Shown here: positions 1 through 64,000 of the stretch, piece after piece
Layout of the letters: the number at the start of each line of letters is the position of its first letter
How positions within the stretch are numbered: the first letter of the stretch is position 1
NCBI GenBank assembly: GCA_010093705.1
Contig: MU006091.1
Location: 1,736,001 to 1,800,000, forward strand
Direction: 5' to 3'
Origin: Patellaria atrata CBS 101060
Taxonomy: Eukaryota
DNA length: 64,000 nt
Made by a program: the position numbers and the translations under genes
Notes under the pieces: model-generated
The model's database searches: none
What the model was told of the DNA's origin: nothing
Seen by the model: only the letters and a program-made list of their open reading frames with translations

Positions 1-879
1 CCGCCGCTTCTTCTGTTCGGGGTCTCGTCCTTCAATCTCAGCGACGTAGTCTGCGGGTAGTGCTCTTCTTATGGCTTCAGCGGCCTGCTCTTCTATCTTT
101 CTCGCCTCTCTCTTTTGCGCCTGCGGGTTTGGATCTACTGTCGCCCATCGCACATTAAGGACTTCATTATGATCTAGCGCTTGATGGGCCATGGCCTCTT
201 TCGCAAACTGTGAATTCGCTTCGTTGGTGTAGGTTACGAATGCAACACCACGTGCATTCAGAACGCGTATACGGTCTACTTGGCCCCATTCTTGAAAATG
301 GCGGGCGACGATTTCTTCGATATCGTCAGTTACATGGATACGACCTACGTATAGCGTGCGATTTTGTCTCATAAAGCTGCCCACACCTCCCATATCATCC
401 CGGTAGTCGCTGTGCTTGTCGCGCCCGAAGCAGTCGACGTTCGGATTGTATAGATCATGAAGGCCTGGTAGCCTGTGCAGATATTCGCATTCCTGACCCT
501 TGGGACATAAGCCCCGCGCGAAGAACAGACAAAAGTAGCTTCCGGGTACACGGTCTGCACGGGTGTAACCGCTGTCGCGAGCAATGTTACAGCGTGAGGG
601 AGCCGCAGTTTTTGAAATGTATTTGTCTTCACGATCGCCGCCCGACCATTTGTTATACCAGATATTGAAGATGGTACCAGTTTGTGGCGGAGGTTCGGAT
701 TTGAAAGTACTGGGATCGACTTGAGGACGAGCCGGGCGCCTCTTTTTGCGGATGATCTTCTTAACTTTCTTCTCTGGGTTGGTGGTTGTAAGAGCGGTTG
801 ATGGAGGTGGTGAAGCGGTTTCAGGGAGCGGAGATGTCGTTGATGTGGGAAGTACGGGAACTGCCTCTACTTCAGCCAT
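1..879 (-). CDS. CWC2: Pre-mRNA splicing factor Cwc2 (Torus/CCCH zinc finger + RRM); 3' end runs off the window
   Basis: Manual translation from ATG 879: ...RRPARPQVDP...GTIFNIWYNKWSGGDREDK...YFCLFFARGLCPKGQECEYLHRLP...NRTLYVGRIHVTDDIEEIVARHFQEWG...AKEAMAHQALDHNEVLNVRWATVDPNP. Absent from the ORF track because its stop lies outside the window. Confidence 0.93.
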   Translation of the reverse strand, partial: MAEVEAVPVLPTSTTSPLPETASPPPSTALTTTNPEKKVKKIIRKKRRPARPQVDPSTFKSEPPPQTGTIFNIWYNKWSGGDREDKYISKTAAPSRCNIARDSGYTRADRVPGSYFCLFFARGLCPKGQECEYLHRLPGLHDLYNPNVDCFGRDKHSDYRDDMGGVGSFMRQNRTLYVGRIHVTDDIEEIVARHFQEWGQVDRIRVLNARGVAFVTYTNEANSQFAKEAMAHQALDHNEVLNVRWATVDPNPQAQKREARKIEEQAAEAIRRALPADYVAEIEGRDPEQKKRR

Positions 880-1039
880 GATGGAAGAAATCGGTTTTGT
901 TGGGAGAGAGGGTGAGAGACGCGTTGGTTATTATTTGGTATATCTTTCAAAATTTAAAGCTTTGATGCGTTCAGTCGAACTGTCGAATCATGATATGGCC
1001 CGTGCGCAGTAGACCAGCAAAAACCCTAGGCTTATTACA

Positions 1040-1910
1040 GGTAGCTTAGAACACTATAAATATCATATTCCTAATTTTATAAGTATGTAAGTATGAAATC
1101 AGTCCAATACGCTCTATAAAGCCCTTTTTGATATAATCCACATAGACCGACATGTAAATATACTCAAAGAGATTTTTAGAACTACTGCCCTGTACTCTTA
1201 TAGAACCTTTTTTAGGACCAGAGATATGTGTTTTCTTTTTGCTTGCATACATACATATGTCTCCCATTTGATCCCTCTTGATCGCATTTGAACACCCAAC
1301 ATACCCAGGTGACGGTGGTGGCCCTATCATTGGAATAGTAACTCGCGAGAGACTGTAAATAAGGTACTTATGAAGGGAAGCGGAATCAAAGTACTGTGCC
1401 ATCTGTCCTAAGCAAGAAGTGCTCAAAGTGATAGAGAAACATATTAGAAGGTAGCTAAAAACCTAAGTCAAGAGTGAGTTGCTGCAATACGGCTTTGTAG
1501 ACGGTTTTAGCGTACAAAAAGGCGCGCACTGCTTGTTATATCAATCTCCATGGTGACGACAAGAACCATTTCGTCGCTTATAGATATCCTTGAGCCACTT
1601 CTAAACTAGTATTAGTTTCTTCGGCTGTAGTTAGATCATGAGCACCATCAATTACTTGGAAGCGAAATATGTTACCCGTTCAAGAGCTAAAGTGTGGGCT
1701 TATGAGAAAATTCCAGTCCTCTCTCCAGAGAGACGTCCACCATTTGTGTAGAGCATATCTTGAGGCCTGTGAAGGACGTGAACCATTTCCTGTTGCGGAT
1801 ACCGTGGGTGGTTTCCTTTGCTCGGGATGGTTCTTACAGTACCACATTGATTCTCCCTGAGCAGTTTGCTGGATGGTTCGCACTGTGGGTTTCCTCTTAT
1901 ACCTATTCAT
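1040..1910 (-). mobile_element. Possible heavily degraded hAT-like transposase relic
   Basis: AT/TpA-rich intergenic block. Fragments 'MWYCKNHP...ATGN' (BED-finger-like) and 'KRR...AVRAFLYAK' (resembles hAT RCxxHIxNLAVKAFL). No intact frame and no TIRs identified. Confidence 0.25.
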
Positions 1911-2796
1911 CTGTACCGCTCTTTCTAGGGTGAACGCCTTTCTCTATACCCCTGGGGTATTATCTCGTCTGCATCTCGAGGTGATATTTGAAGGTGTTTC
2001 GAGGGTTTCTCAGTACAGTAGTAGGGTTCTGCATCGCCGGGGGAGGAGGGTTTCTAAGGATATGTGGGTCAATGTGATGTGGAACCATTAAGTATCTGAA
2101 GAGTATCTCCCGGGTCATTAAGATGTTTAGGAAGTAATCAATCTATGTTATAAGATATAATCATTGTAAAATGATTGGTTATCTAAAGATAACAATAGGA
2201 AATGGTATTGCTTGACTCGTGGAGGATAATGAGGTCAAGCTGTACTAATACCCCTTAATGAACGCAGAGATAGTCAACTGTACTGTACAGTAAGCCAGCA
2301 ATGGTAAGTAGGTGAGCCACGTAGAACTACAGTAGAATATCTCCAACTATTCCGCCAACTTCGACCGAGTCTACGTTCTAAAACCTCCATCCCAATGTGA
2401 ACTTCTGCCTAGCAAACTTTCTGTTTGACTATATTGTCTTCCATTTAACAGCTCCGCCTCGGTCAGCTTCCTTCCTCCGCAAGGCTGCAGCTTCCTTCAC
2501 TTTCACTCAAGAGCCTCTTCTTCTTGCTTCGCTTCCCGTCACTAATTTTCATTTGACTCTCACTCCTTCACCTTTCACTTCTGACCTCTCAATTGATTCT
2601 AAGCTTGTGAAGGTGGTAAACCCCCTACGTCAATGAGTCATGCCTTAAATACGCGCAGCTGACCATCACAGTCCTTTTCTGCTTCTCTTCTCCAGACGTC
2701 TTACCTTGTACTACCTCTCTCCGATCCCGCCTCTCAAGGGAGACAGCATCATCTGCATTTACTCTCCAACCAATCTCTCATTCACTCGCGGGCAAG

Positions 2797-3645
2797 ATGG
2801 CTGGTAACAGGGCTCGACGCATCACGAAAGAAATGAGCGATGTGCAAAACGATACTCACTCTGGAATATTTCTCGAACCATATAATGATGACGATCTCAC
2901 GCGTCTCAAAGGAACCTTTAAGGGACCACCTGACACGCCTTACGAAGGCGGCCGGTTCGAAGTTGATATCCGTATTCCCAATGAGTATCCGTTCAGGCCC
3001 CCTGTAATGAAATTCCAGACAAAAATCTGGCATCCCAATGTCTCTAGTCAAACTGTAAGTGAACCGCAATCTACATGTCTCTTTGGTGCTGATGTTACAA
3101 GGGTGCTATCTGCTTAGACACCCTATCTAGCGCCTGGTCTCCAGTCCTGACTCTCAAGTCTGCTCTGATCTCTCTACAATCGCTTCTCAGTTCCCCTGAA
3201 CCGAAGGATCCCCAGGATGCTGAAGTCGCGGGTATGCTCATCAAGAATCCTGCCGAGTTCGACCACAAGGCGCGTTCGTGGGCTGTCAAATATGCTGGTG
3301 CTCCAAAGCGTGAGGTTGGTGAGAGCAGCGGTGGAGCAACCGCGGAGTCGATCAAGCGCAAAGCCCAAGAGGCAAAAGAGAAGGAAGAAAAAGCCAAGTT
3401 GGCACAGTGAGTTTCCCTTCGAAACAATTGCCATTGTGAAATATACGCAGTTCGCTCATTAAAGCTCCAGGTATCACGGCTACAACAAAGACCTAATCGA
3501 TCGTTTCGTAGCAATGGGTTTTGACGTCCCCTCTGTGGTCTCTGCGTTTGAGTTCGTGGGAATCGACAGGATGAATGGGGAGGATTACGAGTTAGAAGAG
3601 GCGTACATGGGTGACATTACCGCACGTCTATTTAATGAGGCATAA
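2797..3645 (+). CDS. UBC1: Ubiquitin-conjugating enzyme E2 with C-terminal UBA domain (Ubc1/E2-25K); introns at about 3055-3101 and 3407-3470
   Basis: [16 protein letters not shown] and [19 protein letters not shown] (catalytic Cys), [15 protein letters not shown]-like tail [17 protein letters not shown]...[11 protein letters not shown]. Confidence 0.93.
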
Positions 3646-5201
3646 TTAGGCGGCATATACCCCCTTATGACATGAGATTGTAATTTATCATAACAGCACA
3701 TCACAGGTGTCCGGCGTACGGAGCGCCAATATGAATCTTCTTGCTTTCAGTTCTTCAATGAAGATGAGTAGATTAATCTTCGTCTGTACTAAAATCTCTG
3801 ATGAAGTTCCTTGACGGATTCACTGATAGTCCGTGGATGATAATGCCTGTCATTCAGTAACAAAACATTTGTTACCACTAATCCTGATTGGATTTCTCTT
3901 TTTGCTTTTATGAAAATTAGCTCTTTCCACTTCCCCACGCCAGATTTCACATCCTTTACCGTTGTTTTACTCTATACTGTACGTTCAGGTTTCAAAAGGT
4001 GTTTACTCAATTGCTGGTATGCTTCCCATTCTAGGCTAAGCTTCACACCTGTTCCCAGACTCTACAACTAGAATCCTCCGTTGCTATATCCTCGGTCCGA
4101 AAAGTATCCTACTCTATCAGTAGTATTCTCCTTTAGTGAGCCCTCACCCTCAAATGGATCTCTGATACCACTTCAAGCATATCGTCGACCGTATACCTAT
4201 TTCCGAATATCCTTCCGTCCTACGAGCGATGTTCCGCTGCACTATACACCCACTCTCACAACAGTCTTTGACACTACGGGTTACGTTTCTCCTCCATAAT
4301 ATTCTGTCTCCAGGCAATCTCGTACTTTGTTTATCTCCCCCTTCCTAATTCCTGCTCGCTCTTGCCATCGTTTTCTACTTTCTTATGCAGCAAAAGTGAG
4401 ACCGTATTGAGACCTACTCGCGCGAATGGTCCGGCTGTATAAAAAAAATATGGACCGTACCATACTTTCGATGCTTTAACCACCCAGTAGTCCTTCGACA
4501 AGCGCGGAGAATTAATGGGTGTAGTTATGAAAGGGGTAAAGAGACTATACCCACCGCTACCCCCTATCAATAAACCGATAGTATGATCTCCAAGCTCCCC
4601 ATATATACCTACAGAACACTTCATTATGCTTTGAGATACGAAGGAAACTCTCCACGGCGAGATGTGGATACCTAGAGATCTTCAGACTAAATTGTATTCT
4701 AATGCAATCATGTCAGGACAAAGCCAATGTTCATGCTGGATGACGTTTCCAGGATTCTGTTTCATAGGTGACGCTTCTCGTATTTATATTTAATAAGAAA
4801 TCCTAGGGTGAGTGTCGAGATTCTATTACTTGCTAGTTAGTAAAGAAATTGAAGTGGAAGGGCCCTTTTGCCTCATCGATATCATAGTATAAATCTATAT
4901 TTGATACAGTCAAGTCCCACGCTTTCCTGAGTGCTCTTGATACATTCTTGACTTCCTGTACAGCATAATTAGACGCCGTATTGAAAGCTAGGTTGTCCAT
5001 ACTAACCAGTCTCGCAAGGCCATTCGCTACTCTCACAGGTAAGTATGCAGCTTTTCAAACGAGGAGCATAACCCAGGTCAAGGACTCGCTTTATTGGTTA
5101 TATACAAATGATAATAACAGGTTCTCGCTCAATTAAGATGCAAATTGACCACTCAAACCTGCTTTAGCAGGAAACCAGATATTACCTCATCGTTTTATCG
5201 C

Positions 5202-7243
5202 TTATCTGCCGATTTCCTTTCTTAACCTCCCTGTTGCTGTTGTAGGAGTTGGTTCTGGCCACGAGTCAACTGCATCCTCCACTTCGTCCAGGAAACTCCT
5301 GCTATTATGTACCGTAGTTCCCCCAAGTACAACTCTTACACCCGGTGAGCTTGCATTGACCTGGGCAACCATCTTAGCTTCTTCGTACGTAGTACCTCCG
5401 ACCATAAAGATGATGATATCTTGTGGTTTATCCCGAGTCACACCTCCTCCATCGACAAACGGGTAGAGCTGATCGCGTAGACGGCCCTTGATGAGATCTT
5501 GTAACGTACTCTCGAGTCTTGGAGAGTGTTGGGTATATACATTTTCGACACCTTTGAGGCCCTTAAAACGATCGCGAGCGCCACCAAAGAGAGATCCGGA
5601 TTGGAAAAGTTCCGGGATACCGCCAGTACCAGCCGGAATTGCCTGCAATGAGTCATGATAAGCAAGGAGCTTTGGGATTAAACCGATTCGATGACGAGAC
5701 AAATTCCCAGCTACGGCCAGAAGGTCCAAAAGCATGGGCGTAGAATTGGATGGATGCTTAGCGTAGCGAAGAGCATAGATAGCCGTTAGTCGAAGTTTAT
5801 TGTCGGGCGGGATGTTTGCAGATTGGATCAACTTTTGCAGTGTCTGTGTGCGGTGAGCAGGGAGCAGGGAGCATTGATTGGACTGATAATAAGCTACCTT
5901 GAGGTCATTCGAATGATTATCATTACAAGCAAGACTTTGTTCTAACTCGCTGACATCGAGAAGGCTGTCTTCTCCTACTCGTTTACTTAGTTCCCCTACA
6001 AGAGTCACGTGTTTGGTAACGTTTCCAGAGAGTTTCCGGAACTCTGGATATTCTTCAACAAAACGTTTCATATCTGAAATAGACTCCAGCTTCGAAGTGC
6101 CTTGTTGTTTGGAGGCGAATTGCTCCACGTAATCCTTCGCATTTTGGCCTAGATCGCCGAAATTTAGATACATGTTCTTTTTGAAGAAGGGGTCTTGATC
6201 TTGCGACAGAACGATTTCCTAGCCCAAACCATAAGTTACTCCGTATATCTGAGTAAGACAGCGATACATACCTTTAACTCTTGCCTCACGTCTGGAACGT
6301 CTGCCAGACTTACTCTTCCATTCTTGATTTCGAGGAGTTCATGGACCATGGCCTGATATGTCCATTGTGTTAAAAGGGGTGTAACAGGGTCGTCCCGGCG
6401 ATCGATAATCAACAGAATAGGAGGAGTATCAGTCTTCCTAAAGTCGAAGAGTTGCTCTTCCTGCGTGATCTGGTACCTAACTTCAGATGCAAGCTTTTTC
6501 GAAAGGAGACTGCTCTTTTGATACCGAATAAGGGGTTTCTTCTTCAGAGACAGCAATAAAGCAATGACGCCTTCAGTTGCTCTTTGTAATGCGTCCTGAT
6601 TCCACATATCCGGGCTACGACTCCATAGCCGTTGCTCGATATTCATAGACATAAGATCGGGATTTATGACCAGGTAGTCTGCGAAATATTCCTGCACGGC
6701 ACGTACAACCTCGTGGTCATCAGCTTCTGCCAGTCGTTCAAGGGAGGACTTCCGTATGATATTGCTGAAGTCTAACCCCGTAAGTAATGGCCATTGACCT
6801 CCTCGGATAGCTTGCACCTTACAGATATGATACTCCCCATACTTCGGCTCCCTCAACTCGTCGATAAGGGATTCAATGGAATCCGGTGAGGGTCGTACGA
6901 AACAAAGACAACGGAGGTGCCGCATTTTCTCCCGCGCGGGGCTGTCTAAGCGGCTATGTGGTCTGTTAGAGTCTGTTTCCTAAAACTGACTTGTGAGAAC
7001 CGTACTCAGTGAGATAAACTTCGTGGTTGAGCAAAGCTGATTGCGTGGTTGCGGTGGAAAGAATTGAGACCTGGTGCCAAATTAATCGCTACCCCTAACC
7101 GTGCAAGGCAGAAAGATAGACAAACCCACAGTCTCATTATCCAGCAAGAGTATTTTCATCTTCGCAGCCGGCATGCCTGATGCCGCGTCTCCAGCTGACA
7201 CCATTTTAGTGATGTAGCCGGAGACGGCTTGAACGATATCCAT
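5202..7243 (-). CDS. VPS45: Sec1/Munc18-family vacuolar protein sorting protein Vps45 (multi-exon)
   Basis: MDIVQAVSGYITKM...KMKILLLDNET; REKMRHLRCLCFVRP; DRRDDPVTPLLTQWTYQAMVHEL; LKGVENVYTQHSP; MVGGTTYEEAK. Confidence 0.95.
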
Positions 7244-7724
7244 GTCAGTGTTGTCCCGCTATGAATTACGACCGTTATTGTTTGACTAGAAAGATAGCAG
7301 TGAATGAGCTGCTTCTTCTATTCAGTATTCGTTGTGGTACTTTGTAGTTTATGTTGGTATATGTAAAGATGTTTCGCTAACGTAATGTAAGATAGTGACG
7401 GGACGAGAGCTCTGACTCTGTGCGTTAGATGTCAGATGCGATAAGATAAAGCAGACGTGGACAACACAAAGTTAATACCCCATTACAGTATGAGTATTAG
7501 TGGAGGTCCCATCAGTATGTAATAAAGTAAGGTAAGGTGTAAAGTCTGGTATAAGCAATTATACTAAAATAAGGTACCTTTACGGTAAGGTAGTTCTAGC
7601 CATATATTACGGCAGACATTACAGCTTCCCCGCATTATTAACCCATAAAAATTAGAACTAGTTCATGAGCTCTTGATAGTTCTACAAGAAGTAGCTCCCA
7701 AATTTAACTCAATAAAACAACATC

Positions 7725-8624
7725 ATGTTCACAGAAGCGTATACGAACGGAACCAAACCACCGTCTTTCGCAGATACCCTCTCTCGTGATGGCTACGTTC
7801 TCATCCCTTCCGTCCTCTCACAGTCTGAGTTGACAGCTCTTCGTTCTGCCTGCAACGAAGCCACAGCTCTAGCACGTGCAGGCAAATGGCCGTATATTCG
7901 CACTCTACCAAAGCAATTCCCGCCCTGGCCCTCAGATCCCTCATCTGGTATATGGGGTGTGCAACATCTGATGCATCCATCCATGCCAAACTCCGCCTTG
8001 TTCACAAAGTCTTACTTCATGGATAAGATAACAGAACCGGTGAAGGAGATCATAGGTTGCGAGCAGGAGGATCTGGTCATGGAGTTATATAACTTGCTCG
8101 TCAGACCCGACAAGGACTTTGAGCTGAAATGGCACCGCGATGACATTCCCGCCATGGCCACGCCCGAAGAGGAGCTGGAGAGGCTGAACAAGCCCGCATG
8201 GCATGCCCAGTGGAATCTAGCGCTATACGACGACAAGAGCTTGATAGCTGTCCCAGGTTCGCATAGAAGGGCAAGAACTGATGCTGAAAGGAATGCAGAT
8301 CCTTTCGAACGAAGCTTGGAAGGACAAAGACCCGTTGAAATGAGAGCCGGTGATGTGGTATTTTATAATAATAACATATTACATAGAGGAGTTTATGACC
8401 ATGATGTGGAGAGAATGACCCTTCATGGAAGCATGGGACACCGGAAAGCTAACAAGGAGAGAGCCAGAAATGTACTGCAACATGGAGTAGGAATATGGGT
8501 GGACCAATGTGATTTCAGTACCTTGGACGGTCATCTGCAGGAAAAAGCTGAAGCGATGAGGAAGAGACTGGTGGAGCTAGGGACCGTGAGTGGCGACGTA
8601 GGATTCTTTGCTGAGAACGAATGA
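7725..8624 (+). CDS. Phytanoyl-CoA dioxygenase (PhyH)-family Fe(II)/2-oxoglutarate dioxygenase
   Basis: Intact 299-aa ORF with RDGYVLIP, the HxD motif (WHRDD), VPGSH, and GDVVFY...ILHRG carrying the distal His. Confidence 0.85.
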   Translation: MFTEAYTNGTKPPSFADTLSRDGYVLIPSVLSQSELTALRSACNEATALARAGKWPYIRTLPKQFPPWPSDPSSGIWGVQHLMHPSMPNSALFTKSYFMDKITEPVKEIIGCEQEDLVMELYNLLVRPDKDFELKWHRDDIPAMATPEEELERLNKPAWHAQWNLALYDDKSLIAVPGSHRRARTDAERNADPFERSLEGQRPVEMRAGDVVFYNNNILHRGVYDHDVERMTLHGSMGHRKANKERARNVLQHGVGIWVDQCDFSTLDGHLQEKAEAMRKRLVELGTVSGDVGFFAENE

Positions 8625-9049
8625 TTGGCATCTGTCGGCCCATATACGCTGACGAACAGCTACTGGGGAAAGTCCTCATTGCGTAGTACGTATTCAGTCC
8701 ATTGTCTGTACTGTCAATTCCTAGGGCACATAGTGTCATTTGTACGTTTTCGTCTTCTTTACACAGGAATTCGGGAGTATCTAGAGAGCGAGTTATGCAG
8801 TAAGTACGTTTATAAGATGTAGCGTTGAGTTTTCTATCCACGTGGAAAACCTTTGTGCGGTTTGGCTCTTCTGTGCAAAAACGTTAGAGGACAGTTTGAA
8901 GTCACCGTAAAATAGGTGGGAAAATACCACGACGAGAAAGATCCAAAGTGGGATTGGGTTGAGAACCAAGCTGAGCAGGATACACATACCTAGTCCATCC
9001 ATCTAAAGTACATGATCAATCGTGAAGACTTTTAAGTGATCACAAATAT

Positions 9050-9964
9050 CTAAGAGTTGAATATCCGGCTATAGAGCTTCTCATGTCTTCCAACCCAAAG
9101 GTCCATAACAGGAACACTTTGTCCCGCATCTTCGATCTTGCGATCCCATTTCTCTTGCACGAGATCGTTGATCTGATTTTGTAAATCTGAACTCGCTAGG
9201 ACTGCTTGTGCTTGGTAAGGACCCATAACGCTAGATCTTACTGCAGCACCGAGAACAGTCCGAGCATGGGAGAACAGAAAGAGATAGGCGGACTCATATA
9301 GAGGGACATTGAGGACTAATGTCACAATACCCCAGAGAGGGGCCAGATGACCGTTGGACTGCCATTCTACACCTTGTATACCACCGTGTCTAAGAGATTT
9401 GTGAAATGATGATAGCACCTTCACAGACTCGACATGGTCTAAAGATCCTTTATGATGTTGCCGATAGCTACGGTCCCATACTCCTATCAACGCCTTACCC
9501 TGGGCTACACTAGCTCTTCGGGCAACTGTGCACGGTGTGCTTGCGTCAAAGTCATTATCCAGGTCTTCTAATGTATTGGGATATCTATAGGCGTTGAGGA
9601 CGTATGGTAACGCGGTACTCGACAGTGTAGATAGCGACAGACGGAGAAAATTGTAAAAGGATGGAAGTTGTGATGCAGATAGCGGAGAAGGACGATGGTG
9701 TGCAAGGTACGATTCGAGACCACTACTGAAAGCGAAAGATCCCAAGGGGAGTTGCGAGTCGGCTAGAAGAAGGAGTGTATGTAGTGCTGAAGTATTTGAG
9801 GAATTCGCCATGCCAATTGCTGCGTTCGGTCTTTTGAGCTGCGGCGAATTGTCGATAAGGACATCGCTCGACTGATCACGCCGATTACTTGGTTTAGGGT
9901 TCAGTCGGTTTCTTGCAGTTTGAAGTTTCTGTTCAAGGTCGGCAATCTCATCTTCAATAGTCAT
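9050..9964 (-). CDS. ureF: Urease accessory protein UreF
   Basis: LLLLADSQLPLGSFAFSSGLESY, GHLAPLWG, AAVRSSVMGPYQAQ, and the C-terminal HEKLYSRIFNS* signature. The likely ATG is at 9964 (MTIEDEI). Confidence 0.92.
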   Translation of the reverse strand: MTIEDEIADLEQKLQTARNRLNPKPSNRRDQSSDVLIDNSPQLKRPNAAIGMANSSNTSALHTLLLLADSQLPLGSFAFSSGLESYLAHHRPSPLSASQLPSFYNFLRLSLSTLSSTALPYVLNAYRYPNTLEDLDNDFDASTPCTVARRASVAQGKALIGVWDRSYRQHHKGSLDHVESVKVLSSFHKSLRHGGIQGVEWQSNGHLAPLWGIVTLVLNVPLYESAYLFLFSHARTVLGAAVRSSVMGPYQAQAVLASSDLQNQINDLVQEKWDRKIEDAGQSVPVMDLWVGRHEKLYSRIFNS

Positions 9965-10464
9965 TGCAAGAGTTCTCTGATACAGTAAGCTTCTCGTCCA
10001 TTGACGCGTCGTGTTGGAGTAGTGTCGGTATAGAGTTGTGAGGGGCGGGATGACAGCATGAGAGTACAGCAAGCCGAGCAATCTAATAAGGTAGAAACTT
10101 CATATTATAAGGCTCTAATAGATATCATGGTGCAATGACCGAATACTAATCACATTTGCCTTATAAGAAGCTACACCTGTCATGAGCATTGTAGAACAAG
10201 ATAACGCCCTGCAATGCCGTTGATCATTCTACTATCATGACCTAATTCCACCACCTGGCAAGAAAACACCCTAATAAGGATACCCAACTCCGTACAAAAC
10301 ATAGTACCTTAAGTGAAAGCCATTCTCTCCCTCATTGCATGACCATACGATAGATTTACTGGAAATCTTGGTAGGTGGGGATGTCATCTAACAAGACTGT
10401 GTAGCAGAACTGCAATGCAACTAACGGGATGGCATCTCCAATCTTAGAAGAACGCGAGCGGGTC

Positions 10465-10908
10465 TCATTTTGAATTCGCCTTAGGTATTTCCCCAAACAT
10501 TTCCGTGCCACCTGCTGCGTCGATCTTCTTCGTGCTGGCCTTCGCGAATAGAGTCTGGGGTTTCGACCTAGACGATAGAATCTTAGTATTACTTGCTTCG
10601 ATAGGCACAAATTCTAGTTCGAACGCTTACTTCTTCATGGCGTGTTTATTCTTGAACGCATTCAGCTTCTGTGTCGCAGGAGACTGGATGTTATCTGATG
10701 GGGAGACGTAGATTTGCTGGGCTCTGTTCGTTCTATCAGATGTGATCGTCGTGGCTGAGCCTCTTGCTTGAGAGTCATACTGTCCTTCCTCAATCTTCGA
10801 CTGTAAGACCCGTCGGTGGTATTCCATTGATTTTGGCTTCTCCTTCTCATCTTGTGGCGCAGCAAGTTTGCTGTTGATGTCCTTATCTGCAAGAACGGTC
10901 GAAGACAT
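10465..10908 (-). CDS. SPO12: Spo12-family mitotic exit protein (2 introns)
   Basis: KPKSMEYHRRVLQSK and YVSPSDNIQSPATQKL (Spo12 SPSD..SP motif). Last exon SKPQTLFAKAS...KANSK*. Confidence 0.75.
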
Positions 10909-12127
10909 TGTGGAGTTCGTTGAGGGTTGTAGAGATTTGTTGGAGCAGAAAGTGGCCAGCGGAAAGGCAAGAATCGTTATTGTAAATGGGGTGTTGTAAT
11001 CAGATGCAGAGTTGCGCTACAGTAAGGTGGTTATATAGTAAGGTAAGATACTGTTCCTCAAAAAAGTGTTACTGAAATGGGGTAAACAATGGAGCCGGTT
11101 TCTATAGCAACGCCTACACCCCCCACCTCTCTCCCGCCAGGTTTTACGATTAACCTCTGAATACCAACCACGTCAAAAATTCACCATTATACAGAATAAC
11201 CAAGACCTTCAGCTTATTCTTTAAAGACTTCAGCCATACTCTTCAATGTTACATAGCTCAGATAGCTTTAAGCCTCTAGTCGACTAGTTGGACAAATAAA
11301 ACTTCCATATAACAATTCGTCCTCCTTGCTGAATGTTGTGAAGTTCTGATCAATCTTATCTTTGTTGTTTCTGTATCCATGGATGCTACGATCGACATCA
11401 ATTTGCAAAATCACTACTTTCTAGTGCACGAGCATCATCTCCAATGACAAGGCTCCACAGAGTAGGGTTATAAAATTAGGATCAGTTCATTTATTACACA
11501 CAGATAAAGGGCATACGGGCATGAATTTGACTGGACTACGGTTAGTAGTATCATTTGAGAGTAAACCTCTTTAACCCCGTCTTTCAATCTTTCTGGTGCT
11601 TCTGGACAACCCCCTAGAACTGAATTGTTTCTCGTTGCTAACTGGTACATCCAATTATCATTTTCTATGCTGCAATCATGTTACCGTCCATAGCTGTCTT
11701 GGTTGTATCCTCTTACACAGTAAGTGCAGTCACGAGGGTCTCATGTCATCTCCTTGAGCATGGGTTTGTTGTTAAGTAGCCCTCACGCTTTGTCCGCCGT
11801 TTGATATGAGTAACCCTCTTGAGTGTATACGTCAACTGAAATAAAGCTTTCTATGTCTCCATGCATTCTTTAATTAGTCTTCATGAGACTCTCAGTTTCA
11901 AACTTCTAGAAGAAAGACGGGTCATAAGCTTCAAACTAACCTTATATCAACCCTTCACGTCAAACAAAGCTTCTGGACGTCATCAACCTGATGAGTTCCA
12001 ATTGACGAAGCTTTGCATTCATCATTCCACTTCTCTCGGATCTGCGATCAAACCTCAAGCAAACTACGTGTCTCTATTCACCTGACAGTGCCTGAAACGT
12101 CAAGTAACTTCTATATCTATCACATCA

Positions 12128-13420
12128 ATGGCTAGTTCATCGCCTTTGGCGGATGTCCCCAAATCCGCATCTCCAACACTCGCTGAAGGTTTATCAGTAG
12201 GACTTACATGCATAATTGTAGTAAGACGCATCCGTCTCTCTGATCAAAGCTAATCTGAACCCAGCGGAAGCGACAAGCTGACGAGGAGTTACCCCATGGG
12301 CTGCCCCCCATCAGACGCACTAAACAGAACCTACCTCATCCAGAGGAGTCGGAGCTTGCAAACGAAAAACCTTCCTATAGTATGGAGATGTGATTATTAT
12401 CACCGAGCTTGAAATGTTTCGTAAAAAATACCGGCTCAGCAGAACGGTACTAGAGACTAACTCTCTGTGGTTTCGCACGGTCTTTGAAGAAGAGGATAAC
12501 GCCAACCACCCGAATGAAAAAACACTACTAGCTCTAAGTGGTTCTCCATCTCATCCGTACAGAGTTCCTGTGTTAAGGACCATCACACCCAGGAGCATTC
12601 CCGGTCAATCTGTGAATCAGTCCACCAGCGAGGGATCCACCCCTTTGAAGGTCTAGATAGAAGAAGCAAGTTCTATAGCTGTTGTTAAATTTGAGTTGAA
12701 AGAAAGAACTAGACTTAGTGCACTTACCTCTTTTCACTCGTACACCTAGCGACGAGGACATCATTAGCGGATACAAATCTCTTTTCCTCGTTTTATACAA
12801 TCACGCTCCGGAGGTTTCGACAACAGATATAAGCGTTGCCATCCATCAAAACGAGATTATTATCGACCTCGCGAGCCAATACATGCTCAGTCACGTCGTC
12901 AAGATCCATTTGAGCCATATCTTTACACAGTTTGGCCAACAACTTTTCGTCGCGATATTTAAGGACCCGCCTCGCTGGCTAAACGTTGGGAAGAGACTCG
13001 AGGACACCGTAATCTTCACCGAGGCGATGATACATGTTGTGGGCTGTTGGACATTCTGGCCATGGCCAACTCACAAGCAGGCTGTACCGAAAGATGTTTT
13101 GGCGACCATCGGCCGCAAGCTAAAGCACTGGATCATGTACGCCAGGCCGTTGACCGTGAGTTGCTCACCTAACACTATGGTTACATCTGACCAAAAACCG
13201 AATAATATGGAGCAAAACTATGAAACATGGATTGTGGTTTCTGTCTATCGCGCCCGGCTTGTGGAAGAATTACGAGCTATGGTGAAGGGGGCCAAGTCAG
13301 GTGGACTCGCGAATAGTGGATCATCTGTACAAGAAGATACACTGTAATGGAGACGCATATCTTCCTCTACACGAGGTATATACGAAAGTGAAGAATTATG
13401 AGATGGGCGATCAGAACGGG
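12128..13420 (+). pseudogene. Degraded fungal BTB/POZ-like hypothetical protein
   Basis: GDVIII...YRLSRTVLETNSLWF (BTB-like), then YKSLFLVLYN...DPPRWL...IFTEAMIHVVG. Broken by in-frame stops and frameshifts (about 12654 and 13130). Confidence 0.45.
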
Positions 13421-13768
13421 TATCACAGCGAACCTTGCAGACCGTAGACTATAACCATTGAGGCTACGTCGTCCTTCCAGTCCCACTCTGACAGTACGCT
13501 ATCATTCGTACAGAAAACGTGCTGTAGACAAACTATAACAACTACTCGAACATACGAACAATAGATATATCATCTAGTACACTATATACACCCGTTAGTA
13601 GGACCGAAATATACAGTGCGTTATGCGGTAAATTTGAAGTACTAACTATTAGGATGGAGAATATGGGCTGGTTAGGTTCGATCTGCTCGCGATAATGTCC
13701 TATGCCACTAATTTCAATTTTAGGAATTGAATTGTAGTTCTAAAATTACTACGATTAGAACGCCATCC

Positions 13769-14704
13769 TCATCGTCTTCTCGTAGAACCAAAACCGGTGC
13801 TTTCATATCTCGATGTTGAAGGGGACGAAGCTCCCCTTGAGGAACCCTCCCCACCATTATCCCTACGTCCACCGCCAAACCAGGAGGATGATGGTTGCGC
13901 GTAAGTCTCCCTAGTATTATTGCTCCTGCCTAGCCCCCTACCAGCCATGTAAGCCGCTCCAGCTCCAGCAGCGGCTCCAGACCAGAATCCAGGCCTCCAT
14001 GACTCTTGCGAAGTAGGTGATCGCGTATATTTTGATCTCGGTGGGAGGTGGTCGTAAGGAGGAGGTGGATCATCGTCGTCTCCACCACCACCACCCGAAC
14101 CTCCACCTCCCCATCTCGGGGCCTGTGGTCCTTGTGGTCCTCCCACTCCGCCATTTGGTTTGAAGAAGGCTAAATATACCATCCATGCAGCCACCGCGAA
14201 GAACAAAATCCAGAACAACACGCCTATTAATCCTGCACTCCCTTCATCGCTGTCTTGAGATTTCTTTCCCCAATTCGTCCATTTGCGTCCGTACTTTTCT
14301 TCCCCTTTTTCTGTCAAGACCAGTCGATATTCGACGCCACAGCTCCCCTTTAAGACGTATGGATCTTCAGGTGAATCGTAGCCCTCGCAGAACACATCCG
14401 TACTACCCAACTTGAATTCCTCGGGAAGACTGGCTGTGCAGGTCCATTGCACATTATCATCATCGTAATCCGAGCCACTGTTGGTGCATCGCATGACATC
14501 GACTTCGTAAATACCCTTCGCAGAACCACCGACACATTGGAGTTGGGGGACAGCGGGGACGCGACGATGCGAGGTCTTAAGGCCTTTGCGGAGAGTGAGG
14601 GTCTTAATATTGGATAGAAGGACACTATTTGACGGTTTGCGTGCGGCCGAGGATGGAGTAGTGTGGAAAAGCAGGATAAGAGGGAGGACGTCGTGTAACT
14701 GCAT
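13769..14704 (-). CDS. Store-operated calcium entry-associated regulatory factor (SARAF/TMEM66, DUF1183)
   Basis: Signal peptide, TSHRRVPAVPQLQCVGG, QWTCTASLP, FCEGYDSPEDPYVLKGSCGVEYRL, one TM helix, a PPPPY motif and the C-terminal STGFGSTRRR. Confidence 0.9.
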   Translation of the reverse strand: MQLHDVLPLILLFHTTPSSAARKPSNSVLLSNIKTLTLRKGLKTSHRRVPAVPQLQCVGGSAKGIYEVDVMRCTNSGSDYDDDNVQWTCTASLPEEFKLGSTDVFCEGYDSPEDPYVLKGSCGVEYRLVLTEKGEEKYGRKWTNWGKKSQDSDEGSAGLIGVLFWILFFAVAAWMVYLAFFKPNGGVGGPQGPQAPRWGGGGSGGGGGDDDDPPPPYDHLPPRSKYTRSPTSQESWRPGFWSGAAAGAGAAYMAGRGLGRSNNTRETYAQPSSSWFGGGRRDNGGEGSSRGASSPSTSRYESTGFGSTRRR

Positions 14705-15772
14705 TTTGGTAGGACTTGGGTAGTTCTACTGTACTATGATGTGAGAAAAGAAGGTTTTAATGCAGAACATGAATTTCGCATCTTTGGGGAATGAGGACAC
14801 GGTTGTCTTCACGCGTAAGGCAATTTTTTTTTTTCGTGAGGCAAGAATCTTTCATGACCACAACAATGACCTCAGAGCACGTTGGTTTTGCCGAGCATTT
14901 GCGAGCTTTATTTCCAACTTCAACCTGCTGTTCTTGCAAAGGTATCATCACAACCTAATACGTACTTCTTGTTATTCGTAGCTGATCTGTTACGATATAG
15001 AGAAAGCAGAAGTTTTACCAGTTCTAAAGTAGGACTGTAGGAGTGTTTGTTGATTTCATACTTCCAGCTCTACCTTCAAACAGCATATCTATTTTATTAT
15101 CATTATACGCAATTTTCGCACGAGATTCAGTCGGCCTGATCTGGATCCTTGTATTGTATATCCATTCTTGTAGTATCACAACTTGGAGCTAAAGACAGAT
15201 TCTTATTTTTATCCATACCCCTTGCTCTCAATCTATCTGTATATCAACCCCACCTTTGAATAGCCCGTTCCCCCATGCTATTCGAATATACCCCGATCTT
15301 AATGTCTTCATTTTTGAAAATACGACTTCTCATAAGATGTTCGATTGACTATAATCCCTGAAATTTCATGATGCGGGGAAGCGAGAGTCATATCAAGCGG
15401 CTGAGGTGTATCTTACCGACAGCACACCGCACTTGGATTCGTCTGAGGCTCTAATGGAATTCGAATAGATTCAGAGAATATGTAGCTCCCGGTTCTCCTG
15501 TCGACGGCTCAAGGCATTCCATCAATCTACAATTTTACTGGTGGAGAATCTGCACGAGGACACTTGCGATTCGTTTTCTAAGCGCATCCAGTTTGCGAAC
15601 AACTACAATACCAAGACAAATATATTTTGTAGGTATCGTCCACCCGATATGAATTTGTGCCGTTCGTCCTTCAATGCGACTTTTACCGAGAACACGCAAT
15701 GGATCCTGAAGCGGTACTCGTACTTATAACTGGTTCTCTCTACATAGTCAATGGGTGGCTAAAGCCGATTGA

Positions 15773-17278
<1,506 letters not shown>

Positions 17279-17817
17279 ATATTGCAGTATCTCCTTTTCC
17301 TTTATTGATCAGAACACTGCCAACAAAATCGAGTAATTTAAACATGTGAACGATTAGAAATTTCAACCATTTACAGTACCCATGGCCAAACCGTACTTGA
17401 CGAATATTAATCCAGATTCAACATTTTTAGCAAACCGGTTGTCAGAATAATTCTACAATCCGAACTTGCTGTTGTTTTCGTTCAAGATTCAGGGGTTTGG
17501 CCGTTCCGCCGTTGGGGCTAAAATTACTCCTTGCCCTGCAAGTATACCTCAGTAGTAATATGACATAATGACATAAGGGCGAACAGTTATTGCACGTGCT
17601 TCCGCACCATGAACGCGAACATGGGATGACATCATATTATAAACACGGCTCCGGTAGCTCAGGGGAAACTGATAGGAACATAAAGTATAGTACACCTCAT
17701 CTCGTACCCAAGGCGCGTTTAAAAAGTACCTCCAATTCTCCATCCGTCAAGAATCCTTACGATTGTATTACAGAACCTTCATAACATACAATTGCTTTGC
17801 TTGAATTTATCCAAATC

Positions 17818-18600
17818 ATGCCCGCTACTCGTCATCACGATAGTGGCCATACCGTGACCACTACTTGCAAAGAACCTTATCCGAACCCCGAAACGTCCAA
17901 AGCGTCATCTACCAAAGAGGACAAGGAAAATGATGGTCCTCGTCAAGGACGTAATGGTATATCGGGAGAGAATGATGTTAAGGCTAGAACGAGGGGAAAA
18001 ACTACTTCAACCTCTAGCGACGGAGCTTAGAAGCGTCCTAATTTGCCGAAAAATTATCTGAGTATTGAATTAGAGGAAATCAATGGAGAGATTCCCGTCT
18101 ATGAGACGGTAAGTATCATAATTATCTCTCATATAGCGGGTTGGATGAAAAGGATACCGATCTTAGTGATACACCCAGGCTACCATCATACGACGCAAGC
18201 TGAACAAACTCCTTACAGACAAACCCCTATTCTAGTAATAGACAAAAAGTTTAATAAGAAAACGATGTTGGAGTAAATGTTATTTCTCTCTGAACGTCAT
18301 CATCATGTTGAAACGGCGAACAAGACATGGAGTCCAGGACCAGGAGCAAGATCTTTGGATAAGTTCCTCAAAGCGTCCGGAACAATGGGAGGGGCAGATA
18401 GCAAAGCATATTACTGGGGTAATATACTTCTTGAGGAGCTGAGGATCTGGAATGGTAACGCGAAAACGAAGGCTCGCCTGGATGCAGAGAAGGTGTATTT
18501 CTTCTACATATACGCAATGTCATCCACTTTACAGCTGCGTACTGACCATTGTTCCTTAGATTCCCGGTAGGACGTCTAAGGGTTGATCCCAAACATATGA
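17818..18600 (+). pseudogene. Fragmented conserved fungal hypothetical protein
   Basis: Protein-like pieces (YLSIELEEINGEIPVYET; FLKASGTMGGADSKAYYWGNILLEELRIWNG..KTKARLDAEK) separated by in-frame stops (TAG at about 18028). Confidence 0.35.
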
Positions 18601-19321
18601 GGAAATTGTGTAAGAAAGGAGACCCTAGACACTCATTAGCTGAAATGTCGAATTTGAAACGTTAATAAGACATAATGAGTAGTTTTAGCCATTAGAAATA
18701 CTTTTGTTCCTCCTCCAAAGCTTACTATGATCGTGTTCCCACATATAACGCATCGGTTGTGAGAAAGGCGATCAGGATAATTCAATAGTTGGATTGTCAT
18801 TTCTCTTGATTAGAACTACAATATCTATGTTATTATCCGTCAGAGGTGAAATTGCGATACTACCAAGATCTCTTCTTCCCTTCCAGTTCGAGTCTAACCC
18901 TGGCTACCTTAGTTATCATTTTTCATGCAACGAAAATAGCTTCTTCGCATGATGTGAACGCGTAAAGCTATCTGGAAATTTTCCCGGTTCTTGCAGTCTA
19001 CTGGTAATTCTAATCGTGACTTGCGCATATATGGAACCTACGTCAAAGATTCCGTGAAAAGTTGTAGAAAGTAATTAATTAATGGTAGAGTATGTAAATA
19101 GTACAGGATGAAGACAGTATTTGGAACAGATGGTTAGGTTGCAGTTGGTACTAGTCCTAAGGTAGTTGGCTCCTGAAATCTTCATGGCGGGAGTGCATCT
19201 ATCTACCTTATACCTCAGTTAAAAGGCGACAATACTTCCGGTGGTCTCTCCTTTCATTTACTGTAAATCCGGTGGCTTATAAGGTAATTTCTAGTTCTGG
19301 TTCTACCGTAGAACTCTCGAT

Positions 19322-20728
19322 ATGCCCCTCCGCGAATGCGACCTCATATTTCCAGAACTCTCGACCGACTTCTCGACGACCCTGCACTCGCTCAAACGTG
19401 CAGCGCTCTCTGTACATAACCGTCTGAATTCTATCGCAGCCGACGCCGTATTCGTCTCCCGTGTTGCTGATGCTTACAGCCTGCCCCTGATTGCAAACGA
19501 ACGGTGCGGTAGTTGGTATATCCCCCCAATTCGGAAATCAGGGAGCGCCTACTTCAAGAGCACGGATGGACATACAGGGCAATGGGCGTTTAGCACGAGG
19601 AGACTGAACCTCGGTGTCTTGGAGATAATTGGGAAGAACGACGGTTGTGTCATCGTAGATTCCACGAGAAGGGGGAAGAGCATGCCGGATGCATTATCGA
19701 AGACAGTGCCGATATGGTGTGCAGTTTTGAATAAGGTGCTATTCCCCGGTATCTCGGATTCGGGGAATGTGCAAACCCCTCCTGGAGTTGTTTCACCATC
19801 TGAGCATAACCAGATCGAAAACAAGATGATGGAATTTGTAGAGAGCTTTCAACTACTGGAATTAGACGTAAAAGGCCTGAAAGAGAAAGTCTGCAAGCCA
19901 TTACACCCTCTCTGGGTTACCCACGATTCTACCTTGCCGTCTCTACCCCCAAAGTTCCATAATTTCCATCCGGTCGTCCTTTGTACCTCTTCCCCAAAGA
20001 TTGTCGGAGGTGAGATATCGGAAGGAGGCTATATCCAGGGCGCTGGTGATGATAGTGAGAGTTGGGCCTGCGGTCTTACTGCCCCAATCTTCTGGAAACA
20101 CAGGGAACTCTTGTTGACTACCCCAGAGGAACACCTTCCTTCGGTCATCACTTCGTTGGTTCGGATGTCTACCGTAAAGATCACGACATCCGATATTGTT
20201 GCGATCAAGCATGCTCCTTGGTTGTTCATAGGGTCGGACACCTGTCTTGATGGACTACAAGCCCACGATCCTGGTATGGTGTTGCATTGCGCAGAAAGTC
20301 GATCGAAGGAAGCAGCTGAGTATCTTAAGGGGCGATATCTCTTTCTAAACTGCAGGAGAGGTAAGTTGGGAAGTCGAGATCTGCGTCAACAGTTACTCAA
20401 TACGAAGGCCTTGATGGACTCTTTAGTCCAACAGCCATTCTCCCCAAAAGTATTTATCTGCTGTCCTACCGGTAATGATTTGGCCGTTGGTGTTGCATTA
20501 GCAGTTTTATGTCTCTATTCCGATAGTCAAGGTACTGAAATCTTCCCCCTTAGGATTAAATACGGAATTTCATGATCTTTAGGCAACCGAAGCGTTTCTC
20601 CATCTAGTCTCATAGACAAAGTATACGTTCGCAAACGTCTAAGCTGGATTGTGTCATCGAGAGAACAAGCCAATCCCTCAAGGGCTACGCTGCAGTCCGT
20701 GAACGCATTTCTCATGAGCTCAGGGTGA
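19322..20728 (+). CDS. RIT1: Initiator tRNA A64 2'-O-ribosylphosphate transferase Rit1; intron at about 20532-20583
   Basis: LIANERCGSWY, YFKSTDGHTGQW, VDSTRRGKSMPDALSKTVPIWCAV, YIQGAGDDSESW, and the C-terminal NPSRATLQSVNAFLM. Confidence 0.93.
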
Positions 20729-21291
20729 AATTAATCGTTCTCCTTCTCATAACGATCGATACTCCTTGTTAATATATGGTCTACGTACGATCGCCGCCGA
20801 ATGCTGAAACTTGGTGTTTTGTCAGGTCGAGGATATACATCCTGTAGCCCTCGGACAGCTTGCATTCGGCTGTACAGTACAATATAAAACACTTCGTTCT
20901 GTGGAACTGGAGTTCCTTTCTTCTGGAAACTATTCAGTTTGTTAGAGATACTATAGACTAGGAAAGAGATGGCTGCGGTGGCGTTTGTCTTTTGCCAGCT
21001 TGCAGGAGGTTGTCCCTCTTCTGAGGTGTGTCCCTCTAGAATTATATGCTCTTCTACCTATCGTGACCCCCTGTATGCGTAGGCCGAACGAAACTGCGAT
21101 CCGTCCTTTGCAGAGCTGTACTATACAATCTCGCAGGGAGACCAATCACTGGTATGGCCCTCTAGGTACTGCGACTGTACATTCACTGAGGTATGTCTGA
21201 AATATTACATAGGAAGAGGGAAAGACGGGAGGTGCTTTTAGCATGTTCAGTTTATTAACTTTTAATATTCAAAGGGCTCTAGAGTTACGTG

Positions 21292-21315
21292 TTCATCTGA
21301 GGTTGAGCCATGACA
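21292..21315. mobile_element. LTR terminus related to the solo-LTR family at 27222 and 57360
   Basis: TTCATCTGAGGTTGAGCCATGACA is an exact 24-bp reverse complement of 57360-57383. The sequence further upstream diverges, and no other end with a matching TSD was found. Confidence 0.6.
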
Positions 21316-22462
21316 GAAGGTGCCGAACACAAGAGTGATGATAAAGACATCTACGGCAGACCACCTAAATGCGCTCTTGACTTACCCGTTCAGCAGTTGA
21401 TGGAGCTCATCTTCAGTCAGAACATCTTCGCTGCTGTCACCACGGATCTCAAACTACGACAGCAACAAGCTTTCTCTCGGGAAGCTCAGTAAAACAGCCA
21501 TCAGCCGTGGTTTCCAAACTCTCAAAGATCTGTGTGACTCGTTGCAAGATCAAACTTTAGGAAGCACGACCTACAAAATGGACGTTCAGGCTTCAGTTGA
21601 ACATTATCTAATCTCTACTACTCGCTGATTCCACACCACTTCGGCCGCAATCGTCCACCAGTCCTCCGTGACATCGCTAGTTGAAAAAGGAAATCGATGT
21701 CCTTGATTCACTTGGAACTATGAGGGAGACTTCTCTGATCATTGAAAAACTTAGTCCTCTAGATAGATTATGCCATGGGCTAGGGCTAGAAGAATTAACC
21801 CCTTTGGACGCACTGGCCGAGGAATTTATAGAACTAGCCGACTACTTATGTCATAGCTGGGGACCAACGCATAATATCAACTATGATATTCAGAATATCT
21901 TCCGGACTGAGCGCCGAGGCGAACGTGATAGATTTTTAAAAGGTATCCCTAGCGATCGCCGCCTGCTATGGCACGGCTCCCGTTCTACGAATTTTGGCGG
22001 TATACTTAGTCAAGGGCTCCGTATAGCTCCCCCCGAGGCTCACGTATCCGGATATATGTTTGGTAAAGGGATATATCTCGCGGATATATCTTCAAAATTG
22101 GCTGGGTATTGTTTCCCGTATATCTCAAATGGCCATGCACTCCGCCTATTATGTAAGGCTAAACTAGGAAGGCCAGTACAGTACATGGGGCCAAGGTATT
22201 ATAGGCCCAAAGACCTAGAAGGATGCTAGTTGTGTACACCCCTCGCTGACTGGGGTGATGATGGTACGTCAATCTTCCCACTATGTACAATTTGGCTCCT
22301 TTTTCAAGTGACGAACGCTAATCGCTTGTGTTATACCGGCCTGATATGTCCGTAGAACTTGGTTTTATGGGTATTCCTAATGCTACACTTTATTATAATG
22401 AGTATATCTGTTACGATACTGCTCAGGTCCGCATCCGATACCTGTTCAGGGTTCTGATGTAG
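21316..22462 (+). pseudogene. Poly(ADP-ribose) polymerase fragment (regulatory + catalytic domains), 5'-truncated and frameshifted
   Basis: PVQQLMELIF, YYSLIPHHFGRNRPP, RRLLWHGSRSTNFGGILSQGLRIAPPEA..GYMFGKGIYLAD, and LYYNEYICYDTAQVRIRYLFRV. Several frameshifts, and no BRCT/WGR portion. Confidence 0.85.
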
Positions 22463-23349
22463 AAGATTGCGCCGAGTCAGTTGGAGATAGGGGAATACCC
22501 GGAAAGGTAGTGCACTATAATATACATGATGCTTAAACCCGTTCCGGTCCTCTTTACCTTTACGTGCTGAAAATGCTGATCTGTATCGTGTGTCGCACTG
22601 TATGGAATGATTCCCCAGTAGTACGCCCTTTCTCTGATACCTCTCTATCTAGACACATAAATTTGCAACATCAAAGGCTATGTAACTACGAATTCAGGGT
22701 GTATTACCCTTCTACTTGATCCGTAGGACATATATTATCTTTTCTCCTCCCTCTGAATACCCTTGGACGTTGTGGATATAGCATATATCGTTCACTCTCC
22801 TCAGTTTAGGTATTCCTCTGCAATAGTTATAAGTCATTTTTTGATACCCTCCCTCGATAACGAAACACCTTATAGCTTAGAGGAAAGAGGTAATGCGTTT
22901 AGATAATATGCCGTGTATACCCTTTTGCACTTGGGCAGTGCATATTGATTATTTTCATCTCAAACTTATACGCGGAAGGGACATTTATCAAAGACTCTAA
23001 TTATATTTCTGCTAAACCGTACTAGAAAAGCATATGTACCTTAGTAATTCGTTAATTAGGAGATATGTTATATTTGAATACTCAATTGCTTCCGCTACTA
23101 CTATCCAAGTCCAAGCACTTTTATGAACCTACAAATCACGTCAAATTATCATTAATTATGTAGGTACGCCTAGTCCGACTAAAAGAATTACTCCACGAGT
23201 AGCATATAATCACAGAATTCAAAAGCAAACGTCCAATCATATAGTGTACTGAACTCGGTTTTGGGTGAATGAGGACTTGCATATGGTCTATCTTCCCGTC
23301 ATTACTAATAAGAGAGCGCTCAGTTCTGACTTTCTCTTAACGTCCTGAG

Positions 23350-25951
23350 TGAGTACTTCCACAACGGTACCGAAAGTTCTACATTCACTAGTCATGTTAC
23401 TTAGGGTTGAAATATCGCTTAAGTTACTACCGCTTGCGGACCGACCTATAATAAGAGTGACGCTGCCTGTGACTGGAAGTAAAGCATCGGTTGCCGAGGA
23501 AACGCTTGGAGTATCAACGTCAACTTCCTCGGCGTAAACGTTTGTGCCTCATTTTTTGAGATATCAGCTCTGATCTTTGCAAAAGAGTGATTTTCCAGGG
23601 CAGCAGAACCATTCGGGTCGATATTGCCCGCTAGGACGAAGGAAGCAGTCCCAACATCCACCTTTTTACTGTGTCCGAGCTGTATAGGAAGGCAAACGGC
23701 GTAAAGATCACCAAGGTACCAGAGTAGACGACGTGAATTTGCGGTTTCCCGGTTTTCTCGGCCGCGATTATCCTGATTGTTATTACTTGGAGGTGGTCTG
23801 ATACACTAAATCCAGAAGCAACACGGGTGTGTGATTTGTGTTTGCGAGTTTTTGGATCATAATGCCTTTGAAAAGAGAAGAATCTAGAAAAACAGCTACG
23901 CTAGACACTGCACTAACTTTTCCGAAGAGTTCGAGACCGAGACCGAGAATTCACTGTTAACTAAAGGGGTCTGTCCAAGGACGATGGGGGCTCGTAGATA
24001 TTGCTAGTCTCACTCCGGGGAACGAGGATGAAGTCGGTCTTACTCTCTTCAGCGTGGAAACCCAAGGTGTCAACCAAAGTATCTTCGGCGGCGGCGACGG
24101 TGAACGGACGAGATACAATAATATCCCGCGTCTTGTGCTGGATGGATACTCTAAATGCCTTGATGATCGGATTACGAGTTGCATGCTCTTCGATCTCGGA
24201 CACTTCTATCACAGAAGAGTTACGTTTGCTAAATTCTAGCAGAAGATTTGGAGGGGTCTTTGATACGCATCTTCTGAAGGCTTGATGTCGGTCGTTGTCT
24301 CCTCAAACATGTCAGACGGCTGAATCCCGACAGCCTTGTTTTGTATATGATGTAGTTAGTACCTGTCAGACTGAACATTAGGCATATCTCCTACTTTCTC
24401 ACGCTAGTTGTTGGTACCATTCCTTTAATATGGCTGGCTAGTAGGCATACACGCTGTTGCCTACTTGTTCTCATGTATATAAACACTCGTTAGAATAGTC
24501 ACTAAACAAGCAAGCGACTATTTTCAGTTATCAGAAATCTCACAAAACACGCCCCTTTTACCGCCGAGCATTTTTTTTTGGCCGTGTTTCACTACAGACT
24601 CTTCGGAAATTGTTGCTGGTTGTCCCACTTGACCGATAAGTAGGGAGACAGTGGAGTTGAGGTAGAAAACCCCATCTGTTTGAACATAGACGAGAACACA
24701 ATTAGCAGCATCTAACTTTGAGGGATGCGTCCGTTTCATCGTACTCGATCCGAGGTCGCGTTGTTATCCCAATTGATTTTGCCCTTCTTCTACAACTCAA
24801 GAAGCTCCTGGTATCAAGGAGGATACAACCAGATGGCTTGAGGAGTGGTTGAGTTGCTTATTCGCGCTAGAACATCCCAATCAATGACTATAATAATCAA
24901 ATTTCATAATGCAAAGATTAGACTTATTAATCTGTTTGAGAGAGTCCGGATAGCACAAGATAAACCACGGTTATCGCAATCACGTAACCCTAGATTTTGC
25001 TACTGTCAAGGAGGCCCAGGTTGGTATTGTAACCCGATAGAGCAAAGAACATGGGAATGACTAGGGTCAAGATATGATTCTCAATCTTCCCGGTTAGCTT
25101 GATAGCCAAATCAGGGACTATGAAGATCATGTTAGTCCAACCATGAAAGTACTAAAATCGAAATGAACCCGATAATACTCCTAAAAATACTGGAGAAGGA
25201 CCACCGAGAGTGTTAAGGTTACTACACAGAGAGCGAGTAAGACTCAGCGTACGACATCGTTCGCCATACCGGATGAGAGGACGATGATATCGACTGCGGT
25301 GTTGAGAATCCTCAGCGAGTTTAGAATACGGCACAATACTGGAAATGCAGTAATTGCCATAATGACACCAAGAGAGCAAAGAGTCCGAATGAGATAGGTT
25401 CAATAGCTGGCTCATTCTTGAACTCGTTGTACGAACCGTCGATTATGGTAAAAGCTCAAGCCGAACGGAATTTCCCTGTCCAAGCAATCAACGTCCGGTG
25501 TAATTTACAGTTACTGAGTGAATAGTTTAAGTTGAGTTCCTGACTAACCAAAAACAAAAACAGGACGAGATCAATGTTTGCGATAAGCGTTAAAGTCGAC
25601 GTAGAAGCCGCTGGAAAGATTGCACCTTGAAAACTAAGTATACGAATCAAGATGATGCCCTTTGATAACGTTAGAAGCTTCTGATAGTACTAAATACAGT
25701 AAGTAACAGTAAGGAATAATTTACCCTTATCACTTATGCGATGATTCGGGATTGCTAGGTTCTAAGACAGGGGCCAGTATAGAAGTCCCGTCAGGGGTGT
25801 AATAAGAATTACTTGAATGATGAATAGTACAATTGGGTTCTTCGGATTGGGGACGGCGTGATCCATGCCCTCAACGATACCGCCCTTACTTTGGCATCCT
25901 GGATGCACCACTGGCTGTAGAGGTAGCTGAAGATGAAATGGTAGTAGGCAT
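23350..25951 (-). pseudogene. Kha1-type K+/H+ (CPA2) antiporter pseudogene
   Basis: MPTT...K*GGIVEG...NPKNPIVLFIIQV...LLYWPLS; GVIMAITAFPVLCRILNSLRILNT...VLSSGMANDVV; NPIIKAFR...DFILVPRSETS. Many stops and frameshifts. Confidence 0.8.
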
Positions 25952-26670
25952 ATTGAATGAGAACGGCGAATACAAAGGGGATCCTCTAGAGTTGCGTCTG
26001 GGTCTAGATCTTTTAGCCCTCGGTTGAAAGGTAGACAAAGAGTTACAAAGCTGTGCAGAAAGTGAAGTTGGGGGATACAGTACGTAGTTACACGGCCAGG
26101 TGAAGCGTTATTTATACCCGCATGCATGTATGAGAGGGAGCTTGCGTAGTAGAAGCGTAGTAGATAAACAGCAATGCTTCGTGCTGTAGTTCTACTGCTG
26201 TTTCTTCTTGATTTCCTATGTCTGATATACACCACTTAGGGAGTTTTATTAGATACAAGGCAATTTGTCTTATCAGCAACCCTTCCAGTAGTTGCATGAG
26301 GGTTAGAACTCTTCTGGTATAAAAGTTCGGTGTCAGTTCAGGTGTCAGCACGCGTGGTCGTCATTTTAGCTGTTTCAATGTGTTAGAGTATTGGCAACCA
26401 GGATTAACGCGCTGCTCGCTTATTTCGCCACGGACTATGGAATCGGAGTAACTAGGGTTACTAATCTGATACAGCACACTATCTTTTCGTTCCTTACTGT
26501 TGGTACTATTTTCGTTATTTTCTAAGGCACAGATTTCATACTGTTCCGTCCTTTTATGTACACACCTGCAGTATATAATAGCTAGATAGAACCACTCTTT
26601 AAGAATCAAGCATGCATTTTTTCAGCTACCGCAGCAATCCGACACAATGCCAGAGGAAGAATTGAAACAG

Positions 26671-28964
26671 AAGTATGGTTCACGTCGTGCACGGCCCCAC
26701 TCTGTGCACAGTGATCCCAACCAACAGTATGGGTTTTGAATAACTAATATCTCCACAACGAGTCCGTTCAGCTTCAAATTTGGTGTTGTTATAGATTAGA
26801 TAGTAATAAATAAGACTAGCTACTACTCATTGTCAATAAATCGCGCTGGTGCTTTGCGCGTGCGTTTTTGCCTCAAATTGCTCTCACCACTATCCTGAAC
26901 TTGAGTAACTGGTGCAACAGCCCTAACACGCTTTGTAGGCACTGGAAATACTCCATTTAAGATCTTCTTACGTTGCCGTGACTGTCTGATATTGCCAATT
27001 AGTTGTTGTTGAGCTTGACGAGCTTCTACTGCACTCTCTCGAGCAGCTGCGCGCTCCTGTGCCTCCTCCTCTCGTCTCTTTTTGTTATCTTATCTCTCTT
27101 TTTGACGAGCAGCAAGTAGTGCTTTCTCATATTGATTCCCATAATCTCTCTAACTTTGCTTGATACTTTTCAGTCGCAATATACTCCTTTTCGAGGTCCT
27201 AGTCAACTAATAGCTGTTTTGTGCCACGGGTTAGACCCGATAGGTATAAGTGCCCTTGGATGATCCAGCGGCTTAGTCATACTGTACTTTAGCAGAACAG
27301 CATATGCTGTCTCAACACTTTCTTTCCTTAAGTTTAAGCTTCATTTACATATAGCAATATACCTTGCAGCTTCCATCTGAGGTTGAGCCTTGACATTTTG
27401 CAGCAGCCACCTTTGAGAGGTGAATATTTGAGCAAATCCATCCTTCTTCAACCTAGTAGTCTTAAACAGGGGCTTCTGCCGTTTTCTCTTCTTCATCTCG
27501 TTCTGAAGAGACTCTCTCATGCCGTTTTACGTGCTGACGTAATATGGAAGTCTCGGAAGTGATGGAAAGAATCACGTTATCTAGGCGCTTCGTTCTCTTG
27601 TCTGAAAAGTCGCGATAGACCACCTTAAGAAGCCTCTCTATCTTCCTCTAATCAGTGTTACTAATAAATGACGCCTATAAATCTGCTGAGCAGGGTCTGA
27701 CACCTTCTGGAGTGGTTGGGAGGTTGAAAACCTTCAAAACAACCGTCGGATTGAAGGGATGTAATCCCGTTTTTACCCATCCTGATAGTATGGTCTTTTC
27801 AGCAAAAGCGTTTCGGAAAGCAGGCCAGAGTAGACGGAAGAAGTCTCGTTTTGTAATACTGCAAAGTCCCTCGGACTTCCTCGTGAACTCCTCTAGGTTC
27901 TACTATAGTAGTGAGCCAGGGGCTTAAATAGAGAGACATCTAGAGGCCGTACACGGTGGGTTGAGTGCGGTGGAAAGACTGCAATCAGGATTCTGTGTGC
28001 CAAGGCAAAATTAATGAATTTCATTATGACGTGAGATCCGTGTCTGTCGAGTATCAAAAGTCTCCACTCCCTGAGTCCAGCTGGCTTCGGTTTGGGTTTA
28101 AATACTCGAGTCAACCACTCAAATCCGACGTCGTCATTAGTTCATCCAGTTGGAGTAGACGTTAAAGACCAATTGTGGGTCCCTACGCTGTAGTCTTGTA
28201 GCTAGGAGTCTTCGATATCTCCAGATATTGCTTCGTATATTAGAGTCGGATCCAGAACTCGTCCGTCAGCACAAATAGCAGCAAGCAACGTTATCCACGA
28301 TCTACTGCAATCTTGCTGTATATTCTTCATTTGCCCTGATTCTCAAGCTGTTTTGGAGAAGTATCTTTGCTGGTTTTTGGACTATACCCATTAAAATGCC
28401 CTTCTCATCCATATTCCAAAAGTTGACGAATTTGATCTAATGATGCTTAGTCTTTTATGCAAAGAGCTCACAATATAGCGCGTAGTAGTAGGGGGGAGAT
28501 TATGGCTTTTTCCTGTTTTATTCAATCCAGTCAGATATTTAGATTACAAGATTTTGGAATTTCTCTTGACCCAGCGGCTGGACCAGTTTCTTGACGGCTC
28601 TCTCTTAGCTATTTCTGCTGCTTAGGTCTGTACTAAAGCTGGTATAGGCGCAAGTCCTTAAATAGAGACTTTATTAATATATTTAACGAGGAATTTAGAT
28701 TGGGATTGATTTAGGAATACCTTAGCTTTGTTCGCAACTTCTATAGACTTAGTAATATGCCTCCAGCAACGCGACAGCGTGGATCTTTCAAACTCCATAT
28801 TTCTTTGCCATATGGCTGATATTAGGGGCAATTGTCTATTCAGATTATCAACAGAGAGCTTAATAGCACTCATATTGGTGGAGATATTTAATTTTGAAGT
28901 AACAGTATAGTTTTATGGGATCGTGTGCAAGGGGGTGGGGCCGTACACGACTTGGACCATACTT
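26671..28964 (-). mobile_element. Degenerate pogo/Fot1-like (Tc1/mariner, DDE_1) DNA transposon with about 49-bp imperfect TIRs
   Basis: Transposase fragments WNMDEKG and WRLLILDRHGSH...FPPHSTHRVRPLDVSLFKPL. Left TIR 26671-26719 (AAGTATGGTTCACGTCGTGCACGGCCCCAC...GATCCCA) matches the reverse complement of 28916-28964 (AAGTATGGTCCAAGTCGTGTACGGCCCCAC...GATCCCA). Confidence 0.88.
27222..27395. mobile_element. Solo LTR (about 174 bp) nested in the pogo element
   Basis: TGCCA...TGACA termini with a TTTTG TSD on both sides (27217-27221 and 27396-27400). Inverted homologue at 57360-57531. Confidence 0.88.
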
Positions 28965-30015
28965 GTAGTGTGGCCAATAATATTCCGGTATTGAATAATA
29001 TCGAATACCGATTAGTATTGTATTGGATCGATATCAATGAATACTTTGATAGTACTTCGCTTACTATTATTAAACTCATAATTTCATAATTTTACTCTTC
29101 GTATATACGATAGAATGGTTTCTACTCCTAAACAATAGCTTCTAAAATCGACTCAACAATAAGTTTTACCTCAGAACCATCATCTTCCGCAGTACGACCA
29201 ATAAGATCCCTTCTTTGGAAACATACACGTATACAAACCCTTGGAGACCCCCCACGAAACAATCAAAATAAGCATATCTATGAGTGTAAATACGAGTTTT
29301 CGTATAGTAAAATAATGAGTACAAACTTTAAGAGGCATCTTCCTGTCAGACGACTGAATCCCGATAGCCCACCAGTGGTTGCCAAAATTCGTGGCGCGCC
29401 AAGGAAACACCAAAATATCGTATTTTTGAACAAATAGCTGGAGAGCCTAGGATATCACGTTGTTGCCGCCATCTACGGGCTGTCGTCTCAGGGACATTTT
29501 GCTCCTTGCAAAACTCCTTAAAGCTTTGACCTTCAGGGCGGTGGTCAAACGCATCGTAAAACCTCGATTTTTGAGGTTAATTATGTTCAGGCTGAACGAC
29601 TGTACGTCTGGTCTTCATTATAACTAATAATAACAAATATTGATGGAGATATGGTTGTTGTTGTGATGGGGATGTTTTTTGAGTTTGTTGTTGGCCCTTG
29701 CGCCTAGCGCGGCACGTATTTTGTCAACTACTAGTGGATCTACGACCATGCTTACATAAGGTAGAACATGATGTCGTAAACTCTTCTTCTCCGTCATCTG
29801 ACAACCAAGGCCAATACACACGTCCCATAATTCCCAACAATTGTACGGTACACACAAGGGGTATCAGAGCCCATCAGTATGATAAACGCTCCTTGCCGGT
29901 TTCTTCTCACCCTTGTGAGATGAGATTGAGATGCGGTTCGAAGGAAGTAGATTGCAAAGAGCGAAATGCATTTCGACTGCGATGATCTATATTGTTCCAT
30001 TTGATTAGAACTATC

Positions 30016-32077
30016 TCAGTCCAATTCATAGTCAAAATTATCCTGAATATATTTCACTTTCTCCAAGAGATCTTCACGCGACACCCTCGATATTACCGAA
30101 AAGTATGCAATCCACCAGAGAGCAGTCGCTGCGGGCCCTTCTAATACGTCACCTCTTCTCTTTCTACTGTAGTAGTCGACAACATATTCTTTCATATGCC
30201 CGTGTTTTTCCAGAAATTCTTTTGCTGCATCCGCTGACTTCATCACGCCTTTCTTGTCTTGCTGAATTATCATCACCGAGAGGTGGAATTGAGCCCCGTT
30301 CATGAACGGCTGCGAAAGGGCTTTGATGCGGGCATCCTCGACGTCGCCAATTGCCATGAGCATGCGAAGACCGTAATAGTCAACGCCATATGTGAGAAGG
30401 ACGGCTAACGACTCCAAGTATCCCGGTGGCCGTGCGTTTATTTCATGAAGATAGACTTCCGGTGCCTGTTGAGGTGTTTTGACTTTAGGCCTCAAGTCAC
30501 GACAGTGAAACGCATCGCCGCTTTGAACCCCGTATTCGACGCGCGAATTTCGCACACGGGCCTCGCAATGAAAGACACCAGACTCAAAACCTTGTCGACG
30601 GATTGAGTCTTGAAGGTGATCGCGAAGTGCTTTAATCTCATCTTTTGGTAAAGCAGAAGGCATAACATTTTGCGTCTCTTGGAAGTTGGCTCTCCATCCA
30701 GCGCCGGCCATATCGGCTGGGCTTGGGAAGTCATCGTTTATCTCGCAAAACAGAATTTTGTCCTTCCATATTACCAAATTCGCGTCCACTTCCGGACCGT
30801 CAACATATGGCTCAATGACTACTCTGGTGCTAGGCTTAGCCGCGGTTGCGTGTCGATCTGAAGCCTTGTGCACCGCTACCGATAGTTCTTGTCTATTGTG
30901 TACCTTAGATACACAATCGCTACACCAGCCTACAACGGGCTTGACGACCCGTGGATAGCTGAGGGATCTGCCCGCCTCCTTGTGGTCTGGAAAGAAATCA
31001 TCGAGCTGGTCGGCGCTCTCCAGGATGAAACTCTCAAGCTGAGTGCGACCCCCACACTCGTTCATTCTTGTTTTACCTTTATCTCCTGCAGTCTCATATG
31101 CAGACGGAGGTTCCGTAGGTAGATGTTGTGAAATACAAGCTTCAGCCACTCCCTCCAAACGGACATCGCTAATTGTTACAATACCATCTATAGGCTTAGG
31201 GTAAGAACGAACTGCGAGAGCAACTCTAGTCGCGAAAGCTTCGTCTGGAGTGATGTCTACTTCAACAAAGTCCTCGCGTAGGTTTGCCCATGGAGAATTA
31301 GGATCCTGAAGCCAGTGACCTCGTTCATCCAGGACTACAATCTTAATGCCTAGAGCACGCGCGGCCTTTAACGCTCTCTCAATACTCTCGATGTCTTCTC
31401 TACCCTGAACCCAAGCGATGCGCCGGGGTGAGATCATTTGTGGTAGTAACCACGGAAACGAGAGACGATTCTTTAACTCTAAGCCGAGGGCTTCTGCTGA
31501 TACAGTGGGAGAACGAACAATTGCGCCCATTGATTCGGAGATTCCATGTTGGAGCATGGCAATAATGTTTGTGTTTCGTTGAACCCGTCCTACCTCTTGA
31601 AGTGGCTCAAGGAAGGACTTCACCTCAGCAACGCACGTGCAGTACTCAAGACGTTGCTCCAGAAAATCAGATCTCGCGACGAAACCAAAAATCGATGGAA
31701 AGAGAAAATGGATCGCAAGATCGCCTGCATCAGGCGTACTCATGAGTTTATCAATCGTGGATGATAAAAAGGACGCCTGAGGTGTTCTGATTTTCTCAAG
31801 ATCAATTAGATTAGGGTTCTCTACACCAAACGATGTGCTACTAGGTCGGAGCCGGATATCCAGTGACCAGATAGTGTCCAAATCGATACCTTGAGCATCG
31901 GATGATCCAGATAGTTCAAGATATGCTACATACGAGCAATGTTGTCAGCGAGGTTTGGTAGGAAGATATATAGGTATGTGGAACATGAACGAAGAGATGA
32001 CGAGAAAAATGTTACCTACCTATTCTTTTGGAACTTCTAATTCGGACCAACCTCGTTTCATCATCTACAAGAGCCAT
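30016..32077 (-). CDS. ATP-grasp ligase (L-amino-acid ligase/carnosine-synthase-like; similar in type to fungal secondary-metabolite ATP-grasp enzymes); intron at about 31926-32019
   Basis: Open 621-aa frame plus an in-frame first exon (MALVDDETRLVRIRSSKRI|AYLEL...). Motifs DKGKTR, VVKPVVGWCSDCVSKV, VIEPYVDGPEVDAN, FHCEAR and HEINARPPG. Confidence 0.88.
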
Positions 32078-32990
32078 GATGTTTTTCTTTTTTTTTTTTC
32101 GTTTGGATTATCCTCCTCGACCAGCGCGATTGCCACGAACAATTATGGCGGTGTTATGGTTCGGGCTGCTCTGAGACTATAAGGCAACTACGGCAGCTAC
32201 TCGGATATTTGTTGGTAGGTGACCACTTCATCCACAATACCCAATGTCGACTGATGAGGTATATTTAGGCTCTCCAATCCGACAGCACCAAAGCAACTCT
32301 CTTCGATTTATTTCGGATCTACGCGCCTTGGACTGCAATGCCGTCAACTAGGCTAAGTTTATTACCTTCCTGTTCCACTCAGTCCATGATTACTCTCACT
32401 CCTTTTACCCGTACTACCTATCACTTTCCCTTCTAGGACGACTTCGGATCTCATAAGCTTCACAGATACGTGCACATATTCAAAAGCCCCAAGGACGCCA
32501 CATGCTTGGCTGCATTTGGTGATGCATATCCAGGGTTGATGCGGCAATCTAGAGACCATCAGGGCCGAGAGCAAGTATGAGACAATAATATCTCTCCTCC
32601 GTAGACCAGAACAACAGCGGGTAGAAATGCTGCTACATTCATAGATTGCGTCGTATACAGGTAGGTCAGGTGTTAGAATCCTTCTAGTTCATGGCCGAAG
32701 GTGAAGGTTGCCATGGCTTCCTAATAACGATTCGGACCTCTAGCTATTCTTTCATTTTATGATTTCCTCATCAAGTTATTTTGTAGGACTACATTCAAGT
32801 TTGGGCTACTTTGAGGTGGCGACTGACGTACAAGAAGGGCTTCAAATACCATGATGGCTGCCTCACACTACATACTGGGAGCTTATGTACTTTTTTTTAT
32901 AGCTTTAAAGAATCTTTCCTTTATCTGAGCGCCTCTTCTTGCGCTCCAGAAGATTGCCTGCAGTAAAGAACACCGAAACCTTCACAAAAG
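32078..32990. promoter_or_regulatory. Bidirectional promoter of the ATP-grasp and cysteine-synthase-like genes, with repeated TCGGA elements
   Basis: Head-to-head ATGs 913 bp apart. CTCGGATATTT at 32200-32210, TTCGGATCT at 32312 and 32443, TTCGGACCT at 32731. Confidence 0.55.
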
Positions 32991-35157
32991 ATGGCCGCTA
33001 GCAATCCACTTAATGTCTTTAGAGGGCCAAATTCCATGGCTCAATATTTTGATCCTGATCAAAACCCCCCTCTTCCTCTTGTGGAGATTCCTGCCGCTCT
33101 GAATCCCTTACGAAAAGATGGAGTTCGCATATATGCGAAGATGCTTACGGCCTTACCAGCTCAGAACGTCAAGTCATTGCCAGGTACGTCTCATATCGTC
33201 AGCTTTTTCTGCCTCAAACCCTAATTCAATGACGTCGCCCTGAATCATACTTTTCCTGAGATTTTGTCTGTCTGACCTGCGATTACAGCCCTCAACATGC
33301 TTCTTCACGAACCAGAAGCGGCACGTAAAACTATCGTAGAAGCAAGCTCAGGCTCTACTGTCCTCTCCCTTGGTATGATTTCGAGAGCGCTCTGGGATAA
33401 CGAAGACGTTGTAGCCCATGTGACAAATAAGAAGCATGTGGACTCATTGAGATTACTGAGATTTTTTGGACTAAAAGTGTAAGATGGAGAGTCTGGCGTA
33501 GTCTTAGCTGGGTTGTGATCGACTAACTTATACTAACCTGAATAGATCGCTTTATGGTGGTCTTGCGCAACAGGAACCGCAAGACCCCAAGGGGATCATG
33601 AGTCGGCTCAGAGCACTGGCCTCCACTAACCCTGGTGTCTGTTATCCCGGACAATACGATAACATCTATGTTGGTAGTCTCTGAGATTGTTTAAAGTACA
33701 TGAACTAACAGAGACGGGACAGAACTGGAAATCGCACGAACAATGGACTGGCGCTCAAATATGGAAACAACTACCGGAAATTGATGTTTTTTGTGCCACG
33801 ATAGGTACAGGTGGTGAGTGAGAGTAAAATGCTATATCTATATGCCTCGTTGATTTTTGTCCTATTAGGCTGTGCGACAGGAACAGGAGTCTACCTGAAG
33901 TCTAAAAAACCATCAGTCAAAGTCGTAGGGTAAGCGCTTCTTCTTTACTTACCCTATGGGATATAGACCATCAAATAACATAATGATTCAGGGTCTGTAA
34001 TGAATTCGGAGATCCCACACCAGGTCCTCGTCACTTCCCGGGATTCGAAAGCTCGCAGTTTCCATGGCGGGAAACAATTGATGTCTTCGAGAGCGTAGCG
34101 TCTTGTAACGCCTACCGCAGTTCGATGAACCTTTGCCGGTACGGCATTATCGCAGGTCCTTCATCTGGAGAAGCACTCCATGGCATTCTTGCTTACCTTA
34201 GAAATGTGAAGGAGGAGGGTCGGCTTGCCGAGCTCGCTAACCCGAGCACGGGAGAGATCTCTTGTGTCTTCATCTGCGCCGACCTCCCATATCAATACAT
34301 GGATATGTACTTCAAGAAACTAGGGGACGAAGAGTTTCCCCCTATATATAATAAGGTACGTACCAACTTAGCCAATGATCATCTTTGATCGCAGGCTGAC
34401 TGAATGGTGATCCCGGTAGTGTCTGCTGGGGTGCGACCTTGACCCATATGATGAACGTTGGTTTCTTTCGCCAGACCAGGTTGCTGCCCTCATCTCACAC
34501 GCTTCCAACACTTTCAGAAGCGAATCCTACTCCACCTATACTAAGGAATCTTTACTAGTGTCCGCTACTACATTGTCCTCAGTTTCAAGCGCGAGTAGCG
34601 TATCAACTAGCTCTTCTCATCCCTCCATGTCGTCCTCTTATACGTATTTGCCCTCCATCTATGGCTTGACGTACTGGTCACAATCCGATATCCTCACAAT
34701 CATTGACATTCGGAACGCGGTGGCGTACACCAATTCACATATTAGAGGGTCATTAAATCTCCCATTACCGGATATCAAGAAAGACCTCTTCGGCGTTGCG
34801 GATTCTGTGAAGAAGCGATGGCTCGAACTGAAGGTAGCTTTGGAGGAGAATGCGTGGATGTGGCGTAAGTATAAGAACACTGGGGACGCCGGTAGAACCG
34901 GCGCTAAGACAGACAATGGACAACCTCGTTTGGTTTCGGAAACCATTCGAAATTCTCCAAAGAAGGTTATTCTATTTGTCTGTCAAGATGGCGACACAGC
35001 ACGCATGGCCACAGCCATGCTTAGGGCAGAGGGATGTGAGGCTTTTTGTGCTGATGGTGGGTATGATATGCTCTCCACTTATCTGCAGAATCAGAAAGGG
35101 TTGGCGAATATTGTGGATGGGCAATCTCAACTGGAAAAATCAAGCTCTGCTTCATAA
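32991..35157 (+). CDS. PLP-dependent fold-type II cysteine-synthase-like enzyme fused to a C-terminal rhodanese domain (about 8 exons)
   Basis: RIYAK...NVKSLPA (PLP Lys), IVEASSGST, GQYDN..NWKSH..WTGAQIW, IGTGGCATG and IIAGPSSG. A phase-0 intron at 34356-34419 joins in frame, through a Ser-rich linker, to IIDIRNAVAYTNSHIRGSLNLP...FVCQDGDTARMATAMLRAEG..ADGG. Confidence 0.85.
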
Positions 35158-36330
35158 CGATGTATGCCCAACTGAGATAAATTTCCCAAAGTTCCGAAAA
35201 TAAAAGGAGACGAGCATAAAGACGTCACTAATGTGAATGATGCTTCCCGCTCTATGCACCTCTTTCATCCAATCAGACCTATTGATTTGTACTGTACGTT
35301 ATTAGCCGCTCAGTAGTTGAATATGAATACGATGAACAAAAAGAGATTTTGACGATTACAAATTACGACGAAAAGTTTCAGGTACTCCGTAGTTCGACCG
35401 TGTAGAACTATAGGTACAAGGGGAGTTTTCAATTCATCTAATCTTATCTCCTGCTAGAGCCACCCCCTTGTAGGTAGACTTTTTACGGTATCTTGGCCAT
35501 TTTCTTTTTCGCACTTGGCGGAGAGCAAGTTTTTCTGCGGGAGGCATAGAACTAACAAAACATAATCACAACGTAGAAGACACCAATAATAATATATTAA
35601 GCGCTGCAGTAGACCTGCAAGAATCATTCTCATAGTCTAATGGTACATTTATCCTTTATTAGAATTCAGTCTCACTAGTTCTAGAATCTGAGAGGCTCCT
35701 ACTATAGTACTGCGTACATCTGGCTATTTGCTTCCTTCCTTGTCCAAGTGATCGAATTTTTAATCTTGATCTTTTCGCGTATCGCACGAATTACTTGTTG
35801 ATAGAAGCGCGATATTGAGTATGTTTGAGCAAGATCCCCAATTAGTAGTGCAGAAAGAAAGGACAGTGCTATGTACACCTTCCATACTCTGTACAACTAC
35901 CCCAACATCTCGCATGTATCCGGCAAATATTGTCGCTCACAAATCAGTTCTGGACACTTTAAGTCGGTGAGAATGATACTACTTATACGCATGTAGTAGA
36001 GTCGAAAAGAGGGATATCCCGACTGCCAAGTTTGCCTTCGTTGCTCAGGTACTGTGGCTAAGGCACTTGAAGCACTTATACCGATGCACCATCATGGTAT
36101 TAACTTCAAGGACCGTGATGTCCTGCAGTGGAGGTTTTTTTTTTCTTTTGCCTCATCTTCTAACGCAGTTATACCATTTTGATTCTTTTTCTTTGCTTGA
36201 TTACCCCGAGACCCGTAAAGTATTCATCTTGCCCCTTTTTCGGTCATGATGGAACCTAGGTAAGTTACCCTTTGAAATCACAGGTAGAGCAAGTGCTGAA
36301 TCATATTCGAGAAAGGAGGTTGTCATAGAA

Positions 36331-38438
36331 ATGAAGCAAGGCGCTTCCATAGATGTCCTTCTGGACTCCTCAGATGCCAGCGATGTACCTAAAGGATACA
36401 AAACCTCCGCGCAGATGCGCAGAACAAGCACAAGCATTGATTCAGGATCAACACTGAGACCTGCCACCGATCAAGAAATTGCAGACCTACCGCATGTAAT
36501 CGACCGCATTCCGTTCGCGGTCTGGGCCGTTATACTCGCTGGTGCCGCCGAACGGTTCACATATTTCGGGTTGATCGCTCCATGGCGTAAGTCAGAATCG
36601 CGAGAGACCAATGTATACGAAGCTGAATTAGATCCTCAGAGAACTATATGCAGAACCCTCGTAACGATCATGCCGTTCCCGGAGCGCTTGGATTGGGCCA
36701 ATCCACGGCCGTAAACATCTACAATGCTTTCTTCCTCTTCTCCTTTATGACTCCAATGTTCTTTGCTGTTGTCTCGGATAGTTGGCTCGGCCGTTACAAG
36801 ACGATGATGATCGGTTTGGGGTGAGATATGGATATGGACTTCAGTCAAGGGCCAGATGAATTAATAATTTCTTGCTAGGTTATATATTTGTGGTTGTGTC
36901 GTCCTTGTCATAACCTCTATCCCACTAGCTCTTGACCGAGGCGCGGGTCTAAGCGGTCTCATCGTAGCTATGCTGTTCGTAGGATTGGGGGTCGGAGCGG
37001 TCAAAGCTACCTTTTTCCCTTTTCTAGGTTTTACTTCCGTGCTACCAACCTACATTTGCCCACTGACGCCAAAAAAGGGGATCAATATGTCCAGCGCCCG
37101 CCGCAGTTTTTGCAGCGTAAGAATGGCGATATGGTGATCATAGATGGCCCGAGAACATTACAGTTCATCTACAATGCTTATTACTGGTCAGTGGTTAATT
37201 CATCTGTCTCTCTCCTGTGCAATATGTTAAAAATGTGTATTAAGGGCTCTAGGTTTACCAACATTGCTTCACTATCGTCCATCCCTGTAACGTTCTTAGA
37301 AAAGAAGTACGACTTTTGGACAGCTTATTTGCTTACTACAACGTCCCTTTGTCTGGCACTGGTGTTATTCGTTCTGTGGGTTGGAAGACTTGGTGAGTAG
37401 TGCAAATCAATGCCAAAGGGGCCAATTACTTACTAAAGTTTGCTTCTTTCTTACAGAGAAGCTCTCGCCGAAAGGTAATATCCTTCCCCAAGCATTCAAA
37501 ACGATTTTTTGTGCCATGAAAAGCGGATGGAAGTTCGACCATGCGAAGCAGTCATACCAAGAATCCTGCTACGGCAGGATAGTCTTATGGAACGATGATT
37601 TTGTCGAGGAGATGAAACGCGGTTTCATTGCTTGTCGCGTCATGTAAGTAGAGTATGATTATTTGGTTCTAGGTCAAACTTAAGCTTATGAACCATTTTC
37701 AGATTTTCCCTCCTTATATTCTATTTGTGCATAAATCAAATGTACAATAACCTTGTCTCTCAGGCTGGGCAAATGAATCTCATGAATATTCCCAATGACA
37801 TGATTCAAGCATTCAACGGAGTGGCCTGTATCATCTTCGGACCTATCATCCAAGCACTATATAACTTGCTGGCCAAAAAGAGGATCATCTTTGGACCAAT
37901 TGCACGGATTACTGTCTCCTTTGTATTTTGCGGAGCAGGGATGGCATACGCAGCGATTGTTCAGAAAGTTATATATAGCAAACGACCATGCTATGACCGA
38001 CCTTTAGCTTGCCCTGCTGCGAACGATGGAACAATCCCTAACGATGTCAGCATCTGGATACAGATACCTGTGTACTTCTTGCTTGCTATAGCGGAGATTT
38101 TTGGCTTCGTCACGGCGTTCGAATATTCGTACAGCAAAGCTCCACGGGAGATGAAGGCAGTCGTCCAAGCACTCACACAGATCACAGCAGGATTTGCTAG
38201 CTTGATAGGTATGGGTATAAGTCCGGCTGCAAAGGACCCAAATATGGTGGTTATGTACTCTTGTTTGGCTGGCGCAATGGCGTTGTCTGCAATAATTTTC
38301 TGGCTGGTTTTCAGGACATACGACCAAGTGGATTCTGAATTAAATCAACTTGACGTCCGAGAACCGGTATTCGCGCTGGAAGATTCTGAAAGCGCTCGTG
38401 ACACAGAGGAGTCTAAAATTTCTCGGGATGAAAAGTAG
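36331..38438 (+). CDS. POT/PTR2-family proton-dependent oligopeptide transporter (multi-exon; an upstream micro-exon at about 36247 is possible)
   Basis: AGAAERFTYFG (ExxERFxYYG variant), NYMQNP...PGALGLGQ, SDSWLGRYKT, GDQY, QMYNNLVSQAGQM, and FEYSYSKAPREMKAVVQA. Confidence 0.9.
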
Positions 38439-38731
38439 TACTGTTTGTGTCCTAAGGTGCATCCAAATATAGTATATAGTTGTGGTTCACGGTCAGTTAA
38501 AGATGATCGAGAAATCCCTAAATCTGCTGTTGCAGATATCATCCCACGCACTTTGAAAGATGGTCAGCGTAAAATGCTTTGTAAGCTGGACCTTTAAACA
38601 CGTCGTAGGAATGCTATGTAGAAACATACCTTATCTGTTCCCCTGAAATATCTGCATGTCCCTGCATTCCTATGTCTAGTTGAACAGTCGAACTGCACCA
38701 CCCAAGACGTGAGACCAGCAAGGTAACTCCT

Positions 38732-38742
38732 AAATATCCGAG
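38732..38742 (+). promoter_or_regulatory. Candidate shared cluster regulatory motif AAATATCCGAG
   Basis: Identical 11-mer, in the same gene-relative orientation and about 125 bp upstream of the ATG, in the promoters of both the methyltransferase and the ATP-grasp gene (32200-32210). Confidence 0.45.
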
Positions 38743-38867
38743 GAAATATGCTCACCGGGGGGAAAGTCCTAAGCGGACGGATGAGCAGGTTTCTGATATA
38801 AATACCCCTCCCGTCCTCCTTTCAAGACTCAACTCCACGCTCCATCTGGCATCAACCATCTAGAATC

Positions 38868-39620
38868 ATGGAACCATCCAATCATGCAATCTCTCAATAC
38901 TCAAGCACTAGTGAGAGACTTGCTGTTCGCCTTGCCATCCACAATTACAACAATTATTCCCAAGGGTGGTTTGCTTGGGCGGGAGAACGACTGAACAAGA
39001 CTGGCGACGTACTTGAAGTTGGCGCAGGCACAGGAGAGTTATGGCGCAATACAGACCGCTCAGGAGCGCGTCTGACGCTTACCGACTTTTCTCCCGCTAT
39101 GTGCGAAGAGTTGAGAAAGTTACCGAACGCAACTGTACGCCAGTGCGATGCCACCAGCCTACCATTCGAGAATGAAAGTTTTGACTCCGTTATTGCGAAC
39201 CACATGCTCTATCACGTGGACGACCCTGAAGCAGCGTTAAAGGAATTTGCTAGAGTGCTTCGTCCGGGCGGCCAGCTTGCTGTCGCCTTGAATGGACGCG
39301 ATCATCTCGACGAGCTGCTCGGTATCGGAGAGCTGGTGGGACGGCCGAGCCAGATACGAGACAAAGCACATATTGCCGCCGAGACTGCCCCCGGACTTAT
39401 TGGAAGGTATTTCGAAGATATTGTTTCAGAACGCTTTCCCGGAGCGTTTGAAGTCCCAACACCACAGCCGATCATAGACTATCTCAGCAGTTTGGATGAT
39501 GAGCCATTAAACGCCGAACAAAGGGAAAAAGTCCTGAAAGTTGTTGAACCCAGAATCGCTGCGGATGGAGTATTCAAAGTCAATAAGAATATGGTACTCT
39601 TTACTGCTCGCCGTCAGTAA
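38868..39620 (+). CDS. Class I SAM-dependent methyltransferase (Methyltransf_11-like), intronless
   Basis: DVLEVGAGTG (motif I), LTDFS, CDATSLPFENESFDSVIANHMLYHV, and RVLRPGG. Confidence 0.88.
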   Translation: MEPSNHAISQYSSTSERLAVRLAIHNYNNYSQGWFAWAGERLNKTGDVLEVGAGTGELWRNTDRSGARLTLTDFSPAMCEELRKLPNATVRQCDATSLPFENESFDSVIANHMLYHVDDPEAALKEFARVLRPGGQLAVALNGRDHLDELLGIGELVGRPSQIRDKAHIAAETAPGLIGRYFEDIVSERFPGAFEVPTPQPIIDYLSSLDDEPLNAEQREKVLKVVEPRIAADGVFKVNKNMVLFTARRQ

Positions 39621-40192
39621 GAGATTAACGCTAGAATCGGATGGAGGACTGCGCCCTCTTCAGACACGACGTGTTTTTATGCGAACCTGGACAGAGAATG
39701 GAACTCATGCCATCTACTTGCCTCTCAATTTTTGCATCATAAAAGTTTAAGAGGTACATACCTAATTAGAGGCTATCCATCCTTTGCTCTTTCACGTGTC
39801 TAAGCGTAGCCCTACTCTCATACCCTGATCCCTTACATAGCAAACATCAAAACTTTAAGAGCGTTGATCTGACACCAATAGTAACCCACATTACTACAAA
39901 GATACTTTTGCATTCGTGAGTTGTGCGTAGTGAAATTCGAAGACGTAAATGACCCCTCTGGATATTTCATGCTTACTCATAAAATAGTGCCATTTATAAC
40001 ACACAAACTTTACAGAACGCTCTTATATATCAAATGCGCCCTGTGCACGAATCTGCGAAAGATTAGGTGGCAGGACGGAGAGACTCGAGAACGCCGACAC
40101 GTGAGGTCTTTATTTCTATGTACACAGTTTGACCTGCACAGCTGGCTAACATCTCCTCATAGTCCTCTCCACAAGATTCAAAGAGGCTAAGC

Positions 40193-40992
40193 TTAGTTTC
40201 CACCTGTCCATACCGCCGGACCAGGATAGGGATAGCTTGAGAACGAAGTGTACAAATTGAATCGAATGCCAGCGTCGGTTCGCTTGTAGAGACTGGTTCC
40301 AGCGACACCTCCGGATGGAGATGCAGAGCCACTACCGGCCACCCTGAGGTTAAGGCACTGCGGATATGCTTGGGCCCCATCGTCGTTGACACCTCCATGT
40401 AGAGCAATAATTTCGTGACGAATAACATAGTTGCCGGCTTTGAGGTTCCTTGGAAGTATTGTGCTTGATGTGAAGTTCTTCTTGATCAGTTCGTCGGTTA
40501 CCCAAGTATTACCACTAATGAATCCACTTTGGCTGATTTTTGTCCATCGAAGATTTCCCGGTGATTGAGAGGTGCATTCACCTGCAGCAAGAATATCAGT
40601 TTTAGAACAGAGAGATTCGACCATTAGTACCCACCGTTGCATGGAGCAATGTAGTTAATAATAGGACCTTTGTGGGAATCGGGCCAAGTATTCCAGTAGA
40701 ATTCGATGTTGTCTCCAGCTTTAGCGTCGACATAAGCCTTCCCAGCGGTTGCACTCTTGTGGCAGTTGATATCGTTGCTCTGGAACGCGCTGGGAGAAAT
40801 GAATCCCAAATCCTGATTCAAAGAATCCCATCCCGCAGTCACCGGTTTACTGTTCGCGGGATGGTAATACCACACCGGATCGGAACCGGCTGTCCACTGG
40901 CCATTTACCTTGACACCTCGGACAAAGCCGTGAGCCGCAGCCTTGTCTAGGATTGAGGCGGTCAGCGCCAAAAGAATCAAAGAAGAATACAT
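40193..40992 (-). CDS. AA9 (formerly GH61) lytic polysaccharide monooxygenase without CBM; intron at about 40583-40632
   Basis: Signal peptide ending AAA|HGFV (His1), DINCHKSA, WPDSHKGP, YVIRHEIIALH and AQAYPQC. Confidence 0.93.
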
Positions 40993-43900
40993 GACCAGTA
41001 TACAAACAGGATGGAAAATTGATCGTCGTGATGTACTGCCGCGCTGAAATGCATGGAGCAAACGGTTTTCCACGCCTCTGCCCCTTACTTATATAAAAGT
41101 TCCACTACGACATGACCAGGAAGCGTTGTCCCGTGATACTGTAGTATATTATCGAAAGTTACTGGCCCTAGACCTTTTAGAGACCGGAGCGACATTTTGG
41201 AGTAGTTTGAAGGAAGGTTATTCGTGGCATTCATTATCCAAGGCTTAGCGGAGTTGAGATTTCGAGCGAATGGCCGCTTGAACAAGAATGCTGAGAATTT
41301 CTGAATATTTCCCAAGCATTGATGGCAAGGGAAAGTCGATTGTTAGGGATGTTCTTCCGTAGATATACAGGACGCGAGGAAAAAGGAGGAATCGTGGGGT
41401 TAAGCTTAAACACAAAACGGTCGTAGTCTGGGAGCACAGACGCGAAACCGTTCCCGGACCTGCCGACTTTAATATAAATAGATGAACGTCCCCCACAAAC
41501 TCCGCAATATCATTCCCCTTCTTCCCAAACGAACAATTTCTTGAGCAACCTTACCGCCCCGGTTTCCAGCTTTCCAGAATTTCCAGGACGGGAGCGAGTG
41601 CAAGCGACTGTAAGCGATCATAAGGAAGCGATCGTAAGCCTCCATCACTACTGTAGGCTATTATTCAGCATCTTTAGGTTCACCACTAACTTTTTCCATT
41701 GTTCGATATCTCGCTGCTAGATCTCTTGATGCGGTATGTTCCTGGCAAACCTCATGGAAGAGCGGGGAGCGAGCCGTGGATGTACGCTTTTGTGATCCAG
41801 AAGGACACCACAAGAAATCGTGTACTGGACGTCCTACAAACTTTCCGCGGATAGGAAGTGTGAATGTGAGTTCAAGAGAGCCAAAGTGATATTCCAGATC
41901 TCTGGCACAGATGGTATCCCGCCCTACCTACGATTGATGGCGCACATCATTATGATTAAGTGATTTAAGTCGTGACCCGGGCCTTTCATTGGGTACCTTA
42001 GACGTATATGTTCTACGCAATATAATCTGAGATGCTCCGAAAACTTAGTCTACGGAATGGTAATAAAGACATCCCATACCATGAGACATCTCTTTTCTCA
42101 AATCCAAGGCTTGAGGGAGAGGCGCACGAACCCCTTTTTACGAACAATCGCCACATCACATATGAGGTGGAATATCCAAACAAGCATACTGGATTACCTT
42201 CGCAGTGCAGCTACGGGGTTTCATTACTACATGCGAAAGCAAGAACTATCAAGTGCAACAAGCGATCATATCCTTGTTGTTTTGCAGAAGACTGAAAACC
42301 GGCCCCACTAAATTCCACGAATAGAGGATTATATACCAGCTTGATCGTTCCAACAATGCTATTGAGCTTAAACACTTACCAACGGATGGCAGCAGGGTGG
42401 GTGTAGTTAGCCAAGCAATCGTCATCGAGCCTACTCCCACAGCCATTTCTTACCACGTGGGTACGTCAATAACCTTCCATCAGGTAAGTTGTTAGCAACC
42501 AACACGTCTCTTATTTCGATGGTAATCATGTTGATATGTCAATTGGTTGATCAGTTGATTATTCATTAGTCTATGAAAGCCTCATTTGAAATTGCATGGA
42601 GAATGGAGATAAGATAAGTGCATAATAACCCATGAGGCACATTCTGCCAGGAACAGAAGAATTTAGCATATTGAGAAACGGCCACGAAGCCAATAGTCCG
42701 TCCCTAGAAGAGACCATTTCAACCGAAAATACACATCCCAATGCCCTGCACGCGAAGTTTGAGAATCATTAATGAAGAATTGTCCGTTCGTACCGAACCG
42801 TGTACCTGGTTGAATGGAAAGTATCCAGTGAGTGCATCGAAACCTTGGTAACCGGAACGACATACCTGATAATCAAGATCTTTCCTGCCAGAGGCTATTA
42901 TTGTACAAGTCTCATGCCGCATATCACGGAAGCGGTTGACTCCGTCCGTTGTCCCTTGACCATGTCACGAAAACCTTTCCTTAACAATGTCCAACAGGAA
43001 TACTTAGAACGCGCCAATCGTTACCGAGTCTAACAGGACTCTGCAATGAGTGTCGATGAGTCCTGTCCCTCTCGAGCAATAAAGTACTCCTACTATTGCT
43101 GGTCTCTAGCTGGTGGTCTCTAGCTTGACGCTCGTTGTTCTGGAGGAATATCTAATGACATTCAATAATCGCCAAACGGGGCTTGACTGTTGCAGCAATT
43201 TACGGTTGATCTTCTTGTTCACCATAATGAGGTTTAGAGGCCATGAATTCGGTAGAGGATTTGTCCGCGTTTGCTTCCCCGATCGCTAATCCATGGCGGA
43301 AGGGTGAACTCATTTCATCTCTTCTGTACCTAAAGTTCCTGACTGATGGTTATGAGCTGCTTAGGTTATTGAACAGCGAATGGAGAACCACAACGACGAC
43401 ATGTCATTTGCATGATCATTACAGAATATACGCTGCAAGAATCTACGACCCCTTTCCATCTTTAGTCACGCGGAACTTCCTTCACGGTCTTGGGCTGTAA
43501 TTTTAGGTTACTGCCACTGGGAGAGGCTCTACCCTCCGATCTCTTGCACCTTTTTGTATTCTATTCCGTAAGAATATATCAAAAATTGACAAATCGTAAG
43601 GGTGTGCGATAAAGATTCCACAAAATTAGTAGCTTCCGCTTCGAAGCAGCCCTGAGCCCCTGGAGTTGCATCACCGCCTACTTCGTCGGCTTTCGACTCC
43701 AGCTAAGGCAACCGGCCAGCCCTTCTACCGAATTTTTACGCACAAAATCGGACTAATGAGCACATTGATGGCCTTGAACTACGGTATCTAGTTGTTTTAT
43801 GTCCGGTGGTTTGCTTCCGGAAAACACTAGGTATCATATCTTGTCAGGTATATTAAGGCAGTGAACCTTATTAACGGACTTAAACTTTTCAATGTACAAA

Positions 43901-44639
43901 ATATCCGGTTATCGTCCATTGCAATACGAGGATTTCTTCTTCTCGGTAATGAAGGTATGATTATTTGACGTCCAGAGCAAGAAGGGCCGCTAGCTGAAGG
44001 GGTCAGACTATCTTGTAGAAGCTCACTTAATTCGTGTATTGATTCCCTTGTACCCCTCGTCGCTCGGCGCAGTTACTCTCAGGGCAACAGGGGACACGAC
44101 TTTTAACAGACTACTACGCCTCTTTACCGGGGCCTATGGTTAGTACTATATGAAGTAGTTGAGTAAGAGAATTACCTCTTGCTTGTCTTCCCGATCGGGT
44201 TCAAAATTTTCGATGACGGAGCCGTACCAAGAGCGCAAAGGTCGACATGATTATGCTCACTTGTCCTATGTTGCGACCTGCAGCTTGGAAGGGATAACTT
44301 TCCATCCGTTCACGAATCGTCAATGACGGGACGCTTCCGTTTGAGGTTCTCGAATGAAGGTCAATACCTGGGTTTATCTTTCACATGGTGAGTAATAAGG
44401 GAAGCAGAGTAAAATCCCATCACTCTAGATCTTTCAGCTCACAATGAAGTAGGTGTGACACAGTACACAGAAAAATAGTAGGTTTGTTGAAACTTCAACT
44501 CCTTACGAGTGAACACATAATTCAATGCTAAATCTAGAATAGATGCTAAGACATCGGTATGAAGTCTAAGTTAAACAAGTTCTTGAACGCGAATTCTCGC
44601 CTCACGGTACCCGATAACAATACTCTGTAAAGGATTGCT

Positions 44640-46027
44640 CTACTTGCGGTAATTCGCGACGTGGCCACCTGGTAGTATCGAGACCCCTAAACGCAAATGT
44701 TAGTATAACGTTGGTGAAGACTTATAAATTACACTTACAGCCATCGATATCCTCTTTGACAAATCCAGGCTTTTTGCATGCGTTCATCGCGGCGTTGTTT
44801 TGGGACTTGAGAGTTGGGCAATTCTGGTAGCAAGGTGAGTCCAAGGCTCTCTGTAGTGCATCACCTTGCCAGCCGAAAACATAATCTCCATGGTTAGCAT
44901 AACCAGTGCTGTCGTATATATTAGTTAGGCCATACTATGATATCGGCTCAAAGAGAGGGGTAGAAAGCGCAATCTTACCCATCACCAAAGCTCCACACGA
45001 AAGGTTGAGAGCCATCAGCAGGCCAATCAGCCTTGTTGTTGAACTTGGATGTGTCCCAGATGACCTCGTAGAAGAGCTGGCCCATTCTGACGGGATGAGA
45101 GGCTGGGCAAGGGCCACCAGTCTCAAAAGTACCGAATTCGGGGTAAGCCATATGTTCCATATGATCGGGAGAATCAAGATTCTTTCCATCCCAGCAGCTA
45201 CAATTCATTTTTGTAAGCATTGCACAAAGTGGATCTGGGAGGAAGGATCGAAAGGAGCACTCTGGGAAAAGAAATGAGACTCACGTAGGGAATCGGAGTG
45301 CGGTCATGATACCAGCTGGGCAGGGCTTATTGGGGAAGTCCAATGTTTGAGGATCGCGAGTGTTCATGTTTTCAAGGCAGGTGTAGGTGAGTTGACGGAA
45401 TCTTTCTGCTTCCTCACGAGTCCTTGCGTTTACGTCGCCGATGTACATGCGGAATCCCTAAACAATTAGCTACTGAATTTTAATCTTACAATGACCAAAA
45501 CTAACCGGTTTGAAAGCAGTGACTTTCGAAGTCTGTTGGAAATTGTACAGACCGTCCTGCATATAGTAGACGGTCATACCACCGTTAACACCTTCGAAGC
45601 CGACATTTTGCTTCTGCGGCACACGTTTGTAGGTACCATTTCGGGCCTTGAAGTAGCTGCATAGAAATTAGCACTCATCGAAACAAGTAAATCGTTACGC
45701 GTTCTCACAGAACGGCTGTCCAGTAATTCGAGAAATCCTCGCTAAACTGACAGGTCGTGCAGGTGGATTCCCCAGGCATGTCCTTGGATGGGTCCATAGT
45801 GACGTTGAAGGCGTTCTGAGAAAGTAAGTCAATGGTCAAATACGTTGATAAGTATGGAAAATACTAACTCCTCCGACGATTTGATGAAGATGCGGGGATG
45901 GAGCCATTCCGGGGTTGACCAACGGGTCAACACGGTCAACCATCAACTGACCGCATGGGAAACGAAGAAGAGCCACAACATGGCTCGGGGCAAAGAGTGC
46001 AAGAGAGGTGAGAGTGTTCCACTTCAT
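44640..46027 (-). CDS. Secreted DUF1996-domain protein (multi-exon)
   Basis: Signal peptide, LLRFPCGQLMVDRVDPLVNPG..PSPHLHQIVGG, STCTTCQFSEDFSNYWTA, CWDGKNLDSPDH, GYANHGDYVFGWQGDALQRALD. Confidence 0.88.
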
Positions 46028-47443
46028 CTTTGGGTTCTCGAAAGAATGTCACGCTTGTTACGGAAACAAAGGGAGAATTAGAAACAAAAGCGCAAGGTGT
46101 AACAGCGGACCGCCGAGACTATTATACGGATCCTGCGAGAGGACTACCGTGATAAGCAAGGACTACCGGGTTGCGCTTCAGCTCGTGAAAATCAAGGATC
46201 TGCCAGATGGTGGCTCACACAAAGCATGGCAAACCGAAGTGCTTAGAAATAACGAGGGGTGCATCGTGGTCGAGAGCACTCTATCTCACAAAATAAAAGA
46301 TCGACAACTCGCATCTGAAGTAGTACTATGAAGTTAAGATACTCCCTGCATCTTCTTATGACTGGTCAAACTCTGTTGTTCGGGCGTCCTTGATCGATAC
46401 CCATCGTTATTATGTCCCGCGTGGCAATATTATAAGTTCCCTTGCTAGGCCTCGGAAATTTCGATGTGGGTGCTTGTCCTGATTCTTGGATTCTTCTTTC
46501 AACTTCTTGGGATCTTTTAACATACGCCCATCGTCAGGTAGATTCAGATCCGCTACCTCTGGAAGTTCCTTTTCCACCGGGGTTGTCATCATATGACCAA
46601 CCAGAAGAGCAACCTGATGCTTTGATAGATGCTTCTAATATCAAGACGATTGGCAGTGTTTCGGTAGTTGTAGTCGAGACCAAACTGAGTACCGCAGCAA
46701 TCATACATTGACCTGTGATTTGGGTTCCGTTATAGTGAATTTGTTGCTGCTTTACTCCAGTAATATAGGTTCATAGTATTGAAGACATGTTCCGATAGGA
46801 TGGGGATTGTAGGAATGTGATGGTCAAGGTTGAGGTTGGCCTGTCGTTACTTTAAAATACACGAGAACCATTTACTTCTGCATCTATGTCGCCAAGATTG
46901 CGGGGGAGGACCCAGTTAAACAAATTAATCGTACATAAACTTAAATTTACCGAATGAAATACGCTATCACTATCCTAATGTCATATCCTCTTCCTTCATT
47001 TTCACTGGTCTGGAGTACTATCCTGGTCCGGCTCTTACTTCCCTTCCTCCAAATGCCGATGCCAGTTCTTATATAGTTCTGAAGATTGATACAATTGGAA
47101 GCCCGATTGATTCCCATACAAGACAAGGGCATATATGAAAGTATCATTTTACTTTTCTTTGTCTTCCGCAGTCATTATGCAAACAGGTATCTGGAAGCAC
47201 GTAGAATTCCCACTTGTCTCCTTTAGCCTAGGTGGCCACGAGGAAGAGTATATAATCAACCGGGCAGGCAGGATTGATTAAATCGTAAACCGAGTTGTAA
47301 GCCCCTAGCTTCTGGAAGTTCTAGAGAAGCCAAATATCCTCTATTTTTAATTCATAAAGGGCTATCCCCTTCCATTGGACCGCATTTGCACATTTCCAAA
47401 GCAGCAAATTTTACATACCAGCGTCCCTCTTCGTGCCGTCATC

Positions 47444-48115
47444 ATGAAGCTCTCTACCCTTCTCAAAAGCCTATGCTTCGTACCGACCGTACTGGGCGCC
47501 TTCGACCTGAATCGAGCTGGCGCGGTTCTCAAAGCGCCAGAGGGAGATTCCTTCACTTCAGTCACCGGCACCTTCACTGTCCCGAACTTGACCGGCAACA
47601 ACAAGCTCTCCATATGGATCGCAATCGGCGACTCCCTGAATCAGGATATCGTCCTCAAAGGAGGTATTACCTACGCGAACGGCCTCAAGTCATGGGCTGC
47701 CTGGTTCCCAGCCCCAGAGACTGATATCACGAGCACCGTTCCCGTCAGATCTGGGGATTCCATCACCGTTACAGTCTCGACAGCGGCGGGCAGCACAGGG
47801 GGAACTGTGGTCGTTGAAAACAAAACACAAAACAGAAGGACCACGCAAACCATTACGGCACCGGCCGATTTCGATCCCTCAAGACTGAATGCACTTGCCG
47901 CCGATTGGTTCGTGCAAGCATATCAAACTGCAGGAGAATTGGTTCAGGTGCCCCGATTCCAGACAGTCACCTTTACGGCTTGCAGTGCGACGCTTGCTAG
48001 CGGAGGAACCGTCGCTCTCACCAGTGCAGGTGTTTACGAGATTCAGGGTACTTCCGGACAAATCTATTCCAGAACAACCACAACAGCAAATGGTGTGACG
48101 GTGAGGCAGCAGTAA
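47444..48115 (+). CDS. Secreted peptidase G1 (eqolisin/A4)-fold protein, probably catalytically inactive
   Basis: Signal peptide; AGAVL...FTSVTGTFTVP, IWIAIG, WAAWFP, VRSGDSITVTV, VVENKTQN, AADWFVQ and FQTVTFTAC align with G1 motifs. Confidence 0.75.
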   Translation: MKLSTLLKSLCFVPTVLGAFDLNRAGAVLKAPEGDSFTSVTGTFTVPNLTGNNKLSIWIAIGDSLNQDIVLKGGITYANGLKSWAAWFPAPETDITSTVPVRSGDSITVTVSTAAGSTGGTVVVENKTQNRRTTQTITAPADFDPSRLNALAADWFVQAYQTAGELVQVPRFQTVTFTACSATLASGGTVALTSAGVYEIQGTSGQIYSRTTTTANGVTVRQQ

Positions 48116-49629
48116 AAGATTGGAGTCCTTGCGTAGGAACCTCATAGAGTTGAATTTAAGTAGATATCGGCAGTATATTGTAGATTGTGTTAGCATACAA
48201 ATTGAAAAAGATTTCCCAGTCTTCCTAGAGAAACAGCACCCATTTGATCATGTCCATGTTCATATTTCCTGTTAGGACATGCTTAAAAACATCGATCAGG
48301 TTGTCCATAACAGGCTAGAGCAATCTCTCCTTCCCGAGAAGTGTACAATTTCCGAGGAACAGACAATCCACAAATTCCTGGATTTATGTTTAACCTTTGT
48401 CAGGCAATCGAATGCTAGCCGGGATGTTCCAGGATTTCATCCGGTTCATAGTCGCTCGGATTGTAGTGGTTGGCATGGGAATTACAATGGGCACATGGGG
48501 TAGAGCAGAGCCGGGTTTAGCTTGGTCCGTAAGGTTAATTGAATCATTGGGAGAGCTACAGGTTCAGAACCATATAAGAATATTTCGACCTGACCTAGCT
48601 TAGTGAAATATAAAGGCCTATTTGATCAAATCATGCTAATTTTTAATTTAATTTTTCAAAATGAATCACAGACCAAAACGCGCTGCCAAATCTCCACCAG
48701 AGGTATAGAGAGTAAAGCAGCGAACAGTTTCAGTTCAAATTGGGAGGATCATCAAACATCAGAACGGCACCTTCGTGATAATGACCGCAAGGGATACTCA
48801 GAGTTGTTTGGTGAAAGGAAAAACCGCGGAGGCGTAAAGTGGCCGGTTTCAAATTATTCCTTCCTTGACATAATAATAGTGATACCTGGGATCGCTACAC
48901 AGTAGGACTAGGAAATGTTGTAAAGTTATAATGGGAGGAAAATTCTTCATCGGACTTTTTCTTCTATTAGAACGCGATAGCTTTGAATCGATGGATAGAG
49001 ATTACAAATATTATGATGAATACCAATCGTGTAGAAGAGCCATTGCTAAATATACTCAAATGAATGACAGCATACTAGAAAAGTCAGGATAATTTTAGAG
49101 ATTGAGGGAGAAAGATGAAAAAGTCTGGTGAGAAGTCCTGAGGTGGATTCACCGCTCGCTAAGGTAATTATGTAACCGACACCACCCCCTTGGACTGTAG
49201 GTATTATTATTCTAGCACAACCCGACTGATAATCAACCATACTCTAAAGGTAGAACCTGCATATTCTTTTCTCCCCTGAACCCCAAAACCAGGGTGGTAA
49301 GGGGTGGTAATAGCTCTTCCAAATGAATACACACGTTGGTGACACGTCCCGCGCGGTTCCGAAAGGTCTAGTCTCCTTGGACTTAGCACAACTGTCAACA
49401 GCCCATTGAGATGAAGAGCATTTCTTGTATTTTCAAGCCCATTAAAGCAAATTGCACAGTTAAGGTCATTCGAAGAAACGATCTCTGGCACTGTCAGCAA
49501 TCGCGCCTTCGTTGCGCAGTGAGTACCATGGCGATGCCTATTCTTCGGAAGCAAAAGGAGGATGGTTCGGGTATGTTATAGACCCCTTTTCGAGACGCTG
49601 AAATAATTTTGCTTAGCTTGTACCCAGAG

Positions 49630-51086
49630 GAAGAGATATTGGAAGAAGAGATATATAGATACACTCGATACCGGCGGTTGTAAGTGCAGCTCGTTCCCGT
49701 CCAATGGCGTGAGTTAACAATGTTTAGACGCAACGAACCTGAGAATCTTGCGGTGCGTTATCGCAAATTCAACGTGTCTGCTCTTATTAATGTCGCTGTC
49801 AATTTCATCGGAGATGGAGCCAAATCTTGTAAGACATTGATCAGGTTGGGTCCCGACCCTTAAGACTATAACCTAACTCGCATGCTCAGGTGTCAAGCTA
49901 CTGAAATGCATAGAAGGCTAATACAATAACGCATTCATCATGACTATGGATAATGGGATTGAGATTTTAGTAAAAGTTCCGAACCCTTGATTCCGGTCCA
50001 GTTTTCTACAAGACAACCTCTGAGGTAGCCACAAGAAATTTCGTATGTAACTTATCGCGCTGGTATACTAGAAAACTAATGTCCATGTTTCAGCTTCGTA
50101 TTGTTCTAAATTTGCCCGTTCAACATATCTATGCGTATTCTGCGGACCCACTGAATCCAGTCGGTGCTGAGTACGTCATTGAAGAAAAAGCTCAGGGCGT
50201 ACAACTAGGAAGCCTTTGGTATCAGTAGCAAACGGAATCCCAAGTCAATCTTATGACTCAGCTCGTTGACTTCGAGACAAAGCTGACTTCAGATATATTC
50301 CGGAGCCATGGCTGCATCTAATATAAGAAAGATTTGGAAAGCAAAGTCCTTCGGTTTCATGATCTGGATGTCAAAACCCTACCATCCAGCGACCGCCGGG
50401 TCCGTTGCGCATATCGCTCCCGTACCCAGACATCCACTCTACAACATTTTTGTAGATCCAGGCACGAAGAAATTAACCCGTATCATTGATTGGCAGTTAG
50501 CCTCGGTGTGCGAGTCACTCTTTCAACATAGTATCCCACGTATGCTGCTCCCCGTAGGATCGGGCACCACTAATAGTCAAACAAACACACGCCAGAAGAG
50601 GGTGATATAAGAAACAAGACTGTAGATCTGTTCAACCATTACCAGCAGCTAAATAAACTTAGGGATAGGTAATGGTGGGTCGTGTTGAATTTGTACAATC
50701 GCTCTCTTCTAGATGAGCTCCTCTCTTCGGTATGCGGAGCTTGGAGCAGGAATGACGTGATTTCTATTCGTCACGCCTTGATAAATATTGCTACTTGATG
50801 GAAAGAAATTGCACCTGCGACGACACCTTGTCCCATATTGTTCACGGAAGAGGAACTAAAGCTTCACCACAGTGAGGTAGAGCTTGTGCAGGGTCTCGGA
50901 GAAACCCTTCTCCAACTTCAAAACGATAACTTGATTCCACTGGGTGGTATGATCCGTCGGGAAAGGTACGAGTAGGCTTTACAGATCAATAATGCCGTCA
51001 GAAAGATGTTTGTTAATATGGCTGAAGACGACTCACAGAAAACCATGTACTCACGAGTATAAACATACCAGGACTTAGATACCTGA
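49630..51086 (+). pseudogene. Aminoglycoside/choline kinase-like phosphotransferase (APH, Aim9-like) pseudogene
   Basis: RYRKFNVSAL, KCIEG*YNNAFIMTMDNG.EILVKVPNP, NPVGAEYVIEEKAQGV and NIFVDP..KLTRIIDWQ. Many in-frame stops. Confidence 0.75.
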
Positions 51087-53240
51087 ATACAGAAGTTCTG
51101 TTAACATAATGTGTTCTTACGGTCGCCCTCGTTATATTATCCATTTCGCAATAGCATAAAGATCGCAAATTTAGAACTTCGCTAGCTCTACCCGTGACCA
51201 GTAAGTTCTAGATTGTTTCACTTTGGACTACGGAAATGGTCGATATATTCCAGTTTCTAAATTTAGAACGGTTTGTGTACCCTCCTAATGTCTAAGCTAT
51301 ATACGTAGTCAACCAAGATAATCTCAGGCAATTTGAGAGAAGTGATAAGGTAACGGCGTCAAGGCAGAAACAGCAATTTGACACATACTAATCACGATTA
51401 CTACCAAGATCAATCATATATAAGGTGGAGCTGGTGATGTGTACCACATTTTCATTTCATCGGTCAAAGCTGACAAGGAATTGAAGCCAAAGCGAGTCGC
51501 ATTTCCCCCTACTCCCTAAATAGAATTTGAAGGTGGAGTGGATTATACAGAGTTGCCTAAAATGGGGACGAAGGTTGTGGTAATATTAAAGAGTCCAAGT
51601 ATGTAACGATTAAGTCATCACTCATTTCCCTTCGAAGCACACAGGCAGTCATTCAAGATCCTGCACACCCCATTCGCTTACTCTAATGTCATATCCATTG
51701 AAGATCAACATCACACATACAAAAGATCAATATGCCTTAAACTAGAATTACGTAAATCGCCAGCATCGGTCGCCGACATTCAGGCGACGCGAAAGCCGAG
51801 ATCAGCTCGCAGCCATGGAAGGCTGTGATGCATTCCATGGCTGTGATGCAGGAAACCAGTTTCCAAAGCAAAGGGAAGATGGCGACCGTTTCATGTTCAG
51901 CGGGAGTCGACCGCTACGCAGAAAGTCGTGGCCACCATTTATATGGTGGACTTACCGGCGAGAATTGGAATCTGTGAGATAAACTGGATCTGCAGGTGCA
52001 TGGAGTATATTGCGATTCTCAAATGAGTGGTTCTATCTGGCTGTTATATACGGCAGGTGTGTACCAAAACGGACGGAACAGTATTAAATACATGTCTTAG
52101 AGAAAACAGTAAAAATAGGTACCAACAGTAAGAATTAAAAGATAGTTAGGACTGTATCAGATTAGTAACCCTGGTTACGCTGATACCAAATAAGCGAGTA
52201 GCTCGTTAGCTCTAGTCGCCAGTAAGACCAATAACTCCGACAGCTCCACCATCTAACAGAATCGCTATAGAGCATCCTATTACAGTCATTGTTTTGAGAT
52301 AGTTTCTTAAGTAGAAAGCTGATAAGAGTCTTCATGTAGGAGAGTAAGTGGCTAGAGATAATGAACTCTAGGCATACAAACTCGGCTGTACATCAATAAC
52401 ATGTAAAGATGAGAGTCCAAACTAGAGGTACGACCTATAGGAACACTTGTAGTATCTGGTAGGGCTACACATGATTACATTTTCGAAGCATACAGATTTG
52501 CAAACCATAGCTTTTGAGGCTCTCGAGCAAGCAAGTAGATGCGCTCCTGATTTCTCATAATGCTTAAAGTGATGAGCAAGTCACTCTTAATTACTCGCTC
52601 TTAATTACCCAACAAAGCTCCCAGTACATGAACTCGAAAAGCGTTATCAGATAATTGGCCAGGTTCTGGGATTATACAAGAAATCAAACATCGAATTTAG
52701 TCTTGAACCAGAGCCCGGAGCGCATTCGAAACCTCCGAGGCTAGGAGCGTCTTTACAGCATCTGACTCTCATCGACTCTGGATCTTTGAACGTAATTCAG
52801 CTGTATAAGACTGGTCAAATAAGCAAGCGATCGAGCGTCAGTATCTTCTACGAGTGGACGGCTCATCAGTAATCATTTGCAAGAAGTTGATGAAGTTCAT
52901 GTCTTTGGTTGGCAGGTATAAATTTCCTAGATGTGCCGGGGGATTCAATTAATGAGTGACTGGGGTGACTGTTAGACAAGATAGGATGCGCCTTACGCTG
53001 ATAAGGGAATTCGAAACTTGTTTGGAGGAGGGTAATCCATGTGTTGCCAGCTAACCTTTACTAAAATCATTCGGCTAGAAGCTACTTAAACTGTCGCACA
53101 AAACTGGAGGAATATCTACACGTGGCATGGAGATTATGTCCATCTTGAAGGGCAGCTTTACTGTAATCTTTTAACTACTGCTTGACTATCGAAATTCTAA
53201 GGTGTATTAAAGTGAGCCTGCGAGGAGAAGATCGGGAGTA

Positions 53241-54372
53241 TTACAAAATTTTAGAGTTTAGATCGTGGCGCGGGACTAATATATACGCGCTGGAAGCTAC
53301 AAAGTAGGCTGTAAAGATATGGCATGTTCTAGCTTCATTCCCTGGCTCGCCATCTCCTGGAAGACGGCGTGCATGGTTCTCTAACCTATGTTCAACGTCT
53401 GCACTTAACTCAACAGGGTGTGGTGGTACAGCAGGTGGCCTCGCCAATCCAATGTGACTTATTTTACCTGTACTTTCCATTTCAGCACGGCCGACAATGC
53501 CTGAGAGCGGGCTGGGCATTTGGTGAATGACGGATTTAGGAGCCTCAGACGCTGGGTGAGGTAGCCTAGATTGAGGTCGTCGCAGGAGATACCCTAGGAT
53601 AGCGGTTATCAAAGTTAAGCCTGCAACACCCCCAACTACACCACCGACTAAAGCCGCCGTGTGGTTGTTCGATGAGCGATTGGTCGGCTCGTCCAACGCA
53701 GAGGTTGATGTTGGCGCAAGCCCTCCGGGAGAAGGCTTGGATGGCTGTAGATTGAAATTTCTTCCGTTAATTAGGTTCTTTTATTCTTGAGAGTTAGTTA
53801 AAAGAGGGACAAACATTAATCGCAGTAGCTGGAACCGAGAACGCATATCCCTCGATGGCAAGTGCGTAAACTTGGGCGCCGGGCGGGGCGGACCAAGTAC
53901 TCGTCACTGTAACTGATGAAATGCCGTACGCTGTGACCCGAATAGTTTCCACGTCGCTATAGCATGTTCCATTCAGGGCGGGCCGGGTGAATGGGGCATT
54001 TACGCTGGTCGCGAGGCCCATGCCGTTCGGACAGCACGCTAGGTAGCCATCTGGAAAGAAGCTGCTAAAAATGGTTTGATAACCAGCAGGGCAGATCAAG
54101 GGTGCAATTGCTGGTAGCGGGGTGACGATGGACTTCTGTGAGAAGTATGACGAGAGGAACTGGGGTGGATAACACTGAGTAAATGTCGAAGATGGGACAG
54201 GACTAGGGTGATTGATGTAGATAAAGTACGAACTCGCTGCCATCATTGTGAATTGACTATAGGTACATGATGCAGGCCTGTAAAGGTTGCAGTGATAGCA
54301 CCGATTATGTCTGAAACGTTGTCCGCCATTTTGTTTCGAAAGGTTCATAGTTGAAGAAAGGAGTGATGGCAT
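53241..54372 (-). CDS. Single-pass membrane protein with a Cys-rich ectodomain and Ser/Thr stalk; possibly frameshifted near the 5' end
   Basis: QCYPP...PLICPAGY...ACCPNG...GTCYS, an intron at about 53747-53813, then TM AALVGGVVGGVAGLTLITAILGYLLRR and a tail with AEMES/VELS motifs. Confidence 0.5.
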
Positions 54373-55561
54373 GGCAGAAATAAGAATTGCACAAGAAAAA
54401 TAAACATAGTCCAATGTATTGTACTTGCCGTTTCCTTTCGTTTTTCGCCCAAGAGCTGGACTGGCTGTCTATACTTATTGAATGCAGGGCGTACAGCGTA
54501 TAAAACCCGGTAATTGGTGATACATGGGGGGCAAGACTGTTGGGTGAACTGTCACGAAAGATTGTAGATTCAACCGTTTTCGTAAAAGATTTGATTATTG
54601 TACGAGGGATTCTATGCACACTGAGTAGGAGGGGCCGAAGCGGAGAAAACGATAAGTCGATAAAAGGCTCGCTGGGCGGAGTCGACAGTGAGGCAAACAT
54701 CAGCCGTATACCTGTGGTAACCATTAGAAGCAGCGGTCTAAGGATAAAGGCCTGTTCGTATCAGTCCATCGTAAGTGAAAGGGAGATGCTGCAGAGACAC
54801 GAAGATACTGAATGGCGTTCGAAAGGAGGTTTAATATAGAACTAACCCGGTCTGCTGGGAGCGGGGAGAGTTGGAAACGCTGCACGCAGACATGCAAGAA
54901 TCAGTAAGGTAGCTTCAAGGGCTCGAAGAAGGGAGCACAAGAGGCTGATGGTTGTTGGTTCAATACAAGAAAGAAGGGAGAAAAGATGATGTGTGATTAG
55001 AGTAGAAGTCCAGAGTCTTTCTGTTTTGGACTAAAAATAGGGAGCACGTGATCATGATGGTAACTTACAGCACCTTTTACCTTATCCATACTAGCTCCAA
55101 TTTATAATCTCGATTAGATTATTGGATGTGCGACACTGAGTATACCATAGGTAAGGTAGTTCTGTCGAATTTTGGAATACACGTCAAAATTTAGAGATTG
55201 TTGCTTGATTCCTCTAAGTTCCATAATGGAAGTAATCATAATAAGATGCAAAACGAACGGGCAGGCACCCGGGCTGAGGTGTTCAATTATGCCTTTCTTC
55301 CACCGGACCACACCTTCCCCATCCGTACATCGACAGCATAGGGCAGGAAGAGATAGGATGGAGAAACAGGTAATGGGTACAGGCTAATTATAAGGTAGTG
55401 GAGGTAACGTTGACGGTGAGGTACCTTGTAACCGCTACGGTGCTACCCGACATGTGTTTCTCCCTATTCTCCTACCTTAAGGTATCATATCTAAGGTTAG
55501 CAAAGTAGGTCCTCGCGGTAGGAGTAGAACTACTTCAAAGCCGTTTCCACTTGCTCTCACC

Positions 55562-56915
55562 ATGATCCAGCCATCGCTGCTGTATCTTGCTTCCTTCTTC
55601 CTCGCCCTTCCTATAAACTTTGGCCTTTGCGACAGAGAAGTCTTCGCTCACCACATGATAGGTCTAACGTACGGCTACACCATACAAGACTTCGCCAACG
55701 ACGTCAATGCTGCTTCCGCTGCGGGAATCGATGGATTTGCGCTCAACATCGGTGCCGATGACCATACATCGACTTCGCTGAAAAATATCTATGCTGCTGC
55801 CGAGAGACGGCAATTTCAAGCTCTTCATATCCTTTGACTACGCCGCCAACTGGAAAGGTTGGACGCCGGAAGAGGCGATCGCCATCATCCATAGTTATAG
55901 CAGCAGCCCTGCGCAGTTCCGGTACAACAACAAAGTGTTTGTCTCACTTTCGAAAGTCCTGCCGCCGCCGGTGACTGGGCTCAGATCAAGCAGCAGACAG
56001 ACGCTTTCTTTGTTCCTGACTATTCCAGTAGAGGCCCTTCAGGCGCTGCCGCCTTACCAAACGTAGATGGTTTGTTTCCCAGGGATGCATGGCCGGACTA
56101 CAAAGCCGACGTGCCAACCAGTGACCAAGATGTAAGATTCACTCCTGTGACGGCTACCACTCTTGAATCCTAACCATAACCCCAAGTATAAAGCAGCACT
56201 CGGTAATCGACCCTTCATGATGCCTGTCTCTCCCTGGTTTTATACCAATGTACCCAAGTACGGCAAGAACTGGCTCTGGCACACAACCAACCTCTGGCCT
56301 TTGCGCTGGCAGCAGGTCTTTCAGGCCAGACCCACCTTTCTCCAGCTCATTTCGTGGAATGATTGGGCCGAGTCCCACTAACTCGGCCCCATCACGAAGT
56401 ACGAGGGCGATATACCGACTGGTGCGCTCTGGTATGTCCAGAACATCCCGCACAATGCCTGGCTCAATGATCTACCTTATTACATTCGAAAGTACAAGGA
56501 TAATGGTGCGGAGCCGCCGGCCGGGTCTTACACGCCGCATGTCACCTTCTGGTATCGTTTAAACCCCAATCGCGGTTGTTCTGACGACGGGACAACTTGC
56601 AACAGCCAGATGAACGGTCAACCCACCTTCCCACCCCAAGAGTGTACCGGGGATGCTGTATCATTCTCGATTTTCGCGCCTACAGTCTCGATTGTTCAAG
56701 TCTCTGTTGGCGGAGTGTCGATCGGTTCAAGTTCTAGCACTGGACTGGGTGTCTTTTCAGGTTCTTTCACGTTGAAAGGTAAGGTTGGGCCTGTCACTAT
56801 TTCCGCTTCGTTGAGAGACGGAACGAAACTAGGCCCTGTAACCGGACCAGCTATCACAACAGCCTGTTTCGACGGTGGTAGGACGAACTGGAATGTGTGG
56901 GTCGGAGGGACTTGA
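55562..56915 (+). pseudogene. GH71 alpha-1,3-glucanase (mutanase) with frameshifts and a premature stop
   Basis: VFAHHMIG, AGIDGFALNIG, FKLFISFDY, FMMPVSPWFYTN, QLISWNDWAESH* (TAA where Tyr is expected, 56379-56381) and NWNVWVG. Frame changes at about 55805 and 55950. Confidence 0.85.
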
Positions 56916-57359
56916 GAGTAATGAGTGATAGCCTCCTAAGATACCAATACTCGTGTCTACAATACTATATCTGTCCAGTAGTACAATTCGTCTTCGTCAT
57001 ATTTTATCACTTTCTAATCACAGCGACCATTTCTACTTGCAATATGACCCTCTGCTCCTTTGCTACCACCATCGCATTGAGCGGTTCCCATTCAAAAGCT
57101 CCACTCATACTTTCGGTCTTCACAACTTTTAAGTCTTTCGTCAGATTCTTTTTCGGAATTCTGGTATTGAAAACACGAACTGGTCACTTGGCTTCTTTAA
57201 TGTCTCCCGAGCAAATCTCGTCTCCAACAAACCAATTTCCTGAGTACTGACAACGCCGCTTTTGAATACAATGACTCTTTCACCCTGCTAACTGTTCAGC
57301 TGGTCTCAATATCTCAGACCGCCCATCAGGCCCGAAATGGCATGCCTGTAGAACCTTGT

Positions 57360-57531
57360 TGTCATGGCTCAACCTCAGATGAAAGCTGAAAGGTATATTG
57401 CTATATCTACATAAAGCTTAAACTTTAGGAAAGAAATTTTTGAGACAGCCTATGCTGTTCTACTAAGTACGGTATGACTAAGCCGCTGGATCATCCAAAG
57501 CACTTATACCTATCGGGTCTAACCCGTGACA
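57360..57531. mobile_element. Solo LTR (172 bp), same family as 27222-27395, opposite orientation
   Basis: TGTCA...TGACA termini with a CTTGT TSD on both sides (57355-57359 and 57532-57536). Confidence 0.9.
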
Positions 57532-57639
57532 CTTGTAAGTAGTGATACCTATCAATTCGAGCGATTAATGTTCATTATCTTTCTTAGTTCGGTCACTAGT
57601 CCCTTTAGCTAATAGTTAGTTTGCTAATGCGTCATTGAT

Positions 57640-58700
57640 GTTGGAAATCTCGGGGAATAGGGCATATTTGTTGAGTAGATAGTTTATCTTTTCATAGAAC
57701 CTGGACACATCAGCTGGACTGCAAGTCAGGCTTTTACGTTTCTAGCATCCTTACTCTTCGCGGGATTTAGGGCCATTATGGCATGCAGCTGCGTGCAGAG
57801 CCGTATATGCACTATAGTTCCTTTGACGGTCTTCGAATTGTTCTATGAGCTCACCTGATGCCCATTTGAGCAAGGTATGTGCTCACGTAGGTACCGGAAC
57901 TAATAACGCTGTTACGTTTGGGCTGCTAAATCGCAATATCCATCTCAGTGTGCACAGTAAGCGCTGGCATCGAACACACAAACCTCCCCTGTCTCGGAAC
58001 CGGTTTTAATGTTACCATCCCATAAGTCTAGATGGTCAACTTTGCGTCTCTTACGGATGAATTGCTGCGTGATACGTACCTCTGTGAATCAATGAAGGTT
58101 TGACTGATCGTGTGTCGGCTACCAAGGGACCTAATACTTGCGGAACCAAATGCGTAATCAGCCGTCCGACATGGTGGCCTAAATTCTTCCATGTACCATT
58201 AATCTGTTGGTCCAAACGCACAGCCCCTCGGAGGAGTTGGATGGAAAATTCCACCCAGCTTGAATTCCACGTCGTCGGTGGTGAAAGGTTTCCTCGTAAT
58301 GTAACGATATGAAAGCCGAACATATTAGTAGGGGATTTGCTATACTTATGTAGTTTCACTAATTTGGCGCAGAGTTGAATGGAATCAGGGTTTTGATCCG
58401 TCCATTTGATAAAGTCGCATAGAAAGTAATACGTATTCGGATGAGAGACATTGAGCCGTCCCCATGCATGCGGCTTTGGAACAAGATTAGGAGCGGCTTT
58501 GGATAACTCGTTCATGGAATGGAATTCTCCTTCCAATAGAGCTCCACCTTGCTCATATTCCGCGTACGGAGAGCTGTTAGTATATGTCAGACGGCTGATC
58601 CCCGATAGCCTTATGTTGGAAGATCGTCAGGATCTCCAGGAGTTCGTGTTGGAGATTTTCAGAGCTAAGTGCTCGGCTCCGACTTATCGGTTAAGTATCA
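57640..58700 (-). pseudogene. Fructosamine-3-kinase/ketosamine kinase family pseudogene
   Basis: MEGEFHSMNEL...VPKP.AWG, SPTNMFGFH.VT..G, VKPSLIH|..DLWDGNI, VFDASAY, and EQFEDRQR. The 5' and 3' parts are frameshifted. Confidence 0.75.
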
Positions 58701-59771
58701 CCAAAACTATAACATTAGCTCACTCTTTTGATGTCATTTCTTATTTTATATTTGACGTAGGTAGTATCGTTATGTTCGCCTTGATTTAGAAATTACGTAG
58801 CTAGGCTTTATGACGTCAAAGGGTTAATCAATGAGGTGGTCTGTCATTATATAAACACTAGATAGAATTCGTAGTTGTACGAAGAATCAAACGACTATAT
58901 TCAGTTATCCACAATCTCACAGTATAGGACTCGCGAATCTACCATAAGGGAAGTCATTACCTTGAGGAAATAGAACTTTGGCTCGCCACTGGCAAGTCTG
59001 GTTTCAATTCTTGCGGCAACTGTGAAATCTGATATGCATAACGATCGTAAGAGTGGACGATTGTACCAAGCGGAAAGTCTAGATCAATTGACACCAAGTT
59101 TTTTGCAATATCGTAAATGCGCGCCCCACTGTCAATGACCACTTGGTCTAATGGAAAGTCACCCTGACGACTTTCCCACCGCTGGAACCTGGAGAGACGT
59201 TTTGTACCCTCCCCGACAACTTAGGTGGAAGCTACCACTCTTCAGTCATGATGCCTTTTAGGTAGTAAGAAGTAAGTGTTGATTTTGAAAAGGCATAAAG
59301 TTGTGGGGGAGATGAAAGAATTCTACGAGTAGTATCGAGCAATTGAATATGGAGCATTATGAATGATTTAAAGTCTAGTTCTAATTATGCACAGATAATT
59401 GTAATATTATATGGAGTATATAAACAATAATTATAGTTGACTATAATTATCATAGAAAACAGTCCAATGTTTATTATTTTTTTCGGCGACGTCAGCGTAT
59501 TAGGTTAAAATTAGAACTTCTTCAGCTATGATTATATGAATTATATAATCAACTTCATCATCCCGGTGATGTCACAGAATTCCTCCTCCGTAACATGACC
59601 CCCAAGCCAACAATGTTATCAGCAGTCTACATTAAAACTACCTGGGACAATAATATTGCACCTGAAATCTTCAGTTCTCCGAGCCTCCGCGAACATCCAC
59701 ACTTGAGTCTTGCATTGGAGTAACTCCATCTCGCCATCGCACCGAGAGAACTAATAAGCTTGCCCGCCTTC

Positions 59772-61529
59772 ATGGCCGATCCTAGCTCTTCGCTTGCTAC
59801 CCGCATCAGCAGCATGAATCCATTCTCGAAATCAAGGCCACGAGAGGACGAAGAGGATCTGGGAGAAGAGACCGACTTTGCTGGCGTTGCTGAGGGAGCA
59901 TATGGCACCCGCCGAACGGAGATCAAAAAGAGTCGTCTCCGCATCAGCAATGCTCTAAAATCATTGCTCGCTAACGAAGGTGTCTTGTCATCCGAAGATG
60001 CTGCTAGTGACTCGAACGAACCCTCCAACGCTCTGCGAGCACTGCTCAACAAGCCGCATGCTAAGGTCCCAGCATACGTTAGTGATAGGTCACACCCGTT
60101 GCCAGAATACTTCATCAGTTCAAGTCACAATACCTACCTGATCGCCCATCAGCTGTACGGGAGCTCCTCTGCTACAGCTTACGAGACTGCGCTCACTGCT
60201 GGCTCGCGGTGTGTCGAGATTGACGCTTGGGATAATGACAACAACCCGGAGGAACCCAAAGTGACGCATGGCTACACCATGGTCTCTAACATCCCATTTC
60301 GTTCCGTATGCGAAACGATCCGCGACGTTGTCGACAAAGAGGCGAGCCGGTCCATGAACGAGCAGGGCTATCGCGCTGCTCCCATTTTTCTGTCCTTAGA
60401 GAATCACTGCAGCGTCAATGGTCAGTTACGTCTCGTCCAGATCATGAATGAGGTTTGGGGCAATCGGCTTCTTACCGAAGCTATCCGACAGAAAGGTCAC
60501 GACGAGCAGGAGGGAGGAAGCCACGTAACCCTTGACGAGCTCGGCTCCAAGATCGTTGTCATTGTCGAGTATCACTTTCCAAACGAGGCCGATAATATTT
60601 CAAGTGATAGCGACAGCTCCGAATCCGAGGAAGAAGAGGAGAAAGAGGCCAGACACGCCTACAAAAAAAAGAAGAATGCTACACCTCCGACCATCATCAT
60701 TCCTGAGCTCGCGGCCATGGGTGTTTATGCTCAGTCGGTGAAACCCAACGACAACTCTTGGTTCGAGGATGTACTGCGAAATGCTCCTCATCACCATTTG
60801 ATAAATGTCTCGGAAGTCGGCTTAGGCGCACACATGCCGACCTATAACATGGCAATCGCGCGTCACAACGCCAGACACCTCATGCGCGTTTTTCCCAAAG
60901 GTTCTCGCATATCGTCGCGGAACCTTCATCCAGTACCCTTTTGGGGTCTTGGTGCCCAAATCTGTGCTCTCAACTGGCAGACTTTTGGCGCCAGTATGCA
61001 GATCAACGAAGCAATGTTTAGCGGCACGGACGGGTTTGTGTTGAAACCGGCCGCACTACGCGCCGGAGGGAACGGTGAACTAAGTACAGGTAGGAGGATG
61101 AAACTACGTCTGCGCGTAGCAGGAGCGTCTGACGTCCCTGTACCCGAAGGGAGGGATGAGGGGGACATCAGGCCGTACCTCACCTGTTCCCTAATTCATC
61201 CAACCGACCTGAAGGGTGATCCCCCGAAGCGGAAGACGGGTCAGTACCGACAACACAAGCTTGGATTTGTGCACCGGGGTGAGAATCCGCCGGTGACCGA
61301 TCCAATCTGGAACGAGACGCTTGATTGGGAGTACGACGACAATGAGCTTGTATTCTTACGTTTGCTGATCAAAAGCGATGACAAATTTGCAAGTAACCCT
61401 AAGCTAGCCGCCGCAGCAGTCCGATTGTTATATGTGACTCCAGGCTGGAGTTTCATCCCCATGCTCGATCTGAAAGGCCGCCAGACGAACTGTTCGTTAC
61501 TGGTGCTGTTTGAGTTTGAACACTTGTAA
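59772..61529 (+). CDS. Phosphoinositide-specific phospholipase C (X, Y and C2 domains), intronless
   Basis: HPLPEYFISSSHNTYL, GSRCVEIDAWD, VTHGYT, LSLENHC, LMRVFPKGSRISSRNL, GAQICALNWQ and GFVLKP, followed by a C2 domain (DPIWNETL). Confidence 0.92.
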   Translation: MADPSSSLATRISSMNPFSKSRPREDEEDLGEETDFAGVAEGAYGTRRTEIKKSRLRISNALKSLLANEGVLSSEDAASDSNEPSNALRALLNKPHAKVPAYVSDRSHPLPEYFISSSHNTYLIAHQLYGSSSATAYETALTAGSRCVEIDAWDNDNNPEEPKVTHGYTMVSNIPFRSVCETIRDVVDKEASRSMNEQGYRAAPIFLSLENHCSVNGQLRLVQIMNEVWGNRLLTEAIRQKGHDEQEGGSHVTLDELGSKIVVIVEYHFPNEADNISSDSDSSESEEEEEKEARHAYKKKKNATPPTIIIPELAAMGVYAQSVKPNDNSWFEDVLRNAPHHHLINVSEVGLGAHMPTYNMAIARHNARHLMRVFPKGSRISSRNLHPVPFWGLGAQICALNWQTFGASMQINEAMFSGTDGFVLKPAALRAGGNGELSTGRRMKLRLRVAGASDVPVPEGRDEGDIRPYLTCSLIHPTDLKGDPPKRKTGQYRQHKLGFVHRGENPPVTDPIWNETLDWEYDDNELVFLRLLIKSDDKFASNPKLAAAAVRLLYVTPGWSFIPMLDLKGRQTNCSLLVLFEFEHL

Positions 61530-61904
61530 ATAAACGCTGCTTTTAATCAGAAGACTTCATTCCTACCGATAGAACGAAATGTTCGTCTCAAGGTAGGAAC
61601 GTCAACTGAGGCGCCATCAAAATTACGCAGACATTTTTGAGAAACATTGTTCATTTTGCAAAATCTCCGCTATAATCCCACGAGAGTAATGCTCCTTCTT
61701 ATTAAAGAATTTGGTTAGCTGAAAGGTTGATTATCTTCGCTAGGTGTTTCGCCATATTAATATTCATCTTTATCGAGATACACACAGGCCCATTCGAGTC
61801 CCTTAGTCATCTACGGGGGCTCTCGAGCACTGGAAATTGCCATTACAGAAACGGACAATCACAATTCACGTATTTGCGATTCCTATCTTCTACCGCCTAG
61901 CCGT

Positions 61905-62720
61905 TCATGATTCGGCCCTCATGATGCTATAGACGAAGGAGACACCCATAGAGGTGAAATCTAGTTTCTCGCAGAAGACGACAGGTCAACCCAAGGCTCA
62001 AGGATAAAGAAAACCTGCTTCCGCCTACCACCCAACAGCTCATGGTCCTAGCGTGTCGGGGTAGGCCGGAGACCGAGCGGTCCATTTGAGGTGATCGGCT
62101 GGTGATGAGACTGAGAAAGTCTCGCATCAAAATGTAGCCGTCTGTCTCATCCTTTCTCGACGGCGACTACCATGTCCACGTGAAGGGCCCGGAGAACCAG
62201 CACCCACTCGTCCGCGATACATAGACCTTCACCCATTCGGTACAGCCATAGGTAGTACATGTCACTGTGCCACCAGAAGTTCGTCCTGCCGAGGCTGTGC
62301 TTCGCGCCCGACCAGTCAACCGTCCACGAAGTCAAACCCGTCTGCAAACTGCACCTCCCCCCTCAAGCCGATTAGTGGTTCCAGACAGACTTCCGACCAT
62401 ATTAGGTATAGGTATTAGGTCCGCGTTGATGTGGGTGAAGAGTGTGACGATACCCACATCATAGTCGCATGAACCCATGCTTCGGAGGCAGAGGTTGTTA
62501 CGGATGCCCATCAAGCTATATATCGTATCACTGGAATCCGAAGAGCGGCGGAAACGCTACCGGTAGATCAGGAACGGCGTCTTCTCTTCGATCAATGCGC
62601 GTACCCCGCTCATGGCCGCCGTGATGTCGTCCAGGAGGCTGTTGGGCTCTATCTCCTGGTGTTGTTGATACTATTCCCATTGTCTAGCTAATCATCCCCC
62701 CCAAAACCATCATGTCATGT
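61905..62720 (-). pseudogene. Relic of the C-terminal half of a HET-6-like heterokaryon incompatibility protein
   Basis: SDSSDTIYSLMGI (cf. DPRDKIYSLLGI), GLTSWTVDWS (cf. LPSWVPDW) and MGVSFVYSIMRAE (cf. IGEAYVHGIMDGE), in shifting frames with stops. Confidence 0.55.
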
Positions 62721-63601
62721 CGTACCCTTCCTCGCTTCTCTTACCTCCTCAACCGAACACAGGAGGGATAGTTTTCGGGGTATGAGTGGGTGGTGTTCGT
62801 AAGGTATTTCGTGTAAGAAGGTTTAACGGGAGGTAGTTGGGAGTAGAGAGGCTTCACGCAATTTGATCGCAGGCGAACAGGAAGGCGTTGGGAAAGGTAT
62901 ATTTGAATTGGCATCTGTTAAGTGATTGGGGTAGTTGGCGTTCAGGAACAGTATCTCATCATGTGTTCCATTATGAAAAACTCAAGTGCGGCCTAGGGTG
63001 CACACGGGGAAAAGGACGGGTTAAGGCTCCAGTCAGGGTTCTAATTGAACACTACTAAAGAAATAGTCCTCACCGCCGCCCGAAAAGATCTCGAAACACG
63101 AGTTTTCATTTAAACGGAACTGTGGTTTCAAGAATTGAAGAGAGGGAAGCTTTGAAGACCGAAAAGGACTTGGGAATAACCTAAGGCGCCAAGGGATGGA
63201 GCTTATAATTGAAATAATGCTGATTAGGTTCACGGATTGCGTTCTCATTTTCCCTGACTACTTAATTTTCATGGAGTGCTCGGAGAAGGTTGAATTCTTA
63301 TGAAGAGCTGCAGAATTACTGTTCATACCAGCATCGATATGGAGTTATCTTGGACTGTTGGTCTATTTATGTGTCTACACTATATCCTGATTGCAATAAT
63401 GCTTGCTTACCATTTCATTGCAAAACAAACAGGAAGTGACATCAATACTGAAAGATAGCTCATTCATGAGCAAAGTACGCAACGTAAATACTCCGCATAG
63501 TTATTACTGTTACGGCCACAGGACGAAGAAGCGGCATTACCCATAGAGCGGTAGCGCAGAAGTGTCAGAACGGAACAACCATCACGGGTAGGAGATCACG
63601 T

Positions 63602-63729
63602 GATGTGATCGATGTGCTCGACGTGCTCGAGGGGCGAGCAGAGCGAGCAGAGCGATCAATGTGCTCAATGTGCTCGATGTGCTCGATGTGCTCGACGTGC
63701 TCGAGGGGCGAGCAGAGTGAGCAGGGCGA
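63602..63729. repeat. Composite minisatellite: 9-bp GATGTGCTC units and GAGCAGAGC units arranged in a 33-bp direct repeat
   Basis: GATGTGCTCGACGTGCTCGAGGGGCGAGCAGAG occurs at 63611-63643 and 63685-63717, with more 9-mers between the two copies. Confidence 0.85.
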
Positions 63730-64000
63730 ACACCACCAAATTGAACTACGAAGGATAGGAATATTTAAGGACGGTCTTCCCCTCATGTATTTAGATTCTT
63801 CGTAGTTATTCTTACCATCAATCTTACCCATAGATTTGGATGTTACGGTTTTGAACTTGACTTCACTTGTTACGCTGTTTCCATACAGTACGTCTTGTCT
63901 CATTGTGAGCATTACCCGAAGTCAAGGAGTCAGCAAGTTGTATCGTCAACTTGAAGTGCCTTTGTTATACGTATCCTATCACTTTGCCAAACCTACCTCA

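Follow-up and report, generated by a model that had tools for sequence, protein, structure and literature searches.

A conserved NRPS-independent gene cluster of ascomycetes with Mac1-type promoter elements and its reduced copy in Patellaria atrata: a candidate aminocarboxylate metallophore system

The closest described relatives of the cluster presented here include PLP enzymes that join O-phosphoserine to an amino acid. Aspergillomarasmine A (AMA) synthase couples O-phospho-L-Ser to L-Asp; its product is a metal-chelating aminopolycarboxylate, which sequesters Zn2+ and is under study as a metallo-beta-lactamase inhibitor, according to the available part of the report (PMC8319579). Fda4, from the fusadapamide pathway of Fusarium poae, is a PLP enzyme that also carries a rhodanese-like domain and condenses O-phosphoserine with L-Ala; its partners are an FAD oxidoreductase (Fda3) and an NRPS, and enzymes of this type supply L-Dap to peptides. 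SbnA, of staphyloferrin B synthesis, is a third PLP enzyme coupling O-phosphoserine with an amino acid, in this case for a metallophore (both from the accessible portion of PMC12751119).

Stand-alone ATP-grasp ligases are found in bacteria as L-amino-acid ligases, such as BL00235, YwfE/BacD (bacilysin) and RizA (rhizocticin). Very few had been described in fungal natural-product pathways by 2025; one of them, Cp1B of the E-64 pathway, is an amide-forming enzyme of an NRPS-independent fungal route, which has no detectable Pfam domain and is glutathione-synthetase-like (PMC12568646). Small-molecule copper acquisition in fungi is barely known, isocyanides being the only candidates in the literature found, as far as the accessible portions of these sources go. 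According to the same partial texts, the Mac1/MacA regulon is characterized by TGCTCA-core promoters, and among its targets are FRE metalloreductases and a small-molecule cluster, crm (copper-responsive metabolite), whose core is an isocyanide synthase, unlike the cluster described here (PMC11563359, PMC6514546).

The window analysed is a stretch of 64,000 nucleotides from the Dothideomycete Patellaria atrata CBS 101060. It contains, between positions 30016 and 39620, four adjacent genes for an ATP-grasp ligase, a PLP/rhodanese enzyme, a POT transporter and a methyltransferase, which the initial annotation had proposed as an undescribed peptide cluster without a core synthase. Reading frames, Pfam matches and splice sites agree that all four are apparently intact; NRPS, PKS and terpene-synthase families gave no matches among the 84 window frames scanned with Pfam, and no paper describing the combination was found by literature search. 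The adjoining zone of transposon relics is confirmed in part, by one broken DDE_1 transposase frame (27893..28141, minus strand; Pfam 3.6e-12), which lies in a gene-poor zone directly downstream of the ATP-grasp gene; the window has no long frame between 22.3 and 30 kb, and the assembly contigs break up at 28.9-29.7 kb.

The ATP-grasp gene (30016..32077, minus strand) has an open frame of 642 codons (30016-31944), with matches to ATPgrasp_N (PF18130, 3e-15) and ATP-grasp_4 (PF13535, 2.5e-11). Splice sites read in the sequence add a short first exon (32077-32020, with the ATG at 32077), followed by a 94-nt GT..AG intron (32019-31926) and by exon 2 (31925-30019, stop codon at 30018-30016), for a full product of about 655 aa. 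In the AlphaFold model (pLDDT 85), residues 1-170 make up an additional domain at the N-terminus, while residues 170-642 superpose on the BL00235 ligase (3vot; Z 35.0, rmsd 2.7, 386 aligned), which is also the best PDB sequence match (6.7e-22), and on YwfE/BacD (Z 28-29) and RizA (Z 27). The EINARPPGY motif is kept in the family, and its residues E501, N503 and R505 are invariant in 25 aligned sequences, together with K335 and E378; we take these residues to have Mg/ATP-binding roles. Judged by its predicted structure, the protein is an L-amino-acid ligase with an ATP-grasp fold and an ATPgrasp_N pre-domain, as initially annotated. It has the three-domain catalytic fold in common with the bacterial ligases, with only 14-22% identity, and differs from them by the N-terminal domain of about 170 residues, which had no match in the structure list. 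Being of the ATPgrasp_N/Lal type, it belongs to another family than Cp1B and has other partner genes; no assayed member of the fungal ligase family was found by literature search.

The ligase gene shares a divergent promoter of 913 bp between ATGs (32078..32990), also foreseen in the initial annotation, with the gene of a putative PLP beta-replacement enzyme fused to a C-terminal rhodanese domain (32991..35157, plus strand). This is a multi-exon gene, whose exons match PALP and Rhodanese (8.2e-10) in Pfam and agree exactly with NCBI protein P0121 from the same strain (PF00291 and PF00581), save where the P0121 model skips sequence. The exon frames carry the PLP lysine (NVKSLP), the SSGSTV loop and the rhodanese cysteine (FVCQDGD); across the family the lysine and the SSGST loop vary little or not at all, and the active-site cysteine is near-invariant. 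A proxy model, that of the Melanomma orthologue P0122, superposes on 8h4q over both domains (residues 1-541; Z 49.3, 45% identity) and on CysM, with its O-phosphoserine sulfhydrylase fold (Z 36). The structures 8H4H and 8H4Q, which are aspergillomarasmine A synthetase in the apo form and with O-phosphoserine, share 45-46% identity with P0122 over both domains, and AMA synthase resembles the window enzyme in carrying PALP and C-terminal rhodanese in one protein. Fda4 (P0210) was also found among the homologues, with 44% identity to P0122, and the NCBIfam SbnA model matches the window enzyme below its cut-off (1.6e-27).

Orthology of the window enzyme with AMA synthase or Fda4 was considered and rejected. 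In the phylogenetic tree a split with support 100 separates Fda4 from the window enzyme and from every one of the 34 linked PLP rows, and AMA synthase is no nearer to this clade than to others, as its bit scores are no higher here (P0121 367, P0122 429, P0204 432, Fda4 494). The enzyme is, from these sequence comparisons, a paralogue of both. The two characterised members of the family form C-N bonds to O-phosphoserine, making beta-N-substituted alanines (PMC12751119, in part), and by analogy with these two only the window enzyme most likely uses O-phosphoserine and an amino-acid nitrogen nucleophile; its earlier assignment as producer of an unusual amino acid is supported. Its partner is an ATP-grasp ligase, whereas neither an Fda3-type FAD oxidoreductase nor an NRPS was identified beside the cluster. 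In one related locus (L011) a single weak FAD_binding_3 match is located some 6 kb upstream from the PLP gene.

The POT/PTR2 transporter gene (36331..38438, plus strand) consists of six exon frames, the last of which matches PTR2 (PF00854, 4.8e-30), with weaker matches on two further exons; TIGR00926 stays under its cut-off (1.6e-18). Each of the six has a counterpart in the related loci L013 and L017, where their order is kept. The canonical helix 1 motif of POT proteins is E-x-x-E-R-F-x-Y-Y; the window protein reads AGAAERFTYFG, a sequence found with little or no change in L002 and L007, L015 reads VGATERFSYYA, and the first Glu of the motif is apparently replaced, no solved POT having matched the exon for comparison. 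A related POT recurs beside the ligase in five loci (L002, L007, L013, L015, L017), in accordance with its proposed membership of the cluster. The fourth gene (38868..39620, plus strand) encodes in a single exon a class I SAM-dependent methyltransferase of 250 aa (Methyltransf_11, 3.2e-25); no NCBIfam model matched it at cut-off and in the Atlas it falls nearest to clusters of bacterial class I methyltransferases. It shows no similarity to either of the two methyltransferases in L015 and has no relative at E<1e-5 in any of 35 loci, and for this reason it is probably a bystander or a lineage-specific addition; its proposed membership of the cluster is not supported. The AA9 gene beyond it is likewise not conserved with the cluster.

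Homologues of the ligase and of the PLP/rhodanese enzyme have adjacent locus tags in 10 genera (Lobaria, Myotisia, Parahypoxylon, Neonectria, Polytolypa, Monosporascus, Humicola, Corynascus, Fulgogasparrea and Venturia), the head-to-head unit spanning four classes of Pezizomycotina, and 34 among the 120 PLP matches listed are on a contig exactly equal in size to one with an ATP-grasp match. Among metagenome loci with enough upstream DNA, 8/10 have the PLP gene head-to-head with the ligase, with 0.8-1.3 kb between matches (L002, L005, L008, L009, L011, L012, L014, L015). The remaining two, L013 and L017, fall in the ligase tree outside a clade with support 99 that holds all 22 PLP-linked rows. 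Owing to this conservation, the adjacency of the genes is far beyond chance, and ligase, PLP/rhodanese enzyme and POT form, as gene neighbourhoods indicate, a conserved three-gene module; the co-localisation in unrelated genera sought for the whole cluster holds for these three but not for the methyltransferase.

A further gene, coding for an FRE-type metalloreductase (Ferric_reduct and NAD_binding_6), adjoins the ligase in 10 of 17 related loci, corresponding to 7 of 14 lineages. A tblastn search for FRE yielded neither a gene nor a remnant in the window (best E 0.26), where the usual FRE position is occupied by the transposon-relic zone. A Ctr copper transporter is present in none of the loci, which counts against the explanation favoured below.

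De novo analysis of six divergent promoters revealed 7-mers including TGCTCAA and ACTTGCT (3 such 7-mers vs a shuffle mean of 0.43), which agree with the Mac1 ChIP consensus of F. oxysporum, DHNTGCTCANNN (PMC11563359, in part), and with the MacA site of A. fumigatus, TGTGCTCA (PMC6514546, in part). The cluster promoters (20,015 bp) contain 28 copies of the pattern DHNTGCTCA, compared with 41 in the remaining 157,163 bp (0.26 per kb), an enrichment of about five-fold (p 4.5e-10) that ranks first of 180 permuted cores; the core is six bases long and was spotted before the published consensus was looked up, so that the guards are the independent-promoter and control-promoter tests only. In the former, FRE and POT promoters, unused for discovery, contain 15 sites in 10,030 bp vs 0.37 per kb elsewhere (p 3e-5); in the latter, the density drops to 0.17 and 0.07 sites per kb. 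No sites were found in the FRE promoter of L008, nor in the short stretches of upstream sequence from L001, L006, L010 and L016. In the window, the divergent promoter has no exact TGCTCA core and one near match at 32568. The POT promoter contains a Mac1-type core, tctTGCTCAa (35826..35831, minus strand), 505 bp upstream of the ATG, and a second site, TTGCTCA, revealed by motif scan (36041-36047, plus strand); two DHNTGCTCA sites (38749..38787; 38749 on the plus and 38782 on the minus strand) follow the POT stop and precede the methyltransferase ATG. Considered as a family, the cluster thus carries putative Mac1-type TGCTCA-core elements in its promoters, and copper regulation, predicted from motifs only, is probable. 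The 16 Mac1-dependent genes of F. oxysporum listed in the available part of PMC11563359 include no ATP-grasp, PLP/rhodanese or POT gene.

The best explanation, to which we assign a probability of about 0.5, is that the locus is a reduced copy of an undescribed, conserved NRPS-independent ascomycete cluster for an aminocarboxylate metallophore, with copper as the best candidate metal. A product for metal acquisition is most likely because FRE genes occur in most relatives' clusters and Mac1-type elements in their promoters; the metallophore function is suggested by these two features together with the homology to AMA synthase. The AMA-synthase-like enzyme would couple an amino acid, through its nitrogen, to O-phosphoserine at the beta-carbon and so form an aminocarboxylate of the diaminopropionate type; the ligase would link this product, or its precursor, by an amide bond to another amino acid; the dedicated POT-family carrier would move the peptide-like product, or its metal complex, across the membrane; in most relatives the FRE enzyme would free the metal from the metallophore by reduction, and the Mac1-type elements may put the cluster under copper-starvation control. 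Such a system presumably resembles opine-type metallophores (staphylopine, nicotianamine) and the POT/NPF carriers of nicotianamine. It shares with SbnA the joining of O-phosphoserine and an amino acid for a metallophore, and differs from the SbnA/SbnB and nicotianamine systems in having an ATP-grasp ligase instead of an SbnB-like dehydrogenase, an NIS synthetase or a nicotianamine-synthase-like enzyme. The absence of the reductase and of the core in the divergent promoter of the window copy counts against this explanation, as does the fact that AMA is known as a Zn/Ni/Co binder. The rhodanese domain, conserved cysteine included, has no role in the metallophore model.

More tentatively, the cluster, widespread in the groups named below, could represent a copper metallophore (chalkophore) system, the first in fungi to work without an NRPS, with a Mac1-controlled PLP/ligase peptide, a POT carrier and unloading by FRE; the POT, with its apparently non-canonical proton-coupling motif, would then secrete the peptide or import the metal complex, and the window lineage would have lost its dedicated reductase. 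Since the aspergillomarasmine-type enzyme is here combined with a ligase, the compound made by the cluster could represent a new chelator scaffold. Rule-based cluster finders would miss such loci, which have no core synthase, and the cluster offers a connection of secondary metabolism with the Mac1 regulon that can be tested directly.

The initial annotation proposed a di/tripeptide, possibly a Trojan-horse antimetabolite; read as a Trojan-horse or other antibiotic pathway, the PLP enzyme would make a toxic or reactive non-proteinogenic amino acid, the ligase would mask it, the POT would export it and the methyltransferase would tailor it or protect the producer. This is unlikely, and less so than the next alternatives. 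In its favour, the nearest solved relatives of the ligase include BacD/YwfE and RizA, Fda4-type enzymes feed peptides, the patchy distribution is typical for secondary metabolism, and three genes are intact in the window copy despite the missing reductase. Against it, the methyltransferase is without relatives in the 35 loci, a conserved self-resistance gene was not seen in the related loci, and both the FRE linkage and the Mac1-type sites are left unexplained; metal acquisition accounts for these last two and is preferred.

An iron or zinc metallophore, with the reductase freeing Fe(III) or the ligand capturing Zn(II) as AMA does, is somewhat less probable still. FRE proteins are ferric reductases and serve iron uptake too, and SbnA, a relative of the PLP enzyme, works in a siderophore pathway. 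However, the iron-repressor site ATCWGATAA is absent from the six divergent promoters, WGATAA is not enriched there (2 vs a shuffle mean of 5.6), nor are the zinc motifs tried, and the element that is enriched is of the copper type.

A sulfur compound is an improbable product: a rhodanese persulfide would be passed to the PLP site to give a thio-amino acid (cysteine persulfide or thiocysteine), from which the ligase would make a glutathione-like peptide. The near-invariant rhodanese cysteine and the CysM-like fold would suit this scheme, as would a GST-like gene adjoining the PLP gene in L011 and L015; however, the latter is found in one lineage only, and AMA synthase and Fda4, with the same two-domain layout, form C-N and not C-S bonds. 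Finally, four unrelated, merely adjacent genes, as the unconserved methyltransferase and AA9 gene might suggest, are refuted for the ligase/PLP pair by its linkage in 10 genera, its common orientation in 8 metagenome loci and the matching clades of the two gene trees.

The cluster is patchily distributed, its carriers being Dothideomycetes, Sordariomycetes, Onygenales and lichen-forming fungi, with plant and animal pathogens and saprobes among them. In Podospora anserina the ferric reductase PaFre1 (Pa_5_11970) gave 0.00 tags per million in the mutant of grisea, the Mac1 orthologue, vs 26.68 in the wild type, and is described as only partly GRISEA-dependent, in the portion of the report available (PMC3495915). 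The ligase homologue of P. bellae-mahoneyi has the locus tag QC761_511980, which we read, by tag numbering and not by sequence, as Pa_5_11980, the gene next to PaFre1.

All four genes of the candidate cluster proposed in the initial annotation, coding for an ATP-grasp ligase, a PLP/rhodanese enzyme, a POT transporter and a methyltransferase, were found in the window as open frames with Pfam matches. Patellaria atrata is a filamentous ascomycete, belonging to the order Patellariales of the Dothideomycetes. The main frame of the ATP-grasp gene (30016-31944, minus strand, 642 codons) contains the Pfam domains ATPgrasp_N and ATP-grasp_4 and has no ATG near its start; a first exon of 58 nt, with its ATG at 32077 on the minus strand, is read from the upstream DNA. 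The intron between the two is 94 nt long; its donor is GTAGGT, its branch site CTGAC and its acceptor TAG. It restores the frame, and the resulting N-terminus looks like those of the homologues. The PLP/rhodanese gene (32991-35157, plus strand) is divergent from the ligase gene, as previously noted, with 913 bp between the start codons; it is followed on the plus strand by the POT gene (36331-38438, six exon frames) and by the methyltransferase gene (38868-39620), which is a single exon without introns. A Pfam scan across the window gave no match to NRPS, PKS or terpene-synthase families among 84 frames, as the initial annotation had stated. The PLP exons are identical to the NCBI protein P0121 from the same strain, P. 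atrata CBS 101060. The deposited gene model of P0121 omits about 22 conserved residues (ALNMLLHEPEAARKTIVEASS, window 33225-33340), which precede and begin the substrate loop, and 25 residues of the rhodanese part (window 34840-34915); since both stretches align with the Melanomma orthologue P0122 and with the aspergillomarasmine A (AMA) synthase chain, the model is probably mis-spliced.

The ligase and the PLP enzyme form a real and conserved cluster. Comparison of the ligase and PLP match lists revealed adjacent locus tags in ten genera: Lobaria (MMC22_004899/4900), Myotisia (FQN57_000253/252), Parahypoxylon (AAE478_002261/2260), Neonectria (QQX98_006347/6346), Polytolypa (AJ80_00722/721), Monosporascus (DL765_002223/2222), Humicola (VTK26DRAFT_8976/8977), Corynascus (VTI28DRAFT_569/568), Fulgogasparrea (Q9201_004384/4383) and Venturia effusa (FKW77_001470/1460), which we take to represent Lecanoromycetes, Eurotiomycetes, Sordariomycetes and Dothideomycetes. 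Moreover, 34 of the 120 listed PLP matches lie on a contig exactly as long as that of a ligase match. Metagenome contigs with a ligase alignment, queried with the window proteins, provided 35 further loci. In 17 of them (L001-L017) the ligase is 41-60% identical to that of the window; these correspond to 14 lineages, since four of the loci (L011, L012, L014 and L015) are nearly identical copies. The PLP gene is head-to-head with the ligase gene in eight of the ten loci having more than 0.7 kb of upstream sequence (L002, L005, L008, L009, L011, L012, L014 and L015), and a POT gene matching the window exon frames is found in L002, L007, L013, L015 and L017. The cluster is apparently undescribed; no paper on this gene combination was found in the full-text literature covered, mainly open-access.

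The ligase model (pLDDT 85.0) best matches, over residues 170-642, the L-amino-acid ligase BL00235 (3vot; Z 35.0, rmsd 2.7, 386 aligned residues, 22% identity), followed by YwfE/BacD (Z 28-29) and RizA (Z 27); BL00235 is also the best PDB match by sequence (6.7e-22). No structural match on the list has an equivalent of the N-terminal domain, which spans about 170 residues. The family comprises 238 matches at E<=1e-3, the best being 62% identical, and the named ones are all from Pezizomycotina. According to a 2025 paper on E-64 biosynthesis (PMC12568646), reports of putative fungal ATP-grasp enzymes had been few. Cp1B, the ATP-grasp enzyme of the E-64 pathway, was ruled out as a relative because it belongs to another family and shows no Pfam domain. 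In the ligase tree a single clade with support 99 holds 36 sequences, including all 22 that are PLP-linked, with L013 and L017 outside. The ligases of the remaining loci, L018-L035, are 30-46% identical to that of the window and have no PLP, POT or methyltransferase partner; they are paralogous ligases. Within this set, L018-L032 form a paralogous family with 31-36% identity to the window ligase and have no PLP, POT or metalloreductase neighbours.

The PLP enzyme was modelled through its Melanomma orthologue P0122 as a proxy for the window protein (pLDDT 85.8). Its top structural matches, covering both PALP and rhodanese domains with Z 49 and 45-46% identity, are 8H4Q ('Aspergillomarasmine A biosynthese complex with OPS') and 8H4H ('apo structure of Aspergillomarasmine A synthetase'); the next is the O-phosphoserine-dependent CysM (Z 36). 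P0121 itself scores 367 bits against the 8H4Q/8H4H chains. The window protein has the conserved features of the family, namely NVKSLP with its catalytic lysine, the SSGST loop and the cysteine of the rhodanese domain. According to the accessible text of PMC8319579, the metal chelator AMA needs no enzyme other than AMA synthase, which acts by addition of O-phospho-L-serine to L-aspartate. The homologues also include P0210, recorded as 'cysteine synthase fda4 [Fusarium poae]'; Fda4 is described, in the portions of PMC12751119 available, as containing a rhodanese-like domain and condensing O-phosphoserine with L-alanine, after which an FAD oxidoreductase of the fusadapamide pathway releases L-2,3-diaminopropionate. 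In a tree of the 120 listed PLP sequences, out of 753 matches, the window protein and all 34 ligase-linked sequences lie within the 91-member side of a split with support 100; the other side has 29 members, none of them linked, including Fda4 and three Aspergillus proteins. AMA synthase, which scores 429 bits against P0122, 432 against family member P0204 and 494 against Fda4, is about equidistant from the two sides. It follows that the window enzyme is a paralogue with a conserved partner of its own. Fda4 is partnered by the FAD oxidoreductase Fda3; no oxidoreductase of the Fda3 type was identified beside the cluster genes here, and the one weak FAD_binding_3 match lies about 6 kb upstream of the L011 PLP gene.

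The POT transporters carry the helix-1 motif AGAAERFTYFG, or nearly so, in the window, L002 and L007. The canonical POT motif at this position is E-x-x-E-R. The more general form (A/V/I/T)G(A/M)(A/T)(E/Q)R(F/L) is seen in the window (36480-36520), L002, L007, L013, L015 and L017, so that the first Glu appears to be replaced by Gly in all six sequences; its absence could mean an altered proton coupling. Comparison of solved transporters with the short helix-1 exon gave no match. In L013 (4230-9027) and L017 (3940-11878) the ligase is paired with POT, with no PLP or metalloreductase gene in view, a combination that may be older or may have recurred; in L017 a GNAT acetyltransferase frame adjoins the POT gene.

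An additional member was revealed by Pfam scanning of the other frames in L002 and L015, where a ferric-reductase-type membrane protein of about 765 aa (FRE; Ferric_reduct and NAD_binding_6) adjoins the cluster. When all loci were searched with these two reductases, a FRE gene was found beside the ligase in 10 of the 17 (L002, L003, L005, L008, L010, L011, L012, L014, L015 and L016), corresponding to 7 of 14 lineages, and most FRE-less loci end too soon to tell. The gene is mostly located directly downstream of the ligase, and L002 contains the complete set of FRE, PLP, ligase and POT within 9 kb.

The promoters of these genes share a further feature. A de novo search for 7-mers present in at least five of six independent divergent promoters (PLP/ligase promoters of the window, L002, L005, L008, L009 and L015) gave three, ATATGCA, ACTTGCT and TGCTCAA, where 100 shuffles gave 0.43 on average and never more than 3; ACTTGCT and TGCTCAA form tandem arrays in L009 and L015, of the type ACTTGCTCAA(G/C)TTGCTCA. 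The motif result is a statistical one; the motif was noticed first, and the published consensus for the copper-starvation activator Mac1 was looked up afterwards. The published sites have the same core: in the accessible text, that of Fusarium oxysporum is given from ChIP-seq as 5'-DHNTGCTCANNN-3' and that of yeasts as TTTGCTCA (PMC11563359), while that of Aspergillus fumigatus MacA is TGTGCTCA (PMC6514546); the activator is known to act on Ctr transporters, on FRE metalloreductases and on the crm metabolite cluster. The pattern DHNTGCTCA, taken from the literature, occurs 28 times in 20,015 bp of cluster promoters (1.40 per kb) versus 41 times in the rest of these sequences, which amounts to 157,163 bp (0.26 per kb; binomial p 4.5e-10), and TGCTCA ranks first among 180 letter permutations. 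By gene, 10 sites lie in 5,977 bp of PLP/ligase promoters, 9 in 3,616 bp of FRE promoters and 5 in 6,414 bp of POT promoters. The FRE and POT promoters, which were outside the discovery set, contain 15 copies of TTGCTCA or TGCTCA[AC] in 10,030 bp, versus 0.37 per kb elsewhere (p 3e-5). Control promoters are site-poor: 2 were counted in 11,872 bp upstream of the paralogous ligases, and 1 in 13,600 bp upstream of 17 other window genes. In the window, a site lies upstream of the POT gene at 35826, with TTGCTCA at 36041, and two lie upstream of the methyltransferase gene at 38749 and 38782; the divergent promoter (32078-32990) contains none.

Other metal-related motifs were not enriched in the six divergent promoters: the SreA site ATCWGATAA was absent, WGATAA occurred twice against a shuffle mean of 5.6, and neither Zap1/ZafA motifs nor the strict yeast CuRE TTTGCKCR were in excess. 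For the PacC-type GCCARG, 15 copies were counted where shuffles averaged 6.9, and 2 of 300 shuffles reached that count; this excess is nominal only and is not trusted, since 13 motifs were tested. At L005:6126, L008:2545 and L015:9356, ATATGCA is found some 20-30 bp away from a TGCTCA site, of which it may be a partner; it is also present at window position 32529. Directly after the methyltransferase gene, the window contains an AA9 lytic polysaccharide monooxygenase gene (40193-41088, minus strand) in two exon frames (Pfam AA9 1.8e-36 and 9e-20). AA9 enzymes need copper. About 455 bp upstream of this gene, on the same strand, TTGCTCAA is found at 41541-41548, which departs from the published consensus at the H position.

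The methyltransferase, placed in the cluster by the initial annotation, is probably not part of it, as none of the 35 loci contains a relative. It is a generic class I enzyme matching no NCBIfam model at its cut-off; its ten nearest Atlas clusters are bacterial (Actinomycetota and Chloroflexota; feature scores 0.98-0.99, TM up to 0.94), which is not a sign of gene transfer. In L015 a GST-like gene flanks the cluster and two class I methyltransferases, neither related to that of the window, flank the POT gene (L015:6067-7107, 14688-15602 and 18470-19441 for the three genes); the promoter common to MT1, one of the two, and POT has two TGCTCA sites. In view of the two sites before the window gene and the two unrelated methyltransferases of L015, methylation may have been recruited separately in some lineages.

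Two sequencing runs contain the stretch, both as DNA contigs that include the introns, and no RNA run was listed for it. Published work on Podospora provides independent support. The ligase homologue of Podospora bellae-mahoneyi has the tag QC761_511980, and its counterpart in P. anserina would be, from locus-tag numbering, Pa_5_11980. Pa_5_11970, the neighbouring number, is annotated as a presumed transmembrane component of a ferric reductase and named PaFre1; in the grisea mutant, which is without the Mac1 orthologue GRISEA, it falls to 0.00 from 26.68 tags per million, as confirmed by qRT-PCR, and the authors regard its dependence on GRISEA as only partial, since part of the expression returns when copper is added (PMC3495915, accessible text). 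A strong reduction of Pa_5_11970 is likewise reported for the grisea mutant, for ageing and for paraquat stress (PMC5349155, in the part available). The PaFre1 qPCR primer has no match in any of the 35 loci.

From the gene families, their conserved linkage and the enriched Mac1-type sites, we infer the following route. By analogy with AMA synthase and Fda4, the PLP enzyme would form an aminoacrylate from O-phosphoserine and add the nitrogen of an amino acid, giving an N-substituted diaminopropionate; since no Fda3-type oxidoreductase was identified beside the cluster genes, the adduct is probably used whole, rather than cleaved to free diaminopropionate. The ligase would then phosphorylate a carboxylate and join it to an amine, leading to a small polycarboxylate pseudo-peptide, while the POT carrier would export the product or import its metal complex, and the FRE reductase would reduce the bound metal at the cell surface. 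The biosynthetic logic proposed initially is largely right; the assigned purpose is less so, metal acquisition being more likely than antibiosis. The metal acquired is probably copper, the best candidate given the control sites and PaFre1; a role in iron or zinc uptake would be a variant of the same reading, and iron-type GATA sites are not enriched. An antibiotic dipeptide, of the Trojan-horse type first suggested, is possible, as the ligase relatives BacD and RizA make antibiotics; however, it leaves the reductase and the control sites unexplained, and the methyltransferase proposed for self-protection is not conserved. A sulfur product made through the rhodanese domain is also possible, although the two characterised PLP relatives, AMA synthase and Fda4, argue against it. 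Chance adjacency of the ligase/PLP pair is excluded.

On this metal-acquisition reading, the Patellaria copy no longer has the reductase or the sites of the divergent promoter: no FRE gene or remnant is present in the window at E<1e-3, and relaxing the limit to E 50 brought up nothing but noise (best 0.26). Consequently, its regulation may differ, it may use another reductase, or it may be decaying, although the three core genes look intact. Where FRE usually sits, the window has a zone of transposon relics, reported earlier and partly borne out as a gene-poor stretch downstream of the ATP-grasp gene with a broken DDE_1 transposase frame (27893-28141, Pfam). No direct or inverted repeats of at least 40 bases were found in 22-47.5 kb, and over 22-28 kb the RIP indices show no more than a mild rise. 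Between 22000 and 30000, TpA/ApT is mildly up (1.1-1.2) and GC slightly low (0.41-0.44), and the zone may be old, mutated transposon DNA. At 28.9-29.7 kb lies a repeat-like segment, in which the assembly contigs are fragmented and of higher depth.
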